IMG/VR virus record: IMGVR_UViG_3300033074_000961
Length of the DNA stretch: 64,000 nt
Direction: 5' to 3' (one strand)
Origin: a virus
Lineage: Duplodnaviria > Heunggongvirae > Uroviricota > Caudoviricetes
Shown: piece after piece, positions 1 through 64,000 of the stretch
Position numbering within the stretch: position 1 is the first letter of the stretch
How the letters are laid out: every line of letters begins with the position of its first letter
Position numbers and translations under genes: made by a program
The notes under the pieces: generated by a model
What the model was told of the DNA's origin: nothing
Databases searched by the model: none
The model's input: only the letters and a program-made list of their open reading frames with translations

Positions 1-1560
1 GCGACACCCGCCATACATACCCGAAGGTATTTATTCTCCCCATCTTTATGCATCAGCAATGAATGAGGAATGACAAACCCACCAGTGTATGAACTGGTTG
101 AATTGGCACAGATTTGCTTGGGCGGTGTACCATAGAGCAGACAATACACCAAGGCATGACCCAATTCGTGAACCGCAACCAAGTGCTTGTAGTCATCCGT
201 GATTTCGTTACGAATCTGGTCAAGGACGGTAGGAATATGAATCTCTACCTTCTCGCCCCCAATCTTCGCCCACATTTTGTTCACGTCCACGGTAGCATGA
301 CACTTATCCGTATCTGCCAAGAGACATTTGTAGATGAAGGTAGGCAATGCCGAGGACAGAATGTTGGTGATAGTTGAGAGCAATGGACGCACCCCTTGAG
401 TCGGGAACACACCATTGTCGTACATCACTTTGTACACCGAAGGGTCAAAGGTAATTGTGATACCATTGGTGGTTGCAATCAGGTCGCCAATTTGCTTGCA
501 CTTCCTGATGATAATGTCCATGTAATTCTCCCTACTGAGCGAAGGATACAGAATATGCGAGTTGCCGAAACGGGCAATCTGTTCGGGACGGAAGCGATGC
601 CTCAAGGCATACTTGATGTCAATGACAGTCAGCTTCTTACTCCGTTCGTGATAGTAATCTGCATCGGCATCTGCCTCGCCAACATCATTGGCAATGCGGT
701 ATGCTTCGTCAAGATTTCCCGAAACGATGATAAGCATTTTCTTGAAAGAATCTCCCTCATAGAGTGCTGGATTATTGGCGCACTGGTCATAGAGACTCAT
801 GATTTTCTCGTCGTCCCACTTCATGATTTCTTCCATTGAATCCTGAACCTTGAAGAGACGCTTGACACGGCGAGCGAGATACACGGGCGTCTGATACTTG
901 CGCTTGACAGTTACTTTCTTGTCTTCGGCAACCGGAGGGGCACTACCTTCTGGTGTAGCGGCGACAGTATCATCTTTCTTGTTGTTTTTGCTGTTCGCTT
1001 TCTCCGTTTCTTCCCAATCCTTGTAATACTTACTATAGAGCAATTGTTCAAGCAACTCGGTCTTGCGAGTCAAGTCTGCTTGGAACTTACCATCACTCAG
1101 CAACGTCCATACGTCTTGGTGGGCATTGTTGTTGGTATTGACAGTGCCATCCTCTGCCACAGTGCGAAACTTCTGAAACTCGTCGAGGAACAAAATACAA
1201 CTTTCCTCGGGAGCGATGGAGGACGAGTCCAAGCGGTTTTGAATCTTCTTACTGGAATCATTGTCACCCTGCATTTCAATCTCAAGAAAGCGGTCTTGCA
1301 TTTTCATGTAAGAAACCATCTTTCTGATCATATCGGTCTTACCAACACCCGTGAGACCCCACAGACATACGATGGTAGGACGAATCTGCAACTCAGGAAA
1401 GATATACCAAACCTTGATGTTAGTCATTAGTTGGTCAATGATGTTATCCAGACCAACGAAGTCTTGCTTGAGTTTTGAAGCAATAGAGGCAAGCTCACGC
1501 TCTTTCGTCGCAATGTGCTCTACCATCTTTGCACGGTCAATTACTTTGTTTTTGGTTTCC
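1..1560 (-). CDS. AAA+ P-loop ATPase fused to an HExxH (FtsH/M41-like) metallopeptidase-like domain; partial, C-terminus lies beyond the window start
   Basis: Not in the ORF track because it runs off the edge. Manual minus-strand translation gives an uninterrupted frame from ATG at 1560 (alternative ATG 1527) to position 1. Motifs: Walker A GLTGVGKTD, Walker B ILFLDEFQK, then VAVHELGHALVY (HExxH) near the window start. Confidence 0.5.
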
Positions 1561-1768
1561 ATATTTTTGCTACTTTTTGTCTCCATGCCTCTTCTTCTTT
1601 CTCCTTCGCTTTCTTTCGCAGATAAGCGGAGAGAGAACGTTGCATGGATGGGATATGTTTCTTTTTGTCTGCCCGTTTATTCTCTTCGGCGTGTGCTTCT
1701 GCCAGCTTAGCAATATCCAACTCTTCATCGTTGGACAATACTCGCTTGGCAGTCTTGGGGTCCATATT
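1541..1768 (-). CDS. small basic hypothetical protein (internal start of ORF 1541..1906)
   Basis: Lys/Glu-rich C-terminus. Start moved to MDPKT so that it abuts the stop of the upstream gene. Confidence 0.3.
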   Translation of the reverse strand, partial: NMDPKTAKRVLSNDEELDIAKLAEAHAEENKRADKKKHIPSMQRSLSAYLRKKAKEKEEEAWRQKVAKIWKPKTK

Positions 1769-2168
1769 ACACCACAGGTTTCCAATCGGCAGGTATCTTC
1801 GCAAGGCGGATGATGCCTTTGTGATACCCCCACGCCACAAGGCGTTTGGCATTCTTATCCCTATGGTCAGGACCAACGAATGTATCGGGAAATCCAAACT
1901 CGTCAAACTTCACTTGCCGCCAACGAGTCTCGGGGAAATGCCCATCTTTGGAGGCGGGGATTGTTTCATCAAAGTACGTGCCAGTGACCACAACCACTTC
2001 CTTATCCAATCGTACCACAATCCATATGCGGCAACCACTATTGGGCAGTTCATTCCAACTCTTCCAATCAATGCGAAGGATGGATGATTTGCCAACTGCC
2101 TTGAGGAAGTCGTTATTCGGCAGTTCTTTTCCGCTTAGTACTTTGCTTTTCTTTTTGCTTTTCGTCAT
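1767..2168 (-). CDS. hypothetical protein
   Basis: 133-aa ORF with protein-like composition, in the same orientation as its neighbours. Confidence 0.45.
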   Translation of the reverse strand: MTKSKKKSKVLSGKELPNNDFLKAVGKSSILRIDWKSWNELPNSGCRIWIVVRLDKEVVVVTGTYFDETIPASKDGHFPETRWRQVKFDEFGFPDTFVGPDHRDKNAKRLVAWGYHKGIIRLAKIPADWKPVV

Positions 2169-2565
2169 AACGTTCTTGTCCTCTGTCTCTTTTGGGTTTC
2201 ACAAGGAAAACTTCCGCTAACCCCATGCTATAAAAAGTACTCAAATCTGGTCTGCCCTCGGGGTCTTCCGCAGTAGTTTTGACCCAACCCGTTTCGGGAG
2301 AGAACTTGGAAAACAATCCCAATGCCATACACTCGGCAGCACCGGGCCACAGTCCAGTCCATCGGGCAAAGAATGGATCGTGCCTCATGTTGCCCTTTTC
2401 ATCTTTGCACCCACCACATCGAAGCACTTGCCCACCACACCAAGAGCAGTGCTCAACATCGCACCCGCCCATGTGGGTCTCACCCGGCTTCGCACCGCAA
2501 TCGTGGCAGTTAGTCAGTTTGTCGTGGTTCATGTTACTTGGATTGTTTGTCAAAGCTGGGTGCAA
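2113..2565 (-). CDS. Cys-rich (zinc-ribbon-like) hypothetical protein with basic tail
   Basis: CHDCG...CSWCGG...CGGC motifs and a K/R-rich C-terminus. Confidence 0.4.
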   Translation of the reverse strand: MHPALTNNPSNMNHDKLTNCHDCGAKPGETHMGGCDVEHCSWCGGQVLRCGGCKDEKGNMRHDPFFARWTGLWPGAAECMALGLFSKFSPETGWVKTTAEDPEGRPDLSTFYSMGLAEVFLVKPKRDRGQERYDEKQKEKQSTKRKRTAE

Positions 2566-2722
2566 GGAAAGAGAGGACCATTGGCCATGCCATCATAACC
2601 ACATAGAAAAAGAAAACAAGTCCAATCTTATCCGACCCTTTTATAGATGGTGCAACCAATCCACATACATAGGATGCGAGAATGATGCCAACAATCAAAT
2701 AGAGAGCAAAGAACGTTTCCAT
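2534..2722 (-). CDS. small membrane protein
   Basis: Hydrophobic TM segments. Internal start METFF chosen because the upstream prs gene ends at 2724. Confidence 0.35.
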   Translation of the reverse strand: METFFALYLIVGIILASYVCGLVAPSIKGSDKIGLVFFFYVVMMAWPMVLSFLAPSFDKQSK

Positions 2723-2723
2723 A

Positions 2724-3686
2724 TTATTTGAAGAGTTCTGTAATACTATTGTTGTTGTGGGTTCCGAGGATAGCTTTACCAAACACGTCGGCAACACTTA
2801 CCACCGTGATGTACTCGGGAGTTTTCTTCATCCAATGGATTTCATCTTCCACAATTGAATCGGAGCAGAAGAAACGGGTGAATGTTCCCTTGCCCCAAGC
2901 TTCATGCAATCGTCCCGCACCCAACTCCGTAAGACAACCATGAGTCACGGCGAGATAAACATCCTTTGCCCCATTGTTCTTGCAACAATTGGCGGCACTA
3001 ATGAGAGTACCAGCAGACTCGGTAAGGTCGTCCAATACGAGCACGTTCTTGCCCTTCACGTCGCCCACGAACTGACTGACTTCAACATCAGTATCATTTT
3101 TGCGCTTCTTAACGATGAAGGCGAAGTCCACTCCATCCTTTTCTGAGAATTCCACTGCCTTTTTGATGCCTCCTGTGTCGGGAGCAACCACTACATCAAT
3201 CGAATACTTTTTCAATGCAGCGGAGAGAGTTGGTTGAAAGTAAAGGTGGTCCAGAGGAAGGTTGGTGAATCCTTGTACTTGCTGTGCGTGAAGGTCCATC
3301 GTAATGACACGATTGATTCCCGCAGCGGCAATAATATCAAGAACTAGCTTGGCAGAGATGGGGACTCGGGGTTTGTCTTTGCGGTCTTGGCGTGAATACC
3401 CAAGGTAGGGAATAACCGCAGTAATTCTGTCGGCAGAGGCACGGCGAGCAGCATCCGCCATGATAAGCAACTGCATCAGGTTATCATTGGCAGGTTGAGA
3501 AACCGCTTGCATCAAGAAAACGTCGGCACCCCGCACGTTCTCTTTCAGTTGGCAGTACCATTCACCCGAAGGAAACTGGTGATGATAGATTGCACCCCGA
3601 TTGATTGCATCGTGGCGAGCGGTTACGGATTTGGCAAGACGTTCACTCGCCTTACCAGCAAAGAGTACGCAACGTCGGTCTTTCAT
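2724..3686 (-). CDS. prs: ribose-phosphate pyrophosphokinase (PRPP synthetase)-family enzyme; could instead be an ADP-ribose pyrophosphokinase-type paralog
   Basis: Prs motifs DLHAQQVQGFF and VVAPDTGG; the 320-aa length is typical. Confidence 0.8.
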   Translation of the reverse strand: MKDRRCVLFAGKASERLAKSVTARHDAINRGAIYHHQFPSGEWYCQLKENVRGADVFLMQAVSQPANDNLMQLLIMADAARRASADRITAVIPYLGYSRQDRKDKPRVPISAKLVLDIIAAAGINRVITMDLHAQQVQGFTNLPLDHLYFQPTLSAALKKYSIDVVVAPDTGGIKKAVEFSEKDGVDFAFIVKKRKNDTDVEVSQFVGDVKGKNVLVLDDLTESAGTLISAANCCKNNGAKDVYLAVTHGCLTELGAGRLHEAWGKGTFTRFFCSDSIVEDEIHWMKKTPEYITVVSVADVFGKAILGTHNNNSITELFK

Positions 3687-3724
3687 GGTAGGTCAGTATA
3701 ACACACCCAAGATAATTGTCAAGG

Positions 3725-4540
3725 TCATTGTGGAATACGAACTCTGTGGACAGAACCCGGTCTTGTTGCTGCCGGTGGAGTGTAAACTAATTCATCACTA
3801 TAGACAGATTCAAGACCATTCGTAATATAAGCAGTAGCTGCATAGTAGGTGGGAATTCCTACAATGATGTTTGATAAAGTTATCGTCAACATTGCCTTGG
3901 CATCTACAACATTAGTATAGTTTCTACTTGACGGTCCAGAGTACACTTTATATTGAATGAACATGTTAGTGGAACTTGGGCTGGCATCCCACGCCAAAGT
4001 AACCTTTGCGTAAGTATTGGTTGAAGGCGGGAGATTTGTTATTGCATTAGCATAGATACAATAATTGAAATCAACGTTGCCACTCTGCATTGTTAGAGTC
4101 GTGGGCCATTGTCCATATGTTCTTGGCGAGCTTTCCCAACGAGTCGAACCACCACTTGTATTACAATATATTGCCGCTCCCTGTGTGTCAGACCATGAGG
4201 CAAACCAATAATACTGTCCATTAGTAAGAGAAACATTTGTCGCCAATGGCAATGAATACCAACCCGAAGACGGATTGGATATTTCTGAACTTTGTTGCAT
4301 CAATTGTGACGGACCAGAAGAATTTCCTGCATAGATTGCGAATTTGTATCTACCTGAAATACCAACAACTCGGGCATTTAGAGTAGAAATAGTCATGTTG
4401 GATGACGCTTGGAAACGAGACACATTGATATAGTTGTTAATTGGGTCGGAAGTAGTTCCGTTGCTATTATTTCCGATGAATGCATTAGCATTAACCACAA
4501 GGGTTAATAGAAATGAAATTGTTATCAGTAATGTTTTCAT
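3725..4540 (-). CDS. secreted hypothetical protein (N-terminal signal peptide, Asn/Ser/Thr-rich)
   Basis: MKTLLITISFLLTLVVNANA signal peptide. Confidence 0.5.
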   Translation of the reverse strand: MKTLLITISFLLTLVVNANAFIGNNSNGTTSDPINNYINVSRFQASSNMTISTLNARVVGISGRYKFAIYAGNSSGPSQLMQQSSEISNPSSGWYSLPLATNVSLTNGQYYWFASWSDTQGAAIYCNTSGGSTRWESSPRTYGQWPTTLTMQSGNVDFNYCIYANAITNLPPSTNTYAKVTLAWDASPSSTNMFIQYKVYSGPSSRNYTNVVDAKAMLTITLSNIIVGIPTYYAATAYITNGLESVYSDELVYTPPAATRPGSVHRVRIPQ

Positions 4541-4545
4541 AATGT

Positions 4546-5184
4546 TTATTCTCCGTATTTCTCAATTCCTTCTTGTCCAAAGCGGTTGAACAGTTTGTCC
4601 AAGTATGCTTGGGTTTTGATTTTGCACATCCAGATACCGCCTCTATGGGCACCCGTCTTCAATGTGCCTTTGCATACCACGCCCTCAGTAACAGGGTACT
4701 TGCCTGCCCTTACATCAGCAATGAATTGGTCCGTGAGGTTGCCAGTATAAACAACCTTGGGAGATATGATTTTGTATTTCTCACTTAGATTAACAAACTC
4801 TTGGGGTGATAGGAACTTCCTATTCTTATGCCCCACCATGATGTCAAAGCATACGAGACGCTGGGTTGGGTCATTGGGTTCATGCCATCCCGCAAAGGAT
4901 TGGTCGCCAAAGAACTCAAGGAAGGCGATGACTTCACGCTCATTGGGAAATTCACCCTCAATCAAGTCCACGAGGGGATTCTCAAAATGCTCATAGAAGT
5001 ATGGAATAGCAGGAGCGAGGAACGGATGCCCTTTATCAAACATCTGTGTGCGACTTCCAAACAAATGGAAACCTTTCTTGTTCGTGTACTTCACACGAAT
5101 GTTGCTGCCATCAAGCTTATCAAAGGCAATCATTGACTCCCGAGGAGCCTTGCCGCTTGGCATTATGGATGGATATTCAATCAT
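4546..5184 (-). CDS. RNA-ligase-family nucleotidyltransferase (KxDG motif I)
   Basis: AFDKLDGSNIRV matches ligase motif I (KxDGxN). Short, nucleotidyltransferase domain only. Confidence 0.5.
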   Translation of the reverse strand: MIEYPSIMPSGKAPRESMIAFDKLDGSNIRVKYTNKKGFHLFGSRTQMFDKGHPFLAPAIPYFYEHFENPLVDLIEGEFPNEREVIAFLEFFGDQSFAGWHEPNDPTQRLVCFDIMVGHKNRKFLSPQEFVNLSEKYKIISPKVVYTGNLTDQFIADVRAGKYPVTEGVVCKGTLKTGAHRGGIWMCKIKTQAYLDKLFNRFGQEGIEKYGE

Positions 5185-5777
5185 ACAAATGCTAATCCGT
5201 TTGTGTATTGTGGGTCATTGTCTGCGAACCCAACGTGCCCACGGTCCTCAACGAGTGTGGGTTTGTCATTGTGCATCAAGTAATGCTTATAGGCACGGTC
5301 ATACATCACGATGTACACCGCAGCGGCAAGGTTGGTGCAATGCCGTGTGGGTATCTTTACAAATCTGTGGCAGTGACGACGCATCACTGGTGGTATGCTG
5401 CCATCCTCGGGACCAAAGACGTACACTGCATCCTCGGGATGTTCAAAGTCCATCAAGCATTCGGAGTTGTCCACCAACTCAATTGCTACTGGTGTAATAC
5501 CTTTACCAAAATGCTCAAAGGGATAGTCAAACTGACGCAATTCAACATCCTTATATCCCTTGAGACGTTCCTCTCTTGGAAGTCGTTGTCCTTCATCCAG
5601 ACGCACACGATTACCAGTCCACCACACTTGCTTGAAACCAAAGCACGATGCTGCCCGTTGTACCGCACCTACGTTGGCAGAGTACTTGGGATTACATAAA
5701 ATCACGGCAGGGACAATCCCCTCGGGTTTACTATTCTTTCCGTATATGGCAGCAGCATTCATATGTCGTAGGCACAC
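5181..5777 (-). CDS. SPOUT (SpoU/TrmH-family) RNA 2'-O-ribose methyltransferase
   Basis: VYVFGPEDGSIP plus HCTNLAAAVYIVMYDR (TrmH motifs 2 and 3); N-terminal NVGAVQRAASCFG. Overlaps the ligase gene by 4 nt. Confidence 0.6.
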   Translation of the reverse strand: MCLRHMNAAAIYGKNSKPEGIVPAVILCNPKYSANVGAVQRAASCFGFKQVWWTGNRVRLDEGQRLPREERLKGYKDVELRQFDYPFEHFGKGITPVAIELVDNSECLMDFEHPEDAVYVFGPEDGSIPPVMRRHCHRFVKIPTRHCTNLAAAVYIVMYDRAYKHYLMHNDKPTLVEDRGHVGFADNDPQYTNGLAFV

Positions 5778-5971
5778 TCACGGGTGCAATCAGGACAGCA
5801 GGTACAATGAGGGTCGGTATTACCAGACATCTCTTCCGAGTAAGGACAGGAATGTGGTTCGCTTGCGGGATTACGCTTGCACCTTTTGCAGAGGTCTTTT
5901 TCTTCTTTGACTTCGCTATCCATATTGTGCCAGTTCTTTTTCCAACAGTTCTTTGTATTCGTTGTGGTCAA
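5759..5971 (-). CDS. small Cys-rich hypothetical protein
   Basis: CKRCKRN...CTCCPDC pattern. Confidence 0.3.
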   Translation of the reverse strand: MTTTNTKNCWKKNWHNMDSEVKEEKDLCKRCKRNPASEPHSCPYSEEMSGNTDPHCTCCPDCTRECAYDI

Positions 5972-6152
5972 GCAGTGCTTTGACCGCTTCGTTCAAAGTA
6001 TCTGCCAACTTCTTGCGCTCGTCGTCATCGTGCAACCCAAGAGCAATCTTGGTGTTGTCCACTTCGACATCTACATCGCAATACTTGGCAAGGTTTCGGA
6101 CTGTAATTGTCATACGTAATGTCGCCATCCACCCTTGGAGTTTGGTTGCCAT
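5916..6152 (-). CDS. hypothetical protein
   Basis: Charged, helical 78-aa ORF. Confidence 0.3.
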   Translation of the reverse strand: MATKLQGWMATLRMTITVRNLAKYCDVDVEVDNTKIALGLHDDDERKKLADTLNEAVKALLDHNEYKELLEKELAQYG

Positions 6153-6307
6153 CCAAGTTCTGTAAGGCGAGCGGTTTTTTCTTCGTCGTACTTCGTTACA
6201 TCAAGTCCGGCGATGATGACATCGTGCTCGGCACTGATGATGGTTGCTGGTTCTACGGACTTCACTATCTGAAGTCCCTCAATGATTAAGTCTAAAGTTG
6301 AGTGCAT
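6110..6307 (-). CDS. hypothetical protein
   Basis: ORF in a run of same-strand genes. Confidence 0.25.
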   Translation of the reverse strand: MHSTLDLIIEGLQIVKSVEPATIISAEHDVIIAGLDVTKYDEEKTARLTELGWQPNSKGGWRHYV

Positions 6308-6311
6308 ATGT

Positions 6312-6647
6312 TTATCCTAACGCCCAATTACAAATCCCCATGAACTCTCGGGGTTTCTCGTCCTCGGGCAAAAATCGCCATTCTCGTTTTTCGGTATCCC
6401 ATGCCCACCACTGTTCAGAGTGGACCATTGGGTGAATACCGGGTTCAATGTATTCCATTACCACATAGTCATACAAACACTCTTCAATGTTGCCACGGTT
6501 CTCTTTGACCGCAGTGTACGCTTCATTGTAGGTCGGATAGAATCCGAAAGTGCGCTTGCGAGAAAGGTATCGTTTATGGACACCGTATTCTTTCGCTTGC
6601 TTTTCCAGCGTTTCTTTACCAATGATTGATGTTATGAACCACGGCAT
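6312..6647 (-). CDS. hypothetical protein
   Basis: 111-aa ORF. Confidence 0.4.
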   Translation of the reverse strand: MPWFITSIIGKETLEKQAKEYGVHKRYLSRKRTFGFYPTYNEAYTAVKENRGNIEECLYDYVVMEYIEPGIHPMVHSEQWWAWDTEKREWRFLPEDEKPREFMGICNWALG

Positions 6648-6931
6648 AGTTGTAAAATCAGTTTGTTGACAAAATCTTTTCTGTCCGCTTCATTCAAGTT
6701 ATCCGAGTATGGTATAATCTCAGGTGTGAATGAAAGCAGCAAGGTGCGAGTTATTTCTCTTGGGTCGCCACGCAATGCTGACATCGTAATCAAGGGTTTC
6801 CCTTGATACCACCACGTATCAGAATAAGTGCCCCACTTGCCAACCCAAGGTTTGTTTACAAAACCAAGTTCAGTTAGCAGTTCCGCCAACCTTTTCTTGC
6901 TTGTTTTTCTTTTTTGGTTTGCCATATTCAC
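6632..6931 (-). CDS. hypothetical protein
   Basis: 99-aa ORF. Confidence 0.35.
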   Translation of the reverse strand: MNMANQKRKTSKKRLAELLTELGFVNKPWVGKWGTYSDTWWYQGKPLITMSALRGDPREITRTLLLSFTPEIIPYSDNLNEADRKDFVNKLILQLCRGS

Positions 6932-7070
6932 AATCGGGACAAATGACTAGCGGCTCTCCGTGGTTATGAAGCTGCCAAGCGAGAATACGCCACTTGGCGT
7001 ACGAAATGTCTTTCGCATCACCGAATGACTGTTTCTCGCCGCACTCACAGCATTCCAGCTTCCAACTCAT
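6870..7070 (-). CDS. zinc-ribbon hypothetical protein
   Basis: CCECG...CPDCEYG. A σ70-like promoter lies immediately upstream. Confidence 0.35.
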   Translation of the reverse strand: MSWKLECCECGEKQSFGDAKDISYAKWRILAWQLHNHGEPLVICPDCEYGKPKKKNKQEKVGGTAN

Positions 7071-7077
7071 CGTTGCC

Positions 7078-7110
7078 AGATGATACCACGCTTCTACAAA
7101 AAGTCAAGCT
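7078..7110 (-). promoter_or_regulatory. σ70-like promoter (TTGACT-N16-TGnTATCAT) for gene 6870..7070; its -35 box is half of the palindrome AGTCAAGCTTGACT
   Basis: Read on minus strand: CTTGACTttttgtagaagcgTGgTATCATctggcaacgATG. Confidence 0.5.
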
Positions 7111-7138
7111 TGACTTGGAACTATTTATGGTGTATGAT
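7110..7138 (+). promoter_or_regulatory. σ70-like promoter (TTGACT-N17-TATGAT) firing divergently from the same palindrome; start codon lies about 7 nt after the -10 (leaderless)
   Basis: cTTGACTtggaactatttatggtgTATGATagcgacaATG. Confidence 0.45.
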
Positions 7139-7145
7139 AGCGACA

Positions 7146-7283
7146 ATGAAGAAATTGTGGGACAGAGTAAAGTGGATAGGTGAGTGCCTATTCGTCTGGT
7201 GTATATTGCTCCCCATAATGATAATCCTGATGCAATTGTGGAAAAAGGATTACGAAAAGATGACCGACAACCGCTATGATTGA
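7146..7283 (+). CDS. small membrane protein (probably leaderless; shortened from ORF 7080..7283)
   Basis: MKKLWDRVKWIGECLFVWCILLPIMIILMQLW hydrophobic helix. The ATG sits at the predicted transcription start. Confidence 0.35.
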   Translation: MKKLWDRVKWIGECLFVWCILLPIMIILMQLWKKDYEKMTDNRYD

Positions 7284-7572
7284 CCTGAATAAAGTTCGAA
7301 GCATCCGTGCCCTTGAAGGGATGAAGAAGGATTTGACCGAGTTCGCCACATTTGATCGAGCGATAATGGTACAGGTCTATGACGAACAATATGGTTGGGG
7401 CGAGGAAGATTACGAGGCAGACCTTGACCAAGTTAAGGAAATGCTTGAGAAGGTGGAGCGTCGTATCAATAGTCTTTCCAACTATTTGAATAAGCAAAAG
7501 GTTAAGGTGGATAAGAAGAAGCATGGACAATCTGGTGCATCGGAATCCCCAACCGCTTCACAATCTGCTTAA
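7276..7572 (+). CDS. hypothetical acidic coiled-coil protein
   Basis: Protein-like 98-aa ORF. The antisense ORF 7045..7530 is low-complexity. Confidence 0.4.
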   Translation: MIDLNKVRSIRALEGMKKDLTEFATFDRAIMVQVYDEQYGWGEEDYEADLDQVKEMLEKVERRINSLSNYLNKQKVKVDKKKHGQSGASESPTASQSA

Positions 7573-8215
7573 TGCTTCCGTCTTTCTTATCCTTAATCTC
7601 TTCGGGCACAGTACAACCAACATGGATTTCTCCATTGTTCAAGTCGTAGTGGAATGATTTATCGAAGATACCTTCTTTCCTCACACGATCCAGATACTTT
7701 CTGATTGTGTCTGCCGTGCCGCCTTCTTTCACTTCTGACCCCTTGCCGAAAGTACAGGCAAGGATGAAGTCCGACTTGGCAACGAGTGCATTACGAGCGA
7801 AGAACCCCCTTGCAACAGGAATCAACTCAGCACCTTCCGCCTTTGCTATTTGAATCTGTGTAAGGGAGTTGATGTTGGTAGCCTTTTGAAACTGCCGATG
7901 ATAATAATTGGCAGTACCCCCGGGATTCTTATGGGAATCTCTTACGCCACTATCATAGAAAGACCCACCTTCAAATTCGGCGGGGAGGAAGAGACGAAGA
8001 TGGGGCACTTTCTTATCAAGAAATAGTTTTACTGCTACGTGATCTGCCCACGCTGCCCCACCTGATACCAAGTGTGAAATAGGATAATTGCTCTCCGCAA
8101 ACTGGTCAACTAAACCAGATGCAACGATGCACATGGCTTCAAAGTGTTTCTTTGAAAGCTTCTTTGCATCATCATTGCGTCCAGCCGTACCAACGATTGC
8201 GAAGGTGATTTCCAT
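7502..8215 (-). CDS. SLOG/DprA-like Rossmann-fold protein
   Basis: AIVGTAGR, VSGGAAWADHVA, FFARNALVAKSDFILA resemble DprA/Smf/SLOG motifs. Internal start MEITF chosen to abut the upstream gene. Confidence 0.4.
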   Translation of the reverse strand: MEITFAIVGTAGRNDDAKKLSKKHFEAMCIVASGLVDQFAESNYPISHLVSGGAAWADHVAVKLFLDKKVPHLRLFLPAEFEGGSFYDSGVRDSHKNPGGTANYYHRQFQKATNINSLTQIQIAKAEGAELIPVARGFFARNALVAKSDFILACTFGKGSEVKEGGTADTIRKYLDRVRKEGIFDKSFHYDLNNGEIHVGCTVPEEIKDKKDGSIKQIVKRLGIPMHQIVHASSYPP

Positions 8216-8216
8216 T

Positions 8217-8630
8217 TTACATGAAGACGACTTTGAACACCCATGCGAACAATATGCAAACCCACGGAGAGAGTAGAGGCACGAGGACTTCTGTAACTCT
8301 ATCCGAGACGGTCTTGGTCTTGTCCGCTTCACTGTTCAACTTCACTGTATGGGAACTGGTTACGAAGCGAACGACCATTAAAATAGCAGCTGCCTGAACC
8401 CATGTCAGTGCTTTGAGTCCGAGAATGGGGACCACGAACCATCCCCACAGGACAGAGAGGGCATAACCATAAGCAAAAACTCCATAATCCCAACCGAGAG
8501 GGAGAAGGAGAATGAAACCGAGTATAGCAGCAAGTGCTACACCAACTGACAGATTTTCGTCTTTCATATTTTTGTGTTTATTGAGAGCGGCCATCCGCTT
8601 TGCTTCTTCTTCGAAAAGGGATGGCTTCAT
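8217..8630 (-). CDS. multi-pass membrane protein
   Basis: Several hydrophobic segments. Confidence 0.45.
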   Translation of the reverse strand: MKPSLFEEEAKRMAALNKHKNMKDENLSVGVALAAILGFILLLPLGWDYGVFAYGYALSVLWGWFVVPILGLKALTWVQAAAILMVVRFVTSSHTVKLNSEADKTKTVSDRVTEVLVPLLSPWVCILFAWVFKVVFM

Positions 8631-8632
8631 GA

Positions 8633-8914
8633 TTAGAACGAGACAAGGGTTGGAGCTTGACGAACCAAGCGGTTACGAGAGAATGCTTTGAACTGTCCAT
8701 CCTTGGTAGAATGTGGATTGTCCAATTCATTACCCTTGATGTAGTCTGCATCGGCAGAGGTTACACGAAGATAACGGACTTTCATCTTGCCCGTTTCGCT
8801 ATCGGGGTATTCGAATTCCACTACGGGATAGCGGGGTTCTGGTGATGGAGTTGTCGCCGCAGTGGGCGGTGCCGGTGATTGTGCTGGATTACTCATATTG
8901 GGGCAGTCTATCAT
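8633..8914 (-). CDS. hypothetical protein (Pro/Ala-rich N-terminus)
   Basis: 93-aa ORF. Confidence 0.35.
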   Translation of the reverse strand: MIDCPNMSNPAQSPAPPTAATTPSPEPRYPVVEFEYPDSETGKMKVRYLRVTSADADYIKGNELDNPHSTKDGQFKAFSRNRLVRQAPTLVSF

Positions 8915-9369
8915 GCCTTGGGCGATTTGTCAACTTCTTTCCATTCGCCTATGGCAATCAGTTCATTTTTGATAGCGGTCCAATCCGTCTCGGGTTCAAA
9001 CCCTGCACGGTCATCTAGGAGGACGCTGAAATAGAATTTTTTGTTGAAATCGCTCCGAGGCGTGTTCTTGGCGTGAGGATTGGAATTGATATAATCAAAA
9101 TGAATTCCTTCATCTTCCAACCAATTGTAAACTTCGAAGAGTCGAGCAATCGGAGTTGAAGTCCACAGAATGAGCATAATGTCTTTCCGCTTGCTCAACA
9201 TCTGGAGAACTTCCTTGGCATCGGGGTAGAACTTGTGCTCGTCGGTCTTATCATCAGACCCCTTGCCACTCGGGATGATAGTGCCGTGTAAATCAATACA
9301 GAAGTACACTTCAGGCCATCCCTTGACCTTCTTCATGTCAAATGTCTTTCTGATATTGAATAGGTTCAT
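8911..9369 (-). CDS. hypothetical protein, possibly HAD-like hydrolase fold
   Basis: FCIDLHGTII is only loosely similar to HAD motif I. Confidence 0.3.
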   Translation of the reverse strand: MNLFNIRKTFDMKKVKGWPEVYFCIDLHGTIIPSGKGSDDKTDEHKFYPDAKEVLQMLSKRKDIMLILWTSTPIARLFEVYNWLEDEGIHFDYINSNPHAKNTPRSDFNKKFYFSVLLDDRAGFEPETDWTAIKNELIAIGEWKEVDKSPKA

Positions 9370-9698
9370 CGTCGTTTCCTTCCGAGACGCATAAGATTGT
9401 GCATCTGCTTTTGTTCAAATATCTTTACCTGCAAGTGATGCCCTTCCTTAAACCTTTCGTCGGGAGCAGCAACCGCAGCACCGTCATAAGCAGCAAGCAC
9501 TTTCCTTACAGTATCTACCTTAATGGCGGCGAGTTGTTGAAGTTTGAACAACAAGGTCTCCGTTTGAGATTTATTCAACCCACGATGGACACAATGAAGG
9601 GCAATCCTGTGTTCAGGACTGCCCTTCTTTAGCAAATCCCCAGCCACGGCAGCAACTTCGTACTCCCGTTCTGTTAGGGGTTTGGCGTACTTATTCAC
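9366..9698 (-). CDS. hypothetical protein with possible C-terminal HTH (LTEREYEV)
   Basis: Weak similarity to LuxR / sigma region-4 HTH. Confidence 0.3.
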   Translation of the reverse strand: MNKYAKPLTEREYEVAAVAGDLLKKGSPEHRIALHCVHRGLNKSQTETLLFKLQQLAAIKVDTVRKVLAAYDGAAVAAPDERFKEGHHLQVKIFEQKQMHNLMRLGRKRR

Positions 9699-10470
9699 GG
9701 CGGAAGGTTGGGATTGGGGCCAACTTGTGCAGAGTGGCAGCGTGCCGAGTCGTGTAGATTTCCAGCACTTGCTTCTGCCGAGGGGTTAATCCTTCAAGCA
9801 GGACCGTGGAGTAGCACCCCTTGCCATCTTCCACCCACTTCATTGCCCATTCCAGTTCCTCGTACGATGCACCAATGGCATCTTCATCCGTGCGGGTGTC
9901 CGCCCACAGACCATCCGTAGGAACTGCCTCAGAGAGTTCTGGCAGCACGCCCAAGTCACGGCACATCTGCCGCACTTCGGTCTTGGTCAAGTCGGAGATA
10001 GGAGAAATGTCCACACCACCATCACCATACTTGGTGAAGAAACCGATACCAAAGTCTTCCACCTTATTGCCGGTGCCTACTACGAACGCACCCTTGCAGC
10101 ACGCCACTTGATAAAGAGCAATCATGCGAAGGCGACTCTTCGTATTGGCAAAGGCAAGGTCATTGTTGTAGTCAATGCGGACTTCTTCACGAAACGCTTC
10201 AAACGTAGTCGTAAGGTCAATCTTGTGGAAAACTACATTGTTGTAGTTATCCTGCAACCAGTCAATGTGCTTTTCACCACGACTGGTTTGGTCGCCCTTG
10301 GTTTGACATGGAAGAATGACGCAGTGGGTCGGGAGTCCCGTCATTGCACAGAGGGTGGACACCAATGCGGAATCAACACCACCCGATACGCCAATTACCC
10401 AACCTTTGGCACCATTCTTTTTTGCGTAGTTATTCAACCACGCCACGATTTCATTTGCTAGTTCTTTCAT
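9691..10470 (-). CDS. nadE: NH3-dependent NAD+ synthetase
   Basis: PP-loop GVSGGVDSALV; 259-aa length and overall NadE architecture. Confidence 0.85.
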   Translation of the reverse strand: MKELANEIVAWLNNYAKKNGAKGWVIGVSGGVDSALVSTLCAMTGLPTHCVILPCQTKGDQTSRGEKHIDWLQDNYNNVVFHKIDLTTTFEAFREEVRIDYNNDLAFANTKSRLRMIALYQVACCKGAFVVGTGNKVEDFGIGFFTKYGDGGVDISPISDLTKTEVRQMCRDLGVLPELSEAVPTDGLWADTRTDEDAIGASYEELEWAMKWVEDGKGCYSTVLLEGLTPRQKQVLEIYTTRHAATLHKLAPIPTFRRE

Positions 10471-10471
10471 A

Positions 10472-10681
10472 TTAGAAACACTCCGTCTTTTTTGTTACAC
10501 CGAATTTCTTCATTGTTCTCTTCATGTCCGCAACCGCATCCCGCTTACGTTTGAAGGGAAGTCGGTTGGTAATCCACGCATCAGCAAACATACCGGGACC
10601 AAACCAAATGGGACATGCCCATTCCCATTGCCTATCAAGGCGACGGTTGAGGGTTCTGCGATAGGAGACAATCTCTTTCAT
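10472..10681 (-). CDS. hypothetical small protein
   Basis: 69-aa ORF between nadE and pncB. Confidence 0.3.
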   Translation of the reverse strand: MKEIVSYRRTLNRRLDRQWEWACPIWFGPGMFADAWITNRLPFKRKRDAVADMKRTMKKFGVTKKTECF

Positions 10682-11874
10682 GCTCCAATCTCCTGTAATG
10701 CCCGTTGAATTGCAGCGGCATCGCCTGTGTGCTTGCCAGCGTCATCCGAGAGCTTGACCACGGGAATCATACCTTGCCCGAAGTCAGCAGCAGTCAGTTT
10801 GATAACCATATTCAGCGGTTTGACTCCAACATCGTTAGTGAAGTTCGTTCCGATACCACCAACCGGCTGAGCAACTTTGCGATACTTATGGTCAATCGCC
10901 ACATAGTTGTAGTTTTTGCCAGCCATCACTTGGTCCTTCGGGGCAACCCCGAGACTGTCACTGAACACGAGACGCTTACCAATGGGATTGATACGCATAC
11001 GAGCGTAGAACGGCAGTACCTTATTGTCTGCCCAATCATAGGGTACACCCGAGTCTTGCCGCAGTCCATCGTACAGGTGAGCATCGTACTTCTCAAACTG
11101 ACGAAGGAAAAAGTCGGTCGTGAAAGTATCACTAAGAGATACACCAACATCACCCTCAAAGTGCTCTGCCCACACTTTGCGCCACATTTTGTCTGCCATG
11201 CGAACACCGTACAGTGCCGACATTGCCATAATGCATTCGTGGGCGTATGTGCCATGAGGGGTCACACCATACTTGAAAGCGAAATAGGGATTGCTCGTGC
11301 CGAGGAATCCATTAAGCATACGCATCTGTTTAACGACGGCTTCTTGAATCCTCTTGGCGAAACGACGGCGAGTGCCGAAGTCAATCCAGTGGCATCCCTC
11401 AGTCTGTAGGAGCACGCCTTTGTTCTCAATCCGTTGTTCCCACTCAGCATCGGGTTCTTGTCCCGTCATAATGAAATACAACTCGGAAATGATTGCCATG
11501 AGTTTGACTTCCCAGTAAATCGTGCGATACCACGGACCACGGATTTTGATACGAAGGTCTCCACCCTCTTGGGTAATGGTCACTTCATTGGGATTCATCT
11601 GATACCCATACAACCATTCAACATAGGTCGGGCGCATGTAAGGAATCTTCTTGAGCCAATCTGCCTCAAGATTGGTTAGACCAATGTGAGACAGCAAGTT
11701 GATTTGATGCTGTAGGTTTTCGGCAAACCCCTCGGGAAACTGAGTTTTGCCCCGGTTGAAGAAGGTGTACTCCACAATGGCACGGGGAAACATATGGAAG
11801 ACCACAGACCCCATGTTAATCTTGTAGAGGTCATCGTCCAACATGCTTGTGATAATCGGGCCTTTCACGTTCAT
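10678..11874 (-). CDS. pncB: nicotinate phosphoribosyltransferase
   Basis: DLYKINM N-terminus and GTSNPYFAFKYG region typical of PncB; 398 aa. Confidence 0.8.
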   Translation of the reverse strand: MNVKGPIITSMLDDDLYKINMGSVVFHMFPRAIVEYTFFNRGKTQFPEGFAENLQHQINLLSHIGLTNLEADWLKKIPYMRPTYVEWLYGYQMNPNEVTITQEGGDLRIKIRGPWYRTIYWEVKLMAIISELYFIMTGQEPDAEWEQRIENKGVLLQTEGCHWIDFGTRRRFAKRIQEAVVKQMRMLNGFLGTSNPYFAFKYGVTPHGTYAHECIMAMSALYGVRMADKMWRKVWAEHFEGDVGVSLSDTFTTDFFLRQFEKYDAHLYDGLRQDSGVPYDWADNKVLPFYARMRINPIGKRLVFSDSLGVAPKDQVMAGKNYNYVAIDHKYRKVAQPVGGIGTNFTNDVGVKPLNMVIKLTAADFGQGMIPVVKLSDDAGKHTGDAAAIQRALQEIGA

Positions 11875-11877
11875 GGT

Positions 11878-11912
11878 GTTATCCTATCACAGTGGTATAA
11901 AAAGTCAAGCTC
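11878..11912 (-). promoter_or_regulatory. σ70-like promoter (TTGACT-N16-TGnTAGGAT) upstream of pncB
   Basis: CTTGACTttttataccactgTGaTAGGATaacaccATG on the minus strand. Confidence 0.4.
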
Positions 11913-12204
11913 CCAATCCAAGAATCTCTCTAAGTCTCTTGGAAGGAGGGTTGTTCAACTTCCGGCGTTGGTCTCCCCACCACCGATTCTTTCTGAACCA
12001 CTTGGCAATGTCTCGCTTTACCAAGGGTCTGCCTAAACGATGTTCAAAGCATCCAATGCAAATGATAGCGGTGGCATTCTCACGCATTACGAATTTCCAC
12101 AATCCATTATTGACATAAAAATCTTCTCCCCGTCTCCACGGGTGACACCCACAGTCAACACAAGGCCAGTGACGCTTGTTATCGTTATGTAGTCTGGAAA
12201 TCAT
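11905..12204 (-). CDS. Cys-rich hypothetical protein
   Basis: CVDCGCHPW...CIGCFEH. Overlaps the downstream start by 4 nt. Confidence 0.35.
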   Translation of the reverse strand: MISRLHNDNKRHWPCVDCGCHPWRRGEDFYVNNGLWKFVMRENATAIICIGCFEHRLGRPLVKRDIAKWFRKNRWWGDQRRKLNNPPSKRLREILGLGA

Positions 12205-13925
12205 TTGCGTTTGATTTGATGAAAGCTGTTGCCATTGATAAAGAAAATGCCATCGCTGGTTGAGAACAACTTCATAGTGCTATCAAATGGAGGATTCTGC
12301 AACGTTTCAACCTGAGTGGCAGTGGCGAACAATTCCAATTCGTCGGGACTCGCCAGCAAAGCACACATACCATTCTCCATCACTGTGAAGTTGATAGTAT
12401 CATATGCCACGTCATCCACTTTGCGAACATCGCACGAGTTGTATGCCTTGTTGAAAATGATAATGAAGCGATCATATTGACCCTTCTTTTCACCGAGGAC
12501 CACAACTACATTCCGTTCTGCCTTGGCACCGACAATACGATACCCGTCCAACTGTGGGACGTGCTTGCTGAAACACGCACCTTGTTTGTATGGCAAGGTC
12601 AGATACATCTTGCCGAGCAAGTCCTGTACCACACAACCATCGTACATCTTGGAAGTAGTAACCGAGACGTTGGCAATTTCAATAGCACGACGAACCATTT
12701 TGTTGCCGAATGCCGTGAAGGAGTTCTCCATCAACTTACCGTGGGCAATGGTATAGATGCTGTTGTTCCTTGCGAACATTTCATTGCTCGTTGCCGTGCC
12801 AATAGGTTCACTAGCAGTAAGAGTCTTGAAGACTATCTTATTGCTATTGTCTTGTTGAGCAGTAATGAGAGTGCCATCCGATGCCGAGCAGAGAGTAATC
12901 TTCTTGGCATTATGCGTACCAATCTCTTTCTTGTTGGCATAGATATGGGTCTTAGTTGCCACGTAGTAGATGCCCAAGATTTGTTGAATTGCCAAGATAG
13001 GATTGGTATAGGCAGCGATTTCACTGACACCAATCTTATCCGTGCCTTGGATAGTGATAACTTGAGTGGGCACAAGCAAGGGCACACTACTATCTGCCAG
13101 CGGTGGAACACCACGCTCACCATTCAAGAACACTCGTTTGAACCAATCCAAGTGACGGCCCGGGATGACTTTGAAATCATTAACCGATGGAGGGACACGC
13201 ACTCCGCTATGGAATACGCTAATACCGTCGTCCATTTGCTTCGCCTTATCCTTGGGTTTGTAGTTGGGGTGAGTCCCACGATAAGGATGGATATTGGTAT
13301 AGAGCCAGAACGTCAGCACAGACCACGAGAACCAATCCGACTCAATGGTGGGATTGTAGTGCATAGTTCCACCCTTGTCAAAGGTAGTAACTTTCCTATC
13401 TCTCACCGAGTCCATAATAGCAGTTGCTCTGAACGATGGAGTGGAGTAACTATCCGTATCAATAAACCACGGCGTAAGATTGCTTCCCTTTTGTTCGGCA
13501 AGAATGTTCAACTCATTCAAGTCCACAATGAGACATTGAGCGGAGTGAACGTCGGCAACCACCTTCTGCATTTCTTTGACAAGGTGATTAACCATATGGA
13601 AGTCAATGTTGTTCGCATCCTTGAATGTGCGGGTGAAGAACTTCAAGAGCGGTTCAACGTTGTCCACGAAGCGGGTAGTGTACCCGAGCGGTTTGCCGTT
13701 CTTCGGGTCAAAGATGATTTCTTGTGGGATGACTACTTGGGGATTCTTAATCAATCCCAACTCCTGCATTTTCTTTGGCGGGAGCATCTTCTGGTCGGGG
13801 TCATGGTACAACTTATACGCCATGCCACTTTGGACATAGATTGCCGCTTCACCGCCAGCTGCCAAGTAGTTCTTGTCAGTAATGGTGATTACGCCACTGT
13901 TGCCTATTTTGACTTTCTGGTTCAT
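12201..13925 (-). CDS. protein-kinase-like (ePK/RIO/Kdo-like fold) protein with C-terminal extension
   Basis: Gly-rich loop AAGGEAAIYV, lysine in AYKLY, catalytic-loop-like IVDLNELNIL, FIDTDS (DFG-like). Confidence 0.5.
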   Translation of the reverse strand: MNQKVKIGNSGVITITDKNYLAAGGEAAIYVQSGMAYKLYHDPDQKMLPPKKMQELGLIKNPQVVIPQEIIFDPKNGKPLGYTTRFVDNVEPLLKFFTRTFKDANNIDFHMVNHLVKEMQKVVADVHSAQCLIVDLNELNILAEQKGSNLTPWFIDTDSYSTPSFRATAIMDSVRDRKVTTFDKGGTMHYNPTIESDWFSWSVLTFWLYTNIHPYRGTHPNYKPKDKAKQMDDGISVFHSGVRVPPSVNDFKVIPGRHLDWFKRVFLNGERGVPPLADSSVPLLVPTQVITIQGTDKIGVSEIAAYTNPILAIQQILGIYYVATKTHIYANKKEIGTHNAKKITLCSASDGTLITAQQDNSNKIVFKTLTASEPIGTATSNEMFARNNSIYTIAHGKLMENSFTAFGNKMVRRAIEIANVSVTTSKMYDGCVVQDLLGKMYLTLPYKQGACFSKHVPQLDGYRIVGAKAERNVVVVLGEKKGQYDRFIIIFNKAYNSCDVRKVDDVAYDTINFTVMENGMCALLASPDELELFATATQVETLQNPPFDSTMKLFSTSDGIFFINGNSFHQIKRK

Positions 13926-14701
13926 ACCACAATTGCCGCTACGGAAATATCGTCGGAATGCTTAATGCCTTCCTTCTCACATTTCCTTTTGAATGCCGCA
14001 AGACGACGGAGAACGAATTCGCCCTCGGTTGTCTTGTATCCCGTGAACTCGTCAACGAGGCTAGTCCATAGGATAGGTTCATTATCTGCACGACGAAAAC
14101 TATTGATACCATCCGAAATAACTGCAATGATGTCTCCCGGCTCCACGGTCGCATCAAAACTATATGGTTCAAGTGGCTTGGTGTTGACTTGAACAGTCTT
14201 GCCGAGGATAGTCACGGCGACTTCCTTCTTATTATCCTCTATGTTCTCGTAGGCTTGTCGCCTTAGAGGGTCAAGTTGATAAGCAAGGTAGTCAGGTGCT
14301 CCGCTAGTAAGATGGATATGGATACTATTGACGCCTAGTTTGGTTCTATGAACCAAGACACCATCACCATACATACGAGCAGTCAGTTTACCTTCCTTCA
14401 CCCACGCCACAAGCAACGTCGCATCCAATGCTTGAGAATGGAGATAAGGGAAGACATCAAATACTCGTTGGGCATTGTGGATAACATCCTGCCCCCACAG
14501 TTTGGCATCACTTTCCAATCCCAAACGAATCTGTCTCTTGGCAGACATGGCAAGACAACGAGCACCGAAGTCCACGTCGGGAGAAGCGGAGCATCCATCA
14601 CATACTACTGCATATGTCTTGCCTGCGATTTCCCCTGTGAGAGCATAGTCCTCACATACAATGTGGTCTTTGCCGATTTGATATGTACTGTTGGCGTTCA
14701 T
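13922..14701 (-). CDS. PP2C-family Ser/Thr protein phosphatase
   Basis: AVVCDGCSAS, VISDGI, DDISV metal-binding motifs. ATGA overlap with the kinase gene. Confidence 0.65.
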   Translation of the reverse strand: MNANSTYQIGKDHIVCEDYALTGEIAGKTYAVVCDGCSASPDVDFGARCLAMSAKRQIRLGLESDAKLWGQDVIHNAQRVFDVFPYLHSQALDATLLVAWVKEGKLTARMYGDGVLVHRTKLGVNSIHIHLTSGAPDYLAYQLDPLRRQAYENIEDNKKEVAVTILGKTVQVNTKPLEPYSFDATVEPGDIIAVISDGINSFRRADNEPILWTSLVDEFTGYKTTEGEFVLRRLAAFKRKCEKEGIKHSDDISVAAIVV

Positions 14702-15069
14702 TTAGATAAATCAATTTCGTTCAGTAGGTTGATGCTTCGGATGGTTGTGCCACAAATATGACACTTATCGGCGGGTCCACATTGAGCAGAACATATTCCA
14801 AGATGCCCCGTTGTAGAAACCATACCATGATTGCCCCACGTTGAGCGGTTGGTCCATTCTTCAAGGAGAGCATACATCTCGTCAAATCGCTTTTGTTTAA
14901 GCGTATTCGCCTCTCTTGCCTCTTTCAAATCAAGAGCAATCCGAAGGATACCCATTTCATTGATAGGGCCAGAACGAAGTTCACCTTCATTCTCTATCAA
15001 TTCTTCAAGCAGATTTTGTGGAACTCGCATTTTTCGTAATTTGTTGAATGATGTGCGACGTGGAATCAA
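14698..15069 (-). CDS. hypothetical protein
   Basis: 123-aa ORF with C-terminal Cys cluster. Confidence 0.35.
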   Translation of the reverse strand: MIPRRTSFNKLRKMRVPQNLLEELIENEGELRSGPINEMGILRIALDLKEAREANTLKQKRFDEMYALLEEWTNRSTWGNHGMVSTTGHLGICSAQCGPADKCHICGTTIRSINLLNEIDLSK

Positions 15070-15490
15070 ACTGCATCACGTCGGGGACAATGACTACTTC
15101 CGCTTTGTTCGGGTTCACCACGTCTTCGGGTTTGAAATTCGTATTCTTAAAGAGCACTGTGGGATGGAAGGAATTACAAGCAATCTCCCAATCATTCAAG
15201 CTGCCCATGATGAATGTTATGTCAACGCATTCCAACGCATTAACAATCATTACTCGTTGATGCTCCGATATGACTGGTCTATTCGGACCTTTGACCTTGC
15301 GTATAAAGTCATCGCAGTCCACGCCCACAATGAGGACATCACACATACGCTTGCATTTCTGCAAGTAAGCAAGGTGTAGTGAGTGGAATAAGTCAAAGCA
15401 TCCCGAAGTCAAACCAATGACGGGACTCTTCCCGAAGTAGTGGAATGAGATAAGGTCTTTGTCTCGTGTGCTGCGAATATCTATCAACAT
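15005..15490 (-). CDS. cytidylyltransferase-like nucleotidyltransferase (HxGH family)
   Basis: LTSGCFDLFHSLHLAYL matches GxFDxxHxGH of RfaE-II / TagD / NMNAT-type enzymes. Confidence 0.5.
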   Translation of the reverse strand: MLIDIRSTRDKDLISFHYFGKSPVIGLTSGCFDLFHSLHLAYLQKCKRMCDVLIVGVDCDDFIRKVKGPNRPVISEHQRVMIVNALECVDITFIMGSLNDWEIACNSFHPTVLFKNTNFKPEDVVNPNKAEVVIVPDVMQFDSTSHIIQQITKNASSTKSA

Positions 15491-15491
15491 A

Positions 15492-15746
15492 TTAGTCCTT
15501 CGGGTGTTCTCCGAATTGGAGAAAGTAGCTCAATCTCCACGAGTAGGCACAGGTGAATTCGTGTCGCCCATCCTCGGTCGTTCCCAAAACGAAAGCATTG
15601 TAATTTCTGTCCACACACCACTTGATGCATCGGTCAAAATCCCACAGGATAGGAAATGTAAAGATTTTGTTGGTCTTCGCATATCCATCATCTTCTTCCA
15701 TCGGGTCTGGACGCTCTTGAACTTCACTTTCAACGATGGCAGTCAT
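15492..15746 (-). CDS. hypothetical protein
   Basis: 84-aa ORF. Confidence 0.3.
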   Translation of the reverse strand: MTAIVESEVQERPDPMEEDDGYAKTNKIFTFPILWDFDRCIKWCVDRNYNAFVLGTTEDGRHEFTCAYSWRLSYFLQFGEHPKD

Positions 15747-16308
15747 AGTTGCTTATTGTTTTGCACATTTTAAGAAATTGGTCTTGAGGCATATCCCATT
15801 TCATGTTATTGACAATTGAGTGTACCCATTGCACATTTCCTTTAATGTATCCTTTGGACGAATCTATTCTATCCAACGATGCTGTTCCTTGTACCCGTCC
15901 ATGATTAGCACCAAATACAAGCGGGAGACCCGAAAGAGCACACTTCCTATTCTGTTTGATGAACAAATCCCATATCTCGTGGATGGTTAACTCGAATATG
16001 ATTTTCCGTGCCTTGGCATTGTACGAAATAGATTTGAAAAACCTACTGGAAATCTCTTTGTGACCTTTCCAACTCTTATGTGTTTCTCCGTAGGTGTAAT
16101 GAGAACATCCGCATGATTGGGTATGCCCACTTTTCAAATGAACTGCTTGTACTCTCTTTTTATTCCCACAATCGCAGTGACACTGCCATTGGGTTTGTCC
16201 GTTGATGCTTGGTAATCTATGTAAAACTACCAGTTTGCCAAATCGTTTATTTGTTAAATCAATAAGTTTCATATTATTCATCCCTATGTAGGTTGTTATA
16301 CCATACAT
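15730..16308 (-). mobile_element. free-standing HNH homing endonuclease (paralog of 36363..36950)
   Basis: CHCDCG Zn finger plus ASLDRIDSSKGYIKGNVQWV HNH motif. Shares long near-identical peptides with ORF 36363..36950. Confidence 0.65.
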
Positions 16309-16332
16309 AGGGATAAATATGATTCAAGTCCA

Positions 16333-17082
16333 CTAAAACTTGAAGTTATTGAGTGGAACGCTAGATTTTCCGCTTCCAAGGGCCGTGCTCGTTGAGCTAA
16401 TTGATTGACTCACAAAATCTGCGAGTTTAGCAATTTTGCCCGGGGTCGCTCGACCTATCGAAATGTACTGATCAAAACCACCATCGTCCTTGACGGTCTG
16501 GAGATAGGTATTCAAACTAATGTCGTCCTGAGTCACACCCACCAAAATCAGGAGGATGCTCTCAAGGTTCTCGGAGCGGCGAACTGCCTGCAACGATTTC
16601 TTGACTTGTGCGGGGTCCATGATGGCACCACAGTTGTTCTCACCGTCAGTAACGGCGACCACAATGGCGTTCACCAAGAAGTCCTGACTCGTCAATTGCT
16701 TGCCATAAGTGCCCGTGGCTTGGAGGGCTTCGTCCACTGCCTCAAAGAGAGCAGTGCTACCACCGAGTTGGAGAATGTTGTCATAATCCTTCTCGTTGAT
16801 AGTGGAGAGAAGCTTGAACCCGTGCAATTCAGTCAACCTATTGGCGAACTGAGTGAGACGGAGCATGAGGTTGTCACGCCGAGGCGACTTGTCACATGCC
16901 TTGAAGATGGTCTTCAATGCCTGTTCCAGTTGCACAGCGTAACCCTCGACGGAGCTGCTGGCATCCATCACGATGGTTGCCAGAGTGTACTCAGCGGCAC
17001 CGAGATCGTTAATCTTAGTGGCACTGAATTTGTATCCCGAACCTGCGTTCAGGTTTTCAAGGTTTTTGCTAAGTAAGCTCAT
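16333..17082 (-). CDS. von Willebrand factor A (vWA) domain protein
   Basis: MIDAS motif VMDASSSVEG; LGGSTAL. Confidence 0.6.
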   Translation of the reverse strand: MSLLSKNLENLNAGSGYKFSATKINDLGAAEYTLATIVMDASSSVEGYAVQLEQALKTIFKACDKSPRRDNLMLRLTQFANRLTELHGFKLLSTINEKDYDNILQLGGSTALFEAVDEALQATGTYGKQLTSQDFLVNAIVVAVTDGENNCGAIMDPAQVKKSLQAVRRSENLESILLILVGVTQDDISLNTYLQTVKDDGGFDQYISIGRATPGKIAKLADFVSQSISSTSTALGSGKSSVPLNNFKF

Positions 17083-17118
17083 AACTTGATATTCTGTTAT
17101 TGGTTGATGTTGATAGAA

Positions 17119-17997
17119 TTACCAGTCAGTCGTGCGAGTGACCTTCATTCCCTTGCCAACCATTTCCTTCACGAAGTCCTGACCGAGCTTCTCAAACGTA
17201 CCCACGTTCGAGGACGTGTCTTCCAGAAGGGTGAACTTCTGAACTTGGTCAACGCCGAAGTTGGCGGCAATGTCACGGATGGTGTTCGCAACGCAGTGCG
17301 ACAATGCTTCACCCGTAATGAGGATTTCATCTGCCTCAGTAAGTGTATCAATGAGGGCAGTGTTGAGACCCGTGCTTGGGTCTTGGTCGTCCGGCACGTC
17401 AGCCATCACGCCCGAGTAGTGTTCCGTAAACAAATTGGAACCCTTGGCGACGAAGTTGACTCGTTGGAAGTCCGCTTCCCACTCATACAGAGCGGCGGCG
17501 ACAGACGGCACGATGGAGTGACCCCACGTACCAATGAGACAGTGCGGCGGCCAAATCACCAACACGTAGCGACCATTCTTCTTCAAGGTCTCCACGTAAT
17601 TGAGGGCACGGCCCTGCCACTTCGGATTGTAGGCACGCCACGTTCCATTCTTCACGTCATCCTCAGTAATGAGGGTGAAGGGATTGGGACGCTCGCCCTT
17701 GGAATTGACCCAGAAGGCGGGGTGAGCAATGTGTACCAACTGGTGAGAATCCAGTGTGCAGTGAATTTGCTCAATGCGTTTCTTGTTCTTGACGATGAAT
17801 TTCGCCAAGCGATCCATGTCCGCATCAGCACCAGCAACTACCAGTGCGCCTTTCTCGTGCCCGAAGCGTGCAGTTTTGGCGTCTGCCCCGGGAGCCAGCG
17901 GAATGCAAAAATCATTCTGCGGATCGATTGTTATTAGATGTACGTTTTTTGTTGCCATAACTATGTGTCTTTCTTGTTTGTTTTCAGTCCCCGACAC
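17119..17997 (-). CDS. pncA: nicotinamidase (isochorismatase family)
   Basis: LITIDPQNDFC signature of PncA-type hydrolases; catalytic Cys region HCL. Confidence 0.65.
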   Translation of the reverse strand: MSGTENKQERHIVMATKNVHLITIDPQNDFCIPLAPGADAKTARFGHEKGALVVAGADADMDRLAKFIVKNKKRIEQIHCTLDSHQLVHIAHPAFWVNSKGERPNPFTLITEDDVKNGTWRAYNPKWQGRALNYVETLKKNGRYVLVIWPPHCLIGTWGHSIVPSVAAALYEWEADFQRVNFVAKGSNLFTEHYSGVMADVPDDQDPSTGLNTALIDTLTEADEILITGEALSHCVANTIRDIAANFGVDQVQKFTLLEDTSSNVGTFEKLGQDFVKEMVGKGMKVTRTTDW

Positions 17998-18014
17998 GGG
18001 ACTAAAGTGTTTGT

Positions 18015-18944
18015 TTACGGTAAGCGTAGTATCTCATTGTTGAAGTAATCGTTCAACATATGGAGCAGCGGACGATGGTTTTCCGAAACCTCCGCTTCGC
18101 TTAATTCTGCAAAGTTTTTCCAAGTGACATACTCAATGTCATCTGCCGCCTTGGGTGTACCGCCATTGTATTTCAATACGAAAAGGGCGGTCATAATCTT
18201 GTCTTGCTCCGAGCGGTAACGCCAATCATTAACGAAAGTGCTACCAACATACTTCGGTTCAATCACGTCAAGTCCCGTCTCTTCTTTGACTTCACGGATA
18301 GCTGCCTCTTCCATGCTCTTATCTTGAGCGGGGTCTGTGAACCCACCGGGGAAGCAGAGGGTAGAACGATTGGGTTTACGAGCAAGTAGAAGGCGTTTGT
18401 TATCGTAATCAATCACCGCCATGTCCACTGTCAACTTGAACGATGGGAATTGATTTTGGACTGCGTAAACAATACCTTCACGAAAGTCTTGGGTGGGTTT
18501 GGCCTTGATGCCGATGCGTCGGCGAATTTCACTCGCCGAAATGAATTTGCTAGGCACAAGTTCAATGGTGGGAAACCCACCCTTGTAGGAATTGATGAAA
18601 CTATCCCGACTGCCATACATGACCGCTTTCAATTTGGGTCCGATGGTCTGCGAAATGAGCTTGTCAAGGTTCTTGCTCCAAAGGTCGTTGTCGCCAACGT
18701 CATTCAGATAGAGAACTTCAACATCCCGATACTTTTCCTCAACCATTGCCTTGCGGATGCCGAAGTCAAACGGGTTGTTGGCAGTACACTTGAGCGGGGA
18801 TAGACCGAGAACGATGATTACTCGGGGATGGGCGTTGCGGACAATCTCGATGATTTCTTGATGTCCCTCGTGGAGGAATGGCGATTGGAATCTCGCCACA
18901 ATAACGCCAACGTCTGCATTTTGTTCAGTCACTTTCATAGTCAC
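18015..18944 (-). CDS. nadM: bifunctional NMN/NaMN adenylyltransferase – Nudix (ADP-ribose pyrophosphatase) NadM-type
   Basis: N-terminal ARFQSPFLHEGH (HxGH NMNAT motif as in NadM). C-terminal Nudix box REVKEETGL. Confidence 0.75.
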   Translation of the reverse strand: MTMKVTEQNADVGVIVARFQSPFLHEGHQEIIEIVRNAHPRVIIVLGLSPLKCTANNPFDFGIRKAMVEEKYRDVEVLYLNDVGDNDLWSKNLDKLISQTIGPKLKAVMYGSRDSFINSYKGGFPTIELVPSKFISASEIRRRIGIKAKPTQDFREGIVYAVQNQFPSFKLTVDMAVIDYDNKRLLLARKPNRSTLCFPGGFTDPAQDKSMEEAAIREVKEETGLDVIEPKYVGSTFVNDWRYRSEQDKIMTALFVLKYNGGTPKAADDIEYVTWKNFAELSEAEVSENHRPLLHMLNDYFNNEILRLP

Positions 18945-19065
18945 CTTATCTTGTATCTCGGTGTTGCTACACCCGCAAAGAACCTAATCCTTAATCTTGG
19001 TTCAATGCGAACAACAATACATAGTATTGATTGTGAAGAAAGTGTAACATAGACACTTTTTATTG

Positions 19066-19296
19066 TCAAGTTCTTTCTGCAACTTCTTCAAGTTGCTCTG
19101 CCGTAAGGGGTTTCCATCCTTCGATTTTTCCAGTGTCGTTGTCAATGGTGAGGCGAACATAGTCACCACCACCAATGCCAAGGTTGCGAGGCACTTCCCC
19201 ATTATATTCAAGTTCTGTCTCAAGGACTTTCATCCCGAAGCAGTCACTACACTTTGCCACGATTCGTATTTTCATATCAGTTTGTTTGTAGGGCAA
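19066..19296 (-). CDS. hypothetical protein
   Basis: 76-aa ORF. Confidence 0.3.
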   Translation of the reverse strand: MPYKQTDMKIRIVAKCSDCFGMKVLETELEYNGEVPRNLGIGGGDYVRLTIDNDTGKIEGWKPLTAEQLEEVAERT

Positions 19297-19942
19297 CGAG
19301 GCGGTCCAAACCTATGGCAACCTCGAAAACGATACCGTGCTCCCAATCACTACGCACCGAGCACCCCGCCACTTCCAACCCATTCAACTCCCAATCAAGG
19401 GTCTTGCTGGAATAGTGTGGTAATTCTTTTGCTTCAACAATTGTGCCGCCATAGCGTCCCGTCAATGCTGCCAATGCTTCCTCAAGGTACGGAGCTTTTG
19501 TGCCGAGCGAAGTAAAGAGCTGAAACTCCATCTGGTAAAATTGAATTAAACGCAGCTGCGATGCCCTCATGGTGTCGGCACACTTCTCGTCACGGAAGCT
19601 ACACCCGACTTGCCACATGCAGAAAGGTAGATATTTCTTCATTAGTGCCTTGTCGGGGAACTTCTGATCGAAGGATTCGTACGTGCCCACGGTTGTCTCA
19701 GGACGAAGAAAAAGGTTGCGCTCGCTCTTGACTTCAAGCAACTCAAACCCTGTAGCAATGTGAGAAGCAAGACGCTCCCGAGGGACAAGTATTGGCGTCT
19801 CACAACGCTCCATCTTGACGGCGGGATTTAGATTGCGCCAAGTGTCAATAAGCAGAGCGGGAATCTCCCGAATCAAAGACTCACGGCGAGTGATTTCAAA
19901 CTCCGACCAACTGACAGTAGCGTTTGTGAAAATAGGTTTCAT
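19277..19942 (-). CDS. class IIa aminoacyl-tRNA-synthetase-like catalytic core (HisRS/HisZ-like), no anticodon-binding domain
   Basis: Motif 1-like FLRPETT, motif 2 CSFRDE...QFYQMEF, motif 3 AIGLDRLVAL. Confidence 0.5.
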   Translation of the reverse strand: MKPIFTNATVSWSEFEITRRESLIREIPALLIDTWRNLNPAVKMERCETPILVPRERLASHIATGFELLEVKSERNLFLRPETTVGTYESFDQKFPDKALMKKYLPFCMWQVGCSFRDEKCADTMRASQLRLIQFYQMEFQLFTSLGTKAPYLEEALAALTGRYGGTIVEAKELPHYSSKTLDWELNGLEVAGCSVRSDWEHGIVFEVAIGLDRLVALQTN

Positions 19943-20247
19943 TATTTCCTACCAAGCAGTCGCATGGGAATGCGCCAGTACATCATTGCGAACCACACGA
20001 GCACAGTCAACACTGAAGAAAGCAAGTGGAGTCCATCTGTGGCGGCAATGGGGAAGGATAAAGGTTTGCCAGTGAAGAAGAGGATGGACACAATAAAGAG
20101 TACTTTGGTCACACCAAAGAGAAGAAATGAGGCGAAGAACCACCCCAAGAATCCACCGAGGCCGTCAACGGGTTTCCACGTCCCATGTTTCCGCATACAG
20201 AATGCCAGCGTGAACATGAACACAACGATAAAAAACATGTCTTGCAT
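19942..20247 (-). CDS. membrane protein
   Basis: Three hydrophobic helices. A σ70-like promoter lies upstream. Confidence 0.45.
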   Translation of the reverse strand: MQDMFFIVVFMFTLAFCMRKHGTWKPVDGLGGFLGWFFASFLLFGVTKVLFIVSILFFTGKPLSFPIAATDGLHLLSSVLTVLVWFAMMYWRIPMRLLGRK

Positions 20248-20253
20248 AGTGCG

Positions 20254-20288
20254 ATACTTTACTTCATGTGGTATAAAAAGTCAAGGGG
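20254..20288 (-). promoter_or_regulatory. σ70-like promoter (TTGACT-N17-TAAAGT) with a short leader
   Basis: CTTGACTttttataccacatgaagTAAAGTatcgcactATG. Shares the 18-mer GTGGTATAAAAAGTCAAG with the pncB promoter. Confidence 0.4.
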
Positions 20289-20655
20289 AAAGTATGACGG
20301 GTTGCATTTCTTCCCTAAGTAGGTCGGAAGGAGCAATGTAGCAGAGACCTATTTTGTAGTCCGCATATGCCACTGTTCGCTTCTGGAGGTAAAGTTTGAC
20401 GTTGGCACTGTCAAAACTACGATATTCAAGGTAGAACACTACATTATTGGTCTGTCGGTATGCTTCCGCAACAGGGATAAAGAAGTGTTTCCATTGAATA
20501 TGCTTTTGTTGAAATTCCACATAGGGTCCACGCTTACCAATCACTACACGGGTATATCCTGTAGCGAGCAACAGACCTGTAGCACTGTAGAACTTCAAGT
20601 CATCACTGCCCGAGTCCACATTGATTAACAAACTATTGCGTATTCGTTGACTCAT
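20281..20655 (-). CDS. hypothetical protein (internal start of ORF 20281..20760)
   Basis: Protein-like. Start trimmed to MSQRIRN to reduce overlap with the PRTase gene. Confidence 0.35.
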   Translation of the reverse strand: MSQRIRNSLLINVDSGSDDLKFYSATGLLLATGYTRVVIGKRGPYVEFQQKHIQWKHFFIPVAEAYRQTNNVVFYLEYRSFDSANVKLYLQKRTVAYADYKIGLCYIAPSDLLREEMQPVILSP

Positions 20656-21097
20656 CTTTTTCCCAAGGGTACACAATCCATTGGTCTTTATGTTTTGTTT
20701 CAACAAAGAAGTCGGGTTTGCAGTCAGGACTACTTTCGGGACACCAGTGGAGGGCAGCAACCCACATATTATCCGTGCGGACTACTTGCTTCAAGAACTT
20801 GATAGTTTTCCCACTGTCCACAATGTCATCCACCACGAGGAAAGGAACACCATCAAACATTTGTGCGAAGTGATACCACCGTTGGTCTCCTATAGCAGGA
20901 GCATTTCCATCACGAAAGGATATGTTGACAGAAGTGTGTTGTTTATTCAAAGCATAGGATAACCATCGAGAAAGCGGAAGTCCACCACGCTCAATGCCTA
21001 CAACCCATTGGAAGCGATTTTGAATCTTACCTAATTGAGCACAAAGATTTTGTGCCATCCGAGAGAAGTCTTCGTTGGTAAGGTATAACTTAGTCAT
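20633..21097 (-). CDS. gpt: type I purine phosphoribosyltransferase, xanthine-guanine PRTase (Gpt)-like
   Basis: IERGGLPL, PRPP-binding FLVVDDIVDSGKT, C-terminal QWIVYPWEKD resemble Gpt. Confidence 0.6.
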   Translation of the reverse strand: MTKLYLTNEDFSRMAQNLCAQLGKIQNRFQWVVGIERGGLPLSRWLSYALNKQHTSVNISFRDGNAPAIGDQRWYHFAQMFDGVPFLVVDDIVDSGKTIKFLKQVVRTDNMWVAALHWCPESSPDCKPDFFVETKHKDQWIVYPWEKDESTNTQ

Positions 21098-21504
21098 GAG
21101 AGTGTTGTAACAATATCTTTTGCTAACTGCAATAATTCATCTTCTGAGAACATTGCTTTAGCGAGGTTGGCATGATAATCAACAAAGCGAAGGTTAGAAA
21201 TATCATTAGTCCCACCACGACTTTTGGGAACAGAATGATCAATAGATATGTTTTTTCTAGTAAGGCGTCGTCCAGTCAAAGGACAAATCAATTGTTGCCG
21301 TTTGGCAATTTTCCATAAATCCCATGCCCCAATGCCTATACTGTACTTTCGCCGAAGGATTTCAGATAGATATTTGAAATACCTCTTTTGCTTGTGGCGT
21401 TTAGCTTTGCGACGAATTCGGGCAATATACTTAGGAGTATGCTTAATGCGATGATACTTTCGCCTTGCTTTTGCTCTCCGCTTGTCAATTTCTTCCTGAG
21501 ACAT
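21094..21504 (-). mobile_element. free-standing HNH endonuclease
   Basis: CPLTGRRL...IDHSVPKSRGGTNDISNLRFVDYHAN. Confidence 0.65.
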
Positions 21505-21508
21505 AAAA

Positions 21509-21542
21509 ATTGGACGGCAGACCCACCCGAATAGGTCTGCCG
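21509..21542 (-). terminator. rho-independent terminator (12-bp stem) followed by AATTTTTAT on the minus strand
   Basis: ggacggcagacc/ggtctgccgtcc hairpin downstream of gene 21605..22771. Confidence 0.5.
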
Positions 21543-21604
21543 TCCGTTATTAGGGCATCGGGAACGCTAGGAACGATGCCCCTTCTTCTTTTGGGAGAAG
21601 ATGT

Positions 21605-22771
21605 TTACAAAAGTTCTTTTTCAAAGTATCCATTGACGTACCCTTCAATGTACTTAGCGTGAGCGGGACTGTCTGCCCCTTGCACGTCTCCCGCAAGGAA
21701 ACGAGCAGAGTTCAAACGGTCCTTGTCATAGATACCCGCTTGCATTCCTTCGAGATACTTTTCCTCGTTGTCATCATCGTCGGAAAGGACACCGGCATCT
21801 TGTGCTGCCTGCACCAGTTCATTTGAATTTGGTGAAAGCGAATCTGCCAGTGCAACACCACCAATCACGGCGGGATCACCATTAGGCGCATCAAGACCGG
21901 GAGTCTCCATCGCACGGCATTGTTCACAATCACACCCACAGTTGGGACAGTCAGTACCGCCACAAGTGCAAGAGTTGTCAGTATCAAACTCGGGGTCTCG
22001 GGGTTCAAATTCCGAAGTATAAGTATCAGGCATCGGTCCAGTATATTCACCAATTACCCGATATTTGCAGCAACGAAGTTTCTGGCATGAGCAGTCGGAA
22101 GGCACAGAAACCACGTCGGCGGGGTCAATTTCCACTAGAATCACACGCTCGCCCCAACCACGGGCATAGGCGAGAGAACCAGCGTGCAACCCGAAGGAGC
22201 ATCCATTGCGGAAGTCGTCATCGCACGAGGACCGTTCGATTTCGATAGTTTTCCCGATTTCATTCAAGATATGTCCCTCGGAGTCCGTGACACCTTGAAG
22301 CACCACAGTCTTGGTGTTACCCATCACCGAGTAGAAAGACGAGCGGACACCTTTGTAGGCAATAATCATACCCTCGGGAGTCAGGGGCATGTTTTTGTGC
22401 TCAAGAAAGTTGTACAATTCGTTGATGGCTCGAGCGGAAGGATTCTTCAACTTACGTGCCATGTAATTGGCAATCGGCCTGAAGGGGAGACCATCACGCA
22501 AGAAAGCAAGCACCCGATCCGAATCAACCCCGTGCATCGGACGACCAGCATACGTGACACCTGTAGAATTCACGGAGAGCAACCCCACCGTGTAGTCTTC
22601 CATGACTGCCTTGAGAGAGATAAGGGAGCGAAGCACTGCTTCGTTTCCCGCTTTGAATGCATCCACAATCTCCGTCCACTTGGGATGGTCATTGCGAGCA
22701 GTGAGAATTTCGGAACCACCATTCAATACGAGGGTGAGCGTTCCATTCGTCAAAGACATTGCTGTAATCAT
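21605..22771 (-). CDS. hypothetical protein with Cys-rich segment; possible rIIB-like partner of rIIA (by position only)
   Basis: 388 aa, immediately downstream of the rIIA-like gene. Confidence 0.3.
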   Translation of the reverse strand: MITAMSLTNGTLTLVLNGGSEILTARNDHPKWTEIVDAFKAGNEAVLRSLISLKAVMEDYTVGLLSVNSTGVTYAGRPMHGVDSDRVLAFLRDGLPFRPIANYMARKLKNPSARAINELYNFLEHKNMPLTPEGMIIAYKGVRSSFYSVMGNTKTVVLQGVTDSEGHILNEIGKTIEIERSSCDDDFRNGCSFGLHAGSLAYARGWGERVILVEIDPADVVSVPSDCSCQKLRCCKYRVIGEYTGPMPDTYTSEFEPRDPEFDTDNSCTCGGTDCPNCGCDCEQCRAMETPGLDAPNGDPAVIGGVALADSLSPNSNELVQAAQDAGVLSDDDDNEEKYLEGMQAGIYDKDRLNSARFLAGDVQGADSPAHAKYIEGYVNGYFEKELL

Positions 22772-22802
22772 AGTCGTATCTTACTTGGTTTTGGTGTTTT
22801 TG

Positions 22803-23024
22803 TCAAATACTTTCTTCGGTTTCGGGAGGGAAGTTGTCTTGAATGACTGTCTTGTGGACTCTACTCACACAAGAAGGTGGGAAGAAACCGCCATTCCGAT
22901 TGATGAAAATGACACCATACTTGTCCACCATTTTTCGGTCGTGTCCGATAGTGTTGTCCTGATGCCCAAGGTAAGACCAATAAGTGCATCCACTCGTGTT
23001 TGTAATGAGCAAGTATGTTTCCAT
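22803..23024 (-). CDS. hypothetical protein
   Basis: 73-aa ORF. Confidence 0.3.
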   Translation of the reverse strand: METYLLITNTSGCTYWSYLGHQDNTIGHDRKMVDKYGVIFINRNGGFFPPSCVSRVHKTVIQDNFPPETEESI

Positions 23025-23056
23025 AGTGCGTTATTATACTTTGTTTCGGGTTATTG

Positions 23057-25480
23057 TCAAGCGGCAACTTCGGACTCTTCAACTTTCTCTTCCACAACGG
23101 GTTGTGGAGGAGCTGGCGGGGTCATGTCCCGAGTCAAGTCAATGAACAAGTCCATTGCGTTGACATACTTGGCGACTTTCGCCGCTTCTTCAGGCTTGGC
23201 ATAGTAATCGTTTTCCAAGTTGCTGAAATTGATATAAGGATACATGGCTTTGGCATCTTCCGTAACTTTCTCAAAGTCAATCGTGCCCACAGTCTCACCC
23301 TTAACCTTATCCCAGTAGTGCAGCTCCTTGAGGGCATTCACCAGCTTGAGATAGTTGTCATAATTTTTGTCGCTTCCCGTAGCGATAAGTTTCAACATGA
23401 GACTGTTCTTGTCCATGATTTGTGGAATAAGCAAATCTGCCCACGCCTTTTCAACTACCGTGCTACCATTGAATGCTTCGGCATCCACGAGAGAAGAAAC
23501 ATTCGTGATACCGGGAAGTGCTTCTTCAATGACAGACCAAACGTTGGTCCAATCGCCACAAGAAACCGCTTCCTTGAACCATTTCGCTTCACTGGTTTGC
23601 TTGCCCACGATGTACACCCGAGGCACGTCCAGACCAAGTTCATCCACCAGAACCTTGATGGCTTCGGCAACTTCGTCAGCATCCCGATGCCAGCCATTGC
23701 TCAACTTAACCGTAACACTCGGGTCTTCGGAAGTGTGCCAGCGACGACGGCGACGAGCACGAGTAACTTCACCAATCTCCACGAAGTAAGCACCCTCTTC
23801 GATTTCACGAATGGGCACTTCCATTTCTTCAACGGAGACTTCACCATCAAAATCCATATAACGGAGCGTGCGAGTACCCCCGCCACCGCCACCGTAGGAA
23901 CGAGACACTTTGTTGACATTATTCCACGTTTTCGCAGCGGGAAGGATTTCAGATAGAATCAACACGGGCACAGTATCAAAATGATACTCTGCGAAGAAAG
24001 CATCCCGCACAGTCTGGTTGACGAAGTTGAGGACATGCACCGTGCGAATCTTGGAACCATCCTGAAGAATGAGATACCTAGCGGCAACGGACTGTCCATA
24101 CTTCGCACCAGTATCATTGATGATAACAGCAACTTGATGGGAAGCAACGATGCGGTTGGCACTTTCAGAAGTGCAACGATTCATCTTCGCCCGTTTCTTC
24201 TTCTTGCGATACGTCACCATCACGGGGATAGACGGATTGTGCTTGTGCTTCTGAATGCCGGGGAAGTTAGTGACATCATTATCAAAACGATTGATGCCAT
24301 TAAATCCAGCGTCGTCAATCACAATATCGTTCCACTTGAATGACCCACGGAAGTTGATCTCGATGGACGTGAGATTGCCATCCAAAACCTTAATGCGCTC
24401 AATCGTGTCGGCATCCTCGCCTTTTTCCAGCTCAAGCATACCCGTGCCGAAAAGGGAGTTGTAAATCATTTTCGCTTCCCACACGGTCTTGGCATCGGCG
24501 AACTTCGCTTGGAAGGACTCCTGAATCTTAGCGAAGATGCTTTCAATGCGGTCCATGAGTGCCTTGATAGTGAAGTCGGTGTACTCAAGGGACTCCCGAG
24601 AGTCAACGAACTGAACTTCACCCATCTTGAAGAACAAGGTCACGTCATTGTTCTGGAGAAGGTCAAAGAGACAACGCTTTTGAGCAGTCAGAGACATGCG
24701 CTTGCTAAGGACGTTCCAATCAATACGGTAAGGAACACCGCCCATGAATGCCACGCCCACGGCAGAACCTTCCGAGCGAGGGCGAACGTTCCAACCCTCG
24801 CCTTGCAACGTCGGCGGGGTATTGCGGAATTTCATCATACGATTGAAATGGCTGTCTTCCAAGCGATTGATGGTAGGGAGGACTTCCCAATACTTAAAGT
24901 AATCGGCAGCCTCTTGATGGAAAGTCCACAGAGAAGATTGCTTCACGGGGATGCAGACTTCAATGCCAGAGGGTTCATCCGAAGGAGTGCGGGACAATTC
25001 ATAGACCGTGTGAAGTTTGGTGGAGTCGCCCTTGACACAGTTGTAAACAGCCTTCTCACCATTCACCCAAGACGTAACCGTGAAAGAATCGGCATGAGCA
25101 AATCCTGCCTTGCACCCGTAACCGAGTACGCCGTTCTCGGCAGCAGAGTTGCGCTTGGTGGACAATCCCATGACGCAATAGATGCCACGGATTTGGTCCT
25201 TGGTCAGTCCAGAACCGAAGTCACGGACTTTGAAGGTGAAATCTTCCATCGTCGGGAGAGTAACGATGACTTCGGAAGTTGGTTTGCCAGCGACAATGTG
25301 AGCATCGTTGGCGTTGTTGGAGTATTCACGGACAGATGCCAGCTCTTTGCGAGTGTACATCTTATCCGAGAGGGATTGCATGATACGGGCCTTGGTGTCA
25401 TCCGTAAAGTCGAAGTTTCCAACCACTTCAACCCCCATACCTTGCGTTTCAATCGTTTGCGGCGTTTCGTTCGGAATCAT
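23057..25480 (-). CDS. rIIA: rIIA-like protein with N-terminal GHKL (Bergerat-fold) ATPase domain
   Basis: N-box SNNANDAH, G1 VRDFGSGL, G2 LGYGCKAGF; 807 aa. The pattern matches my recollection of T4 rIIA (ITNMIDAH / CRDFGPG / FGLGSKSPF). Confidence 0.55.
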   Translation of the reverse strand: MIPNETPQTIETQGMGVEVVGNFDFTDDTKARIMQSLSDKMYTRKELASVREYSNNANDAHIVAGKPTSEVIVTLPTMEDFTFKVRDFGSGLTKDQIRGIYCVMGLSTKRNSAAENGVLGYGCKAGFAHADSFTVTSWVNGEKAVYNCVKGDSTKLHTVYELSRTPSDEPSGIEVCIPVKQSSLWTFHQEAADYFKYWEVLPTINRLEDSHFNRMMKFRNTPPTLQGEGWNVRPRSEGSAVGVAFMGGVPYRIDWNVLSKRMSLTAQKRCLFDLLQNNDVTLFFKMGEVQFVDSRESLEYTDFTIKALMDRIESIFAKIQESFQAKFADAKTVWEAKMIYNSLFGTGMLELEKGEDADTIERIKVLDGNLTSIEINFRGSFKWNDIVIDDAGFNGINRFDNDVTNFPGIQKHKHNPSIPVMVTYRKKKKRAKMNRCTSESANRIVASHQVAVIINDTGAKYGQSVAARYLILQDGSKIRTVHVLNFVNQTVRDAFFAEYHFDTVPVLILSEILPAAKTWNNVNKVSRSYGGGGGGTRTLRYMDFDGEVSVEEMEVPIREIEEGAYFVEIGEVTRARRRRRWHTSEDPSVTVKLSNGWHRDADEVAEAIKVLVDELGLDVPRVYIVGKQTSEAKWFKEAVSCGDWTNVWSVIEEALPGITNVSSLVDAEAFNGSTVVEKAWADLLIPQIMDKNSLMLKLIATGSDKNYDNYLKLVNALKELHYWDKVKGETVGTIDFEKVTEDAKAMYPYINFSNLENDYYAKPEEAAKVAKYVNAMDLFIDLTRDMTPPAPPQPVVEEKVEESEVAA

Positions 25481-25542
25481 AGCGTTTTGTTTTTGTCGTG
25501 TTGTTATGACTGATTTCGGGTCAGTCGTTTCTTATTACGCTA

Positions 25543-25574
25543 CAACTATAGCATACCCATTGAGGATGTCAACA
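25543..25574 (-). promoter_or_regulatory. σ70-like promoter (TTGACA-N16-TATAGT) with upstream A/T tract, ahead of the rIIA-like gene
   Basis: ctttttttattttcgctgTTGACAtcctcaatgggtatgcTATAGT on the minus strand. Confidence 0.45.
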
Positions 25575-25606
25575 GCGAAAATAAAAAAAGTTTCGGGCGA
25601 TGTATG

Positions 25607-26188
25607 TCATTGTTTATCAACGACATCCAATCTTTCGGCATCGTCCATTCTGGCAGAAATACCATCGCAAAGATGGAGCAACCAAGCAACTCGGGTCTTC
25701 GGTGCTACAGGACTTCCTGCCTCACGTCTTCCGTGATGGGCGAGAATAGCATGAAGAACCCGATCATGATACCTTTCATTGACATCAGGATACTTACTCA
25801 CGCAATCATGCCAGATGATACATGAACGGGGGAGATGGTGGATAAGCCTTCGGTGCTCGGCAGGTTTCCACACCTTCAACTCCCCTTGAAGCTCCATTGT
25901 ATAATCAAACATTTTACCCGTGTCGTGGAATAGTGCTGCCAGATAAAATTCAATTGGGTCAACCTTGTCGCAGAGATTGAGTAAAGGAATTGCCCATAGT
26001 CCCAACTCAATGATTTCGGTGGTATGGCGTAACAATCCACCCTCTTCATAGTGATGAAGCATTTTGTTATGACTACCCGCCCAATACTCAAATTGAGGAT
26101 ATTGAGATAGCAATTCGTTGAAGACTAGTTCTACGTTATGCTGTCTTGCCCGGGCACGGAGCAGTTCTATTCTTGGGACTTGGTTCAT
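25607..26188 (-). CDS. HD-domain phosphohydrolase
   Basis: H...HDTGK...HH...D arrangement: LRHTTEI, ALFHDTGK, AILAHHG, LHLCD. Confidence 0.6.
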   Translation of the reverse strand: MNQVPRIELLRARARQHNVELVFNELLSQYPQFEYWAGSHNKMLHHYEEGGLLRHTTEIIELGLWAIPLLNLCDKVDPIEFYLAALFHDTGKMFDYTMELQGELKVWKPAEHRRLIHHLPRSCIIWHDCVSKYPDVNERYHDRVLHAILAHHGRREAGSPVAPKTRVAWLLHLCDGISARMDDAERLDVVDKQ

Positions 26189-26634
26189 GATAGATATTTC
26201 AAGGCAAAGTAGTTGATGACTAAGTGGAGGAAATTGTCATGGACGATGTACAACCATGCCGAAATAAAGAACAGGCGTGGTTTGTAATACAAATCAGTTG
26301 ACCCATCGCCCGAGGTTGCCTTCGTGGTATTGAAGGGGCTGTCATCATAATATCCCGTGGTGTCGCACTTGGCATATTCGGGATAGATAAACTTCGGATT
26401 CAAGTGACCACGCAACCAGATGAAACGCTTGAGTGGAGTATGGAAGCGGTCAAGTAGGAAGTGCGTTGCTCCAATCACGAGCAGTGCTTTCCAACTAGTA
26501 GTAAGTAGCAAAAAACAGGCAGTGTAAATGAGAACATGCACTAAACATGGAATAGTGCGTTTAGACTTGTTCAATGCCATCCAGTCGGATTGCAGAACAT
26601 AATCACCCATTAGATGAACGAGGAGCTGCTCCAT
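26185..26634 (-). CDS. membrane protein
   Basis: Hydrophobic helices. Confidence 0.4.
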   Translation of the reverse strand: MEQLLVHLMGDYVLQSDWMALNKSKRTIPCLVHVLIYTACFLLLTTSWKALLVIGATHFLLDRFHTPLKRFIWLRGHLNPKFIYPEYAKCDTTGYYDDSPFNTTKATSGDGSTDLYYKPRLFFISAWLYIVHDNFLHLVINYFALKYLS

Positions 26635-27196
26635 TTAACATACTTATCTTACATTGAGTGTTTTCCAGAACTTCACCGCCGCACTCAAAGGTTCCGGTGA
26701 TGAAGACATCATTGATACCTTTCAACGATAACGAGTCTATACTACGAAAATACCCCACGTTTGTCAAGGAAAGATTACCCGTCATTTGGGAGAAGACCCA
26801 TTCATTCTCAAAGGTCTTCTTATAGACTGCCTTTGGACCAGTGAAGAACATGGTCTTGGTATGGTGTCGGTGATTAACTCCCGGCGAGAATAGTTCCTTG
26901 ACCTTTTCTATTTTAGAATCATACTCTTGCTGCTTCTTTTCTGCTTTGATGTTTCCAAGGTAATAGTCAACATATTCCATTGAAGCATAGAGAACGTCGT
27001 CGCCCAATCCTTGTCCGTCCATTTCGGTAAGGTAGTCATTGGGAACTACAAGAATAGGAATACGAAAAGGTTCTCGGGAGACGAGACGGCAATCCCGTGT
27101 TCTTAGAGTCGGTGATGCCAAGCACTCGGGATATTCAAAGACTTGTTCAATCTTTCCGCTTCTCGGGTCTTTCAATAGAAACAGTTTGAGTAACAT
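26603..27196 (-). CDS. hypothetical protein
   Basis: 197-aa ORF. Confidence 0.4.
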   Translation of the reverse strand: MLLKLFLLKDPRSGKIEQVFEYPECLASPTLRTRDCRLVSREPFRIPILVVPNDYLTEMDGQGLGDDVLYASMEYVDYYLGNIKAEKKQQEYDSKIEKVKELFSPGVNHRHHTKTMFFTGPKAVYKKTFENEWVFSQMTGNLSLTNVGYFRSIDSLSLKGINDVFITGTFECGGEVLENTQCKISMLNGAAPRSSNG

Positions 27197-27437
27197 TTTT
27201 TGGTGGGTAATTCACTACAAGATTAACTTGTTCACTTGCCTTTTGATGGTCTATGATTTTTTGTACTAAGTCTTGAAGTTCTTTATGAATACGCTCGGGA
27301 CTATTCCATAAGGGGTCTCCGCTACATGGACAACGACACTTACTGCCGCCAAAATGACCGGGAGGGGCGGGATGCCCTAATTCGCAGTTTCCATGATTAC
27401 CGTTTTCGCACGCCTGACAGTAGTAGAGGTAAACCAT
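27147..27437 (-). CDS. hypothetical Cys/His-rich protein
   Basis: CQACENGNHGNC...CRCPC. Confidence 0.35.
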   Translation of the reverse strand: MVYLYYCQACENGNHGNCELGHPAPPGHFGGSKCRCPCSGDPLWNSPERIHKELQDLVQKIIDHQKASEQVNLVVNYPPKNVTQTVSIERPEKRKD

Positions 27438-27438
27438 A

Positions 27439-27891
27439 TCAGTCGTAGTTACAGATGGTTAGCTCTATTGGACAATCACCGAAAAGATCACCGATTATTG
27501 CCCTAACTATGTCCCAAGACCCACCGCCAAGGCGACAACCCATGTTCTTGGGCAGTCCGAGACGTTGGACGTTTGCTTGTAGGGCGTGCTCTCTGACTAA
27601 TTCGAGACCCGTATAGAGTGCTTCATAGTTAGTATTGCGCTTCCATCCCCCAAAGTTGAACTGACCATAGACATTGTAGATATATTTATCATCATGTGCC
27701 TTTACCACAGACATCTTACCAAGGCGAGATACATCACCTTTTCGTCCATGTTGAAGGTCTGCCTTATACGCTTCGGGATACTTGGCACGAATGGCAGCGG
27801 CAATGCCAGCTCCCATTGTGTGAAAGCAGTTGCATTGGTGCCCGAACCCGTCAAGCGGGTGTTCTAATAAGTTGGCATCTACTTCAATAAT
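27439..27891 (-). CDS. macrodomain protein (ADP-ribose binding/processing)
   Basis: DGFGHQCNCFHTMGAGIAAAIRAKYPEAY matches the macrodomain nucleotide-binding loop. Internal start MIIEV chosen. Confidence 0.6.
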   Translation of the reverse strand: MIEVDANLLEHPLDGFGHQCNCFHTMGAGIAAAIRAKYPEAYKADLQHGRKGDVSRLGKMSVVKAHDDKYIYNVYGQFNFGGWKRNTNYEALYTGLELVREHALQANVQRLGLPKNMGCRLGGGSWDIVRAIIGDLFGDCPIELTICNYD

Positions 27892-28094
27892 CATTGCTTT
27901 ACGAGTGATTTGTACGTGCCAGCGGGACATCCGCCACAATCCACCTTGCCACAACCGAGGCAACGTTCTTCATTGACAACCTTATACTTTTTTCCATTGG
28001 GGTTGCACTTACCACAGGCATAAGGTATGTCGTCAATGATAATGAAGCGAAAGTTTTCGCAGCACGGGCATTCAGATTTCTTCTTAGTCGCCAT
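27891..28094 (-). CDS. Cys-rich small protein
   Basis: CPCCEN...CGKC...CLGCGKVDCGGC. Confidence 0.35.
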   Translation of the reverse strand: MATKKKSECPCCENFRFIIIDDIPYACGKCNPNGKKYKVVNEERCLGCGKVDCGGCPAGTYKSLVKQ

Positions 28095-28416
28095 CTGGTT
28101 TCTTGCTCACTTCTATGGGAGGGACTTCAAATCCTTCGCACCGACCTTCGGTGTTTATCTTACATCGGCTGGGAACCATACACTTCTCACCATGATTGTA
28201 TCTACATCCTGTCGCTTTACAATCAATATCTTCCCAATCCCGAGAGACGGGAAACCCATAGGGGCGACGTTCCCTTGGCATCAGACCAAGAACTTGTGGT
28301 CCATCCAGAAAAGCACGTTGCTTGTCCAAGTCTTCCATTAACCTTTCCGAAACTGTCTTACCACAGATGCAGCATCCACCACCATCACTATCATATTCAC
28401 AGGTATGGTCACTCAT
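28084..28416 (-). CDS. Cys-rich hypothetical protein
   Basis: CCICGKT, CRYNHGEKC. Start trimmed to MSDHT to avoid overlap with mazG. Confidence 0.35.
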   Translation of the reverse strand: MSDHTCEYDSDGGGCCICGKTVSERLMEDLDKQRAFLDGPQVLGLMPRERRPYGFPVSRDWEDIDCKATGCRYNHGEKCMVPSRCKINTEGRCEGFEVPPIEVSKKPDGD

Positions 28417-28417
28417 A

Positions 28418-28741
28418 TCACAGATGATATTTACTGCCCCAACGCTTCGAGACAATGTTGAACTTTTCAATGAGTGCCGCTTCCATATCAATATCCAGTT
28501 GGTCTGATAGGAGACTGAGGTACGTCAGAATGTCAGCAATTTCATGTGCCATCTTCTTCTTTGGAATCTTGTCACCCCGAGAGAGCTTCTTGAGATAGTT
28601 GCACAATTCGCCCACTTCACCCGCCAGCGCACCACCCCATGACAGAGGTATCCAAGTGTGCGAGTGCTTAATGTCGGCACGGGCACGGGCAGTGTTTATC
28701 TTGTGAAACTTGCAGAACGTCAATGCTTTCTTCTTTTTCAT
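28418..28741 (-). CDS. MazG-like nucleotide pyrophosphohydrolase
   Basis: EVGELCNYLKK...EIADILTYLSLLSDQLDIDMEAALIEKFNIVSKRW. Confidence 0.65.
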   Translation of the reverse strand: MKKKKALTFCKFHKINTARARADIKHSHTWIPLSWGGALAGEVGELCNYLKKLSRGDKIPKKKMAHEIADILTYLSLLSDQLDIDMEAALIEKFNIVSKRWGSKYHL

Positions 28742-29172
28742 ACTTTATCCCATTTGAATGCTGTTCGGGGCACCTTGAAGAATAGTTCACCACTCTTCAC
28801 GAACTTGTTTGGACTTTCCTTCAACGTATCTTCGGTTAGATGCTTCCGCAGCTCTTTACCGCTTATCATCCCGATACGAGTGAAGTCTCGGGAGAGAATA
28901 ACATAGCAAACGCTATTCTCCACGAAGAACTTTGCCTTCCTTTCGGGGACATTCACTTCCGCAAACGGAAACTCGTCAGAGTCCCAAACCAATCGGTGCT
29001 CCACTTCTACCTTGAGTGTACCATCTTCGGAGATTAAGTCAACCCCAAACTTGTTGGGGTTGTCGTCCAATGGCATCTTATTTTTGGCAAAGTACTCTTT
29101 GACCACCTTCCGTGACTTCGGATCATTCCGTTGATGAAGGGACTTGCTGAACTGTTTGTATTCACCCTTCAT
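28738..29172 (-). CDS. hypothetical protein
   Basis: 144-aa ORF. Confidence 0.4.
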   Translation of the reverse strand: MKGEYKQFSKSLHQRNDPKSRKVVKEYFAKNKMPLDDNPNKFGVDLISEDGTLKVEVEHRLVWDSDEFPFAEVNVPERKAKFFVENSVCYVILSRDFTRIGMISGKELRKHLTEDTLKESPNKFVKSGELFFKVPRTAFKWDKV

Positions 29173-30332
29173 TTCTTTAACGATTTATGATATGCTAACA
29201 AACCCAAAACCTTTTGAACGATCTTGGACATGCCTTCAGGAGTGCCATCAAACACTTCGTAGCACTCACCAGCATCATCCAAAGTATCCAGAATCATATT
29301 GTCTAGTGCTTTAGCTTCATCAAATCCGTGAATACGACCTTTGGGGTTGAATTTCTTCACCCTTTTAATAAAAGCATTGTAGGTCCACATTTTGCGATGT
29401 TCTTCATAGACCAGTTGCTTCAATGTTTCTCGCTTCTCTCCATCATAGACCACCGAGAGCAATAGCGGACTGTCAGTAATGACAACTTCCACTTGCCCCA
29501 AGAGACGGAAGATACGATGATGCTGCTTGCCGAAGATGTACACTTGGTTCTGGAAGGTGCGATGACGTTCTTCCCAAGTAAGGTCTTTGGCGTACTCAGC
29601 AGCGAGTTCGCAGTTAATACCACGACTCTTTAGTTCAAAGAATAGACCAGCTGCCGTGGTGCTCTTACCTGCTCCCGGTCCTGCGAACAAATTGACCACG
29701 AGAGTTTGTTTACGTGCTTCTTTTTCAAATGTCTCAACGACAGAGCGCACTTCCAAATCATCTTTGCGGCGTTGTTCCTCAATGGTTTCTTCAATTAACT
29801 CATTGAGTTCGGCGGCGTCCTGTTGGTCAAACAAGTCTTCAATCATGGCATCCAACCCACCATTGTCACCCCTCTTCTCTTCCTTATCCAATTTCTCAAG
29901 ATAAGCACGCTCGCTTTCTTCTTCACGTAAGCGACGTTCTCGGTCATCCAAAGCATTGGCCACGTTGCGCTTTGCACAAGCACATGAATGCTTGAATTCA
30001 AAATCATCCGAATGTTGTTTTACAAGGTCTTCCTCAACTTTCGCCGAAAAGAAATCCTCATACAATTCGTTGAGCGTCGGTTCTTTATTCAATCCAAGTC
30101 GTTCTCTTACCGTTTCTTTTGAACGGGGTTGAAATGTTTCTTCATCATTGAAGAAAGCATCAAATGCTTTAGATAGTTCACTTCGTTGTTGCATAGATTT
30201 TGGACAGTCGCAAGTTATTCTGTGTGCTGCATAATGTACCTTCCCACAGTAGGGACATCTCCACATTGGGTCTCCGCACGGCATACAGTTATTTCTTTCT
30301 CTTTTTGGTAGAAGTCTTTTTGTTCTTCTCAT
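29169..30332 (-). CDS. P-loop NTPase/kinase-domain protein with N-terminal zinc ribbon and acidic coiled coil
   Basis: Walker A NLFAGPGAGKSTTA in the C-terminal half. N-terminal CxxC...CPYCG. Confidence 0.5.
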   Translation of the reverse strand: MRRTKRLLPKRERNNCMPCGDPMWRCPYCGKVHYAAHRITCDCPKSMQQRSELSKAFDAFFNDEETFQPRSKETVRERLGLNKEPTLNELYEDFFSAKVEEDLVKQHSDDFEFKHSCACAKRNVANALDDRERRLREEESERAYLEKLDKEEKRGDNGGLDAMIEDLFDQQDAAELNELIEETIEEQRRKDDLEVRSVVETFEKEARKQTLVVNLFAGPGAGKSTTAAGLFFELKSRGINCELAAEYAKDLTWEERHRTFQNQVYIFGKQHHRIFRLLGQVEVVITDSPLLLSVVYDGEKRETLKQLVYEEHRKMWTYNAFIKRVKKFNPKGRIHGFDEAKALDNMILDTLDDAGECYEVFDGTPEGMSKIVQKVLGLLAYHKSLKK

Positions 30333-30897
30333 ATGGAGGAATCAAGTCGGAGGGTGTAAGAGGTTCATCTATTCCCTTCCAAGCACGCTTGGGGTTCTTC
30401 CGACTCTGTTTGACCTTCTCCATAAGTGTAATCATCTTCTTGTCGGTCTTGATGTTTTTCTTGTACTCGTCGGCACAGAAAATACAAAGAGATTGAATCC
30501 ATCCCTTATCGGTGCGACCAACGAATTGGTCAAATTGACCACAGTTTTCGCAAATGTAATGAGATTGGTATTCGGCAAAGGAAATAGCATTTCTGATATA
30601 ATCATCCCCACCTTCGTAATAGATACGGAGTGCGCCAAACTTCTCTTTTATTTGGTGAAAGACAACTTGAGGCACTTCGTCTTGTTCCACGCCAAGTTTT
30701 TTCCACTTCGCCGCTTGGTCAATGTGGTATTGAATAGCGTCACAAAGAGTATTCAGCAAGAAGAACCAACCATCGCCACAGGAGCATCCCCATGCCATAC
30801 AGGTCTTCTTCGGATCGCCATACATATCCCGAAAGAGTTTCGGGTATGTCTTCACTAAATGTTTTTCTAAAAGGGCATTCATATTATTTACGAGCAT
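30289..30897 (-). CDS. Cys-rich hypothetical protein
   Basis: CSCGDGW...CENCGQF...CIFCADEY. Confidence 0.4.
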   Translation of the reverse strand: MLVNNMNALLEKHLVKTYPKLFRDMYGDPKKTCMAWGCSCGDGWFFLLNTLCDAIQYHIDQAAKWKKLGVEQDEVPQVVFHQIKEKFGALRIYYEGGDDYIRNAISFAEYQSHYICENCGQFDQFVGRTDKGWIQSLCIFCADEYKKNIKTDKKMITLMEKVKQSRKNPKRAWKGIDEPLTPSDLIPPYEKNKKTSTKKRKK

Positions 30898-31228
30898 TCA
30901 TGGGATAACACTTCAAACAAGGAATGACTTCAATGCTGTTCGCTTTGAATCCAATATATCCTCGCCCGTAGCATTTCTTACAATTTGCCTTGGGAGCAAA
31001 TGGTACTTTGAGTTGCGTCTCCTTCTTCACGTCTTTGCCCGTCTTCTCGTCCTTTTCATACTTGACGACTGTGATGGTCTGAGGTCCACGCTTTGGAGCG
31101 GGAAGTCCCGTTACATCTTCAACAAGTACATACTCTGACGGAGGGGGTGCTTGTTGTTTTGGTGCTTGGGGAGTATAAACCAGTGGTGCTGGCGTTGCCG
31201 ATGCTTCTTGTTGTTTCACGTCTTCCAT
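30884..31228 (-). CDS. Pro/Ala-rich protein with C-terminal zinc ribbon
   Basis: CKKCYGRGY...CLKCYP. Confidence 0.4.
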   Translation of the reverse strand: MEDVKQQEASATPAPLVYTPQAPKQQAPPPSEYVLVEDVTGLPAPKRGPQTITVVKYEKDEKTGKDVKKETQLKVPFAPKANCKKCYGRGYIGFKANSIEVIPCLKCYPMNARK

Positions 31229-31316
31229 ATGTCTAAGTAGTACGAGGAAATGAAAATCCCTCAGTGTAGTGGTATTCTACACCGAGGGATTGAAACAGTC
31301 AACTTATTATAACCAC

Positions 31317-32492
31317 TTACTTCGTGGCTGGAGTGGGAGTATTGACGATAGGAGCACCCGTCAAAGTATCAAGACCCTTCACGTAGTTGTCCGTGAGAAT
31401 GTTGACCTTCATATCGGCGGGGAGATACCCCTTGATGCCACTAATGCCCGTTCCGAGACTCTTGGCAACTTCTACCTTCACCCAATTTTCAGAACCGGGA
31501 ACGGCATATGCCTTGAGCAAGAGTTCTTGAGAGGCGGCGGTTGCTTTACCCATAGCGATAACACCTTCGGCCTCGGCAATTTTCTGCAACTTTTGACCTT
31601 CACCCTTTAGCTCCGCTTGCTTTTTCTCTGCTTCGGCAGCAATGGTGACTTGTTCGGCAGAAGCCTTAGCGGCGATAACAACCTTCTCGTTTTCTGCTTG
31701 AGCGTTAATGACCATAATCTTGGCATCACGCTCGGCACCCACGACTTGAGTATTCAAATCGGCTTGTGCCTTTGCCTTGGCAACCAATGCTTCGGCAGTA
31801 GCAGCTTTCTCTTCCTCAACAGCACGTAGTTGCTTTTGCGTAGCAATCTGCTTTGCCTTGATTTCTTCAATGTACTTCGGGTCAAGTTCAATATGCTCAA
31901 TCACGAAGTTTTCTACAATGACACCACGCTCGGCGAGTTCATCGGTTTCTCTCTGGTCTTTGCCTGAGAGAGCGTCTTGAATTTCAGCTTGTAATTTGAC
32001 AAGACCATCACCAGAATAAGCATCAATAGCTTTCATCTTGGTTGCCTTGTCCTTGACGACACGCATGACCACAGGACGGATAATCTTGTCTTCCACGTCC
32101 TGACGAACGGTTTTGTGAATCATGACCAACTTGACGGGATCGAGACGCCAACGAAGATTCAAGGAGATTTTCATATCCTGTCCTTCTTGAGACTGGACGA
32201 GATAAGCATCACGATCACGCCCGACACCTTTTTCACCACCACCTTCGGTCTTGTCATTCATTACAAACACCTGCGAAGCAGCGTCGTACTTATAGACAGT
32301 TTGAGACCAACCCGGGAAGAGGAAATATGTCTTGGGTTGCATGACGGTTTCTTCAACACCACTCGCCCATGTTTCCTTAATGCCGAGTTGATTACCCTCA
32401 ATAGTAACCACCTTGAAGGTCAGGAGGGTAACGACCAAGGCGATGAGCAACACGATGCCGCTCACGATTAACTTGACTGGACTCTTATTCAT
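31317..32492 (-). CDS. SPFH/band-7 (HflK/C-, stomatin-like) membrane protein
   Basis: N-terminal TM LIVSGIVLLIALVVTLL, band-7 core, long Ala/Glu/Lys coiled-coil. The ORF may extend to 32669. Confidence 0.55.
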   Translation of the reverse strand: MNKSPVKLIVSGIVLLIALVVTLLTFKVVTIEGNQLGIKETWASGVEETVMQPKTYFLFPGWSQTVYKYDAASQVFVMNDKTEGGGEKGVGRDRDAYLVQSQEGQDMKISLNLRWRLDPVKLVMIHKTVRQDVEDKIIRPVVMRVVKDKATKMKAIDAYSGDGLVKLQAEIQDALSGKDQRETDELAERGVIVENFVIEHIELDPKYIEEIKAKQIATQKQLRAVEEEKAATAEALVAKAKAQADLNTQVVGAERDAKIMVINAQAENEKVVIAAKASAEQVTIAAEAEKKQAELKGEGQKLQKIAEAEGVIAMGKATAASQELLLKAYAVPGSENWVKVEVAKSLGTGISGIKGYLPADMKVNILTDNYVKGLDTLTGAPIVNTPTPATK

Positions 32493-32562
32493 ACTTGTTT
32501 GTGTGTTTGTTTGCTTACTGTTGATTTGTTTACCGAAATCTTCTGTTGGATATAGCTCAGTG

Positions 32563-32802
32563 CTATTCCGACTTCGGGGTTTTCTTGGACTTGGCATTTG
32601 TTTGCGTTGTTTTGGTTGGTTGTTCTGTTGATGGTTTGCTGCGAATAAATGATACCGTCCAATAAGCAAACCAACAAACGCCTATAGCTGATACCATATA
32701 CCACACGTTTCGGAGAGGGCGAATGCCTTCACCAACGGCGATGAAGAGCAATAACCAGATGACTCCCAAAATACAAAGGATTGCGAATTTTTTGTCTTTC
32801 AT
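32563..32802 (-). CDS. small membrane protein
   Basis: Two hydrophobic helices. Internal start MKDKK. Confidence 0.35.
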   Translation of the reverse strand: MKDKKFAILCILGVIWLLLFIAVGEGIRPLRNVWYMVSAIGVCWFAYWTVSFIRSKPSTEQPTKTTQTNAKSKKTPKSE

Positions 32803-32809
32803 AACTTGA

Positions 32810-33502
32810 TTATTGTTGACCGGGACTTGATGGGATATGGTGTCTGTCAACCGCCACAAACTGCTTCTTATTCATGATAGCAGTAATCTCGGCGAGAGAC
32901 AGAGGCTTCTTGTGTCCATCCCAACCACAGTCAAGAATCTTGCCGTGAGTGTTTGCATCGGCAGTGGACGGAGGATACCCATAATGAGAATGCCCGCAGA
33001 GCATCCAAGCTCCGTGCGACATCTCATTCCACACGCCAATAGGATAATGACACAAAATTGTGTACTGACCATTCAAGACAGCTTCCACGTAATGACCGAG
33101 AAAAGTCATATTCTTATACTTGAATGGATAGACCTCGGGCGGGAAAGGTCCGTGGTTGTTCGCCAAGACTCCCCGAACGAGCGTCTGATATACCTTCTTC
33201 TCGTGGGGGTTGTTGTGGTTGCCCCAGAGAGCAAAGATGTTCTGACACTGGAAAAGGTCCATTTGTGCATCAAATTGTTCCTTGGTAGTATTCAGACACC
33301 AATCCCCGAGGAAGATAAGAATGTCCGAAGGACGAACAATACTGTTCGTCACGTCAACAATCTGCTTAGTCATATCCTGTGCCGATTCATATCCCCGCAT
33401 CTTCCAAATGGGGACTGGCCAAGACTTCGGGTCGTGATTCAGATGAAAATCCGAACTCACGTAAATCTTTTGACTATCCGTTTCTCTTAGATTCATTAAC
33501 AT
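32810..33502 (-). CDS. calcineurin-like metallophosphoesterase
   Basis: DFHLNHD, GDW, GNHN, GHSH motifs. Confidence 0.6.
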   Translation of the reverse strand: MLMNLRETDSQKIYVSSDFHLNHDPKSWPVPIWKMRGYESAQDMTKQIVDVTNSIVRPSDILIFLGDWCLNTTKEQFDAQMDLFQCQNIFALWGNHNNPHEKKVYQTLVRGVLANNHGPFPPEVYPFKYKNMTFLGHYVEAVLNGQYTILCHYPIGVWNEMSHGAWMLCGHSHYGYPPSTADANTHGKILDCGWDGHKKPLSLAEITAIMNKKQFVAVDRHHIPSSPGQQ

Positions 33503-33503
33503 A

Positions 33504-34136
33504 CTAGCGTTTTCCTAATGCGATAAACTGCTTGAAGACGGCAGCAGTTGTCTTTGTGTCCACACTTGCATCGTGCAAGTCGCCGTCAATCGGGATATTG
33601 AAATACTTTGCCAGTGCTCCTACGCTTCCATCCGTGTCCATCGGCATCTTACCACAAGCACGAAGGAATTGGAGCACAACACTGGTATCCAGATAGTGAT
33701 AGGTACAGAACTGTTCCCATGACCCCGTTGAAATGAGGTACTTCAGAACGAATTCAATGTCACCCTTCACACCATGCCCAACGGGGGTTACACGATGAAC
33801 CTTGCCGTGAGTCTGGAGGAAATTAAACAACAAAGGCTTTGCCTGCTTGTAGGGGATGGCAATCTTGTCGTGCTCGGCAAGATTGATTTTGTTTACAGAC
33901 ATGCCTTGCCCACTCACGATGTAATCTCCATCGTCAGGCTTCACTGCCAGCGACAATTCCCCAAGGGGATTCATGTCGGCGTCAGTAACGAGGAAATAGG
34001 CAGTGAGAAGGGAATACTTCAAGTCCCTTCCACCCATTTCACAGTCAAGATGGAGGTATTTCATCATGTTGCCGCACATTATACGACAAGCACGCCAGAA
34101 GTCAAGCCCTTTTGATAAAGCGGTCAATTTTCGCAC
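33504..34136 (-). CDS. DEDDh 3'-5' exonuclease (DnaQ/RNase T/oligoribonuclease-like)
   Basis: Exo I YLHLDCEMGG; Exo III HDASVDT. The true start may be an internal Met. Confidence 0.55.
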   Translation of the reverse strand: MRKLTALSKGLDFWRACRIMCGNMMKYLHLDCEMGGRDLKYSLLTAYFLVTDADMNPLGELSLAVKPDDGDYIVSGQGMSVNKINLAEHDKIAIPYKQAKPLLFNFLQTHGKVHRVTPVGHGVKGDIEFVLKYLISTGSWEQFCTYHYLDTSVVLQFLRACGKMPMDTDGSVGALAKYFNIPIDGDLHDASVDTKTTAAVFKQFIALGKR

Positions 34137-34581
34137 GTTTCCACCATCTCAAGACTCTCCCCGAAGCAGGAGCATGACCACTTGAAGCTGCCTCTTCCAC
34201 AACATGATCCACCTTCAATCCCTTTTCTACTTCACCGAGGCGCAACCGCCCTACCAGTATAAAGTCGGTGGGTTTGTGTAACCATCCCTCTTCTGTGACA
34301 TTGGAATCAAACACTTTCTTGGGAGGGTCTGCTATGACTTTATCTTTGGTCCGATAGATTCGTAAACGAGCATCAAGATTGTATGGGATAGCGGTAATAC
34401 ATTGCTCTATTGAGGGAGAGACACAAATTCTATTACCATCTGGTTCATCACCGCCACGATTGAATCCATCTTCACGGGGTACAAGATGCACCCACTTATA
34501 GTTCAGGGTAGTGGATACGTGATACCAATACCGAGGGTAGGTATAAATAGATCTCTTACGAGACCGTCTCCTTGCTGCCAT
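34102..34581 (-). CDS. hypothetical basic protein
   Basis: 159-aa ORF. Confidence 0.35.
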   Translation of the reverse strand: MAARRRSRKRSIYTYPRYWYHVSTTLNYKWVHLVPREDGFNRGGDEPDGNRICVSPSIEQCITAIPYNLDARLRIYRTKDKVIADPPKKVFDSNVTEEGWLHKPTDFILVGRLRLGEVEKGLKVDHVVEEAASSGHAPASGRVLRWWKRAKIDRFIKRA

Positions 34582-34592
34582 ACTACGTTTTC

Positions 34593-35051
34593 TTAGGGGT
34601 GAAGCGGTAAGTCGCCCACCAGCATTTCTCTATCGGGACTATCATCAGCGATGAATAAGTACCCGCAAGTGAGTTCGTTTCTGAACAGAACCCACCGACC
34701 ATCTTCGTTTATGATTGCATCTGCCGTAAACGTGCGGCGGTCAATTAACTGAGCAATTTCTTCGTGGAGGGAATAACCATACTCAGGATCATATACTAAT
34801 CCCGCAGGCCATCCCTTCTTCAATGCTGCCTTGATAACTTCTGCCAGTTGAATTTTGTTGGCAGACAGACAAATCGTTGTACCAAATCCCTTGGCATCAT
34901 GTTGCCATTCTTTCACCCGAGGATGCTTGGGATACTCGAAAGTGAACTGGTTCGCCGCATGTGCGGCGTGTGCCATACCCTTACCGGGATTCAGCGAGGG
35001 CAAGTCATTACGCATCAAAATGTATAGGCGATGATTGGAACGTTTCTTCAT
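34593..35051 (-). CDS. peptidyl-tRNA hydrolase PTH2-family protein
   Basis: LYILMRNDLPSLNPGKGMAHAAHAA parallels the PTH2 VVRxDLxMxxGKxAAQxxHAA motif. Confidence 0.5.
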   Translation of the reverse strand: MKKRSNHRLYILMRNDLPSLNPGKGMAHAAHAANQFTFEYPKHPRVKEWQHDAKGFGTTICLSANKIQLAEVIKAALKKGWPAGLVYDPEYGYSLHEEIAQLIDRRTFTADAIINEDGRWVLFRNELTCGYLFIADDSPDREMLVGDLPLHP

Positions 35052-35230
35052 TCTGAGTCCTCTTCCTCAATCACCTTTTTCTTTCGGGGTGAGTGATTAT
35101 GGTAATGCTTGTGGATATTGATAATCCCTTTCCAAGGCCAATCACCAATCCAAAAGCTTGCAAAGGCGATGATACCTACAATGGATACTACTGCCGAGGG
35201 CCATGAGACTATTTCAGCTAACATAATCAT
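35048..35230 (-). CDS. small membrane protein
   Basis: Single TM helix. Confidence 0.3.
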   Translation of the reverse strand: MIMLAEIVSWPSAVVSIVGIIAFASFWIGDWPWKGIINIHKHYHNHSPRKKKVIEEEDSE

Positions 35231-36366
35231 TTCTTTCCTTGGAAGCAGTTGTCGGGGTCAATGTTGGCGTAGTTCGGAGTCCCAAGACCCGTCAAACCAT
35301 TGTAGCAGAAAGTTACTTCCTGACCAACCCATTTGTCAGTGTTCTTCAAAATCTCACGACGAGTCTCTTGCGAACCCTTAAATGTTGCATTGAATGTCTT
35401 ACCCTTCCACTTGATTTCGGCAGTGGCAGCGAGTCCGCTTGCATTCCCCGTACCTTCAAAGATGGTGAGAATGATACCTTCACTGTCATCAGTGGGCTTC
35501 ACCTTGAGAAGGTTGTATGAACGTTTGTGCTCGTAAGGAGCATTGCAGTTGCGAATGATAGAACCTTCATATCCATCCTTCACGTCTTCATCATAGATGG
35601 CGTACACATCATCCAATGTAGTCGCAAGACGATACGGCACCCACACTACGTACGGAACCTTATGCAACAGTTCTTTGAGTGCCTTGCGGCGTTCGAGATT
35701 GCCCGTTTGGGCAGTGATGCCTTCAAACCCATAACCATCGTACACATAAAGGCGCACGATTTGCTCTGAGCGGCGAAGCAACTCAGGAGTAATCTTGGAC
35801 TGCTTGGTGGTCCGCAGAATGGACATGAGTTCATTCAACTTAAACCGAAGGTCGTGGTTATATCCCTCACCATCCAAAAGGAGATTGGGATACTTATCAA
35901 ATAGGGGTTCAATTGCTTCCCAAATGTGGGGAATGGATGCATATTGCTCGCCCTTACGGGTAAAGAGTCCCCGTGCTTCTCCCACAACACGCCCACCGTT
36001 GTACTTCTTATCAACCATACAAGGTAGTTGAACCTTATCGGCATGGTCACGAAGCTTGTGGGCAAGCATCGGTTCAATGAACCGAGCGGTCTTGTCAATA
36101 TCCTTGATGTCTTCCCAATACCCTTCCCGCTTGATTTTCTTCTTCCACTTGGAATCTGCTTCCAACTGAGCCTGTTGCTCGTCAGTCGTCTCGTTTGCCT
36201 GACCTTTGTTCTTACCAGTACAAACAGACCACTTGGACGTTATCATATTGGGACTTCCCATTTTACCAACGATGGTTCGGTACTTGTTACCCTTAACCTC
36301 AATGCGCCATTCTTGGACAGATCCATCGCTATTGCGAGAGTAAAGTTCTGGATATTGGAGTATCAT
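35227..36366 (-). CDS. ATP-dependent DNA ligase
   Basis: EPMLAHK, motif I KKYNGGR (Asn in place of the usual Asp), motif III LLLDGEGY, motif IV EGSIIRN, motif V LLKVK. Confidence 0.6.
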   Translation of the reverse strand: MILQYPELYSRNSDGSVQEWRIEVKGNKYRTIVGKMGSPNMITSKWSVCTGKNKGQANETTDEQQAQLEADSKWKKKIKREGYWEDIKDIDKTARFIEPMLAHKLRDHADKVQLPCMVDKKYNGGRVVGEARGLFTRKGEQYASIPHIWEAIEPLFDKYPNLLLDGEGYNHDLRFKLNELMSILRTTKQSKITPELLRRSEQIVRLYVYDGYGFEGITAQTGNLERRKALKELLHKVPYVVWVPYRLATTLDDVYAIYDEDVKDGYEGSIIRNCNAPYEHKRSYNLLKVKPTDDSEGIILTIFEGTGNASGLAATAEIKWKGKTFNATFKGSQETRREILKNTDKWVGQEVTFCYNGLTGLGTPNYANIDPDNCFQGKK

Positions 36367-36950
36367 AGATTTCGATGTTTGACCACCATCTTACACGTTC
36401 TCAGGAAATTGTCAAGACTCAAATTCCACTTGATTGTATTGACCTTTTTATCTACCCAATGAACATTGCCCTCAACATAACCCTTATTAGGGTCTATGCG
36501 ATCAAGTGATGCTGTTCCATCAGAATAGTCACTTCTGGTCTTGAAAAATAGGGGGAGTCCTGTCAAAGTGCATTTGCGGTCTTGTTTTATGAAGATGTCC
36601 CATACGTAAGAAGTGGAGATGGAAAATTCTATACCTCTTTTCTTGGCATTCCGTTTGAGAGTTTCCCAATACTTTCCGCTTATATCTTCATATCCTTTCC
36701 AGCAAGAATTTGATTTCCCCCGACGATATTGACCGCATCCGCAGGAAGATATTTTACCCCCCACTAAATGCTTGGCAGCGACACTTTTTTCATTTCCACA
36801 ATCACACTTACATCTCCAGTACACTCGGTTACGAGTAATGTCAATGTCAATTGGAGTAAGTATTCCAAATCTTTGTCCACGAAGATCGTGACAACGCCTA
36901 TTATTGAGTCCTTTTGTAAGATTCATACTAATAAGTATTGTCGCTCGCAA
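36363..36950 (-). mobile_element. free-standing HNH homing endonuclease (paralog of 15730..16308)
   Basis: CKCDCG, ASLDRIDPNKGYVEGNVHWV. VWDIFIKQDRKCTLTGLPL is shared with its paralog. Confidence 0.65.
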
Positions 36951-36980
36951 TAAAAGTCCATTATTTTGGAAAGAAAATCA

Positions 36981-37532
36981 TCATAATGGACTGACTATCC
37001 CCCCCCGTTTGTCAAGAACTTCTTTCTTTTCTGTAAATCCTTGAAGGGCAGTAGAATCGGTAGCTGCAAAGAAACCGGGAAGACGTTGTTTTTCCTCGGT
37101 GTTACCCTCTCGGCGCATATCCCAAATACTGTCTATGAATTTTAGGTATTCTTCTTCTTCGTTGTAGCAAACGAATACGGATGCGTAAGAATTGACAACA
37201 TCATGCTCTACCCATATCCACAATGCTGCTTCAAAATGAAGCGTTGGAGAAATTTGATAAATTACACGCTGAATACCATCTTCTGGTTTTACAGGGCAGT
37301 TGTAAGTTACGCAATGTTCTTTATATTTTTCCAACAACTTCTCTGGGTCCACGGCAAAAGCAGTACGGAGAAGTTTAACCTTTTCCATCGTTCTTAACCA
37401 CTTACCCGAGGGTAAAAATGAGAACTCTCGGAGGTATCCATCAAAAGAGGCACATGGATGGCGATGAACTAGAAGCGGAAGAATCTTATCCCGCCAGTAT
37501 TCATGAACTTTATTGCAGTGGTTATAATTCAT
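36981..37532 (-). CDS. hypothetical protein
   Basis: 183-aa ORF. Confidence 0.4.
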   Translation of the reverse strand: MNYNHCNKVHEYWRDKILPLLVHRHPCASFDGYLREFSFLPSGKWLRTMEKVKLLRTAFAVDPEKLLEKYKEHCVTYNCPVKPEDGIQRVIYQISPTLHFEAALWIWVEHDVVNSYASVFVCYNEEEEYLKFIDSIWDMRREGNTEEKQRLPGFFAATDSTALQGFTEKKEVLDKRGGIVSPL

Positions 37533-37707
37533 TTTTGTATAAGTCGAAAATGTCGTTTAGCTTCGAGAGGAAGGTCGTCATATATTGACAACAACATCTC
37601 GTCGGTCTTCAATTCGGTAGGAAGTGTCCCATAAGTAAAGACTTTGAGTACGAGAGCCAGCTCGTAAATGGTAATATCGGGTTGTGGTGAATATACAAGT
37701 TTCTTTT

Positions 37708-39006
37708 TCATACTGCAATAGGTGCTTTGATAGCGGGGTGAGACTTATAGTCCACCAATTGTATGTCCTCAAACTTGAAATCCATCAGATTGCGGACATT
37801 GGGGTTGATGACTAACTTGGGCAGAATCTTGGGCGTTCTGCTTAGTTGTTCCTTGACTTGTTCCAAATGATTCTCATAGATATGCAAGTCTCCATAGGTA
37901 TGAGTGAATACTCCCGGCACCATATTGACACAATGAGCGATCAATGCAGTCAGTAGGCAATAGGACGTGATATTGAAAGGTACACCGAGGAAGGTGTCAC
38001 AACTGCGTTGGTAGAGCAAGCAATTAAGCCTTCGGCGAGGAACACCTACATTATCCAAATTCTTATGTTGATCTTCTTCCGTTTTACCGAGGTATTTGGG
38101 GAGCAATCCATACTTGCCATTATGATACACTTCGATTCTTTCTGCTATTGACAGAACTTCGGTATGAAAATGAAACATACAATGACATGGAGGTAGAGCA
38201 CAATGGTCAACCCAATAAGGATGCCAAGCACTAACAATTATGCGACGGTCATCGGGATTGGTCTTGAGCTTATCTACAACTTTCTTGAGTTGGTCCACTG
38301 TTCCATATTGGGTAGAGTCTAGTGGGTTATCGGCATTTCGTGGGACATAATAAGGAAATGCTCTCCACATTCCACCATAAGTTCCTTCCCCAAGTTCGCC
38401 CCACTTCTCAGCAAACTTGGCGTCGGTCTTAATGCGGTGAATGAATTCCGCCTGTGTATATTGCTCTGGTTCTGGACCGTGATGATGTTTGGTAAAGTCG
38501 GTAGTGCGTGTTCTTTCCTTGTTATACCAATCAACATATCGTTTATACGCCCATTCATCCCAGATATGAACGTCATTGTCCACAAGGTATTTGATGTTAG
38601 TATCCCCACGGATGAACCACAGCAATTCATGGACGATTGCTTTGAAGAAAATCTTCTTGGTAGTAAGAATAGGGAAGGCATCAAGGTCAATGTCGAACTT
38701 CGCTTGTGCTCCAAAGACCCCAATGGTATCAACCCCTGTACGATTCTTCTTACGTTTCCCTTCACGGAGAATAAGATTCAACAAATCATTGTATTCCGAA
38801 TCTACATGATTGTAAAATTGAATGACTTCTTCACAGGGAAGACATGGATGAACTTCTAGTCCACAGTTTGAACAGAGTTCTCTATCAATCTCTTCCTTTA
38901 CAACTTTGGGTAGAGATTCTTCAACACCCAGCTTTTGTGCAAGAGTCTTGAGCATCGCTTTTTCGTCGTTGGTTAATTCACTCATTTCCAGTACTTGGTT
39001 ATCCAA
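37708..39006 (-). CDS. thyA: thymidylate synthase family enzyme (ThyA / dNMP hydroxymethylase-type) with ~100-aa N-terminal Cys-containing extension
   Basis: FKAIVHELLWFIRGDTN, IVSAWHP, LPPCH active-site motif. N-terminal CSNCG...CLPCEE. Confidence 0.7.
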   Translation of the reverse strand: MDNQVLEMSELTNDEKAMLKTLAQKLGVEESLPKVVKEEIDRELCSNCGLEVHPCLPCEEVIQFYNHVDSEYNDLLNLILREGKRKKNRTGVDTIGVFGAQAKFDIDLDAFPILTTKKIFFKAIVHELLWFIRGDTNIKYLVDNDVHIWDEWAYKRYVDWYNKERTRTTDFTKHHHGPEPEQYTQAEFIHRIKTDAKFAEKWGELGEGTYGGMWRAFPYYVPRNADNPLDSTQYGTVDQLKKVVDKLKTNPDDRRIIVSAWHPYWVDHCALPPCHCMFHFHTEVLSIAERIEVYHNGKYGLLPKYLGKTEEDQHKNLDNVGVPRRRLNCLLYQRSCDTFLGVPFNITSYCLLTALIAHCVNMVPGVFTHTYGDLHIYENHLEQVKEQLSRTPKILPKLVINPNVRNLMDFKFEDIQLVDYKSHPAIKAPIAV

Positions 39007-39455
39007 AAATCCTTCTCTTCCCTAATCGTTTCTGATTTGGGAAACAAATGTTCAAACTCGGGCATGTAAGTATCACCTTCATAGTCACCGAGCACATTCG
39101 TTACATAAAGCTCGCTACATCGAGGAAGCATTGTTGTGTAAGTCTTTGCCCCACCAACAACCCATACCCGAGGCCACGGCACAGTAAGATGCCTTAAATC
39201 ATCGGGACTTACATACCGCCATTTTTCCGATGGCTGTAGTGCTCGTAAATTAGGGTTATTGGTCAAGATGTATGTGAACCTATTGGGAAGTGCTCCTACT
39301 TTCTGAAAGGTAGTCAATCCCATAATTAGGTATCCACCGAGAGTAGGGTCCGTGGTCATCTTTTTGAACCACTTCATGTCTTCGGAGATATGCCAAGGTA
39401 TTTCACCCTTGTATCCGATGACTCTATTTCCAGACATTGCTACGATTGCTTTCAT
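38982..39455 (-). CDS. folA: dihydrofolate reductase
   Basis: IVAMSGNRVIGYKGEIPW, IMGLTTF, WVVGGAKTY. Immediately upstream of thyA, as in T4 frd-td. Confidence 0.75.
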   Translation of the reverse strand: MKAIVAMSGNRVIGYKGEIPWHISEDMKWFKKMTTDPTLGGYLIMGLTTFQKVGALPNRFTYILTNNPNLRALQPSEKWRYVSPDDLRHLTVPWPRVWVVGGAKTYTTMLPRCSELYVTNVLGDYEGDTYMPEFEHLFPKSETIREEKDFWITKYWK

Positions 39456-39790
39456 GAATAGATGGTAGGAAAATCAGTTTTCAACTTGTTGTACGCTTCC
39501 CTATCATTCCATAGGATAGCATTTGATGCCATTGTTGCATAAGGTTCTACACAATTAGCACACACAAATTCAAGGAATGCCAGTTCCTTCTTGCCAAACT
39601 TGGTCTTATCCTCAATTTGAACATAATTCAGCAAAGCATCTACGATGAGCTTGGCGTCATATTTGTCCTTGGCACGAGCAATGATTTCCTCTTGCCCCTC
39701 TGGTCCTTTCCACACGGCAACTTCTTTACCATTCCATCCTTCTTCAATGAAACACCAATAGTGGTCGTTGCCGTATTTTGTTGCACTCAT
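39452..39790 (-). CDS. hypothetical protein
   Basis: 112-aa ORF. Confidence 0.35.
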   Translation of the reverse strand: MSATKYGNDHYWCFIEEGWNGKEVAVWKGPEGQEEIIARAKDKYDAKLIVDALLNYVQIEDKTKFGKKELAFLEFVCANCVEPYATMASNAILWNDREAYNKLKTDFPTIYS

Positions 39791-39832
39791 ATAACGTAGT
39801 ATCGCAGATCGTCCCGCAGTTGTCCACTTATT

Positions 39833-40243
39833 TTAAGTTTTACCGAAAGCCTTTTGTTGTTCTTCCCCGCCGTTTGGAACAAGTGGATAGAACTTACCCT
39901 TTTCAAGAGTGATGGTTTGGTCTCTATGAAAGGTCACACCAAGCTGCCCATCTTTCTTTACTATCTGTACATCCAGAATACCAAGACTCAAGATGGCAGA
40001 CCATATTTGATGGTACACGGGGTCAATGGGTGGGAACGGCGGCGAGTAGGGAATTGCTGTGAATACGGGAGTATCGCCGATTGGTTTGTTTAATACTTCC
40101 ATCCACTTCTTCATTAGATCGGGGTCGGGTTTTGAAAACTCTTCCATAGCTTCCCGGTGCCGCTTCTCTTCCTCGGGAGTTAACTCAACAGGCGGATACT
40201 TATCACTTTCCGTCCACGGGCCGTAATGGGGTAGTTTCTTCAT
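39833..40243 (-). CDS. hypothetical protein
   Basis: 136-aa ORF. Confidence 0.35.
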   Translation of the reverse strand: MKKLPHYGPWTESDKYPPVELTPEEEKRHREAMEEFSKPDPDLMKKWMEVLNKPIGDTPVFTAIPYSPPFPPIDPVYHQIWSAILSLGILDVQIVKKDGQLGVTFHRDQTITLEKGKFYPLVPNGGEEQQKAFGKT

Positions 40244-40577
40244 AAGGGATTAGTTTATAGTCATAGTCTTCTATGATATGGGGAGTTTCCCACGAAGACC
40301 ATTCATTACAGGTGACAACTTCATAGATACCATCTTTGCACTCATCAAGGTTGATGATGTTTTTGACTACTTCATCAGCACCAGCATTATGACAATCTTC
40401 ATAGAGAAGATTATATCCTTGGCATTTGCGCCGAAGATAACGGAGGGTTTTCTTGATATGTATTCCACTCCCGTCGTGCCATACCGAAGTTGTAAGTCGG
40501 ACAACACACTTGGGCGGGGGTTCTTTATACTTGGCAACCAAGTCATCAAAGGTTAGTGCTGTGATTTCTTTGCTCAT
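40203..40577 (-). CDS. hypothetical protein
   Basis: 124-aa ORF. Confidence 0.35.
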   Translation of the reverse strand: MSKEITALTFDDLVAKYKEPPPKCVVRLTTSVWHDGSGIHIKKTLRYLRRKCQGYNLLYEDCHNAGADEVVKNIINLDECKDGIYEVVTCNEWSSWETPHIIEDYDYKLIPYEETTPLRPVDGK

Positions 40578-41176
40578 CGGGCAACTACTTTGATGAAGTA
40601 GGTTAGTTCAATCTTCTCACCCACCGTAGAGGATACATCCTTGATAAGTTGACCTATCGTAACCGTATCCTCACGGACAAAGGGTTGATTGAGCAGACAT
40701 ATCTGGTTCACTCGCTTCTGAATTTTTCCTTGAATGATCTTGTCCCGCACCGGAGCAGGTTTGCCCTCCGTCTCACGGATGTATTCACTTGCCCACTTCA
40801 AGCGAACATCCTCTGGAATGGACTCCATAGAGATGTACTCGGGAGCAACAGGAGCAGAGACAATATGCATACAGATATTTTTTGCCAATGTAATGAAGGC
40901 ATCACTCTTGGCAACGAAGTCGGTCTGACATGCAAGCACAATCATTGCGCCAACACGGTTGTTGTGGACGTAAGAGTACACAATCTTGGTGTTGGCAGTG
41001 CGATTCGCCATCTCATTGGCATCTGCTTGCTTCTCGGCAATCAGAATCTTGACCGCTTCCGCCTCATCACCATTCGCTCGTTGAAGAGCTTCGTTGATCT
41101 TATTGATAGGTGAAAAGGTGATAGCACGGATATGCTTTACCTTCTCCACATTGGTCATTGTCTTTTCAACATTCAT
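40574..41176 (-). CDS. tsf: translation elongation factor Ts (EF-Ts)-like protein, short form
   Basis: N-terminal UBA-like VKHIRAITFSPINKINEALQ...AEAVKILIAE, core LACQTDFVAKSDAF (compare EF-Ts CETDFVA+N..F), C-terminal LLNQPFVREDTVTIGQLIKD. Confidence 0.55.
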   Translation of the reverse strand: MNVEKTMTNVEKVKHIRAITFSPINKINEALQRANGDEAEAVKILIAEKQADANEMANRTANTKIVYSYVHNNRVGAMIVLACQTDFVAKSDAFITLAKNICMHIVSAPVAPEYISMESIPEDVRLKWASEYIRETEGKPAPVRDKIIQGKIQKRVNQICLLNQPFVREDTVTIGQLIKDVSSTVGEKIELTYFIKVVAR

Positions 41177-41436
41177 TGTTCAAGTCCTTTCCATAACTCG
41201 GGGTCGGGATGGAGTTCCATACACTTTTTCATGAAATCACCCCGAGAGGGTATCTTGCTCTTACCGGGAAAACTCGCCGTGGCGTATGCCAAGAGAACAT
41301 CTAATGGATGTTCTTTGACATGATGCTGTAGATAGGCATAGAAACCATTTAAGGTTTCCCAATTGCCTTTCGTCATTTCTCCATCTATGAAATCATAAAT
41401 GGAATCAAGCACCGCATCACTTACGTCCTGCATCAT
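41173..41436 (-). CDS. hypothetical protein
   Basis: Internal start MMQDV of ORF 41173..41646. Confidence 0.3.
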   Translation of the reverse strand: MMQDVSDAVLDSIYDFIDGEMTKGNWETLNGFYAYLQHHVKEHPLDVLLAYATASFPGKSKIPSRGDFMKKCMELHPDPELWKGLEQ

Positions 41437-41713
41437 CTGATTTTGTTCCTTTGCCGAAGACTTGTTCAAACAAACCACTCTTACCAAAGACTTCCTCGAA
41501 CACGCTTTCGTATTCTCTGTACAATCCTTGATTGATTGGTTTAGTGAACCGCAACCCTTGTTTGCACGTTGGGCATGGCAGAGTAAAGATGGGTGCATTG
41601 GTGGGATAATCTCCCTTTTCCATTTCAAACTGACAACCACATACACGGCAAGAGAATTTCTTACCCAACCACCAGAACTCTGGTTCTAATTTGCCTTCTT
41701 TCAGTATTTTCAT
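41417..41713 (-). CDS. zinc-ribbon hypothetical protein
   Basis: CRVCGCQF...CPTCKQ. Confidence 0.3.
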   Translation of the reverse strand: MKILKEGKLEPEFWWLGKKFSCRVCGCQFEMEKGDYPTNAPIFTLPCPTCKQGLRFTKPINQGLYREYESVFEEVFGKSGLFEQVFGKGTKSDDAGRK

Positions 41714-41864
41714 TTTGTAAACTTTCCCCACAGGAATCCAACAGCAACAAATCCAACGAGTATAATGGCAAGGTGCATTGCTTTCACTCCTACCCAAGCT
41801 ATCGCCAATCCCTTCACTAAAATAACGAGAAGGAAAATAATTGCTATGACTCCTACAACTTTGT

Positions 41865-42656
41865 TCATTTTGGATATTCAGGTATCATTGCAAGGATTTT
41901 ATCCTTATCTTCGGTAAACTTCCACGCACCCTTGGAAACCCATCTAGTGCGCTCAACGGTGTTGTCTTGAATTTGAGCTTCAAAACTCTCTTTCACAATG
42001 AGACGCCCGTTCTTCTCACCATCGGTGTAATCCGTGGCCCAGTTCTTACCCGCTTGGTGAATCATCTCATGCTTGTCCGAAGTGGACTTGCCGTGAAGCT
42101 CCTTGTGCGAGTACAGGGATTGAGCAACCATTGAGACAGAGTTGCGAGCACAATCTTGATTACGCCAGATGAAGTAGTTCATCACTTCAACTCTGTCAGG
42201 AATGGTGAATACACGGGCATCAAAGAATGCCAGATGCTTTCGCATCCTCGCTTCTTTCAAATCCATTGGCAGTGTTTGAGTAATCTTAAACGCTCTCTCA
42301 AGCCGACATTGATTGAATTCCGCAGTCATGATAGATGCCGCCACAGAACACATTTTCTGTAGGTTGCCGTCAAACCATGCACAAGTACCAATGTCAACGA
42401 AGTCGGTCAAAAGTACACTGATCTCGTCAGATTGGGTATAGGCGAAGACCGCCCCCTGAAGTTCTGGGAGCATCGCAATGATTGCGGCGTCAATGTCCTC
42501 AAAGAGTCCTTTGTCAAAAGGTTTCTCAAGTCCTCGGGTGTACGTATGAAATGCCTTACCATCCAGACGGATGATTGTGTAAGTGCGTCTTGGCAGTAAG
42601 AACCGAGTACGGTCCTCATACTGCCCCTTCATTCTGTCGCCAAGTGCGTCTTGCAT
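41865..42656 (-). CDS. Thg1-like protein (tRNA-His guanylyltransferase / 3'-5' nucleotide polymerase family)
   Basis: RLDGKAFHTYTRGLEKPFD, AYTQSDEISVLL, FFDARVFTIP, NYFIWRNQDCARNSVSM follow the Thg1 family motif pattern. Confidence 0.6.
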   Translation of the reverse strand: MQDALGDRMKGQYEDRTRFLLPRRTYTIIRLDGKAFHTYTRGLEKPFDKGLFEDIDAAIIAMLPELQGAVFAYTQSDEISVLLTDFVDIGTCAWFDGNLQKMCSVAASIMTAEFNQCRLERAFKITQTLPMDLKEARMRKHLAFFDARVFTIPDRVEVMNYFIWRNQDCARNSVSMVAQSLYSHKELHGKSTSDKHEMIHQAGKNWATDYTDGEKNGRLIVKESFEAQIQDNTVERTRWVSKGAWKFTEDKDKILAMIPEYPK

Positions 42657-42659
42657 AAG

Positions 42660-43127
42660 TTATGAGAAGTGTTCGAACTGGAAGGTTGTCTCGGGACCAG
42701 TGCGCCAGACAACATCGCTGCCCTGATTGTCATAGAGAGCACCACCCGACCAACCTGTATTCAAGTTCAAATTGTCCTTGAAGATGTTGGGAAGAACGTT
42801 CCAACTCCAATTTACACTGACATCGGTTGACCCTGCAAATGTGGGTTCCCAATACAAACTCTGAGCGAGAGTAATCCACACTTCGGGACGCTTCTCAAAT
42901 GGATTGGTTCCAATAGAGAAGTCCAGACCGAAATAGGACTCCCCGTTGAGAGATTCACCACCACCGCCAAGGGTCAGTTCCCAACTGCCATATTCATTCT
43001 CCGCAGCGGGAGCATTGGTCAGTGATAGAGACGGAGCCGTAATGGCGTTAGTGCTGATGTTTGTCTGAGCGTTAACACTGAAGGTCAGTGCGACGAGCAG
43101 AATGAGTGATACAATGTACTTTTTCAT
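42660..43127 (-). CDS. signal-peptide protein, probable outer-membrane β-barrel
   Basis: MKKYIVSLILLVALTFSVNA signal peptide, alternating Gly/aromatic β-strand pattern, ends ...FQFEHFS. Confidence 0.4.
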   Translation of the reverse strand: MKKYIVSLILLVALTFSVNAQTNISTNAITAPSLSLTNAPAAENEYGSWELTLGGGGESLNGESYFGLDFSIGTNPFEKRPEVWITLAQSLYWEPTFAGSTDVSVNWSWNVLPNIFKDNLNLNTGWSGGALYDNQGSDVVWRTGPETTFQFEHFS

Positions 43128-43396
43128 ATGATTGTTTTCTGTATGTGTGTTTTGGTTGGGTGAGACAATTAGTCCGAGTTCATGGGAACGACGCAAGAGA
43201 AGAGAATCATCTTGGTCAATGAATATGTTTGTTGCCATAAATTAGAATCCCCACTCGTCTCGGAGTGCTTTCTTATCTGCCTTGCGCTTCTCACGGACTT
43301 CCTTGCGACGTTTCTTCGCTGCCCCACGGCGTTGCTGTGGGGTCATATAGCGAGTATCAATACGCTCGGCATGTCTTTCTTTGAGGACGTAGGGTC

Positions 43397-43696
43397 TCAT
43401 ACTACATTATACTTTCTCCACCATTCCAAGTCTTCACAGAAAAAGGCATGATACCCACAATGCTCCGTCCAAATAAGAAGCATCTCGTGCCCATCCACCT
43501 TTTGCTTCCTCAAATTTGCATTTTGGAATAAAAAGTGTGACCTATCACCGTGACACACTTCAACCACATAGTTAAACATATCACAGCGAAGGGTCGGACG
43601 CCTTGCTTCAAGGATTTCCTGTGCTTTCTTGATGACGGGATGCATTACGATTTGATGACGTAGGTATTCAGGAACAGCTTCCGTTTGACAATCCAA
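43397..43696 (-). CDS. hypothetical protein
   Basis: 99-aa ORF. Confidence 0.3.
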   Translation of the reverse strand: MDCQTEAVPEYLRHQIVMHPVIKKAQEILEARRPTLRCDMFNYVVEVCHGDRSHFLFQNANLRKQKVDGHEMLLIWTEHCGYHAFFCEDLEWWRKYNVV

Positions 43697-44160
43697 ATGT
43701 CGGTAAGGTCAGTCTGGTTTTGACAAATAAAGTCGCCTTCTTCGCCAGCCTGAACATTCTTCTCCGTGCCAACGGTAGCACCCCACTGCCCGATAATGGT
43801 AAACGAATTGCGGTTGTGTCCATCGGGCGTCGTCATGTCGTGCGTAACTTCAACGCAGTTTACAGCATTGTCGGGCAACGGTTCACAATCCATCCAGCCA
43901 TCTTTGTCAATGCTTTTGACAACGTACTTTTGAAGGAGTTTCTTGGGCATCTGCTGCCAAGCATCGCCTGCTTCGCCGACACAGATAACCACGCCATCGC
44001 CGAGGGGTTCATGCCCTTCCAACGTATCCACGAGGAACTTGCTAGTAACGGTACGGTCAACCAAAAGACTGACCAATGGCTTTGCTTTAATGGGGCGAGT
44101 CTTACTGGCAATTCGCCAATTCGTTATTTTTGTAGTATCAATTCTCATACGCTTCTCCAC
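43645..44160 (-). CDS. hypothetical protein
   Basis: 171-aa ORF. Confidence 0.4.
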   Translation of the reverse strand: MEKRMRIDTTKITNWRIASKTRPIKAKPLVSLLVDRTVTSKFLVDTLEGHEPLGDGVVICVGEAGDAWQQMPKKLLQKYVVKSIDKDGWMDCEPLPDNAVNCVEVTHDMTTPDGHNRNSFTIIGQWGATVGTEKNVQAGEEGDFICQNQTDLTDIWIVKRKLFLNTYVIKS

Positions 44161-45179
44161 CTTCCACCATAGAACAATGCTTTGAGAATGGACATGCCCT
44201 TCGGGTCACGCTTTCCCATGCCGTGTAACGGATCTGGTGCTGCTGTTACGACTTTTGGGTTATAGGATTCTCTGAACGCTTGAAATACATTCACTGCCCT
44301 GTTAAGCAAATCACCCTTGAGACAGAGTTCATCGCACAGCATGAAGTTCTTGTATCCAATATCAGCCAACCACGCCAATTCGTGAAAGTCAGCACACGAA
44401 GGAACGGGGTCGGTAATCACTGACAATAGTATCCGAGAGCCTACTATAGCTTCGGGGTCTTTGTCAACAATCATTTTCACTGCTGCTAAAATCTCGTGGG
44501 GTCTGTCAACTTCGACATACAAATCACCACGGGCGGCAACCAAGTTGCGATTAGGTTTCTTTTTGTATTCGTTTGCCACGTACGCCAACCCCGCCTTGTT
44601 CTCTATCTTTAAGTTGACAATGGCATCATCCCCTACCATTTCAACGAATTGATCTACGTCCCTCTGTGATTCAACGTAGGACAGAAACCAATGCTTAAAT
44701 CCAGCTGCCTTGACTTTCTCAATCTTTTCCAGCTCAACTGGTACAAATTGAGGACCACTAACAACCAGACTTTCATCACGGATATGAAGGGATTCCCCTT
44801 CCTTCACCATATACTTGGGACCACCTAAAAACTTGAGACGGAAACCACCTTCACAAACTTCGTGAAGAAGGGCGACATCCGCCCCTGCCTTGAAAAGAAC
44901 AGGGGTCGGAGTATCAACCTGAATCGGATGGTTAATCCGTATGTCCAAATACTCGTCATTCGGAATGAATTCCGTAACTCGGAGCTGACGCCCCTTAATG
45001 TCGTAATAGAGGGGCACATCAATACGCATATTCTTAATCCTTTCAAGCTCTTCGTCCAACTCAACCATGCTCATCATGGCACTATTCAGACGAATACTTG
45101 AAATGCGGTCATCTGTGGCGAAAGGCGCAAAGTGCGGAAAGCTTGGCCAAAGAGTGACTGACAGATTAAGGTTATTCAT
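44145..45179 (-). CDS. pyruvate-kinase-like / HpcH-type TIM-barrel protein
   Basis: LVAARGDLYVEVD resembles the PK active-site motif MVARGDLGVE. 344 aa, barrel only. Confidence 0.35.
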   Translation of the reverse strand: MNNLNLSVTLWPSFPHFAPFATDDRISSIRLNSAMMSMVELDEELERIKNMRIDVPLYYDIKGRQLRVTEFIPNDEYLDIRINHPIQVDTPTPVLFKAGADVALLHEVCEGGFRLKFLGGPKYMVKEGESLHIRDESLVVSGPQFVPVELEKIEKVKAAGFKHWFLSYVESQRDVDQFVEMVGDDAIVNLKIENKAGLAYVANEYKKKPNRNLVAARGDLYVEVDRPHEILAAVKMIVDKDPEAIVGSRILLSVITDPVPSCADFHELAWLADIGYKNFMLCDELCLKGDLLNRAVNVFQAFRESYNPKVVTAAPDPLHGMGKRDPKGMSILKALFYGGRWRSV

Positions 45180-45184
45180 ATTGA

Positions 45185-46180
45185 TTAGATTAAGGGTTTC
45201 ATCGTCTTACCGCTCCCGTCACCAATCTTCTTGACGGACTTGCGGAGGACAGACTTCCCACCACCCAACTTGGCACGGGTCGTTTCTGACGTTTTGTGAA
45301 TCGTTGCGAGCGACTTGTAAACGGTCTTGACCTGATCGGCAGATTGACGGTCTTCAATTTCGTGCTCAAAGTAAGCGATGCGATTCGCTTCCTTGGCAAG
45401 AATGCCGAAGATAACGTCCACCACACGCCCAGCCTCGGGAAGGTTGGCAATATGGTCATCACCGAGCAGTTCTGCCCAATGCTTCGTAATGCGACGGTCC
45501 TCTTCACTCAACGTATTCCCCGAAGAAGACCCATAGGGCTTACGAATGAGATAGACGGAGAACTTTTCCTTGAGTTTCTTGAACACCTGAGCGGTGGACA
45601 AGGATTTCTCCAACTTAATCCCGAGCAGCTGTTCGGCATGGTCGGGAGAAATGCTATCGTAGCATTGTTCGTCACCGATGAAAATCATAACGGGTTTGAC
45701 CGCCTTGGGGATTTCCATCTTCTCGGCAGCGAATAAAGCAGCGAGTTCATAGGTTTCTGTGGTTTGCCCACCACCACCACCTTCAATTACCAACTCCTTG
45801 AGTCGGTCCTTGAGTTCGAGACCCTTGGCGAAAGGACGCACTTGCAACGGGTACTTCTCGTTACAATAAGCATCACCAATTGCCATGAAGCAGATTTCGG
45901 CATCTTCACCCATGTACTCCTTCAACTCGTTTTCGAGATAAGGGAGTTTGGAGAAGATTGTGGCAGGCCAATCACCCATGCTGCCAGTCTCGTCAACGAC
46001 AATCACCAGTGGAGCAGAACTGTCGGTCTTGACGTTTTCGGCAATGAGGTCTTTGGTTCCCTTGCCAGCGGATACGGCAGCAGAATAACTGCGACCAACG
46101 TAAGCATCATAAGTGCGACGAGCACTTGCAAAATCGTGTCCTTTCCAGACACCGGGACTATAATCACCTGATTCAGACAT
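45185..46180 (-). CDS. vWA domain protein
   Basis: MIDAS VVDETGSMGD; IFIGDEQ. Confidence 0.55.
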   Translation of the reverse strand: MSESGDYSPGVWKGHDFASARRTYDAYVGRSYSAAVSAGKGTKDLIAENVKTDSSAPLVIVVDETGSMGDWPATIFSKLPYLENELKEYMGEDAEICFMAIGDAYCNEKYPLQVRPFAKGLELKDRLKELVIEGGGGGQTTETYELAALFAAEKMEIPKAVKPVMIFIGDEQCYDSISPDHAEQLLGIKLEKSLSTAQVFKKLKEKFSVYLIRKPYGSSSGNTLSEEDRRITKHWAELLGDDHIANLPEAGRVVDVIFGILAKEANRIAYFEHEIEDRQSADQVKTVYKSLATIHKTSETTRAKLGGGKSVLRKSVKKIGDGSGKTMKPLI

Positions 46181-46185
46181 ATGTT

Positions 46186-47193
46186 TTACTTTCCAGCGAT
46201 GGGTTTCATGCCCGAACGATGGCGTCCGAACACCTTTTTACGCAACTCCACAATTGTATCACAAAGGTCTTCCTTGCCATACTGCGGACGGGAGTTCACG
46301 TCTCGTGCAATCAATCGCTTAATGAATGCACACATTTCTTCGGGTACATCTTTAGGCACCATCTTACGCTCAACGTATTCTGGACCACCCGATAAAGCAT
46401 AAATCATCGTCATTCCAAGACTGTAATAGTCAGACTCGGGAATGAGGGGTTTGCCAGCTATTTCTTCGGGAGGGGCAAAGTAAGGAGTGAACCCCTTTGC
46501 TTCGGCAGAACCCGTGGGTTTCACCATTGACAAACCGAAGTCCACCAGAACTGCCATGTGCCTATCCTCTTGCACGATGATATTCTGGGGTTTCAAATCG
46601 CCATGCACCACGCCATGACGATGAATGTAATTAAGAGCATTGAGGATTCTTTCAGTAATCCACGCAACGGTTTCTGGTTCCATTGCTCCTACTCGTTTCA
46701 CTTCTTTCTCAAGAGTGAGACCGGGAATGTAGCTCATGACGAGCAGTACCCGTCCATCTTCCAACTTATACAAATCCCTCATGGCGGGGAGAGCGTAGTG
46801 TCTCAAATCCCACAACACTCGGCACTCTTGAACAAGCATATCCACATCATCCAAAGAGACGTTAGAGCAGTCTTTGATACAGACCAATTCTTTGAGAATG
46901 GAATGCTCTGCTTTGTAGGTGCGACCAAACCCGCCTTCGGCAATAACAGATTGAACTTTGTAAGGTCCAATTATCTTGGTAGTGCCTTCGATACGTTCAC
47001 GGTCAAAATCACGACGCTTACGGGGGTCGGTAAGAATGTCATGTGCTTCGTTGAGGGAACGGGCATGAGACCCCACAGTGGCATGGTCTAAATCAGGATG
47101 ATGTTCCTTCATTAGTGCCCGATATGCCGCCTCAATCACTGAGGGACTTGCTTTCGGGTGGACTTGGAGGACTTGATACCAGTCGTTTTTCAT
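46186..47193 (-). CDS. J-domain (DnaJ) – Ser/Thr protein kinase fusion
   Basis: N-terminus DWYQVLQV...MKEHHPD (J domain with HPD). Kinase HRHGVVHGDLKPQNII, DFG, APE-like PPE. Confidence 0.65.
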   Translation of the reverse strand: MKNDWYQVLQVHPKASPSVIEAAYRALMKEHHPDLDHATVGSHARSLNEAHDILTDPRKRRDFDRERIEGTTKIIGPYKVQSVIAEGGFGRTYKAEHSILKELVCIKDCSNVSLDDVDMLVQECRVLWDLRHYALPAMRDLYKLEDGRVLLVMSYIPGLTLEKEVKRVGAMEPETVAWITERILNALNYIHRHGVVHGDLKPQNIIVQEDRHMAVLVDFGLSMVKPTGSAEAKGFTPYFAPPEEIAGKPLIPESDYYSLGMTMIYALSGGPEYVERKMVPKDVPEEMCAFIKRLIARDVNSRPQYGKEDLCDTIVELRKKVFGRHRSGMKPIAGK

Positions 47194-47225
47194 TGTGGCG
47201 ACATATTATACCACAACCAGCGTTT
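47193..47225 (-). promoter_or_regulatory. consensus σ70 promoter (TTGACA-N15-TGgTATAAT), short leader to the J-kinase operon
   Basis: CGCTTGACAaaacgctggttgTGgTATAATatgtcgccacaATG on the minus strand. Confidence 0.5.
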
Positions 47226-47380
47226 TGTCAAGCGGATATTTTTAATCGCCTCGTTGATCGGCATCTCGGGCAGTTAGCCAACCCACATTCCATTCACCAC
47301 GAGCATCTTCATCAGGATAATCGGGGCAATCTTTTTGAGGCACACCATCAAAATACGCTTTGAATCCAGCATCCCACGCT

Positions 47381-47617
47381 TCAAGTTTTTCTTTGTCTGT
47401 CATAAGTTTCAAATGTTATACCAAATCCCTCCGACTCAAATTGAGGAGGAGTAAGATGTCGAATTACTGTGGCAGCACAAGCAGTATCTTGTTTCAATTC
47501 ACAAATGACTTCGCCGTGATACATCATGAAGAATTCAGATGCGTTTTCAGCACGGACTCTTCCACCATTATTCAGGTGTTGTAATGCTTCACTCGGCGTC
47601 ATCTTCATTTCCTTCAA
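47381..47617 (-). CDS. hypothetical protein
   Basis: 78-aa ORF. Confidence 0.3.
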   Translation of the reverse strand: MKEMKMTPSEALQHLNNGGRVRAENASEFFMMYHGEVICELKQDTACAATVIRHLTPPQFESEGFGITFETYDRQRKT

Positions 47618-47870
47618 TCAAGTCAGTCAGTTGTTTCGTTGGTTTAATGTATCCTTCCGGTGGTGCCAATTCTCCTTTTTCAACCATTCGCTGCATTTCG
47701 GTTAGTCCACCAGCAATAATGCAACCTTTATCCCCAAGCGGGAGCATCCCCAAAAACACAAGGGGTTCGAGTTGACGTTTTCCATCTCGGGAAACCGAGA
47801 CGAAAACTTCCATGTCATCCAAATCCGAAGACTGGTACAATGTTGACTCCTTCAGCTGTTTGAGTGTCAT
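47589..47870 (-). CDS. hypothetical protein
   Basis: 93-aa ORF. Confidence 0.35.
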   Translation of the reverse strand: MTLKQLKESTLYQSSDLDDMEVFVSVSRDGKRQLEPLVFLGMLPLGDKGCIIAGGLTEMQRMVEKGELAPPEGYIKPTKQLTDLIEGNEDDAE

Positions 47871-47874
47871 ATTC

Positions 47875-48690
47875 TTATCCTTTCATAGGATTGGGATTAG
47901 CACCACATTCTGGACAAGCCTTCGTCGGCATACCATCACTGGCATCCATTGGTCCCATCGGAGATGCTTCACCCATTGCCCACAATCCATATCCCCAACA
48001 AGTCGTACACTTCTTTGTCTGTGGCGGTTTGATAGGTGTATTCAATTGATTAGCAATATCTACAATCTGTTTGGATACACAATCGGGGATAACAATCTTG
48101 TATCCGCCCTTCTTTTTAGGAGGAAGTTCAATACACTTACCTTCTTTGATTTCCTTCATTGCCTCTTTGAGTTTACCCTTGATTTCTTCGGCATGGTCAT
48201 CACACTTCTTTTCAGTCCATCCATAAAAAGTCAACTCCCACAAAATCTCAGCAACAACCTTTTCCATAGAATACTTGGCGTCATTGATGATGGGCGTGTC
48301 AATGATTTTGCTCCACGAAGTAAACCCCATTGCAAAAGTCTTGTTGTGTTTATTGAGATTGCAATTGTAGTACTTACCCTTCTTGGGGAATTTATTTCCA
48401 CCCCAAGGTTTTGCACCTTTGGGAGGGGCAACATAGCGAGGGTTTAAGAAACAGACATCAGCGTACTTATGTTTATCAAACCAATCTTCTGCCTCATGTA
48501 CCAAAATGGACATGGAGTACTTGCGTGTACGAGGCTTTTCAAGAAGTTCCTTTACGACAGACGTATAGGCATCTACCGTTTGTTGCAACGTCGGTGCCTT
48601 AGACTTGGGTTCGATTTCACTGTCCTTTTTATTGATTAGACGATAGACCTCATCAAGGTCAACTGACATAAGTGCTTGTCGTAGAGTCAT
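47875..48690 (-). CDS. hypothetical protein with C-terminal Cys cluster
   Basis: 271 aa; CTTCWGYG...CPECG. Confidence 0.45.
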   Translation of the reverse strand: MTLRQALMSVDLDEVYRLINKKDSEIEPKSKAPTLQQTVDAYTSVVKELLEKPRTRKYSMSILVHEAEDWFDKHKYADVCFLNPRYVAPPKGAKPWGGNKFPKKGKYYNCNLNKHNKTFAMGFTSWSKIIDTPIINDAKYSMEKVVAEILWELTFYGWTEKKCDDHAEEIKGKLKEAMKEIKEGKCIELPPKKKGGYKIVIPDCVSKQIVDIANQLNTPIKPPQTKKCTTCWGYGLWAMGEASPMGPMDASDGMPTKACPECGANPNPMKG

Positions 48691-48705
48691 ATCCTTATTT
48701 GATGG

Positions 48706-48912
48706 TTATTTGATTTCTGGTGCAATCTTGGTGTACGTGAACAACACATTTTGTGGCATCATGTGAGCATGGTCTTGTTTGACCTGATTCTCAAACTTCA
48801 ATTGGGCCTCTGCCCGATTGATACCGTTCACCAAGTAAGAAACGTCTTTTTCAAAAGGTGCGGAGATACCCGCAACCTTCGCACTAACTCTGGCTTCAAT
48901 TAGAAATAGCAT
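48706..48912 (-). CDS. small hypothetical protein (leaderless candidate)
   Basis: ATG lies 5 nt after a TATAAT box. Confidence 0.35.
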   Translation of the reverse strand: MLFLIEARVSAKVAGISAPFEKDVSYLVNGINRAEAQLKFENQVKQDHAHMMPQNVLFTYTKIAPEIK

Positions 48913-48915
48913 ACT

Positions 48916-48947
48916 GTATTATACTCCTTTGTTGGGAAAAGTCAAGC
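48916..48947 (-). promoter_or_regulatory. σ70 promoter (TTGACT-N16-TATAAT), leaderless
   Basis: aagCTTGACTtttcccaacaaaggagTATAATacagtATG on the minus strand. Confidence 0.5.
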
Positions 48948-49283
48948 TTCCCCTCGTTGTTGTTTCATCAGAGGAATTAAATCCTCAAAAGTTTTTCGGA
49001 TGACCCGATACCGATAGCAAACCAAGTTCTTGGTATGCGTTTTAATGATAGGGTCAAGTTTGGTCTTATCCACTCGTTGAAGTGTGAAGTCTCGGAGCAG
49101 TTCCATACAGGTGCAAACTGTCTCGGGGTCTTTCGCTCCAGTGATAGTAATCAACTTGCGAGAATAACTACCCAAAAGGCGGGAGACTCGTCTGCTTGCC
49201 CAAGGTTTACCTTCAAGAAGTTGTTCGAGTTTTTCGCTTGCCTTTGTTTTTCCGAATGTGAATTTCATGATTGTTTCTTCCAA
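48942..49283 (-). CDS. hypothetical protein
   Basis: 113-aa ORF. Confidence 0.4.
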   Translation of the reverse strand: MEETIMKFTFGKTKASEKLEQLLEGKPWASRRVSRLLGSYSRKLITITGAKDPETVCTCMELLRDFTLQRVDKTKLDPIIKTHTKNLVCYRYRVIRKTFEDLIPLMKQQRGEA

Positions 49284-49645
49284 TGTCTTATGAATTTCTC
49301 TGCCAGTATCTTGTCTCGTCGTGGTTCTCCATTGAGATCGTTAATCAAACATTCAAGAATGATACCGCTAACGTCGTCTGCATGATTCACTCCATAGGTT
49401 GTGAGGAACCACATGCATAGAATACTATCCTTATCCCATAAAGACCATTCATTACGAAGATACATGCCGAGAGAAAAGTGAAGTTGCGTAGAAAGCATCT
49501 TCTTGATTTCTTCCTTTTCTGCGTCAGAAAGTGCCTCCTTGAGCAGGACGAGTGCTTCCTCAAGATTGACGGGAACCTTATCTTGGTTCAGATTCATATG
49601 GTATTTCGTAAGGATACGGAAAGAAATCCGCATCGTAATTATCAA
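49265..49645 (-). CDS. hypothetical protein
   Basis: 126-aa ORF. Confidence 0.35.
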   Translation of the reverse strand: MIITMRISFRILTKYHMNLNQDKVPVNLEEALVLLKEALSDAEKEEIKKMLSTQLHFSLGMYLRNEWSLWDKDSILCMWFLTTYGVNHADDVSGIILECLINDLNGEPRRDKILAEKFIRHWKKQS

Positions 49646-50324
49646 AGGGGAATTGAAAGTTGTGTCTCAGTTTATGTTTCCGCATGGGTGTCACCAACTG
49701 ATACTTTTCTCCCTCGCCCCGTTCGAGTACCAATATCTCACAGTTCTTAGGATTACCCCACGATTCAAATTCTTCCACCGAGCAATGAAACCATCGCATA
49801 ATGAATAGGCGCATGGTCATTCCATGAGTGACAATCACACAATTGCGAGGAAAGTCTTTCTTCTGAAAGTCCCGATGCATTGTATTCATGAAGTCGCTTA
49901 CACGGTCAAATACATCCGCACAGGATTCACCACCATCACGAAAACGATAGTAAAAGTGTCCGTAGCTATCCCGATATTCCTCAACCTTCTCCTTGTATCC
50001 TTCCCGAGATTCCATATTCTGTCCCCACTCTTGCTCACGAAGGCGAGGGTCTTCGTAATAACGATACAAATCTGGGTCTGGAATAGGGAATGATTTGCGG
50101 ATACCGGCATAGGTCTGACGAGTACGCCAGAAGGGAGAAACGTAGAACTGAATGGACTCGTGTGGTTGAATGTAAGTCTTGAGAGACAATCCTGCACTTT
50201 CTGCTTGCTGTTCGCCCAAGGGAGTAAGTTGAAGAGCGTAGTCGGGGGTTGTAGCGTATGCTTCTTTGTCGGCATTACCCACAGACTGTCCGTGCCGGAC
50301 GAGGAATATCTTATCGGGTTTCAT
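49578..50324 (-). CDS. histidine-phosphatase superfamily (phosphoglycerate-mutase-like) protein
   Basis: LVRHGQSVGN (RHG motif); HG later in sequence. Confidence 0.55.
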   Translation of the reverse strand: MKPDKIFLVRHGQSVGNADKEAYATTPDYALQLTPLGEQQAESAGLSLKTYIQPHESIQFYVSPFWRTRQTYAGIRKSFPIPDPDLYRYYEDPRLREQEWGQNMESREGYKEKVEEYRDSYGHFYYRFRDGGESCADVFDRVSDFMNTMHRDFQKKDFPRNCVIVTHGMTMRLFIMRWFHCSVEEFESWGNPKNCEILVLERGEGEKYQLVTPMRKHKLRHNFQFPFDNYDADFFPYPYEIPYESEPR

Positions 50325-50628
50325 TATCCAAATAGTTGACTATCGTTTGTAAGTGGCATCGGAGTGACTTACATTTTGGATTGCCGCAATGTGGTTCGCA
50401 CCGACACCAGCAACCAAGTTTCTTTCCTTTTAACGCTAACACTTTAGCATGAAATTCGGGATCACGCAACTTTTTATAGAAGTGCTCCGCAAATTTTTCA
50501 CATGCTTCATCCCGAGTGATACCGAGGCGATTGTGGTCGAAGGGATTACCAAATGGAGAACCACGCCCACAATAAACTTCCGCCTTGTGATGGCGAAGGT
50601 TTACTATGGACGTGGTTTTCTCACTCAC
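50311..50628 (-). CDS. small Cys/His-rich protein (GNPF...CWC...CH; DUF4326-like)
   Basis: YCGRGSPFGNPF...GCWCRCEPHCG. Confidence 0.35.
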   Translation of the reverse strand: MSEKTTSIVNLRHHKAEVYCGRGSPFGNPFDHNRLGITRDEACEKFAEHFYKKLRDPEFHAKVLALKGKKLGCWCRCEPHCGNPKCKSLRCHLQTIVNYLDNETR

Positions 50629-50920
50629 GTTGTTCTGATGCCTTACGCCGTCACCTTGCGAATCTGGATGCGGGACTTCAAGATGTAATTCTTGAGCCAG
50701 CTCACATCACCACGCAAAGGTTGACGGTTCAGACTGTAATTGGTGAAGGAAAGACCCGCATAGGGACCAGTCCAACGACCATTGGAACGATAGAACAAAC
50801 CGAACCGAGGTTTCGTTGATTTTGCCATAACTGTGTTTCTGTTGCGCCCCAACTATAGGGGCAGTTGTAGTTTCAGCGAGTAGATTACCACACTTTTAGA
50901 TTGTTGTCAAGTACGAAAAA

Positions 50921-50945
50921 ACCCCGCCCGAAGGCGGGGTCTGAA
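50921..50945 (-). terminator. rho-independent terminator
   Basis: accccgccttcgggcggggTTTTTT on the minus strand, directly after the stop of gene 50958..52514. Confidence 0.65.
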
Positions 50946-50957
50946 TTCGTATGGTTA

Positions 50958-52514
50958 TTACACCACAACACGGTCGTAACGAGGATTGTTCACCGTCTCG
51001 TAAACGATGTCCATAGGACTGAAGCTCTTCGCTGAGAGCAGCGACTTCAAGATGCTTGGTGAGCATCCCGAGACAAGGGCAGTGCCATTGTCGTCCGCAC
51101 GGATTGGGAAGTTATCGTTGCGGGAGGCAACGTTCCACCACACGATGCGAGGCAGCGTGTATCCATGCTTCTCGTACTTCTCACGGATGACTTGGAAGTT
51201 GGTCTTGCTGTTGCAACCCGAGGCTGCATCAAACTCCATGTCGGAGACCACATAGAGAACGCTTGGCATATCCTTTGCCGCAACACGGTTCTGCACCGCA
51301 GTACGGAGGATAAGGTCAAACGCAGACTGGAGATTCGTGGACTGAGCCCAGTTGGACTTGTCCATGTTATCCCACTTCTCAAGCAAGGTTTGTCCAACCA
51401 ACTTTTGGAAGGTTGGCGAGCTGGAGAAGTTCATCCAGAAGTCCTTGAAAGGACCAACGTTACGCTCTGCGAAGTAAATCGCAAGCGAGACCGACACGAG
51501 AATTGGCAGCATGTCATGGGTGAACATGGAGCCAGACACGTCGGCAATAACAATACCATAGTGCTCGTTACCTTCCAGCCAGTTTGGCATGGACTTCCAT
51601 TGCAGGTCTGCCTGCTTTGCGCTCATGGCGTCTGGACGACCATGCATGACGATGGAACGCAGGATTTCGTATGGGAATACGGCACCGGCATTCATCTTCT
51701 TCTCGCCCTTCTCAACGGACTTGAGATAGGCAGCGTAACGCTCCTGATCGTGCTTACCGAACGCCTTGCGGTAGTTCAGCGAAGCCTTGGAAGGAACGTG
51801 CTCGAAGTCAATCTTGGCCCAGTCGCCAGCGCACATCTTGACTTCAAGTACATCAATGTGCTTACGCAGCGCAGAGAGAATCTTGCGGTAACGCTTTGGA
51901 GTCAGTTCAAGAGCCTCACGGGTCTTGCGAGCAAGACGACGGGACTCCGCAGAACTGGTGTTCTCGGACTTGAGCCACTTGGCAAGCAGCGAGACGGACT
52001 CGCCCTTCTTCATGTTCTTGAGGTCTGCCTTCAACTGGGTAGCGAAAAGGGCATAGACTTCCGACTCAAGTGGGGTTCCCACGAGAGCATAGAGGTCATC
52101 ATAGCGTCCGAAGAACGCCACGTTCTCAAGGTTCTTGCGAGCAACGTCGGTGTAGTTCTGGGCGAGCCAGTTCACCAACGTACGGAAGGTCTTACGCTCT
52201 CCCTGTCCCTCACGTACGTCACGGAGGTAGAACAGAATCTTGGTAGCCAAGAGACGGTCCTGTGCAAATGCACGGGAGAAAAGATTGATTACGTCCTGCT
52301 CGGCACGAGAGCGGATTGCTCCACCAGCACCGAAGAAGTCGAGGACATAGTTGAGCGTGCTCTTGTTGGTCAGAGCACCCTTCTCGGTATAACCGAGATT
52401 TCCCTGATTCTGCATAGCAGACAGGAATGGGTTCTGTGAGAGCACAGTGGTTTGAGGCACAAACTGAGTTGAGCGGGTCTTACGAGTCACGTTCTTCATA
52501 ACGGTTCCTTTCAT
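50958..52514 (-). CDS. TROVE-like N-terminal domain + C-terminal vWA protein (Ro60/Rsr-like or DUF2828-type)
   Basis: C-terminal MIDAS IVIADVSGSM. N-terminal GYTEKGALTNKST...LDFF and REGQGERKTFRTLVNWL resemble TROVE motifs. Confidence 0.45.
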   Translation of the reverse strand: MKGTVMKNVTRKTRSTQFVPQTTVLSQNPFLSAMQNQGNLGYTEKGALTNKSTLNYVLDFFGAGGAIRSRAEQDVINLFSRAFAQDRLLATKILFYLRDVREGQGERKTFRTLVNWLAQNYTDVARKNLENVAFFGRYDDLYALVGTPLESEVYALFATQLKADLKNMKKGESVSLLAKWLKSENTSSAESRRLARKTREALELTPKRYRKILSALRKHIDVLEVKMCAGDWAKIDFEHVPSKASLNYRKAFGKHDQERYAAYLKSVEKGEKKMNAGAVFPYEILRSIVMHGRPDAMSAKQADLQWKSMPNWLEGNEHYGIVIADVSGSMFTHDMLPILVSVSLAIYFAERNVGPFKDFWMNFSSSPTFQKLVGQTLLEKWDNMDKSNWAQSTNLQSAFDLILRTAVQNRVAAKDMPSVLYVVSDMEFDAASGCNSKTNFQVIREKYEKHGYTLPRIVWWNVASRNDNFPIRADDNGTALVSGCSPSILKSLLSAKSFSPMDIVYETVNNPRYDRVVV

Positions 52515-53599
52515 ATACTTTCTGTTGTTCGGGTTTGTTCAAGATACATACGTGTTATCACGAGATAGCTGTTCGTATCTTCAACGAAAATACTACTAGA
52601 TGCAGCCCTTGACGTTGGCAACCTGCATTAAGCGTTCCTGCTGTACGCATCTAAAATTGGGCTAGGTCCAGACGTTTACTGTTCGTCCTCAGAGCACTAT
52701 GAGATTTCTCCTAACTGAATAGGTGGAGTATGCCAGTATCTCCGTTCTTTTTTCATGGTTAGATGAATTTAGTTTTGTTGCTGTACGGACCTAAATTGAT
52801 TGTAGCGTTGGTATCGGCATTTACCTTACCGAAAGTCCCTTTTTCACGGACTAACACTACGAAATTCAAAGAACAATCTACAAATTCAAGGGGTTTCAGT
52901 AAAGAAACCCCAAACAAGATGTCAGGATTTACCGTTGTCTCGGTGGCGTGTTTACGTCTGCCCTTGACGAGTGCTCCGAAAACTAACTCTCTATCGGGCA
53001 CTACTCCGAGGTCTTTTGGGACCGGGAACCACCCCGTAGTCTTGTCAACCGTTGACTGGACGGTTTGCTGCAAAGTCAATTGGTTACACAGTGCAGCCGC
53101 TTGTTCTCTTTTTTCTTTTATTTATGTCTTGCTGTGACGACATCTTAATTCAGCAAACCACTCGGTCTGCCGAAAGTTTGAAAGAACAACGAGATGCCTT
53201 TGCTTTTTCAATAGCGTATGCTGTACGCATCTCAAATCATTGTGGCGAGAAGTATATCACACTCGCCGAAATTGTCAAGCCCTACTTCAAACTTTTTTCA
53301 ACAGAGTTTGTTTTGGGTCCAAGTAGGTAATGGCGTCATCCAATTCAAGTTGAGCGTCCACGACCTTACTGGCAAACAACGCATTGTGATTCTTTCCGCT
53401 ATTCAGGCGCAAAGCATCACCCATCAAACGGTCTGCTTCGAGCAGGAGCGAATGAATCTTACGAGCACGTTGTTTATCGTTCATTGTGGAGCAAACAATA
53501 CCACAATACTGTGAACTTGTCAAGAGGGATTTTAGCGTTCTCTCTTATTGGGAGACTTCGGGTCTCTGAGGATAAGTATATGCCAAAAACCAAAAACGA

Positions 53600-54385
53600 T
53601 TATTTTTTCGTTTTTCTTTGAGAGTATGGTTTGTCCACATTATGCAAGTTCTGTTCTGCACACACCCGCTCGACATCATTCGAAATTGATTGAAGTCTCT
53701 GCTTTGCTAATTCGACATAAGTATCGTTAACTTCAATGCCCACGTAGTTATGGTCCATTGCTGCCGCAGCAACAAGAGTGGTGCCGATACCGCAGTAAGG
53801 GTCAAGCACGTTCAATCCTCTGCGTTCATCGGCAATGCTGTAAATACAACGCACTGGTAATTCAATAGGAAATGGTGCGGGATGTTCCTTGAATCCACTC
53901 TCGGGGCGGATACGCCAAATGGAAGTCATCTTGGCATGTCTGCTTTCCAGTTCATCACCTTTGGTCAATCCCTTTTGCATCCAATAGATTCTTTCTTCAA
54001 CTTGCCAGAATCTCCATCCTCTTACGTTGCCAGCAATGATTCTATCCCAAATGAGTTCTTGGCGAATGCCCCACATGGTTTTGTTCAACCAATCCAACGG
54101 ATGAATCATCTTACCATCTTGCCAACGGAGTTTGTGGTTGTAGAAGATATGCCCTCCCGGCTTGGTGACTCTCCACAACTGGTCCAACACTTGCACTTGC
54201 TGCTTCTGATACTCTTCTTCGGGCATGTTATCAGAGTGAACACCATATTCAACTTTGCCCACCAACTCCCCCGATACTTTCTGCTTATTGTATGGCGGCG
54301 AGGTAACGGTGATGTCAAAAAAGTCATCCTCAAACTGCCGCAGTACAGTAACAGCATCCCCAACGTAAATCTTGTTGTTATCCAT
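53600..54385 (-). CDS. DNA methyltransferase, β-class amino-MTase (SPPY motif IV before FxGxG motif I); N4-C or N6-A
   Basis: VTSPPY then DPYCGIGTT. Confidence 0.65.
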   Translation of the reverse strand: MDNNKIYVGDAVTVLRQFEDDFFDITVTSPPYNKQKVSGELVGKVEYGVHSDNMPEEEYQKQQVQVLDQLWRVTKPGGHIFYNHKLRWQDGKMIHPLDWLNKTMWGIRQELIWDRIIAGNVRGWRFWQVEERIYWMQKGLTKGDELESRHAKMTSIWRIRPESGFKEHPAPFPIELPVRCIYSIADERRGLNVLDPYCGIGTTLVAAAAMDHNYVGIEVNDTYVELAKQRLQSISNDVERVCAEQNLHNVDKPYSQRKTKK

Positions 54386-54454
54386 TATGACCCAAATTTT
54401 ATACTACAATGAGGCAAACGTCAACTTATAATAAGTTGACCTATCATATGTTAT

Positions 54455-55276
54455 GTGGCATACTCGTGGGCGATGATACAATTGTTCAACGAGGACTTCC
54501 TCAAGGCAGATTTTACTTCCATCCCACCAATCAATTTGGTGGTAACGTCCCCGCCGTACAATGTAGGCATTGAATATGACAAGCATGACGACACAATGAC
54601 CTATGAGGAATATCTTGTTTGGTGCAAAAAGTGGATTGCTAAGCTTTATTCATTGATGGCGGATGACAGTCGTATCTGCATAAACATTCCATTCTCCATT
54701 ACACCGATTCACTTGAATAAAGTCAAGGGTGCCGAGGACATCAACTACCCCGTATCAGCAGACTACACCGAAATCTGTCAGGAAGTAGGATTCAAATACT
54801 ATCGTAATGTCATATGGCAGAAGTTAGGAAGCAATAAGACGTGTTGGGGAAGTTGGCGGTCTGCCCGTGCTCCTTTCATCATTGACCCCAACGAGTGTAT
54901 CCTTATCTTTTACAAGGGGAATTGGAAGCGAAAAGAAAAGGGCAAGTCCACCATTCGTGGTCGTGAATTCATGACTTATGTAAAGAATCTGTGGCACATG
55001 CATCCCGAGACACAATCCAAGCATCCCGCAGCCTTTCCGTTGGAACTACCGAATAGGTGTATCAAACTTCTATCCTATGAAGGAGACCTTGTGTGTGACC
55101 CATTCTTAGGGTCTGGCACAACAGGCGATGCCGCAGTCAGATTGAAGAGAAGTTTTGTAGGTGTGGAGAAGAGCGAAGAGTATTTCAAAATGGCAAAAGA
55201 AAGGATTGATACAGCAGAAATTCAAACTTCTTTGATTGCATCAATCATGCCAGATGGTGACGAAGATGATGATTGA
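54455..55276 (+). CDS. DNA methyltransferase, β-class amino-MTase (second SPPY enzyme)
   Basis: VTSPPYNVG then CDPFLGSGTT. Confidence 0.65.
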   Translation: MAYSWAMIQLFNEDFLKADFTSIPPINLVVTSPPYNVGIEYDKHDDTMTYEEYLVWCKKWIAKLYSLMADDSRICINIPFSITPIHLNKVKGAEDINYPVSADYTEICQEVGFKYYRNVIWQKLGSNKTCWGSWRSARAPFIIDPNECILIFYKGNWKRKEKGKSTIRGREFMTYVKNLWHMHPETQSKHPAAFPLELPNRCIKLLSYEGDLVCDPFLGSGTTGDAAVRLKRSFVGVEKSEEYFKMAKERIDTAEIQTSLIASIMPDGDEDDD

Positions 55277-56336
55277 ACCAAATCTGTTCTACGAGAAAGG
55301 ACTGATTCATGCCAGAGGACACCACGATCCTGTCGGAAAGTGTTTGACCTTGTTGGCAGGTTCGCAGGGCGTTGTTTGCTCTAATCCACGAAGCGTTTTC
55401 TTCGGATGTCCCGAAATTCAAAAGGAATACGAACGAAATATCCTCAACAGTACGGCGAGTGCTGGTAATGATACTCAGTACTATCTTCAAAAAGACGTAA
55501 AGTGTTATGCCACTGATAACCGAGATGAACTTGATGTTGCGGCATCTCTTATTGCGGGTGCATTGATGAAGGGCGATACGTTGTGGAGAAATAAGGACGG
55601 AATGAGTATGAGGCAAATTCGTTCTACTCTACTCATCGAAGCTCCTGTTGAAAATTCAGATGAAGATATTCAACGATTCAATGCCGCAGCAACTCGGGCA
55701 TTTAACATACTTTCGGCAGACCGAGATGGAATGATTGACATTTTATCGAAGGCATGGCACTTCAAACAAATTCTTGGCACTAAGAACGAAGACCGATTCA
55801 TTATTCCCCGACAAGTGGACCACGGGATTGCTAAACTTTTCAACCTTCTCTGTGAAGAGGAAGAAGCATATGACCTTTCCATCCCTACAGATGGATATAC
55901 AATTTCTGACAAGATGGCAAACGACCTGTTCCACCAAAGCACGAGTAAAAAAGTCAGAAGTGGTATCATCAAGGACAATCTTCAAATGTCCAATACTCGT
56001 TCAGGTCAATCCAGCAACAATCACCAACGTCCACGGTTCGATTGCTTGCTTGCCATGCAGTACATCCCCTATTTGGTATGTGGAATTGTGCCCTACCACA
56101 AAATTGTATCACATTTCCGTCATACCGATGGGGGATGGGTATTGAAGAGAGTTCCCATAGACCATTTCCAATACATTCTCTCTCCCACCGAAACAATTCC
56201 TCCCCAAGACATCTCCCCCGACGATAAAGCGGAGATGGAAAACTTTGCACAACTAGTTAAGGGAGAGTTTTTTCCGAAACTCCTTGACAAACGACCAAAA
56301 AAAGCGGATACTACGCCGCAAATTGAAGTATGGTGA
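55263..56336 (+). CDS. hypothetical protein between methyltransferase genes
   Basis: 366-aa ORF. Start trimmed to the Met past the upstream stop. Confidence 0.4.
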   Translation, partial: KMMIEPNLFYEKGLIHARGHHDPVGKCLTLLAGSQGVVCSNPRSVFFGCPEIQKEYERNILNSTASAGNDTQYYLQKDVKCYATDNRDELDVAASLIAGALMKGDTLWRNKDGMSMRQIRSTLLIEAPVENSDEDIQRFNAAATRAFNILSADRDGMIDILSKAWHFKQILGTKNEDRFIIPRQVDHGIAKLFNLLCEEEEAYDLSIPTDGYTISDKMANDLFHQSTSKKVRSGIIKDNLQMSNTRSGQSSNNHQRPRFDCLLAMQYIPYLVCGIVPYHKIVSHFRHTDGGWVLKRVPIDHFQYILSPTETIPPQDISPDDKAEMENFAQLVKGEFFPKLLDKRPKKADTTPQIEVW

Positions 56337-57274
56337 AACCGAAGACGAAACTTACTCCTGTCCGCTACCCCGGCGGCAAGTCCAACGCTTTGAAGTTCTT
56401 GGACAAGCACCTACTGCGTTCATTTTCCACCTACCGTGAACCATTCTTTGGTGGTGGGTCTGTCGGTCTCTACCTGATGCAGTTCAACAAGGATGCAGTC
56501 TATTGGGTCAACGACTTGTTCTATCCCGTGTACTGTTTCTGGAAGGTTCTCTACGAGCGTCCCGATGAAATGGTGAAGTATCTCCTTGCTCGTCATGAGA
56601 CGTATTCCAAACCGCAAAGCGGGATTGCTGGACAAGACATAAAGGTAAAAGGAGTGCCTACCAAGGCTGCCGAAGCTGCTCGGGCACTACATGCATTCTG
56701 CCGCCAGCAAATTCAAATCAATATCGAACAGAAGGACGAGTTTCATACCGCTTGCCATTGGTATATCCTCAACAAGACTTCATACTCAGGTATGGCAATG
56801 ATTGGTTCATATGCGCCTCTTGCATGGGACCAGAACTTCACCATCAATTGCATCAACAATCTTCCCAAGACCACCGCACTTATGCGGAGCGTAAAGGAAG
56901 TTCGCATTACCAATTTGGATTATGCCGACATGCTGAAACCCGATGGCGACCACGACGAGAATACGTTTGTATTTCTCGACCCGCCCTACAAAATCCCCCA
57001 CAGTCTCTACGGGGATGGTGGAGACATGCATGAAGGATTTGACCATCGCCGTTTCTATGAGGAAGTCATCAAGTGTCCAACTCGCTGGTTGATTACCTAT
57101 AACAAAGACCCTGAAATTGACGCATGGTTCTTAGGATACCATAAACTCCCGTGGGAACTTCAGTACACCATGAAGGCGGCAAAGCGTGAGGGGCAAGAAG
57201 GGTCTGCCAAAACTGGCAAATCAGGTAAGAAGGGACGAGAGTTATTGATAGCAAACTATCCGCTTACAGCCTGA
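56330..57274 (+). CDS. dam: Dam-type (α-class, D12) DNA N6-adenine methyltransferase
   Basis: YPGGK, EPFFGGGSV (motif I), FLDPPY (motif IV). Confidence 0.7.
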   Translation: MVKPKTKLTPVRYPGGKSNALKFLDKHLLRSFSTYREPFFGGGSVGLYLMQFNKDAVYWVNDLFYPVYCFWKVLYERPDEMVKYLLARHETYSKPQSGIAGQDIKVKGVPTKAAEAARALHAFCRQQIQINIEQKDEFHTACHWYILNKTSYSGMAMIGSYAPLAWDQNFTINCINNLPKTTALMRSVKEVRITNLDYADMLKPDGDHDENTFVFLDPPYKIPHSLYGDGGDMHEGFDHRRFYEEVIKCPTRWLITYNKDPEIDAWFLGYHKLPWELQYTMKAAKREGQEGSAKTGKSGKKGRELLIANYPLTA

Positions 57275-58304
57275 GATAGTTTTTCCACACAATCCGTGCT
57301 TCATAATTCCAATCGTCCAACCCCCAGTTGTTGACGTAGTGTAGATTTATTTTTTTACCAATCCACGCCAACCATAGATGATTAACGATATTGTCAAGGT
57401 GCGTCGTCTTCGCCCTGTACAGAGGGTTCAACCACGGAATTTCGCTAGACCCAATAATAGGTACTTTCAAATGAACAAAGTCGGCAGCGACAATGTTGAA
57501 TGTTTCTGAAAATGATACCTGTAGTCCAAGGTCCATTCCACGAATAATCTTCAAGAACTCGTGGTGAAGCACCCACTCATGCGTCACCAGTTCGTGCTTT
57601 GTTCCTTGAAACAATGCTTGAATATTTTTGAAAGCATTGTCTCCATTCTGTTCTAGGCGAGAATGATTAACATGAAAATGTAAAGTCTTATTCAACTCGT
57701 TGGCGAATGCCATTGCTGCCATTGCTTGAATAAGTTGGTTCTTCATTGGGCGAACCGCACCGAAGCATCCAATTTCAAGAACATTTGGGTCTTTATCTTT
57801 CGGAGTCTTATGTTCAAACTCGATTGCCGACTTGTGTGGTTGATAGATGTTGGGCGAGTAAATAGTACGAATACCAAGTGATGCTCGTAAATCTTCACAC
57901 ATTCTCAGGGCATTTGGAGAAATGTGAAATTTTGGATACCTTTTTTGCAGTTCATCATACTTCTTAATCCATTCAATTGCCATTCCCTCGTTGGCGATGA
58001 AAGGAGTATTGCTATGCAATCTTACATGCCATTCAACTTTGGGATGTAATGGAATAAGTACATCGAATTTCTCTGGAACAACCCACAGTGCTTCAATAAA
58101 GACATGGGTGGGTTTATATCGGTGTACTTCACGATCAATAAAGTTGTTATCAACTACTTCTACCAGCTTTGCCTCTGCTCCCATACTCTCCAAGGCATTG
58201 CACAAGAAGCGACAGGAATTGAGAAGTCCATAAGATGCCCCATAGCGTGCTGGACGCTGTTTGCATATAAAAAGGACTCTCGGCTTGTTTTTCGCAGTAT
58301 TCAT
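57264..58304 (-). CDS. GT-B fold glycosyltransferase (GT4-like)
   Basis: EIGCFGAVRPMKNQLIQA (GRLxxxKG-like region) and ETFNIVAADFVHLKVPIIGS (E-x7-E region). Confidence 0.45.
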   Translation of the reverse strand: MNTAKNKPRVLFICKQRPARYGASYGLLNSCRFLCNALESMGAEAKLVEVVDNNFIDREVHRYKPTHVFIEALWVVPEKFDVLIPLHPKVEWHVRLHSNTPFIANEGMAIEWIKKYDELQKRYPKFHISPNALRMCEDLRASLGIRTIYSPNIYQPHKSAIEFEHKTPKDKDPNVLEIGCFGAVRPMKNQLIQAMAAMAFANELNKTLHFHVNHSRLEQNGDNAFKNIQALFQGTKHELVTHEWVLHHEFLKIIRGMDLGLQVSFSETFNIVAADFVHLKVPIIGSSEIPWLNPLYRAKTTHLDNIVNHLWLAWIGKKINLHYVNNWGLDDWNYEARIVWKNYLRL

Positions 58305-58379
58305 CTCAGAGATAAATATGAAAAAATAGCAAGAGAAGTCGGGAAAACCGACACTCCGAAAAAAAATTTCATAAAGGAC

Positions 58380-58408
58380 TTGACAAACCCCAAGTACTCT
58401 GTTATATT
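58380..58408 (+). promoter_or_regulatory. σ70 promoter TTGACA-N17-TATATT
   Basis: acTTGACAaaccccaagtactctgtTATATTtg, 25 nt upstream of the ATG at 58434. Confidence 0.45.
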
Positions 58409-58433
58409 TGCCACCGAAATTGAAAAAACGTCT

Positions 58434-58877
58434 ATGACTCTATCTCAAGCACTCAAAAAGAAGAACCGCCTCGCCGGTGAACTCGTCCGCAACCAGCAAA
58501 TCCTTCAGCGTGAGAACGCCCGTCGCTCTGACAGCGTTTCCAAGGTTGACCGAGTGGCGGTCTGGAACAGAATCCTTCAACTTTCCGAAGAACTCGGCGA
58601 GCTGAAGGGGAAAATCACCACTGCCAACGTGGGTATCTACCCCGCTCTGGAACGAATGGCAGAACTCAAGGCAAGAATTGCCTACGTGAACGGTCTGCCC
58701 AAGCGTGAGGGGGAAGAAATCTCCTTCGTGGGTCGTGACCAAGAAAAGTTGGTCTATACGTGGGAGTCCCACATTAACCAAAGTGCCGCCGACGCAATGG
58801 TTGCAGAAATCCAGAAGCAGATTGACACTCTGCAAGACCAAGTGGACGCATATAATGCGACCACGCAGGTTGTGTAA
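58434..58877 (+). CDS. coiled-coil hypothetical protein
   Basis: Internal start of ORF 58104..58877, placed past the divergent GT gene. Confidence 0.4.
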   Translation: MTLSQALKKKNRLAGELVRNQQILQRENARRSDSVSKVDRVAVWNRILQLSEELGELKGKITTANVGIYPALERMAELKARIAYVNGLPKREGEEISFVGRDQEKLVYTWESHINQSAADAMVAEIQKQIDTLQDQVDAYNATTQVV

Positions 58878-59377
58878 ACAATTTGAGGGCAGCTCGTGGA
58901 AGTGAAATCGTCGTAATGATGGGCGATACTTGGAGGGCGCAAGCCCTTCTATGCCTTACGAGAAAGAGAAAGATGCCCCACTTTATGTTCGATTCATGGG
59001 TGGGTTCAAAACTAAATTCTCAAGGTCTCAACAGTCAACCCGCAAGCCTCAAGAGTCAAACCTCTTTTTGCTTCATCGGGAAAACGAGAGTAATGGAAGC
59101 GAGCTGACCCTCTCCCCTTATGGCAACAAAGTACTCACACATACCCCGCCAATGTCGCCGACATGGGTTTCAAAGACCCCATGCCAAGACAAAATGCTAC
59201 TTTTGTTACCAACGCAGTTTCCTTGGCGATTACAACAATAGTACCAAAATCCGTCCCGAGGAATATCTACTTCATCAAATCTTCGGGGGTGGTCGCTTCA
59301 TCGTATCCCGTAAACGCAAAGAACGTAGGCGTCCGCTCCCTCCCCATCACCCCAAATACAAGGGGCCAAAATTTCCC

Positions 59378-59409
59378 TCTTGACTTTTTTTAATCGTGTG
59401 GTAAGATGT
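59378..59409 (+). promoter_or_regulatory. σ70 promoter (TTGACT-N16-TGgTAAGAT), 9 nt before the ATG
   Basis: ctcTTGACTtttttTAATcgtgTGgTAAGATgtcagcaatATG. Confidence 0.45.
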
Positions 59410-59416
59410 CAGCAAT

Positions 59417-59620
59417 ATGGCAGAACCAACACGTAAAAGTTACTCGCTTCGCCAAGCAATCAATGCTTTCGCAGGCGTAGATACCGAGCAATCCATCCGC
59501 AACGACACTTGTACCATGTGTCGGAAACCCGCACTTGCCTTCAAAGATGAACTAAGCAAGAAAGAGTTCACCATCAGCGGCATGTGCCAAGAGTGCCAAG
59601 ACAAAGTTTTTGGCTCTTGA
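59417..59620 (+). CDS. small zinc-ribbon protein
   Basis: CTMCRK...CQECQD. Confidence 0.4.
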   Translation: MAEPTRKSYSLRQAINAFAGVDTEQSIRNDTCTMCRKPALAFKDELSKKEFTISGMCQECQDKVFGS

Positions 59621-59655
59621 CAACTGACGATAAAACGCTAAACTCAAGCACAATT

Positions 59656-60918
59656 ATGGCAACTCTAATCAAAGAAGTAAAGCTGATCATGACCGAGGTT
59701 GGCACCAACAACAACAAGTGGTGGACCGGACAGCTTTTTGACGATGGCACAGTCAAAGCGACTTGGGGACGTGTCGGATACTCTGGTGACTCGGGTGAAT
59801 GGCAGGGTGGACAATCGTATTTGGATAAGAAAGTCAAGGAGAAGATCAAGAAGGGTTATACTGAGTTGAAGACTGTTGGTAACGCTGGTATTGCGCCGTC
59901 CAGTTCTGCTCCCGTTCGCAATGCAGACCTTCACCAGATTGCCAAAACTCAACTTATCAAATCTTCCAACCCGACGCTGGAACGTTTGATTAAGCGTTTC
60001 GTTGAAGCAAACGTCCACAAGATTACTCGTGACACGCAAATCACCTACAATTCATCAACGGGTTTGTTTGCCACGCCTCTCGGTATTGTCACGATGGAAG
60101 GTTTGACCGATGCTCGTGACTTGCTCGCCAAACTTGCTCCTATCGTTCGTGGTCGTCGCTTCGGGTCCGAAGCAGATGCTCTTTTGAGTAAGTATCTTCG
60201 TCTCATTCCTCAACATTTGGGTATGGGGCGATTCTCTTGCCAGTCGGTTATCCCCGACGACAATGCTTTGCAGAAGCAGAGCGACTTGATTGACTCTTTG
60301 GAGTCGTCCTATCAAGCAATGTCCACGCAACCGGCTCAAGCGGGTCAACCCGTCAAGAAGCAGGAAACCGTGTTCCAAGTGGACTTGGACGTACTCACCG
60401 ACCAATCCGAGCGCAATCGTTTGGAACGTTATTTTGAAACGTCCAAGAAACGTATGCACGGGTATGACAACGTGCGAGTGAAGGAAATCTTCGCCGTCAA
60501 TGTCCACGATATGACTCGTGGGTTTGAAAACAGCACCACTCCCATTAAAGAAGTGTTCCACGGCACTTCCCAAGCAAACTGCCTCTCCATTCTCAAGAGT
60601 GGACTCAAGGTGTCGCCTCCGTCCACTGCTGCCATCGCTGGCAAGATGTTCGGCAACGGCATCTATGGCGCAATCAACTCCACCAAGAGCCTTGGTTATA
60701 CTTTCAACCGTTGGGGTCAAGGTGGAGTGGGCGATGCGGGATGGCTCTTCATCTGTCAGTTCGCAATGGGCAAGATTTACGAGACTCGGCACAGCTGCTC
60801 TCCGCAACGGGGTTACGACTCTGTATGGGCGAAGGCTGGCGGCAGTCTGGCGAATGATGAATTGATCGTCTATCGCAATACCCAAGTCAAAATCACTCAC
60901 CTTTTGGAGTGCAAATAA
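59656..60918 (+). CDS. WGR domain – PARP-like catalytic domain ADP-ribosyltransferase
   Basis: N-terminus ATWGRVGYSG (WGR). C-terminus VFHGTSQANCLSILKSGLKV...GKMFGNGIYGA...NDELIVY parallels the PARP1 H-G-S / Y / E catalytic core (LLWHGSR...GYMFGKGIYFA...YNEYIVYD). Confidence 0.65.
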   Translation: MATLIKEVKLIMTEVGTNNNKWWTGQLFDDGTVKATWGRVGYSGDSGEWQGGQSYLDKKVKEKIKKGYTELKTVGNAGIAPSSSAPVRNADLHQIAKTQLIKSSNPTLERLIKRFVEANVHKITRDTQITYNSSTGLFATPLGIVTMEGLTDARDLLAKLAPIVRGRRFGSEADALLSKYLRLIPQHLGMGRFSCQSVIPDDNALQKQSDLIDSLESSYQAMSTQPAQAGQPVKKQETVFQVDLDVLTDQSERNRLERYFETSKKRMHGYDNVRVKEIFAVNVHDMTRGFENSTTPIKEVFHGTSQANCLSILKSGLKVSPPSTAAIAGKMFGNGIYGAINSTKSLGYTFNRWGQGGVGDAGWLFICQFAMGKIYETRHSCSPQRGYDSVWAKAGGSLANDELIVYRNTQVKITHLLECK

Positions 60919-60919
60919 T

Positions 60920-61189
60920 ATGCCAGAACGAACCCAAGAAAAAGCATTTCCATTCACCTACGATGGATGGGACGAAGCGGGTGGAGACTATGGTGATGTC
61001 CAGTTCTACAAAGTGGAATTCACCGAGGACTTCGGACCCATCAAGAAGGGTAGCAAGTTTGATTGCGTGGTGGTCTATCACTGCGAAGGCAAACTCGTTG
61101 CTTGTATTAACGGACCATTTGATGAAATACAAGGGTTCGCTCCGCAAGTAGGCGAGATTGTTGTACCATTCAAGGTCATCCCTGCATAA
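60920..61189 (+). CDS. hypothetical protein
   Basis: 89-aa ORF. ATGA-type coupling to the PARP gene. Confidence 0.4.
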   Translation: MPERTQEKAFPFTYDGWDEAGGDYGDVQFYKVEFTEDFGPIKKGSKFDCVVVYHCEGKLVACINGPFDEIQGFAPQVGEIVVPFKVIPA

Positions 61190-61193
61190 GCAT

Positions 61194-61598
61194 ATGGGAC
61201 GTTGCATAATTCAACTTGATGGTAAGCTAATGCATTGGACTTCGGTTAGTGATGGTCCGTGCTCTCTCTTGCTCACCGAAGAACAGTTTCGCCGCTATTG
61301 GCGAGAAGAGTTTGGTCGTGACCGATGGCCTGAACTTGCCGAGCTTCTTCTGACCGTCAAGGCGAAGGGTACTACTGCCCGAGGATATACGGTTGACGAC
61401 ATTATTAAAGAAAACCGTGCTGGTGAAAAGGGTAAGAAACTCACCAAGGCACAAATCATTGAAGCATACACTCCCACCGATGCCGAATTTGAAGAATGGT
61501 GTAAGAACCGAGACAAATTCGCCGAAGACCAGTACAAGGAATGGGAGGAAGTGTGGACAGAAAGATTCTCCCCGAAGAAAGAGAAAAAAGGGAGTTGA
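61194..61598 (+). CDS. hypothetical charged protein
   Basis: Internal start MGRCIIQ of ORF 61158..61598. Confidence 0.35.
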   Translation: MGRCIIQLDGKLMHWTSVSDGPCSLLLTEEQFRRYWREEFGRDRWPELAELLLTVKAKGTTARGYTVDDIIKENRAGEKGKKLTKAQIIEAYTPTDAEFEEWCKNRDKFAEDQYKEWEEVWTERFSPKKEKKGS

Positions 61599-61677
61599 CA
61601 TTTTCCACGGGTGATGTATAATAACCCCGTAACGTTGGAAAACAACAAACGACAACAACAAAATCAAATAGAACCAT

Positions 61678-62298
61678 ATGTGCAATCAAGCAAATGTTCC
61701 GTCCGTAACGCTCCAGACCGCCGTGCTCATGCAGGTGAAGGAGTTTGCCCAAAACTCTCAGCCGTTCAGCGTCCATGATGTGACCCGCAACCTTCGGATG
61801 AAGACCTCCCAAGGGGAGATCGAGATTCCCGAAGTGGAAGTGCAGGGTGCGTCTTTCCGTTTTGACATCCCCCACGTCAAGGTGAAGGGCATCTTTGACG
61901 AACTGTGGCGTACTGGTGTCTTTGACCCCGTGTTGACCCTCAACCGTACCTTCAACGGCACGTATTTTGAGTACACCCCGTCTCTCGTCGCTGGTGCTGC
62001 TCCTTCTGTGACCGTTACCGCTCCCCCCGTGACTCCGACTCAGACCGTGAGTACGCCGTCTGCCTCCCCGACTTCCGGTCCCGTGTCCGACTCGGTAGTT
62101 CAGAGCCGCATCCAGACCTATCTGGACAACTGCCAGTCCCGTAACTTCCGCCCGACCCTCAAACAGGTTCAGTCTGCCATCAAGCGTGACGTGAGCACTG
62201 GTTGGTCCTGTGAAAAGATTCAGGACTACATCGAAGGTCTCGGTTACTCCGTGGTTGCCGACCCCGATTACGTGTCTGCCTCACAAGTGGCACTGTAA
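61678..62298 (+). CDS. hypothetical protein with Pro/Thr/Val-rich linker
   Basis: 206-aa ORF. Confidence 0.45.
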   Translation: MCNQANVPSVTLQTAVLMQVKEFAQNSQPFSVHDVTRNLRMKTSQGEIEIPEVEVQGASFRFDIPHVKVKGIFDELWRTGVFDPVLTLNRTFNGTYFEYTPSLVAGAAPSVTVTAPPVTPTQTVSTPSASPTSGPVSDSVVQSRIQTYLDNCQSRNFRPTLKQVQSAIKRDVSTGWSCEKIQDYIEGLGYSVVADPDYVSASQVAL

Positions 62299-62477
62299 TG
62301 CCCGACTTGCCCGACATTGTGGTTCATCTTCCGGCAGAGCATTTCGATGCTCTGTCGGAAGTTATCTTTTCGGGACTTCAACGGGCAAACATTGACCCTA
62401 AGACCCGCAACGAGCTTCGGGATTGGTGGACCGCCGAAAAGGAATTCATAGAAGACGAAATAAAGGGACAAGCGTGA
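62298..62477 (+). CDS. small hypothetical protein (59 aa, below the ORF-track cutoff)
   Basis: Manual translation MPDLPDIVVHLPAEHFDALSEVIFSGLQRANIDPKTRNELRDWWTAEKEFIEDEIKGQA. TAATG and GTGA couplings on either side. Confidence 0.3.
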   Translation: MPDLPDIVVHLPAEHFDALSEVIFSGLQRANIDPKTRNELRDWWTAEKEFIEDEIKGQA

Positions 62478-63415
62478 GCGAGATTGTTATTGTAATGGGA
62501 TTCCCCGCCTCGGGGAAGAGTACGACGGTTGACCAATTTGTTAAACAAGGGTACACCCGCTTCAATCGTGATGCTGCTGGCGGCACAATGGAAGGTTTAC
62601 ATAATGCCGTTGACCAATACCTTCAGAAGTGCAACGACAATGTAGTACTTGATAATCTTTATCCTTCGGTGGAAAGTCGCAAGGCAATCATCGCCATCGC
62701 CAAGAAGCACAAGGCAACCATTCGGTGTGCCATGATGGGTACAAGCATGGAAGATTCTATGCTGAATGCCTGTCTCCGCATGATGCAGAAGCATGGATGT
62801 ATCCCCGACCCCAAAGATTTTGGACGAGTGGCAGACCCTAACACCTTCCCCGTAGCAGTTATCTACAAGTATCGGAAAGAGTTTCAACAACCGACCACAA
62901 AGGAGGGATTCGGTTCTGTCCAAGTAGTGCCGTTTGTTCGCACTTGGGGACCAGATTACATCAACAAAGCCATCCTTGTGGACTATGATGGCACTCTCCG
63001 ACTCAGCACGGGTAAACAGAAGTTCCCTATTCTTAAAGGGGATATAAAGATGATGCCGGGAAGGAAGGAAGTCCTACAACGGTACAAGGACCAAGGGTAT
63101 CTTATTTTGGGCGTAAGTAATCAATCAGGTGTCGCCAAGGGGCAGATTACCTTCGCTGAGTGCAAGCAACGATTTGTTGATACCAATGAAATGCTTGGGA
63201 AGGGTATCGTGGACGAATTCTCGTTCTGCCCTCACAAAGTCCCACCCATTTCATGCTACTGCCGCAAACCCAATGTTGGAATAAGTGCTTTTTACATTTA
63301 TCAACACAAGCTTCGACCTTCGGAATGTATCATGGTTGGCGATATGGGGAGCGATAAAACATTCGCTCATAGAAGTGGGTTTAAGTTTGTTCATGCCGAC
63401 GAATTTTTCAAATAA
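62474..63415 (+). CDS. pnk: polynucleotide 5'-kinase / 3'-phosphatase (T4 Pnk-like)
   Basis: N-terminal P-loop IVIVMGFPASGKST, C-terminal HAD phosphatase ILVDYDGTL ... GDMGSDK. GTG start 62474 preferred (P-loop near the N-terminus as in T4 Pnk). The ORF track gives ATG 62423. Confidence 0.65.
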   Translation: MSEIVIVMGFPASGKSTTVDQFVKQGYTRFNRDAAGGTMEGLHNAVDQYLQKCNDNVVLDNLYPSVESRKAIIAIAKKHKATIRCAMMGTSMEDSMLNACLRMMQKHGCIPDPKDFGRVADPNTFPVAVIYKYRKEFQQPTTKEGFGSVQVVPFVRTWGPDYINKAILVDYDGTLRLSTGKQKFPILKGDIKMMPGRKEVLQRYKDQGYLILGVSNQSGVAKGQITFAECKQRFVDTNEMLGKGIVDEFSFCPHKVPPISCYCRKPNVGISAFYIYQHKLRPSECIMVGDMGSDKTFAHRSGFKFVHADEFFK

Positions 63416-63424
63416 GTATGCTGT

Positions 63425-63970
63425 TTGGTCGAAATCCAATCTATTTATTGGAATACGGCAAAATATCATATGAAACGATGTAATAGATGTTTAGTTGAGA
63501 AGGAGGACTCGCAGTTTGAAGTTGGGCAAAATAAGTGTATTCCCTGTCATACTAAACGACGTGATTACTATCTCGAAAATCGTTCACAAGAAATCGCCCG
63601 AGCAAAAAAACACGCTAATAAAGATAGAAATCATACAAATGAACTAAAGCGAAAAAATTTGCGAAAAAATCCTGTCAGTTACATTTTATGGAGAACTAAA
63701 TCAAAATGTAAGAAAGAAAGCATTCCATTTGATTTAACTCATGCTGATATTATTGTTCCGTCTCATTGTCCAATTCTCGGAATTCCATTGATTATAGGAG
63801 ACACCAATTCACAAGATGGTTCTCCATCAATAGATCGCAAAGATCCCAAACTTGGATATGTAAGAGGAAACATTCAAATCATTTCTCATAAAGCAAATAC
63901 AATCAAGAGCGATGCTACAATCTTAGAAATTGAGAAAGTTTGGAGATATATGAAACAAATGCTCGGGTAG
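63425..63970 (+). mobile_element. free-standing HNH endonuclease
   Basis: CNRC...CIPCH zinc finger plus PSIDRKDPKLGYVRGNIQIISHKAN. Confidence 0.6.
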
Positions 63971-64000
63971 CTGAATTGGATACAGCAACAGATTTCTAAT

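Follow-up and report, generated by a model that had tools for sequence, protein, structure and literature searches.

The locus analysed here raises the question of why a virus should encode, on one open reading frame, a J domain followed by a Hanks-type Ser/Thr kinase, and whether this protein acts alone or with the products of the genes that it adjoins. The window, as the whole 64,000-nt stretch of viral DNA (IMGVR_UViG_3300033074_000961) is termed here, contains all three of the minus-strand ORFs that a sequence-only reading had placed in this region, and these encode the J-domain kinase (J-kinase), a vWA-fold protein and a pyruvate-kinase (PK) homologue. The features of the region are as follows.

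47205..47231, minus strand: sigma-70-type promoter; TTGACA at 47231-47226, 15-nt spacer, TGn-TATAAT, with the -10 hexamer at 47210-47205
46186..47193, minus strand: J-domain/Hanks Ser/Thr kinase fusion, 335 aa (Pfam DnaJ and Pkinase)
47002..47184, minus strand: J domain, residues 4-64; HPD residues 32-34 at nt 47092-47100
46285..46962, minus strand: kinase domain, residues 78-303; HGDLKPQN 197-204 at nt 46582-46605
46186..46233, minus strand: conserved kinase C-terminal tail, FGRxRSGMKPIxG, from the homologue alignment
45185..46180, minus strand: vWA-fold MIDAS protein, 331 aa
45980..45994, minus strand: MIDAS motif D63-E-T65-G-S67, invariant in 36 sequences
44145..45179, minus strand: pyruvate-kinase homologue, 344 aa, from structure and profile matches
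44601..44609, minus strand: PK-like K191-I-E193 (KIEN motif), family-invariant and aligned to the KIEN of yeast and E. coli PK
44523..44525, minus strand: PK-like D219 of RGDLYVE, by alignment the Mg2+-ligand Asp of PK RGDLGVE
43645..44148, minus strand: downstream ORF, 167 aa from the ATG at 44148, read from the sequence and preceded by AGGTGGAG

The proposed union of an HPD-bearing J domain with a Hanks kinase carrying HGDLKPQN and DFG motifs is confirmed by profile searches, as both domains score above their cut-offs: residues 4-64 match Pfam DnaJ (PF00226, E=1.2e-14, 54.6 bits, cut-off 27.8) and residues 78-303 match Pkinase (PF00069, E=2.6e-35, 122.5 bits, cut-off 31.7). The HPD motif (H32-P33-D34) is intact and lies between helices II and III. 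The kinase, which is of the non-RD type (HGD), retains a GEGGFG loop, K107, E123, HGDLKPQN (197-204), DFG (218-220) and APPE, and the K107, E123, HGDxKPxN, DFG and APE elements are invariant in 31 aligned homologues. The window kinase is thus catalytically complete and, judged from these motifs, is probably active. Residues R318, F322, G323, R324, S327 and K330 of its tail are invariant or nearly so, and a Pfam-type domain search returned no sensor domain in the protein.

A frameshift or assembly error could have joined a J-protein gene to a kinase gene, and the sequence-only reading had named this as a hazard. More than 100 independent homologues (>120 clusters at 55–100% identity, drawn from JGI, ENA, NCBI and Logan assemblies) share the J plus kinase architecture in a protein of about 335 aa (330–350 aa), which shows that the fusion is genuine. 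In addition, the homologue alignment is continuous over the J/kinase junction and orthologues occur in complete or large contigs. An artefact, for which no point speaks, can be regarded as refuted, and chance origin of the domain calls is excluded by the E-values and the conservation. The architecture, of which the sequence-only reading knew no description, is not confined to the window: the protein has many homologues, which form a large family spread over CPR bacteria, DPANN archaea and huge phages, and J domains joined to kinases are known elsewhere. The best PDB sequence match of the J-kinase is DNAJB1-PRKACA (4wb7, E=1.1e-21), the somatic human fusion of fibrolamellar carcinoma (PDB 4wb7; PMC5768683), in which an N-terminal J domain precedes a C-terminal kinase, the same order as here. 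In GAK/auxilin-2 the J domain and Ser/Thr kinase also share one polypeptide, with the J domain at the C terminus (PMC3957475). Neither is prokaryotic or viral, nor linked to vWA or PK-like partners, unlike the J-kinase.

The gene that follows the J-kinase encodes a MIDAS vWA protein, as had been read from the sequence. A peptide and a helix, both conserved, form its N terminus and precede a vWA core with a Rossmann-like fold, a C-terminal helical bundle and a disordered tail that ends in KPLI; the vWA domain of NorD is among its structural matches. The MIDAS motif is of the variant DxTxS form. Residues D63, T65 and S67 are invariant in 36 sequences, and so are two motifs further along the chain, GGGG..E142 and D170-E171. 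Conservation is also seen in the GGGG-Q-T-T-E region and at D170, the distal MIDAS residues being assigned by motif position only.

The third protein had been described as a pyruvate-kinase-like barrel. Structure and family-profile comparisons bear this out, whereas its own PF00224 score (26.6 bits) falls just under the cut-off of 30 and its TIGR01064 score (31.3) is far from the 306 required; many of its homologues do have a precomputed PF00224 match. An AF2 model of the protein (pLDDT 88.9) gave pyruvate kinases as all of the top 50 Foldseek matches in the PDB (E ~1e-18, ~350 columns, TMq ~0.7), the targets being full enzymes of 460–530 aa. A profile of the family matches PDB pyruvate kinases with E=6e-10, and hhalign aligns it to PykF with 94% probability. 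As in canonical PykF/PykA and PKM, a TIM-barrel A domain carries a B-domain insertion, here short and placed after beta-3, and KIEN, RGDxxVE, T/S-x-x-L-x-S and PxPTRAE-like motifs are shared. Indeed, KIEN, RGDxxVE, S248 and PxPSCAD are family-invariant and align to PK, as do the invariant K191, E193 and D219, which correspond to the catalytic Lys and Mg2+ ligands; the N-terminal R-x-N and D-x-K-G motifs were mapped by eye only. The differences are also considerable. The PK-like proteins, at ~310–345 aa against 470–530 aa and with ~16–18% identity to canonical PK, lack the C domain (PK_C), and the chain ends about 40 residues past the barrel in a disordered tail. In pyruvate kinase the C domain provides the allosteric site and the tetramer interface. 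The Ser of the PK K+ site is apparently replaced by Ala, and the PK-like protein may have a substrate other than ADP/PEP. Finally, the PK-like gene, unlike canonical PK genes, is always linked to the kinase and vWA genes.

This linkage is the central observation. Searches with the three proteins returned 1223, 969 and 1294 homologues, which recur on the same contigs, and in a non-redundant set of 86 loci the trio is colinear on one strand in 83. The only conserved neighbours in these loci are the three families themselves (present in 82, 79 and 77). The loci come from CPR/Patescibacteria and DPANN chromosomes and from at least five huge-phage lineages, the phage copies being found in 17 IMG/VR contigs of 45–441 kb and in the 485-kb phage LR745208.1. 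Cellular copies in Patescibacteria and DPANN adjoin ribosomal, tRNA-synthetase and glycolytic housekeeping genes rather than lying in islands, and protein identity between domains of life is 50–65%. Together, these data show that the phage carries here a copy of a conserved cassette of three genes that moves horizontally; no published description of it was found in the literature searchable here. Its occurrence is patchy (~220 of 185,579 species representatives with the search patterns used), and such a distribution is as compatible with an accessory or conflict role as with one in metabolism. One archaeal clade, whose kinases have no J domain, has the trio embedded in a compact operon for NAD salvage, and genes of the Prs-like, NAPRTase and NMNAT/Nudix kinds are present in the window phage. 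It is only in this one clade of related archaea that the link with NAD is strong, and inheritance of the gene order could account for it. PARP, ADP-ribose-related genes and rII are also carried by the window phage.

Within the window the genes are packed tightly, in the manner of co-transcribed genes; the gaps, given before as 4–5 nt, are both exactly 5 nt, which suggests coupled translation of the trio. The downstream ORF starts at an ATG (44148) that shares bases with the stop codon of the PK-like gene (ATGA), which makes it probable that transcription continues beyond that gene. This ORF has no family matches and no conservation across related loci, and lies outside the conserved cassette. 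The sigma-70-type promoter that had been proposed upstream is supported by its conservation: loci L088/L089, L091 and L103 of related phages have the same -35/-10 layout, 6–11 nt upstream of the ATG. Both hexamers are exact, with a 15-nt spacer and a TGn extended -10, and exact TTGACA-N15–19-TATAAT pairs number 3 in the window against 0.05 expected; an alternative register reads TTGACA-17-TAATAT. The supposed 11-nt leader has to be abandoned, as 11 nt is the distance from the end of the -10 hexamer to the J-kinase ATG. Because the promoter lies only 6–11 nt from the ATG, the cassette mRNA in the window's clade should carry no 5' leader or almost none, and no Shine-Dalgarno sequence precedes the J-kinase ATG.

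What, then, is the role of the J domain? The HPD motif is at least 90% conserved among close J-kinase homologues. In the wider family 17 of 61 J-like domains no longer have it, and 14 of 76 kinases lack the J domain entirely, so that HPD or the whole domain is missing in ~40% of the family. Recruitment of DnaK therefore cannot be the universal function, and Hsp70 recruitment must be dispensable for the core one; the J domain is an accessory part of the cassette kinase. For the window copy, with its intact HPD, recruitment of DnaK is plausible. Neither the window nor the flank of any locus contains dnaK, and linked grpE and phosphatase genes are likewise absent. The Hsp70 partner of the window copy would be the DnaK of the host; a DnaK system is present in many DPANN archaea (PMC8204110).

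A second arrangement of the same families is found in cluster C mycobacteriophages and other large phages, where a J-domain pseudokinase and a vWA protein of the same family accompany an adenylosuccinate-synthetase-like enzyme. Of 57 other phage loci with this vWA family (phrog_2971), 55 have an adenylosuccinate-synthetase-like gene after it, and in a kinase-bearing subset of 9–11 of these loci a J-domain (pseudo)kinase comes before it. In mycobacteriophage Catera (cluster C1) the order is gp249 ‘kinase’, gp250 and gp252, the last adenylosuccinate-synthetase-like. These modules share with the cassette the vWA-like family (30–33% identity), a preceding gene with a J-like HPD segment and kinase fold, the gene order and an enzyme gene in the next position. 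HPD is present in six of eight aligned sister kinases, Catera gp249 included, and the J segment is absent from the other two. Two differences stand out: the third enzyme is PurA/PurZ-like in these modules and PK-like in the cassette, and their kinase core is degenerate (HGA..., DWC in place of DFG), which makes a pseudokinase likely, whereas the cassette kinase is intact. The association of one vWA/kinase pair with different enzymes points to a modular design of pair plus enzyme. A literature search found no study of the function of the cluster C module.

The adjacency of vWA and Hanks kinase genes does recall known signalling systems, and the sequence-only reading had likened the operon to ternary vWA, STK and PP2C systems. 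The gene content does not bear this likeness out: across the 86 loci the trio has no conserved PP2C, FHA or MoxR AAA+ neighbour, and tblastn with a PrpC query, a search of low sensitivity, returned no PP2C in the window or any locus. The TerY-P triad, reportedly set out by Anantharaman, Iyer and Aravind in 2012, is said to comprise the TerY vWA protein, a PP2C phosphatase and a Ser/Thr kinase. A Deinococcus operon has the order vWA-STPK-FHA-PP2C (bioRxiv 10.64898/2026.01.23.701218). Both resemble the cassette in their neighbouring vWA and kinase genes, but the cassette has a J domain and a PK-like enzyme in place of PP2C and FHA, and an operon of either kind was rejected, there being no fourth conserved family in the 86 neighbourhoods. 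In MoxR AAA+/vWA pairs, such as CbbQ-CbbO, NorQ-NorD and RavA-ViaA, the MIDAS vWA protein serves as an adaptor, which binds peptides and directs a remodeller powered by ATP to a specific client enzyme. The vWA domain as peptide-binding co-chaperone of an ATPase is indeed an established theme (PMC7159879). The cassette differs in having no MoxR and an integral kinase, and it would be connected to an ATPase only through the J domain, by recruitment of an Hsp70 encoded elsewhere. A MoxR-vWA ternary conflict system, in which a MoxR-like AAA+ ATPase gene adjoins the vWA gene and the third component is of the VMAP type (PMC7159879), was likewise rejected, as no AAA+ gene is conserved and the TCAD9 match of the kinase is sub-threshold (E=1.9e-4, 21 bits against 40) and falls over the catalytic loop. 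In the regulatory archaellum module of Sulfolobus, ArnA/ArnB/ArnC-ArnD, a Hanks kinase (ArnC) acts on a vWA partner (ArnB) (PMC6509490, PMC12852372). ArnB, however, has as partners the FHA/zinc-ribbon protein ArnA and a PP2A phosphatase, whereas the cassette has no linked FHA or phosphatase gene, its kinase carries a J domain and its conserved third partner is the PK-like enzyme; an ArnA/ArnB module was rejected for want of a conserved ArnA-like partner. That the cassette is one of these systems, controlling an unrelated process, is very improbable: the gene adjacency and the weak TCAD9 match favour it, but the third place is held by a PK-like or adenylosuccinate-synthetase-like enzyme.

The reading that is preferred here, with a rough probability of 0.4, is that the (J-)kinase and vWA protein form a regulatory and chaperone-adaptor pair that controls the adjacent enzyme, with ATP/purine-nucleotide supply as the output. 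Each step of the scheme is deduced from motifs and the arrangement of the genes. The vWA protein, through its MIDAS site, and the kinase-fold protein would bind the enzyme, one another's conserved tails, or both. Where the kinase is active, it would phosphorylate the conserved basic, Ser-containing C-terminal tails, which share related motifs (FGRxRS in the kinase, GKS in the vWA protein and, in the window's clade, GGRxRS in the PK-like protein). The J domain, with HPD intact here, could bring in host DnaK, which would act on the complex to assemble, remodel or switch the enzyme, in parallel to the MoxR-vWA ‘activase’ pairs with Hsp70 replacing the AAA+ ATPase. The result would be controlled PEP-dependent nucleotide phosphorylation, which in the infected cell may serve a phage nucleotide and NAD+ salvage programme; the cassette is possibly linked to NAD+/adenylate salvage in this way.

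Two other readings compete with this one. The cellular trio may be an anti-virus or abortive-infection-type system, with the kinase as sensor or switch, the vWA protein as peptide-binding sensor and the PK-like protein as metabolic effector, and the phage copies would then be captured versions that act in counter-defence or exclude superinfecting phages, for instance by refilling ATP/purine pools that host immunity has drained. This is consistent with the patchy, transfer-prone distribution in both Bacteria and Archaea and in no fewer than five phage clades, with the frequency of vWA domains in conflict systems (PMC7159879) and with the other counter-defence-type genes of the window phage (NAD+ salvage, PARP, ADP-ribose-related and rII). 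The best PADLOC matches of the kinase are the defence kinases mad6 and PD-T4-6 (E ~1e-39 to 1e-40), and it also matches NCBIfam MAD6/PglW. These matches, however, are confined to the generic kinase domain and score far under the cut-offs (111 against 460 bits for MAD6), the vWA-like and PK-like proteins match no PADLOC defence model, and a known anti-phage system (PADLOC-DB v2) was accordingly rejected. Moreover, the identity between domains of life is unusually high for defence genes, the cellular copies sit among housekeeping genes, and no nuclease, pore or NADase effector is present. A conflict role is thus doubtful. Alternatively, the J-kinase may act mainly on host proteins, with its J domain hijacking DnaK or delivering substrates, while the vWA and PK-like genes are independent auxiliaries that share the operon; T7 gp0.7 is the model for such a host-takeover kinase. 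Phage kinases are known, as are phage J-domain proteins that manipulate host DnaK: Rki of phage RB43, a small stand-alone J-domain protein with HPD, stabilises sigma-32 (PMC3486835) and acts through host DnaK, but has no kinase and no vWA or PK partner. A promoter and leaderless layout that suggest expression by host RNA polymerase, and a kinase free of sensor domains, would also suit this role. It is nevertheless decidedly unlikely, since 83 of 86 loci keep the trio together, some of them in cellular genomes that have no host to take over, and since the kinase/vWA pairing is kept in the sister module despite a catalytically dead kinase.

Control of an adjacent enzyme by the kinase/vWA pair thus remains the preferred reading. 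A bolder extension of it, which we consider unlikely, is that the trio and the adenylosuccinate-synthetase sister module belong to an unrecognised class of Hsp70-coupled ‘enzyme activase/switch’ cassettes, in which a J-domain (pseudo)kinase and a MIDAS vWA adaptor hand an enzyme that forms purine nucleotides to DnaK. If so, such cassettes, which pass between CPR bacteria, DPANN archaea and large phages, would be tied to NAD+/adenylate salvage and would let phages, and symbionts of ultra-small size, control their ATP/AMP supply through a chaperone gate. They would be a functional parallel to the MoxR-vWA activases, with a C-domain-less pyruvate kinase or a PurA/PurZ-like synthetase as the enzyme. 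The J-like (pseudo)kinase of the sister module is present in more than 200 deposited cluster C mycobacteriophage genomes, where it is annotated only as ‘serine/threonine kinase’.

The cassette comprises three genes arranged head to tail on the minus strand, with gaps of 5 nt between successive ORFs:

46186-47193, minus strand, J-kinase, gene 1 (335 residues)
45185-46180, minus strand, vWA-like protein, gene 2 (331 residues)
44145-45179, minus strand, pyruvate kinase (PK)-like protein, gene 3 (344 residues)

The sequence-only reading had proposed that the first gene fuses a J domain to a Hanks-type kinase, and this proves to be real. Residues 4-64 match Pfam DnaJ above its curated cut-off (E = 1.2e-14), and residues 78-303 match Pkinase (E = 2.6e-35). 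The HPD tripeptide occupies residues 32-34 and is intact in the window protein and its close relatives, and the full Hanks catalytic motif set is present (GEGGFG, K107, E123, HGDLKPQN, DFG and APPE). Homologues fall into more than 120 clusters at 55-100% identity, on contigs of up to 378 kb, and both domains are found throughout in proteins of about 330-350 residues. These families of identical architecture rule out a sequencing frameshift or an assembly artefact, and the probability that the feature is artefactual is negligible.

The second gene product has no match in Pfam, NCBIfam or PADLOC, nor in a PDB profile search; its fold was recognised by structure comparison only, and a MIDAS motif is present. 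For the third gene product a pyruvate kinase-like barrel had been claimed. PF00224 falls just short of its threshold (26.6 bits versus a cut-off of 30); the structure model (pLDDT 88.9), however, finds pyruvate kinases in all of its best 50 PDB matches, over some 350 columns. The invariant motifs KIEN (K191/E193), RGDxxVE (D219), S248 and PxPSCAD align with the yeast and Escherichia coli enzymes. An hhalign alignment with PykF covers the C-terminal half of the barrel only, and the N-terminal PK motifs are tentative placements made by eye. The protein consists of the barrel and a short B domain, without the C domain. The kinase and the PK-like enzyme both retain intact catalytic motifs.

The trio is a strongly conserved cassette (50-65% identity) common to Patescibacteria, DPANN archaea and several huge-phage lineages. 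The vWA-like and PK-like families are comparable in size to that of the J-kinase and lie on the same contigs. The 485-kb uncultured phage LR745208.1 has the three genes side by side in this order, as do Patescibacteria chromosomes, where they are flanked by RuvA/IleRS or FBP-aldolase/IMPDH genes, and DPANN archaea, where the flanking genes are Spt5/L7Ae/S12/S7 or eIF2alpha/Nop10/GINS. Complete genomes with the trio include CP010425 (archaeon GW2011_AR15) and JAVHLR010000001 (Patescibacteria). When one genome per species was scanned, 220 species, nearly all of them CPR or DPANN, proved to have a vWA-like relative, and 17 IMG/VR viral contigs of 45-441 kb carry the trio. Across 86 non-redundant loci the trio genes were the only conserved families (82, 79 and 77 loci); they are colinear on one strand in 83 loci, with the kinase divergent in the remaining 3. 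In a rough neighbour-joining tree, without support values and read qualitatively, the phage copies fall into at least five clades scattered among those from CPR, and the window's clade adjoins a contig labelled Saccharibacteria. No match came from comparing the region at the nucleotide level with 50,697 phage records. Within a few kb of the trio, 14 loci, mostly DPANN (L005, L018, L021, L023, L025, L026, L036, L042 and L056 among them), encode a PhoU-domain protein of about 315 residues, either upstream and divergent or downstream; its N-terminus is AbrB/SpoVT-like by eye, and it may be a lineage-specific regulator.

Exact consensus promoter pairs are strongly over-represented in the window (3 observed versus 0.05 expected), and one of them precedes the J-kinase gene:

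47231-47226 (TTGACA) and 47210-47205 (TGn-TATAAT), minus strand, J-kinase promoter, 15-nt spacer, 11 nt before the ATG
23033-23060, minus strand, exact TTGACA-N16-TATAAT promoter
61595-61622, plus strand, exact TTGACA-N16-TATAAT promoter

An alternative register of the J-kinase promoter has a 17-nt spacer and TAATAT. Within the window's phage clade the -10 element is kept 6-11 nt from the ATG, as in loci L088/L089 (TTGACA-17-TAGAAT-7-ATG), L091 (TTGACG-17-TATATT-8-ATG) and L103 (TTGACA-17-TATAAT-6-ATG). This conservation supports a real promoter and a predicted leaderless mRNA at the J-kinase gene, whose transcription would be expected to start on the ATG or no more than about 5 nt from it. 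The sigma-70-type pair reported earlier therefore stands, whereas the 11-nt leader assigned to it gives way to the predicted leaderless arrangement. Within the window that arrangement would be specific to the cassette, because the other two exact promoters are separated from the next start codon by about 56 nt or more. Other phage clades keep the -35 element TTGAC(A/G) and have longer leaders with Shine-Dalgarno-like sequences. Transcription probably runs on beyond the PK-like gene, since a downstream ORF overlaps its stop codon (ATGA). Directly upstream of the promoter lies a 56-residue ORF (47242-47412, minus strand) with a sub-threshold similarity to ribosome modulation factor PF04957 (E = 6e-4, 20 bits versus 27.9).

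The J domain is an accessory part of the kinase. A J-like domain is found in 61 of 76 near-full-length kinases, with HPD kept in 44 of these and degenerate in 17; the domain is absent from 14 of the 76, including a deep Woesearchaeota/Nanoarchaeota clade. At the C-termini, the kinase tail FGRxRSGMKPIxG and the vWA-like tail GKS..R....K(P/S)L(I/L)-COOH are conserved. The PK-like protein ends in GGRxRS(V/I)-COOH, similar to the FGRxRS of the kinase tail, on a C-terminal extension confined to the window's phage clade (44145-44190 in the window; also L088/L089/L091). The shared basic-Ser pattern suggests that these tails are putative phospho-acceptor or docking sites; the predicted acceptors are S327 in the kinase, S310 in the vWA-like protein and the penultimate Ser in the PK-like protein.

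A sister module has a different enzyme in third place. A further 57 IMG/VR phage loci (within L105-L167) encode distant vWA-like members (phrog_2971; 25-35% identity), followed in 55 of the loci by an adenylosuccinate-synthetase-like gene (PF00709). The preceding gene encodes a kinase-fold protein in 9-11 of the 57, mostly with an N-terminal J-like segment (DnaJ E = 1.9e-25 in locus L109). The same gene order is found in cluster C1 mycobacteriophages, with matches in 201 mycobacteriophage records; in Catera (L168, 148907-152623) it comprises gp249 (‘kinase’), gp250 (vWA-like), gp251 and gp252 (adenylosuccinate-synthetase-like). When gp249 and seven IMG/VR proteins were aligned, six of the eight showed HPD and two were without a J segment. 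The kinase core is degenerate wherever readable, with HGA or an equivalent for HGD..K and DWC, GWS or GWG in place of DFG. Given this core and the HPD motif, the sister-module proteins, gp249 included, look like J-domain pseudokinases. Across both modules the kinase-fold and vWA-like proteins are constant and the purine-nucleotide-forming enzyme varies. The vWA-like/purA pair is also carried by Rhizobium phage RHph_TM21B (L169), in which PRTase and NMNAT/Nudix genes lie 3 kb away.

A link to NAD salvage is seen in the J-less archaeal clade (Woesearchaeota/Nanoarchaeota, L071-L084), where the trio sits inside a tight, same-strand NAD salvage operon (for example 497-8941 in L077 and 3124-10488 in L071). 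Its other genes encode an isochorismatase/nicotinamidase-like protein, a QRPTase/NAPRTase-like PRTase, NadE, Nudix, NMNAT, an ADP-ribosylglycohydrolase, an NAD kinase and a nucleoside hydrolase, and in four loci the start of the kinase gene overlaps the stop codon of the NMNAT gene. One or two conserved proteins of about 120 residues, with no family match, lie between the vWA and PK-like genes in this clade. In the window, genes at 2724-3686, 10678-11874, 18015-18944 and 59584-60918 encode a Prs-like ribose-phosphate pyrophosphokinase, a NAPRTase-family enzyme, an NMNAT/Nudix fusion and a PARP-catalytic/WGR protein, an NAD+ salvage and ADP-ribosylation set reminiscent of phage NAD+ reconstitution pathways.

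The reading we favour, tentatively and with a probability of about 0.4, is that the kinase-fold and vWA proteins would form a regulatory or adaptor pair serving the neighbouring enzyme. The C-terminal tails would be phosphorylated by the active kinase, the MIDAS site of the vWA protein would bind an acidic or phosphorylated peptide, and Hsp70, brought in by the J domain where that is functional, would remodel or switch the enzyme. The infected cell would gain a regulated, PEP-dependent phosphorylation of nucleotides. Proposed analogues are the MoxR-vWA activases (PMC7159879) and the ArnA-ArnB complex, which is switched by ArnC (PMC12852372).

The trio could instead be a conflict or counter-defence module, which we consider unlikely. 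Membership of a known defence system was ruled out, matches being confined to the generic kinase domain. Less likely again is a host-takeover kinase whose co-transcribed neighbours are unrelated to it; the joint conservation of all three genes across cellular and phage loci speaks against this account. The sequence-only reading, whose observation is confirmed and whose interpretation is borne out in part only, had likened the operon to vWA, kinase and PP2C ternary signalling systems. That likeness fails, as no PP2C is conserved near the trio in the 86 loci, and tblastn with PrpC, DnaK and GrpE (approximate queries of limited sensitivity) found no linked PP2C, dnaK or grpE. TerY-P, MoxR-ternary and ArnAB membership was ruled out by neighbour clustering, which contained no PP2C, MoxR or FHA, and despite the shared vWA-kinase pairing we regard membership of any known vWA-kinase system as very improbable.

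The individual domains of the trio are all known. A vWA protein partners a Hanks kinase in the TerY-P triad. The same partnership is known for PpkA (PMC1262709) and ArnB/ArnC (PMC12852372). J and kinase domains are likewise joined in one chain in GAK and in DNAJB1-PRKACA, the top PDB match of the J-kinase. Three things appear to be new: the conserved trio, whose pyruvate kinase lacks a C domain; the spread of this trio across domains of life and phages; and the parallel adenylosuccinate-synthetase module with J-pseudokinases. The searchable literature yielded no description of the trio, of phage, CPR or DPANN J-domain kinases or of the mycobacteriophage module; the DnaJ and Pkinase architecture may be listed in a J-domain survey.

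Cassettes that cross domains of life in this way are markers of gene exchange between ultra-small symbionts and their viruses, and may help host assignment of huge phages. The recurring arrangement, with a purine-nucleotide enzyme preceded by a vWA adaptor and a (J-)kinase-fold protein, also occurs in cultivable cluster C mycobacteriophages (Bxz1/Catera), so that genetic testing is possible in Mycobacterium smegmatis. If the favoured reading is true, a J domain that uses a vWA adaptor to link Hsp70 with a metabolic enzyme would be a new prokaryotic or viral Hsp70-targeting mechanism, and a pyruvate kinase without its allosteric domain, accompanied by trans-acting regulators, would represent a new control of the last ATP-yielding step of glycolysis in organisms living by fermentation.

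The wider gene content is that of a large phage, with small, densely packed genes mostly on one strand and with thymidylate synthase, DNA ligase, DNA methyltransferases and rIIA/rIIB homologues, the last of which mark it as related to T4-like or jumbo phages. No tRNA gene or Rfam family turned up in scans of the window. Further features of the window include:

21605-22771 and 23057-25480, minus strand, rIIB-like and rIIA-like genes (phrog_609, E = 4e-50; phrog_612, E = 3e-86)
40574-41176, minus strand, EF-Ts-like protein, 200 residues (PF00889, E = 1.8e-25)
41865-42656, minus strand, Thg1-like tRNA-His guanylyltransferase (PF04446, E = 4.7e-27)
50958-52514, minus strand, DUF2828/DUF7788 protein, 518 residues (E about 1e-43 to 1e-48)

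Judged by its motifs, the DUF2828/DUF7788 product is probably TROVE/Ro-like, with a C-terminal domain of vWA type; if so, it would be a second, unrelated vWA-type protein near the cassette. The regional flanks (31317-32669, 49578-50324, 47875-48690 and 54455-57274) encode an SPFH/Band-7 protein, a histidine-phosphatase-family protein, a DUF6557 protein and two DNA methyltransferases. In six phage loci (the window, L001 and L088-L091) the trio has a Thg1-like gene on its downstream side, and in L088/L089 this gene immediately follows the PK-like gene.

Follow-up and report, generated by a model that had tools for sequence, protein, structure and literature searches.

A Ro60-like protein of the DUF2828 family in a phage genome and a linked hairpin motif as its candidate partner RNA

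The window, which is the whole 64-kb stretch of jumbo-phage DNA that we analysed, carries an open reading frame of 518 amino acids on the minus strand (50958..52514), exactly as the earlier note had given it. The true start is more likely the ATG at 52499, which would give a protein of 513 amino acids, because M6 is nearly invariant in the family alignment, the close relatives are 513 amino acids long and an AAAGGAA ribosome-binding site lies upstream. The protein matched Pfam DUF2828 (PF11443; E 9.5e-43, 147 bits against a cut-off of 29) followed by DUF7788 (PF25043; E 4.7e-48, 163.8 bits against a cut-off of 27.1). With both domains in this order and above the curated cut-offs, it belongs to the DUF2828/DUF7788 family, and PHROG 850 ('RNA-binding protein') matched it over the full length (E 2.7e-149). 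The DUF7788 match (residues 321-499; 51018..51554, minus strand) bears out the C-terminal vWA domain with a MIDAS that had been read from the sequence before. The MIDAS residues D325-x-S327-x-S329, T393 and D425 showed no variation in alignments of 51 close and 75 diverse homologues.

More than 7,600 homologues of the protein were found. Both domains were present in all 120 homologues listed, and the nearest metagenomic relative among those listed is 94% identical. Proteins in 711 GenBank phages are 30-44% identical to it over more than 90% of its length, and members of the family are annotated in GenBank as 'Ro-like RNA binding protein' or 'RNA-binding protein' (LeBron gp53, Felixounavirus, CKA15_055, Bas63 gp130). 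No existing record matches the exact protein, and megablast and blastn found no nucleotide relatives of the locus or of its RNA block among GenBank phages. At the protein level the window adds a new sequence only, a straightforward member of the DUF2828/DUF7788 family.

The N-terminal part of the protein (residues about 56-307; 51594..52349, minus strand) is alpha-helical; in the prediction it makes up the TROVE-like, helical-repeat part of a ring. When we searched with the predicted structure in Foldseek, the best 11 matches were all Ro60, Rsr or TROVE proteins aligned over the full length. Ro60 structures ranked first by two different methods, again full-length and well ahead of all vWA-only proteins. 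The model is of moderate confidence (pLDDT 74.9, pTM 0.64) and predicts a helical-repeat ring closed by the vWA domain. The MIDAS is intact (DxSxS...T...D), and its DVSGSM motif aligns with the MIDAS of Ro60. HHpred matches of CKA15_055 to Rsr or Ro60 (PMC12282133) and a structural similarity of Bas63 gp130 to Rsr/Ro60 (preprint) were reported independently.

This likeness was not seen at the level of sequence. Pfam TROVE (PF05731) gave nothing at E<=10 for the window protein, and the TROVE HMM gave nothing at E<=1 for LeBron gp53 or the Felixounavirus homologue, while the positive control Bxz1 gp220 matched TROVE at E 9.4e-50 (it matches both the TROVE and the vWA_Ro60 Pfam models, at E about 1e-50). 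An NCBIfam search offered no route to Ro60, which was also absent from the PDB-sequence results of phmmer and two profile searches. In hhalign, a 75-sequence DUF2828 profile and a 32-sequence TROVE profile aligned in the vWA part only (columns 277-462 with 350-535, probability 52.7%, E 1.4e-4), and neither hhalign nor the PDB profile searches detected homology of the N-terminal helical domain to TROVE. BLASTP against Bxz1 gp220 found the DVSGSM MIDAS motif as the only shared part. The HMM comparison of TROVE and DUF2828 that the earlier note had proposed therefore came out as DUF2828 plus DUF7788 without TROVE, which places the protein outside the Ro60/TROVE family (PF05731 + PF25045). Of the N-terminal TROVE resemblance that it claimed, the predicted fold (a helical ring with a MIDAS vWA) stands, while the resemblance in sequence, Pfam and profile-profile comparison does not. 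Since the likeness is invisible in such comparisons, the sequence could not really have revealed it. The ring is a prediction, because the TROVE HMM fails and the profile-profile homology covers the vWA domain only. Within these bounds, the data support a Ro60-like protein as far as the predicted fold goes, in which a helical ring domain is combined with a MIDAS vWA.

The region upstream of the gene was described before as a gene-free stretch of 1.1 kb. About 770 nt (52515-53286) are free of genes, but the remainder holds an open reading frame of 65 amino acids (53287..53484, minus strand) between a methyltransferase gene and the RNA block. It has no Pfam or PHROG match, is 97% identical to a called gene in the related locus L002 and is probably a neighbour rather than a part of the system. 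A reading frame of 106 amino acids (52759-53079) was not accepted as a gene, because it starts with TTG, matches no family, is uncalled in relatives and overlaps conserved RNA modules. By consensus scan we found a candidate sigma-70-like promoter (53251..53278, minus strand; TTGACA-16-TATACT, 11/12 matches, with a TG extension), from which a transcript would begin about 10 nt before module A1 described below. In L002 a tRNA gene sits at this place. A candidate terminator-like hairpin (52890..52911, minus strand; GGGGUUUC..GAAACCCC followed by a U-rich tail), seen by consensus scan only, separates the first RNA block from modules B-D. The RNA-repair toolkit that had been noted nearby is thin: besides a histidine phosphatase it comprises a Thg1-like gene at a distance of about 8 kb and an ATP-dependent ligase at about 15 kb.

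The structured repeats that had been noticed next to the gene proved to be four to five copies of one hairpin motif, positioned upstream at 52535-53239 and all on the gene's strand; our pattern and stem finder detected no copy elsewhere in the 64-kb window. The motif is built on a covarying 7-bp stem with a conserved A-G...C-U base. The 5' strand of the stem runs directly into an invariant ACAGC(A), the 3' side is rich in A, and the stem is followed by a G. Modules D, C and A1, located with the same finder, are single hairpins on the minus strand. Module D (52541..52581; AAGAUAC-GAACAGCU-...-GUAUCUU-G) stops roughly 25 nt short of the gene's ribosome-binding site and carries ACAGC. Module C (52597..52653; UAGAUGC-GUACAGCA-...-GCAUCUA-G) and module A1 (53191..53233; GAGAUGC-GUACAGCA-...-GCAUCUC-G) carry ACAGCA and are kept in related loci, module C in our alignment of these loci (alignment A2) and module A1 in L002-L007. 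Module B (52663..52793, minus strand) is a long ACAGCA module of 131 nt, in which UAGGUCC-GUACAGCA and GGACCUA-G enclose three inner hairpins with a conserved GUAAA. In the same alignment it is almost invariant between relatives with proteins of only about 80% identity, and RNAalifold on nine relatives showed compensatory changes in its closing stem and inner helices.

We built a covariance model, R1, from 50 modules that all came from other loci, with the window held out. On both strands of the whole window, the four best matches all fell on the module block, with roughly calibrated E-values of 1.4e-5 to 0.16. They correspond to module A1 (53239-53185, E 1.4e-5, the best of the whole window), module C (52659-52591, E 9.6e-4), module D (52587-52535, E 1.5e-3) and, as a partial match, module B (52799-52735, E 0.16). 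R1 does not report a possible degenerate mini-module that we saw by eye (A2; 53124..53145, minus strand; 5-bp stem AUGUC/GACAU, loop GUCACAGCAA; fold z-score -2.6), and this copy is therefore weak. Across the 50 module sequences the 7-bp stem shows 2-5 pair types per position. The one stem pair left free by the finder forms in 47 of the 50, with four pair types, and RNAalifold independently predicts the same stem. A U-G pair flanking the stem was dropped from the motif, being paired in just 23 of the 50 sequences. Thermodynamic stability was not used as evidence, since the single-sequence fold z-scores of the window's modules are mostly unremarkable (-0.6, -2.0, +0.5 and, for module D, -2.9).

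The motif and the gene family were linked in both directions. Starting from the gene, 76 of 80 DUF2828 loci contained R1 matches at E<=0.1; the 146 matches were all on the gene's strand, with none on the opposite one. In ten GenBank phages that had not been used for training, all 25 matches were again on the gene's strand; the hosts of these phages are E. coli, Mycobacterium, Listeria, Campylobacter, Enterococcus, Staphylococcus, Synechococcus, Bacillus/Rossellomorea, Fusobacterium and Klebsiella. Starting from the RNA pattern alone, we found 74 sites in IMG/VR, 50 of which have a DUF2828 gene within the stored stretch. All 50 of these assessable sites are co-oriented with the gene, mostly at a distance of no more than 850 nt. 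This family-wide candidate RNA partner is what our analysis adds; it was found neither in Rfam 15 nor in the searchable literature, where we met no description of an ACAGCA motif and where the papers on DUF2828 concern plants and a tardigrade.

The Ro-binding motif of Y RNAs is GGUCCGA in metazoa and GNCGAAN0-1G in bacteria. Neither is conserved at DUF2828 loci family-wide, where ACAGC(A) is the invariant motif. Module B contains GGUCCGU and module D contains ACGAAC, two near-misses to the Y-RNA motif that are not family-conserved. As in Y RNAs, the 5' and 3' ends of the window's predicted RNAs pair in a closing stem, and the gene is on the same strand at a distance of no more than about 2 kb. 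The window gave no Rfam match at gathering score, including Y RNA and YrlA (RF00019, RF02553), and ARAGORN and Rfam found no tRNA, Y RNA, YrlA, ROOL or GOLLD in it. Between 52300 and 53800 there was no relevant match even at E<=10, and a CC0734 match at E 0.35 was dismissed as chance. Judged by Rfam, the RNAs beside the gene are no Y RNAs, and they carry ACAGCA in place of CGAA or GGUCCGA.

No tRNA-like domain with T and D arms is present in the window. In LeBron, two modules flank a YrlA match that has T and D arms (39.8 bits, below the gathering score of 69), and this RNA has its own closing stem, followed by UAGCAGCAA. The loci L026 and L070 and Synechococcus phage B23 encode tRNA-like RNAs that carry a circularly permuted form of the element instead of the anticodon loop. 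We counted at least 30 distinct cases of such RNAs, and tRNA-like RNAs with acceptor stems and encoded CCA ends are among the carriers of the element. Of the Ro60/Rsr-type reading with an associated RNA, the predicted fold and the conserved structured RNAs adjoining the gene remain, while the TROVE family and the Y RNAs fall away. The earlier note would have abandoned this reading for a protein assigned to DUF2828 only, with no TROVE similarity and no RNA; this is not what we found, because the predicted fold is Ro60-like and structured RNAs are present.

Some relatives have been studied. Listeria phage CKA15 produces hyper-abundant non-coding transcripts up to 2 kb upstream of its Rsr-like gene and on the same strand (PMC12282133). 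These probably include ROOL RNA and not the three hairpins alone; the homologue in the Listeria phage has a ROOL RNA about 1 kb upstream. A skipping-rope RNA is present in locus L028. We rejected a general link of ROOL or GOLLD to DUF2828, as ROOL was found in the Listeria phage only and 20 other DUF2828 loci had neither of the two. Bas63 gp130, which is 40% identical to the window protein, counters the ppl defence when it is expressed alone from a plasmid or from T7, without the phage RNAs (preprint), and therefore has at least one activity that is independent of them. As the sole experiment on a family member, this points to counter-defence against ppl instead of the RNA-repair role that had been proposed for the window protein.

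Ro60 binds Y RNA on its outer surface and the ends of misfolded RNAs in its central cavity. With moderate confidence, we favour the reading that the locus encodes a ribonucleoprotein of the Ro60/Y-RNA type from a divergent lineage, in which a DUF2828 ring protein has structured partner RNAs as docking ligands. The gene product would be a ring-shaped RNA-binding protein of the DUF2828/DUF7788 lineage, with helical repeats closed by the MIDAS vWA domain, and the 0.7-kb non-coding stretch upstream would yield four to five small structured RNAs. We infer that these RNAs are transcribed and processed, that the protein binds them directly and that the particle has a cellular target. The stem with ACAGCA would be the platform on which the protein docks, a role that in Y RNAs falls to the conserved stem with GGUCCGA or CGAA. 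Each RNA may have its adaptor, gate or decoy in the distal part, which varies: it is a simple hairpin or a 131-nt multi-hairpin structure in the window and a tRNA-like body in other phages. The particle would probably act on the RNA-decay or defence machinery of the host during infection, in or around the phage tRNA economy.

The hairpins could instead be generic punctuation of tRNA arrays, such as signals for RNase E, III or P that govern processing or stability, found near DUF2828 only because these genes too live in or next to such arrays, with the role of the protein unrelated. Many DUF2828 loci indeed sit inside tRNA arrays, where the modules are scattered between the tRNAs, a complete tRNA-Ile is enclosed by one module, and four IMG/VR stretches have the motif in a tRNA array but no DUF2828 gene within 3-6 kb. 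The activity of gp130 without RNAs would also fit. Nevertheless, we consider this explanation rather unlikely: the window and its closest relatives have the modules without a tRNA array, and in LeBron, CP30A, S-CoN_Ph5 and phiKSUM the modules are at the gene with hardly any or no tRNAs nearby. R1 has no match in two control regions, that of T5 with its 25 tRNAs and 8 stable RNAs and that of Bxz1 with a canonical TROVE Ro60, and the uniform co-orientation of the assessable sites at short distance also argues against it. It is unlikely, too, that the hairpins are cis elements of the gene's own mRNA, a structured 5' UTR for autoregulation by the protein or a host factor, and not separate RNAs. 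At most loci the modules are on the gene's strand and no further than 600 nt upstream of its start codon, module D almost reaches the ribosome-binding site, and the consensus scan found no strong promoter between the modules and the gene. A 5' UTR does not account for LeBron, S-CoN_Ph5, B23, Felixounavirus/Bas63 and several IMG/VR loci, where modules lie downstream of the gene or kilobases off among tRNAs, for the 2-7 copies per locus, or for the same element being built into tRNA-like RNAs with acceptor stems and CCA ends. In Bas63 (MZ501086), a module at 82233-82302 and its paralogue are part of the tRNA array.

Quite unlikely, in our view, is a vWA/MIDAS protein made for protein-protein contacts or for the virion, such as a cochaperone or particle component, with a Ro60 likeness that is convergent or a modelling artefact. 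Such a protein would explain the missing TROVE signal in sequence and profile, and the confidence of the model is moderate. CKA15_055 is mentioned in a section on the proteomic identification of structural proteins (PMC12282133), and ppl, the proposed target of gp130, is described as a DNA-degrading system (preprint). On the other hand, Ro60 structures outranked vWA-only proteins over the full length by both methods, the likeness to Rsr/Ro60 was reported independently for two relatives, and the tight linkage to structured RNA would be left unexplained. We regard it as highly improbable that the repeats act as DNA, be it in recombination, homing or replication or as targets of the DNA methyltransferases encoded next to them. 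Three DNA methyltransferase genes do adjoin the RNA region and homing-endonuclease genes occur near some related loci, but the orientation is absolute relative to the gene (146:0, 25:0 and 50:0) and to tRNAs. Moreover, G-U pairs are tolerated, the stem sequence varies freely with pairing kept, and the element is embedded in predicted tRNA-like transcripts.

Ro60 with its Y RNAs is a conserved RNA-surveillance particle, on which work extends from humans to bacteria, and human Ro60 is an autoantigen in lupus and Sjögren syndrome. To our knowledge, partner RNAs are known for canonical TROVE proteins only. Our results indicate that a much larger, phage-borne sister lineage has a partner-RNA family of its own with another recognition motif. 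It is represented by thousands of sequence clusters and in 711 cultured phages, among them Felix O1-like, P100/A511-like, Enterococcus, Staphylococcus and Campylobacter phages and cluster L mycobacteriophages. The hairpins provide mutable RNA candidates for the hyper-abundant transcripts of a Listeria phage, for the genes annotated as 'tRNA-OTHER' or undetermined in phage tRNA arrays and for the way in which Bas63 gp130 counters a bacterial defence system, and R1 could be used to annotate ACAGCA RNAs across phage genomes. Only tentatively do we extend the ribonucleoprotein reading further: the ACAGCA-stem RNAs might be an unrecognised, widespread class of phage small RNAs, the cognate ligands of DUF2828 proteins, with tRNA-like members in which the docking element takes the place of the anticodon loop, forming with these proteins a phage Y-RNP whose tRNA-like adaptors or decoys neutralise host nucleases or defence. 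If true, this would be an RNA-guided or RNA-baited form of anti-defence, with ppl or tRNA-targeting immunity as candidate targets.

Phage versions of Ro60 include that of Thermus phage phiLo with Yrl1/Yrl2 and the Ro of cluster C mycobacteriophages (Bxz1 gp220) with a YrlA-like RNA. The phiLo Ro60 binds Yrl RNAs encoded upstream of its own gene and attenuates the host PNPase (PMC12135203). The DUF2828 system shares with Ro60/Rsr and their Y RNAs the predicted helical ring with a MIDAS vWA, small structured RNAs encoded on the gene's strand no more than about 1 kb from it, and a stem in which the 5' and 3' ends pair, flanked by a conserved single-stranded motif. Its protein differs in having no TROVE or vWA_Ro60 Pfam match, and its RNAs differ in carrying ACAGC(A), not CGAA or GGUCCGA, and in occurring in several copies per locus. 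With YrlA, several DUF2828 lineages have a tRNA-like domain in common; there, however, the order of a normal tRNA is retained and the anticodon loop has given way to the element, so that the layout of YrlA is circularly permuted. The hairpins also resemble the stable RNAs of phages (T5 RNA I-IV, RNA1-3 and RNAX) and the ROOL, GOLLD and skipping-rope RNAs in being non-coding, interspersed with phage tRNA genes and co-oriented with them. T4 species 1 and 2 are further stable RNAs of unknown function in phage tRNA clusters. The T5 RNAs do not match the ACAGCA model, and compared with ROOL and GOLLD the ACAGCA hairpins are much smaller and track one protein family.

At 50958-52514 on the minus strand the ORF described in the earlier note is present, encodes 518 aa and sits within a long series of minus-strand genes. 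The family alignment and an AAAGGAA upstream suggest the second ATG (52499) as the translation start, which would give 513 aa. The source of the window is evidently a jumbo phage; metagenomic contigs carrying syntenic relatives are 88-364 kb long. We assigned the protein to DUF2828 (E 9.5e-43) and DUF7788 (E 4.7e-48) in Pfam, and to phrog_850, 'RNA-binding protein', in PHROGs (E 2.7e-149). The predicted MIDAS of a vWA domain was borne out, with D325-x-S-x-S329, T393 and D425 invariant in 51 close and 75 diverse homologues. Members of the DUF2828 family are carried by 711 GenBank phages, and those of cluster L mycobacteriophages bear the annotation 'Ro-like RNA binding protein'. To this known family, already annotated as 'Ro-like', the window protein adds a new member.

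The proposed resemblance to TROVE survived at the level of the predicted fold but not in the sequence. The Pfam search that set TROVE (PF05731) against DUF2828 matched DUF2828 and gave no TROVE match at E<=10, and neither single-sequence nor profile searches with the protein found Ro60 among all PDB sequences. In BLASTP against Bxz1 gp220, a genuine phage Ro60, the DVSGSM motif alone aligned; as a control, gp220 itself matched TROVE (9e-50) and vWA_Ro60 (4e-54). Profile-profile comparison of the DUF2828 family with TROVE aligned the vWA halves only (probability 53%, E 1.4e-4). When the AlphaFold2 model (pLDDT 74.9, pTM 0.64) was submitted to Foldseek, all 11 top matches were structures of Ro60, Rsr or TROVE proteins, and the alignments ran the full length (E 1.6e-7 to 1.2e-4). 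Judged from this model, the protein is Ro60-like in its predicted fold. This view of the DUF2828 family is not new, since Ro60 or Rsr similarity was already noted for the homologues Bas63 gp130 (bioRxiv 10.1101/2024.10.10.617714) and the CKA15 Rsr-like gene (PMC12282133).

A 1.1-kb gene-free stretch with structured repeats had been described beside the gene. The repeats are there and follow one hairpin design, but only ~770 nt are without genes, separating the Ro60-like gene from a conserved 65-aa ORF at 53287-53484. Each module consists of (UU), a 7-nt 5' strand (N-A-G-R-Y-N-N), R-N-A-C-A-G-C-A, a variable insert, an A-rich part, the complementary 3' strand and G. The window holds four clear copies, A1 (53233-53191), B (52793-52663; 131 nt, three inner hairpins), C (52653-52597) and D (52581-52541), and a possible, degenerate fifth (53145-53124). 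All lie on the minus strand, the strand of the gene, and the motif was not found elsewhere in the 64-kb window. By consensus match only, a strong sigma-70-like promoter precedes A1 (53278-53251, minus strand) and a terminator-like hairpin separates A1 from B-D (52911-52890, minus strand). The minus-strand stretch from A1 to this hairpin (52890-53110) folds more stably than shuffled sequence (z -2.97, for 52880-53250), is common only to the window and its closest relative, L002, and gave nothing in Rfam but a weak CC0734 match (E 0.35). In L002, the closest relative with upstream sequence, an 89-nt tRNA (L002:2280-2368; ARAGORN: Thr-AGT, CCA end) lies directly before A1 and occupies the position of the window's strong promoter-like site.

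The single-sequence folding energies of the window modules are unremarkable, therefore the case for a structured RNA rests on comparison. Aligning the corresponding gaps of five related phages showed the non-coding blocks to be nearly invariant, while the proteins are only ~80% identical. In nine relatives, module B carries compensatory changes in the closing stem and the inner helices. Fifty short modules taken from metagenomic viral loci gave a clean alignment, with ACAGC and the G after the stem invariant and 2-5 pair types at every stem position. The outermost pair, which was not enforced in the search, is paired in 47/50 (AU 24, UA 14, GC 6, GU 3), and RNAalifold predicts the same stem.

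We ran R1, a covariance model built from these 50 modules of other loci, on the whole window with filters off, the window being outside the training set. The four modules were the four best matches (E 1.4e-5, 9.6e-4, 1.5e-3 and 0.16, with only rough calibration), and nothing better than E 0.2 was found in the rest of the window. Across 80 IMG/VR loci chosen by protein similarity (down to 40% identity), R1 gave 146 matches in 76 loci at E<=0.1, all on the gene's strand; the opposite strand gave none. Relative to the DUF2828 gene, most of these matches are either <=600 nt upstream or a short way downstream. Training sequences make up part of this 80-locus result, but not of the results for the window, for the ten GenBank phages, for Bas63 or for the reverse scan. 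Ten untrained GenBank phages (Felixounavirus H12, LeBron, Listeria 805405-1, Campylobacter CP30A, Enterococcus iF6, Staphylococcus S-CoN_Ph5, Synechococcus B23, Bacillus 2S-4, Fusobacterium phiKSUM and Klebsiella phi1_175008) gave 25 matches at E<=1, at least one per phage and 25/25 on the gene's strand. The reverse scan of IMG/VR used the RNA pattern alone (AGATGCNNACAGCAA-N15-45-GCATCTNG) and found 74 sites, 50 of them with a DUF2828 gene on the same stretch. These 50 were all co-oriented with the gene (41 upstream, 8 downstream, 1 abutting). Among the 24 other sites, ~20 are near the end of the available DNA; in the remaining four stretches the site lies within a large tRNA array, co-oriented with the tRNAs. 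Neither an R1 match nor a DUF2828 gene was found in 50 kb of T5, including 25 tRNAs and 8 'stable RNAs of unknown function', or in 50 kb of Bxz1, including its canonical TROVE Ro60 and YrlA-like RNA. The RNAs of the T5 tRNA region (L170:10284-21566, NC_005859; RNA I, III, IV, RNA1-3, RNA2H and RNAX) do not fit the ACAGCA model and form a separate set.

An RNA-repair toolkit had also been proposed. The context is modest: one gene is Thg1-like, one encodes a histidine phosphatase and one an ATP-dependent ligase, and they are interspersed with NAD-salvage, kinase, PARP and methyltransferase genes. The Thg1-like gene (tRNA-His guanylyltransferase / 3'-5' polymerase; 41865-42656, minus strand; Pfam E 4.7e-27), also found in the relative L001, is a candidate for tRNA 5'-end repair. 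A DnaJ (J-domain) fused to a Ser/Thr protein kinase domain (46186-47193, minus strand; E 1e-14 and 3e-35) is kept in all syntenic relatives, and the window has a gene for a PP2C phosphatase at 13922-14701. A PARP catalytic domain joined to WGR (59584-60918, plus strand; E 1.3e-22 and 1.5e-4) is kept in the relatives L003 and L005. The NAD+ salvage/synthesis set comprises PRPP synthetase (2724-3686), NAD synthase (9691-10470), NAPRTase (10678-11874) and NUDIX (18015-18944). Just past the RNA block are three DNA methyltransferase genes (53600-54385, minus; 54455-55276 and 56330-57274, plus), two N6_N4_Mtase and one D12-class Dam-like, in a divergent arrangement; the genes are kept in relatives. 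The phage also encodes an elongation factor Ts domain protein (40574-41176, minus strand; E 1.8e-25) and a thymidylate synthase (37708-39006, minus strand) whose Pfam match starts only at residue 71.

By analogy with Ro60/Y RNA, the stem-ACAGCA platform would be a docking site for the DUF2828 protein, and the variable part of the RNA could act as adaptor, gate or decoy. The canonical TROVE Ro60 of phiLo binds two Yrl RNAs whose genes lie upstream of its own, and together they attenuate the host PNPase (PMC12135203). Listeria phage CKA15 makes hyper-abundant non-coding transcripts <=2 kb upstream of its Rsr-like gene, on the same strand, which its authors thought might be Y RNAs (PMC12282133). 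The corresponding region of its relative 805405-1 contains a ROOL RNA and three ACAGCA modules. This ROOL match (L089:1461-2012, PP101686.1; RF03087, 90 bits vs gathering score 99.1, E 2.8e-17) shares the strand of the DUF2828 gene and is ~1 kb upstream of it; a gene for an RtcB ligase follows 1.3 kb downstream. The hyper-abundant 'CKA15_059-061' transcripts of CKA15 are probably explained by ROOL. In 20 other DUF2828 loci the search gave neither ROOL nor GOLLD. Bas63 gp130 shares 40% identity with the window protein and counteracts the ppl defence system; it still does so when expressed by itself or after transfer into T7 (bioRxiv 10.1101/2024.10.10.617714), which argues that at least this activity is independent of phage RNAs.

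In the 360-nt gap after the Ro-like gp53 of LeBron, one module is followed in turn by a tRNA-like element, another module and a terminator. The tRNA-like element matches YrlA in Rfam below threshold (39.8 bits, E 1.8e-7); its T and D arms are clear, and it has a closing stem of its own, GGACUC/GGAGUCC, followed by UAGCAGCAA. Two related loci (L026, L070) and Synechococcus phage B23 encode 110-125 nt RNAs that Rfam scores as tRNA, one of them annotated 'tRNA-OTHER' in B23 in GenBank. Their acceptor, D and T arms are normal, some with an encoded CCA end, and the anticodon loop is replaced by a capped hairpin, 3' strand-G-UU-5' strand, then NNACAGCAA. Joining the two ends of the module gives exactly this arrangement, which is the LeBron/YrlA layout circularly permuted. 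In a scan, at least 30 distinct permuted elements were followed closely by a T-loop motif; the modules of the window's own lineage are of the simple and multi-hairpin kinds only. In L070 a complete tRNA-Ile(GAU) (5403-5519, 73 bits) is nested in a module, in the order closing stem UAGGCGU/GCGCCUA, GAACAGCA, tRNA, A-rich tail, which suggests that the module can flank a genuine tRNA precursor. A skipping-rope RNA (L028:6182-6278; RF02924, 62 bits) lies in a tRNA array near a DUF2828 gene, and in two other phage contigs tmRNA genes (L020:736-1148, L021:1704-2099) lie within 1-2 kb upstream of such a gene.

The ACAGCA motif had no match in Rfam 15, and the searchable literature yielded no account of it. 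The DUF2828 protein and the ACAGCA RNAs together form a putative divergent version of the Ro60/Y-RNA system, one with a recognition motif of its own. Since the module occurs in both the LeBron and the permuted layouts, its conserved unit is the helix with the ACAGCA strand, repeatedly grafted onto tRNA-like bodies, and in bacterial YrlA the Ro-binding module is likewise joined to a tRNA-like body (Chen et al. 2014, PMC4201824).

Follow-up and report, generated by a model that had tools for sequence, protein, structure and literature searches.

The region between positions 52,515 and 53,599 of the 64,000-nt window (the whole stretch of Caudoviricetes virus DNA analysed here, IMG/VR record IMGVR_UViG_3300033074_000961) carries five small structured RNA modules of one type, arranged in tandem on the minus strand 40-734 nt upstream of a gene whose product is predicted to adopt the Ro60 fold. 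Modules of this type recur beside the same gene across hundreds of phages and are therefore probably the protein's missing RNA partner. We put the chance at roughly 0.6 that the array represents five paralogous Y-RNA-like partners of a divergent phage Ro60, including a copy in the 5' UTR of the gene that would serve autoregulation. To our knowledge, particles of Ro60 and Y RNA have been described in animals, in bacteria, and in a few phages, and only where the protein is recognisable as a TROVE protein.

The region lies, as the sequence-only reading had placed it, between the Ro60-like gene (50958-52499, minus strand) and a DNA methyltransferase gene (53600-54385, minus strand). The repeated motif on which that reading was built, TGCTGTACGSAYCTMAA, is present in three exact copies (plus-strand coordinates 52639-52655, 52779-52795, and 53219-53235), with none expected in the window (100 shuffles) and no further copy anywhere in the 64 kb. 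It reads on the minus strand, which is also the strand of the flanking genes, and corresponds to the 5' half of a larger RNA module. Thus, the count of three holds for the exact motif, whereas the underlying module occurs in five copies, all on the minus strand. The module opens with xAG plus 4-6 variable nt, which a spacer of 1-3 nt separates from CAGCA; a variable interior (18-205 nt) then leads to the complement of the arm plus CUx'G. Its own 5' and 3' ends form a closing stem of 7-9 bp, in which the A-U and G-C pairs (xAG...CUx') are invariant, with a G after it; CAGCA(A) is unpaired and lies 1-3 nt after the 5' arm and 8-9 nt after the AG, and the 3' strand is A-rich. The stem/CAGCA family is defined here as xAG and an N4-8 arm, 0-4 nt, CAGCA, an interior, and a complementary arm plus CUx'G, on the strand of the DUF2828/DUF7788 gene to which the Ro60-like protein belongs by family. 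Four of the window copies comply with the strict descriptor, one of them only with a longer interior; the fifth has CAGCU and was found by a covariance model and by its position in relatives. With the strict descriptor, three matches are obtained in the window (0.36 expected), all within the region on the minus strand, and allowing longer interiors adds a fourth, module 2. A descriptor loosened to any 7-bp stem close to CAGCA is uninformative, with 29 window matches vs. 12 in shuffles, as is a relaxed core with 300-nt interiors (18 vs. 13); only the five contiguous copies were accepted.

Module 1 (53190-53233, minus strand) is minimal, GAGAUGC-gua-CAGCA-21 nt-GCAUCUCG, and was found with the strict descriptor. 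Its closing stem is retained in the minimum free energy (MFE) fold, its covariance model score is 47.9 bits (for a copy that belonged to the seed), and it is conserved, with different arms, in L089, the closest relative, and in L001, L097, and L098. The spacer between modules 1 and 2 contains an 11-bp hairpin (53149-53174, minus strand; fold z = -3.8); compared with L089, an A->U change in it is compensated by U->A. Module 2 (52915-53146, minus strand) is long, AAGAUGUCG-uca-CAGCA-205 nt of structured interior-UGACAUCUUG; its closing stem is likewise retained in the MFE fold, and of the 43 pairs predicted from an alignment with L089, L090, L091, and L003, 12 show compensatory changes. The interior holds the GCTGCA...TGCAGC stem that had been taken for part of a plus-strand terminator at 53065-53125. 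The stem itself is real and is backed by a compensatory change in L089 (GCUACA/UGUAGC), but reading it as a terminator is not supported: the terminator scan does not report it, its loop measures 17 nt, the only plus-strand ORFs that end upstream of it are mechanical and non-conserved, and the stem belongs to minus-strand module 2, where its covariation is that of an RNA. Further downstream lies element F (52802-52860, minus strand; fold z = -3.3), a small three-way structure that lacks CAGCA. An overlapping stretch (52801-52866) is 88% identical to L001, and the closing stem shows a compensatory change (GUGUU/AACGC vs. GUGGU/ACCGC), whereas L089 carries a different hairpin at this position.

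Module 3 (52662-52793, minus strand) is again long, UAGGUCCG-ua-CAGCA-108 nt-UGGACCUAG, with two hairpins and a pseudoknot in the interior. Its alignment (A4, 11 sequences) is 95% paired and has nine covarying pairs, a number that includes the pseudoknot GGCAU/GUGCU and was matched by none of 500 shuffles. A 156-nt stretch spanning the module is 96.8% identical to L001, compared with 78% identity between the proteins. Module 4 (52596-52653, minus strand; UAGAUGCG-ua-CAGCA-34 nt-UGCAUCUAG; strict descriptor; 36.7 bits, in the seed) is the outer of two nested palindromes noticed previously, both of which are present: AGATGC (52598-52603) with GCATCT (52647-52652), and ATGCAG (52600-52605) with CTGCAT (52624-52629). 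Homologues of this module share the interior GGUUGCCAACGUCARGGGC and have covarying arms (GAUAUG/CAUAUC in L002, GAUAC/GUAUC in L090); the inner palindrome is not conserved in them and is therefore probably incidental or an alternative fold. Module 5 (52540-52581, minus strand; AAGAUACG-aa-CAGCU-18 nt-UGUAUCUUG), in the 5' UTR of the Ro60-like gene, was found with the covariance model; although outside its seed, it is the third-best match in the whole window (21.0 bits, E 0.027), and close relatives have a module with covarying arms at the same position. The spacers between modules are AU-rich and conserved, with AAUUU ahead of each module and two copies of UUGUUCUUU, at 52865-52876 and 53178-53189. 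Taken singly, the modules give weak thermodynamic signals (z from -0.2 to -2.4). Selection is at work at the nucleotide level, as seen from the module 3 stretch, which is more conserved than the proteins, and from the compensatory changes in modules 2 and 3.

Contrary to the sequence-only reading, not all of the 1.1 kb is non-coding: approx. 200 nt belong to a conserved small gene (53287-53484, minus strand), so that it was wrong to see no convincing ORF on either strand. The gene encodes a 65-aa protein whose function has no family assignment (no Pfam, PHROG, or PADLOC match). It was found by tblastn in five distinct relatives at 46-97% identity (L089, 97%; L093, 59%; L002/L007, 48%; L091/L099, 46%), and in L089 a gene is called at the matching position. 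The other ORFs, at 52763-53137 (plus), 52759-53079 (minus), and 53218-53514 (plus), have no Pfam match, and the first two are disrupted by 1-nt indels in L089. The small gene is preceded by its own predicted sigma-70-like promoter, P1 (53495-53523, minus strand; TTGACA-17-TATTGT, TG-extended, 10/12 consensus positions), and a second one, P2 (53251-53278, minus strand; TTGACA-16-TATACT, TG-extended, 11/12), lies approx. 20 nt upstream of module 1. P1 and P2 are duplicated copies (repeat families D2/D6, the motif being family D1). In L089, a tRNA gene lies between the promoter and module 1; the window has none there, and ARAGORN found neither tRNA nor tmRNA anywhere in it. Among the window's genes is one for a Thg1-like tRNA repair enzyme. 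The 8-bp hairpin noted previously, GGGGTTTC...GAAACCCC, is found at 52890-52911, 3 nt past module 2, and is identical in L089; the scan calls it a terminator-like site of the minus strand, on which it is followed by UUGAAUUUGU. The T-run is weak, and read-through is therefore plausible.

A blastn search of the locus against INPHARED phages gave no match, and relatives were therefore reached via the protein. Conservation in related phages, which had been named as a way of checking the idea of structured RNAs, is extensive: the module recurs beside DUF2828/DUF7788 genes, and on the gene strand. In 70 viral loci, the strict descriptor yields 188 sense and 2 antisense matches (0-3 in shuffles), concentrated in the 500 nt before the gene and the 750 nt after it. 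With the covariance model, all 108 matches counted at E<=0.01 in 77 viral loci are on the gene strand, as are all 47 obtained when 80 loci of GTDB genomes were used as an independent set. Matches to the 5' motif only are followed by their own complement in 133 of 245 cases, compared with 12 after arms were permuted among matches. Across 106 distinct matches, pairing in the stem reaches 99.7%, 142 cells show a double change, and six of the seven stem pairs covary. At the inner stem extension, G-U (24) exceeds A-C (6), which indicates an RNA on the gene strand. The case for covariation rests on the arm-permutation test, the model-based alignment, and the independent collection; the count from alignment A3 was set aside as circular because its sequences had been preselected for pairing.

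In 43 of 62 loci, a module ends within 60 nt of the start codon, and in several loci the 3' arm of this 5' UTR module runs straight into the Shine-Dalgarno sequence. Autoregulatory mRNA mimics of a protein's RNA ligand are known in principle from ribosomal-protein operators. By analogy with these, in which a copy of the recognition element lies in the protein's own 5' UTR, often against the Shine-Dalgarno sequence, the Ro60-like protein may feed back on its own translation through module 5. However, module 5 differs from such operators in that it stops 40 nt short of the start codon and leaves the ribosome-binding site uncovered, and direct occlusion of translation is therefore less obvious in the window. 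Modules 1 and 2 are probably transcribed from P2, in which case their transcript would end at the hairpin at 52890-52911, whereas modules 3, 4, and 5 would be part of a transcript that reads into the Ro60-like gene.

With such a layout, the modules might instead be purely cis-acting parts of a long precursor or mRNA, serving as processing or stability signals, insulator hairpins, or a translational operator, and neither free small RNAs nor stable Ro60-like particles would exist. Modules 3-5 do belong to the gene's leader, and past the weak terminator no promoter can be recognised; the conserved AU-rich spacers (AAUUU and the repeat) that part the modules would suit such elements, and in other phages modules are found between tRNA genes, a setting in which one expects processing signals. 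We nonetheless consider this reading unlikely, as 7-9 bp stems, an invariant unpaired CAGCA, and large interiors with pseudoknot or tRNA-like domains exceed processing hairpins. Furthermore, modules are also found downstream of the gene and behind their own promoter/terminator pair, and their linkage to one protein family is kept over very different genome contexts.

The 513-aa Ro60-like protein (50958-52499, minus strand) matches DUF2828 and DUF7788 in Pfam and phrog_850 ('RNA-binding protein'). When its AlphaFold2 model (pLDDT 77.8, pTM 0.75) was compared with the PDB by Foldseek, the best ten matches were all Ro60/TROVE structures (E 1.5e-7 to 3.7e-5), over the full length (515-587 columns), followed in rank by vWA domains. 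The top matches include the Ro60 of Thermus phage phiLo, with 9KOP and 9L5Y among the best three; similarity is moderate (TM 0.44-0.56, 12-17% identity). A DxSxS motif (D320, S322, S324), as in the metal-binding (MIDAS) sites of vWA domains, is invariant, and together with the model and the structural matches it points to a helical-repeat ring joined to a vWA domain with a MIDAS site. The name Ro60-like, given to the gene by the sequence-only reading, is thus borne out at the level of predicted fold; at the level of sequence, Pfam at E<=10 returns only DUF2828 and DUF7788 and no TROVE, phmmer against PDB sequences found nothing relevant and no link to Ro60/TROVE, and PADLOC gave no match. In INPHARED, 711 phage records carry the DUF2828/DUF7788 family, which is also present in at least 572 stretches from IMG/VR and in 440 from GTDB genomes.

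In metazoan Y RNAs, the terminal stem formed by the RNA's own ends is the Ro60-binding site, and a variable loop domain is available for other partners. The modules resemble these RNAs (PDB 1YVP, 1YVR) in having a terminal stem of their own ends and a variable interior, and UAGGUCCGUA / UGGACCUAG of module 3 recalls the GGUCCGA helix. However, GGUCCG is confined to the module 3 subtype, the other modules having GAUGCG or GAUACG, and no helix with a bulged C is predicted. The kinship with Rfam Y_RNA or YrlA that had been envisaged did not appear even at E<=10: the whole window has no Rfam match at the gathering threshold, and at E<=10 positions 52300-53800 give a single chance match to CC0734 and no tRNA, Y RNA, or YrlA (RF00019, RF02553). 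The window RNAs lack the GGUCCGA-type bulged helix and the GNCGAA or CGAA motifs of known Ro60-binding sites; their terminal stem covaries, but its motif is AG...CU with an unpaired CAGCA. The position of the five modules, close to a Ro60-type gene and on its strand, is nonetheless that of Y RNAs. YrlA RNAs, too, are encoded within a few kb of the gene for the Ro60 orthologue Rsr, on the same strand and often in several copies (Chen et al. 2014, PMC4201824; RF02553), and their 5' and 3' ends pair into a stem with a short conserved motif near the 5' end (PMC4201824). YrlA differs in having GNCGAAN0-1G instead of CAGCA(A) with AG/CU stem pairs, and in that its partner is recognised by sequence as a TROVE protein, whereas the DUF2828/DUF7788 protein is not.

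The interior is modular in both systems, and some relatives of the locus carry the same permuted tRNA-like domain as YrlA. The long modules of mycobacteriophage LeBron, L086, and L064, among others, enclose a domain of T arm, stem, and D arm, for which Rfam YrlA scores of 39.8, 43.8, and 35.4 bits were obtained (E 1.7e-7 to 4e-4; long modules of relatives reach 35-44 bits, below the threshold of 69). This domain is absent from the five window RNAs according to ARAGORN and Rfam (no RF02553 match at E<=10), and a search of 17 related loci with Rfam found nothing beyond tRNA and tmRNA. Closer in setting is Thermus phage phiLo, in which a ring-plus-vWA protein is preceded directly by tandem Y-RNA-like genes, and Ro60 forms with Yrl1 and Yrl2 an RNP that recruits host PNPase (PMC12135203; PDB 9KOP, 9L5Y). 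However, the phiLo protein is a recognisable Ro60 homologue, 16-17% identical to that of the window, and its RNAs have a CGAA motif in a large internal bulge, whereas the modules of the window carry another motif. Taken together, the covarying arms, the gene-strand matches, the predicted fold of the neighbouring protein, and the YrlA-like domain in some phages agree with the original proposal of structured non-coding RNAs beside the Ro60-like gene. We propose that the Ro60-like protein would bind the conserved stem/CAGCA element, and that the variable interior, which is structured in modules 2 and 3 and tRNA-like in other phages, would act on other factors as a tether or a decoy, in the way Y RNAs serve Ro60.

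One cultured relative is Escherichia phage Bas63 (JohannRWettstein), whose gp130 is reported to have a Ro60-like structure and to counter the ppl defence system (PhageMaP preprint, PMC11482910). It belongs to the same family as the window protein (40% identity over 92% of the query). The authors of that study identified no RNA partner and guessed that tRNA genes near gp130 might be Y RNAs (PMC11482910). Four stem/CAGCA modules are found between the annotated tRNA genes of Bas63 (L087; 4718-4784, 4885-4942, 5340-5407, and 5427-5552), and the candidate partners would therefore be the inter-tRNA spacers rather than the tRNAs. In other phages, too, modules sit between tRNA genes and the gene family is found in tRNA/tmRNA arrays. 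Modules overlap some of the small genes that are annotated as 'hypothetical protein' amid phage tRNA genes, and such genes may therefore be mis-called. No RNA partner of the DUF2828/DUF7788 family was found in Rfam or in the literature searched (DUF2828, Ro-like phage RNAs, and Ro60 with anti-defence), in which these RNAs are undescribed, although some RNAs of cluster L phages were possibly catalogued as YrlA in Chen et al. 2014 or in a 2020 review.

It is also conceivable, though we think it quite improbable, that the modules are real small RNAs that bind a host factor directly (a tRNA enzyme, a defence nuclease, or an exoribonuclease such as PNPase) and serve as decoys or sponges for it, with the Ro60-like protein working in the same pathway but not recognising the stem/CAGCA element; genomic linkage would then be expected as well, because RNA and protein might merely share that pathway. 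The tRNA-like interiors of some relatives, the tRNA/tmRNA arrays, a family member of a Listeria phage that lies 1.3 kb from an RtcB-type RNA ligase, the Thg1-like enzyme of the window, and the anti-ppl activity of the Bas63 homologue (PMC11482910) would be in line with such a role. However, it is the stem/CAGCA element and not the interior that is conserved across all lineages, it follows the phage protein and not the host taxon (phages of Mycobacterium, Listeria, and E. coli), and most loci have a copy in the 5' UTR of the gene itself, which fits a ligand of the encoded protein. Finally, the idea that the repeats act as DNA (as recombination sites or as phage promoters or operators) or are functionless relics left by the decay of tRNA or other genes, for which one might cite the -10-like CAAT/TACAAT sequences preceding the motif, the duplicated promoters, and the L089 tRNA, is strongly disfavoured, as the motif is absent from the rest of the 64 kb, its variable half and a complement at a distance of 20-230 nt covary, for which a DNA-binding palindrome has no need, covariance-model matches show absolute strand asymmetry with G-U favoured over A-C, and nucleotide conservation exceeds that of the neighbouring gene, which is the opposite of decay.

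The DUF2828/DUF7788 family is far more common in phages than TROVE-recognisable Ro60, and one member of it (Bas63 gp130) counters a bacterial defence. A more far-reaching proposal, to which we would give somewhat less than an even chance, is that this family is a second Ro60 branch, one that sequence searches do not link to Ro60 and that occurs widely in phages with Gram-negative, Gram-positive, or actinobacterial hosts, and that the stem/CAGCA element is the handle of this branch, which would form RNPs with an interchangeable cargo (tRNA-like, pseudoknotted, or minimal) that recruits or decoys host RNA enzymes or defence nucleases, while the 5' UTR copy would set the level of the protein. The design of Y RNAs, i.e., a protein-binding handle with a swappable cargo domain, could be carried by a different handle. 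A searchable RNA signature that travels with the gene points to candidate partners in Felixounavirus Bas63, in Listeria P100-like phages, and in cluster L mycobacteriophages. Under the proposal above, the missing RNA partner of Bas63 gp130 would be supplied, and the question would become testable in cultured model phages.

The sequence-only reading had described a motif repeated three times between 52515 and 53599, and this stands: the 17-nt pattern TGCTGTACGSAYCTMAA is found at plus-strand positions 52639, 52779, and 53219 and is absent from the rest of the window, with 0 occurrences expected by chance (100 shuffles). The reported palindromes, 8-bp hairpin, and GCTGCA/TGCAGC stem were likewise all found. 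Because every flanking gene lies on the minus strand, the region was read on that strand, where the motif becomes UUU(A/G)AG(A/G)U(G/C)CGUACAGCA and the 7-8 nt located 5' of GUACAGCA have a perfect downstream complement in each copy (GAGAUGC/GCAUCUC, UAGGUCCG/UGGACCUA, and UAGAUGCG/UGCAUCUA). Since the three paralogues have different arms that remain perfectly complementary, compensatory changes are already present within the window. A strict descriptor (xAG + N4-8, 0-4 nt, CAGCA, 8-160 nt, complementary arm + CUx'G), applied to both strands (128 kb in total), matches these three copies and no others, vs. 0.36 expected: modules 1 (53233-53190), 3 (52793-52662), and 4 (52653-52596). When interiors of up to 300 nt are permitted, a fourth is gained (module 2, 53146-52915, AAGAUGUCG...UGACAUCUUG). 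The fifth (52581-52540), which carries CAGCU, is located in the 5' UTR of the Ro60-like gene (50958-52499, minus); it is the third-best covariance-model match in the window (21 bits, E 0.027) despite its absence from model training, and close relatives have a module at this position with different but complementary arms.

A strong promoter, P2 (TTGACA-16-TATACT, 53251-53278, minus), lies 5' of module 1; fold analysis places an 11-bp hairpin between modules (53174-53149, minus), and a terminator scan places a terminator-like hairpin 3 nt 3' of module 2 (52911-52890, minus). The array also contains a small three-way structured element without the CAGCA motif (52802-52860, minus; fold z = -3.3). 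The overlapping segment 52801-52866 is 88% identical to the related locus L001, its closing stem carrying a compensatory change, and an unrelated hairpin takes its place in L089, the closest relative. The spacer UUGUUCUUU(C/G)AA occurs after the terminator and after module 1 (52865-52876 and 53178-53189, plus-strand coordinates) and at equivalent sites in relatives (L001-L004), and AAUUU lies 5' of most modules; both may be processing sites.

Applied to 70 distinct viral loci, the strict descriptor gave 188 matches on the strand of the Ro60-like gene vs. 2 on the opposite strand (shuffles, 0-3), most densely in the 500 nt preceding and the 750 nt following the gene. A first covariation count was set aside as circular, the sequences having been preselected for pairing, and for this reason three further tests were made (arm permutation, a covariance model, and an independent collection). 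The 5' motif alone has 245 sense vs. 72 antisense matches; for 133 of the 245, a 3' arm complementary to the match's own 5' arm follows within 300 nt, and this count falls to 12 (maximum 19) when arms are permuted among matches. The covariance model, seeded with 28 short modules, yielded 108 matches in 77 loci (E<=0.01), without exception on the gene strand. On 106 distinct matches the stem is 99.7% paired (slid controls, 32-44%), with 142 double-change cells and covariation at six of the seven pairs. Among 80 loci from GTDB genomes, the independent set, all 47 model matches are on the gene strand, most of them directly upstream or downstream of the Ro60-like gene. The inner stem extension favours G-U over A-C (24 to 6), CAGCA lies 8-9 nt from the AG in 178 of 192 modules, and the strand leading to the 3' arm is rich in A, all of which agrees with an RNA on the gene strand. 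These comparisons establish a family of structured RNA modules that is strictly co-oriented and linked with a Ro60-fold protein and has five copies in the window.

The long modules of the window have elaborate structures. A 156-nt stretch spanning module 3 is 96.8% identical to L001, vs. 78% identity of the proteins; its structure (two hairpins, a short helix, and a GGCAU/GUGCU pseudoknot) is 95% paired across 11 relatives, with nine covarying pairs, a number reached in 0 of 500 shuffles. Module 2 has 43 predicted pairs, 12 of them with compensatory changes in five relatives. The modules are conserved in L089 (94% protein identity), against which the GCUGCA/UGCAGC stem and the inter-module hairpin show compensatory changes; mechanical ORFs of the region are broken there by 1-nt indels. 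Units have been swapped between the two loci, which differ in module 4 and in a small hairpin, and L089 has an additional tRNA gene downstream of the promoter, directly 5' of module 1. The inserted gene (L089:2280-2368) is tRNA-Thr(AGU)-like and unusually long (89 nt). No tRNA was found in the 64-kb window, and in several other relatives modules lie 1-10 nt from a tRNA 3' end. Other conserved, structured-looking elements of ~100 nt occur in the same array of relatives (L001:4335-4440, L004:4575-4680; L002:4590-4680, L003:4500-4590), namely GAGUGUCAGGAGC...GGCACUC and GUGAUGGCAUCUWAGAUGCACC..., and the window has neither; units of the array seem to be exchanged. Some phages have a tmRNA gene no more than 2 kb 5' of the Ro60-like gene (L016:736-1148, L018:949-1337).

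Contrary to the sequence-only reading, the region is not entirely non-coding: a 65-aa ORF (53287-53484, minus) has its own sigma-70-like promoter, its protein is conserved in five distinct relatives (46-97% identity), and a relative's gene call falls at the same place. The ORF lies between the array and a methyltransferase gene. Its promoter (53495-53523) and first bases (CCACAAUGA) are duplicated before module 1 (53251-53278), where the duplicated start (AUGAUUUGA) has lost the reading frame. Three DNA methyltransferase genes cluster just past the array (53600-54385, minus; 54455-55276, plus; 56330-57274, plus), the first two being N6_N4-type and divergently transcribed. Genes for an EF-Ts homologue (40574-41176, minus) and a DnaJ-domain/protein-kinase fusion (46186-47193, minus) were also observed. 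The window belongs to a large virulent phage with rIIA/rIIB, DNA ligase, and thymidylate synthase, and it also encodes a Thg1-like enzyme (41865-42656, minus; tRNA-His guanylyltransferase family, Pfam E 4.7e-27). This wider context is compatible with RNA metabolism or counter-defence.

The 513-aa Ro60-like protein matches Pfam DUF2828 and DUF7788 and phrog_850 ('RNA-binding protein'), with no Pfam match to TROVE even at E<=10; it also has no match among PDB sequences. Nonetheless, the ten best PDB structure matches of its AlphaFold2 model (pLDDT 77.8; alignment of 49 homologues) are all Ro60, from Xenopus, human, and Thermus phage phiLo (E 1.5e-7 to 3.7e-5, TM 0.44-0.56, 12-17% identity, full-length alignments), followed by vWA domains; a DxSxS motif of the type found in vWA metal-binding sites is invariant. 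The modelled structure therefore identifies the protein as a distant structural homologue of Ro60, outside the family at the sequence level. Its own family is encoded by 711 INPHARED phages (Felixounavirus, cluster L mycobacteriophages, and Listeria, Staphylococcus, Enterococcus, Campylobacter, and Vibrio phages among them), at least 572 IMG/VR stretches, and 440 stretches of GTDB genomes. The cluster L members are annotated in INPHARED as 'Ro-like RNA binding protein'.

Rfam has no family for the stem/CAGCA module, and no description of such RNAs was found there or in the literature searched, although some mycobacteriophage copies may have been listed as YrlA by Chen et al. 2014. Other motifs mark the known handles: GNCGAAN0-1G in YrlA (PMC4201824), GGUCCGA in animal Y RNAs, and CGAA in the two Y-RNA-like RNAs bound by phiLo Ro60. 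The latter are encoded just upstream of the phiLo Ro60 gene (PMC12135203), a tandem arrangement like that of the window. In several distant phages, a long module encloses a tRNA-like domain in permuted order (T arm, stem, D arm), which matches Rfam YrlA below the threshold of 69 bits (Mycobacterium phage LeBron 4019-4140, 39.8 bits, E 1.7e-7; related loci L086, 43.8 bits, and L064, 35.4 bits); the YrlA cargo domain is thus present on a different handle. In LeBron (locus L109), three modules (3952-4199) lie directly downstream of gp53, with arms UGG...CCAG rather than xAG...CUxG, the middle one containing the YrlA-like domain. Escherichia phage Bas63 (JohannRWettstein) has four modules among annotated tRNA genes (locus L087: 4718-4784, 4885-4942, 5340-5407, and 5427-5552); the last two overlap a minus-strand 'hypothetical protein' CDS, bas63_0137, which may be mis-called. 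Bas63 gp130, a family member, counters the ppl defence system, and its RNA partner had only been guessed at (PMC11482910). In a Listeria P100-like phage (805405-1, locus L110), three modules (2154-2418) precede the Ro60-like gene, which is followed at 1.3 kb by a gene for an RtcB-type RNA ligase (5352-6488), an arrangement resembling the bacterial rsr-yrlA-rtcBA operon.

We consider it highly probable (approximately 0.9) that the modules are functional structured RNAs tied to the Ro60-like gene, and more probable than not that they are its protein's direct partners. The protein would bind the stem/CAGCA handle, with the interiors serving as cargo, and the array would be transcribed from P2, probably with read-through of the weak terminator, and cleaved in its conserved AU-rich spacers. 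Feedback control could come from the copy in the 5' UTR. Of 62 loci, 43 have a module whose end lies 60 nt or less upstream of the start codon, and in several of these the 3' arm leads straight into the Shine-Dalgarno sequence; the 40-nt gap in the window makes simple occlusion less clear there. That the modules act only as cis-acting processing or stability elements is unlikely, and that they are small RNAs with a host factor as ligand instead of the phage protein is marginally less likely again. DNA-level repeats or decaying remnants are very improbable given covariation across 20-230 nt, the complete bias to one strand, the excess of G-U at the stem, and nucleotide conservation above that of the gene. 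The core proposal of the sequence-only reading, structured non-coding RNAs beside a Ro60-like gene, was right. The window RNAs are Y-RNA-like with a new handle, they are paired with a divergent Ro60, and this pairing is widespread.
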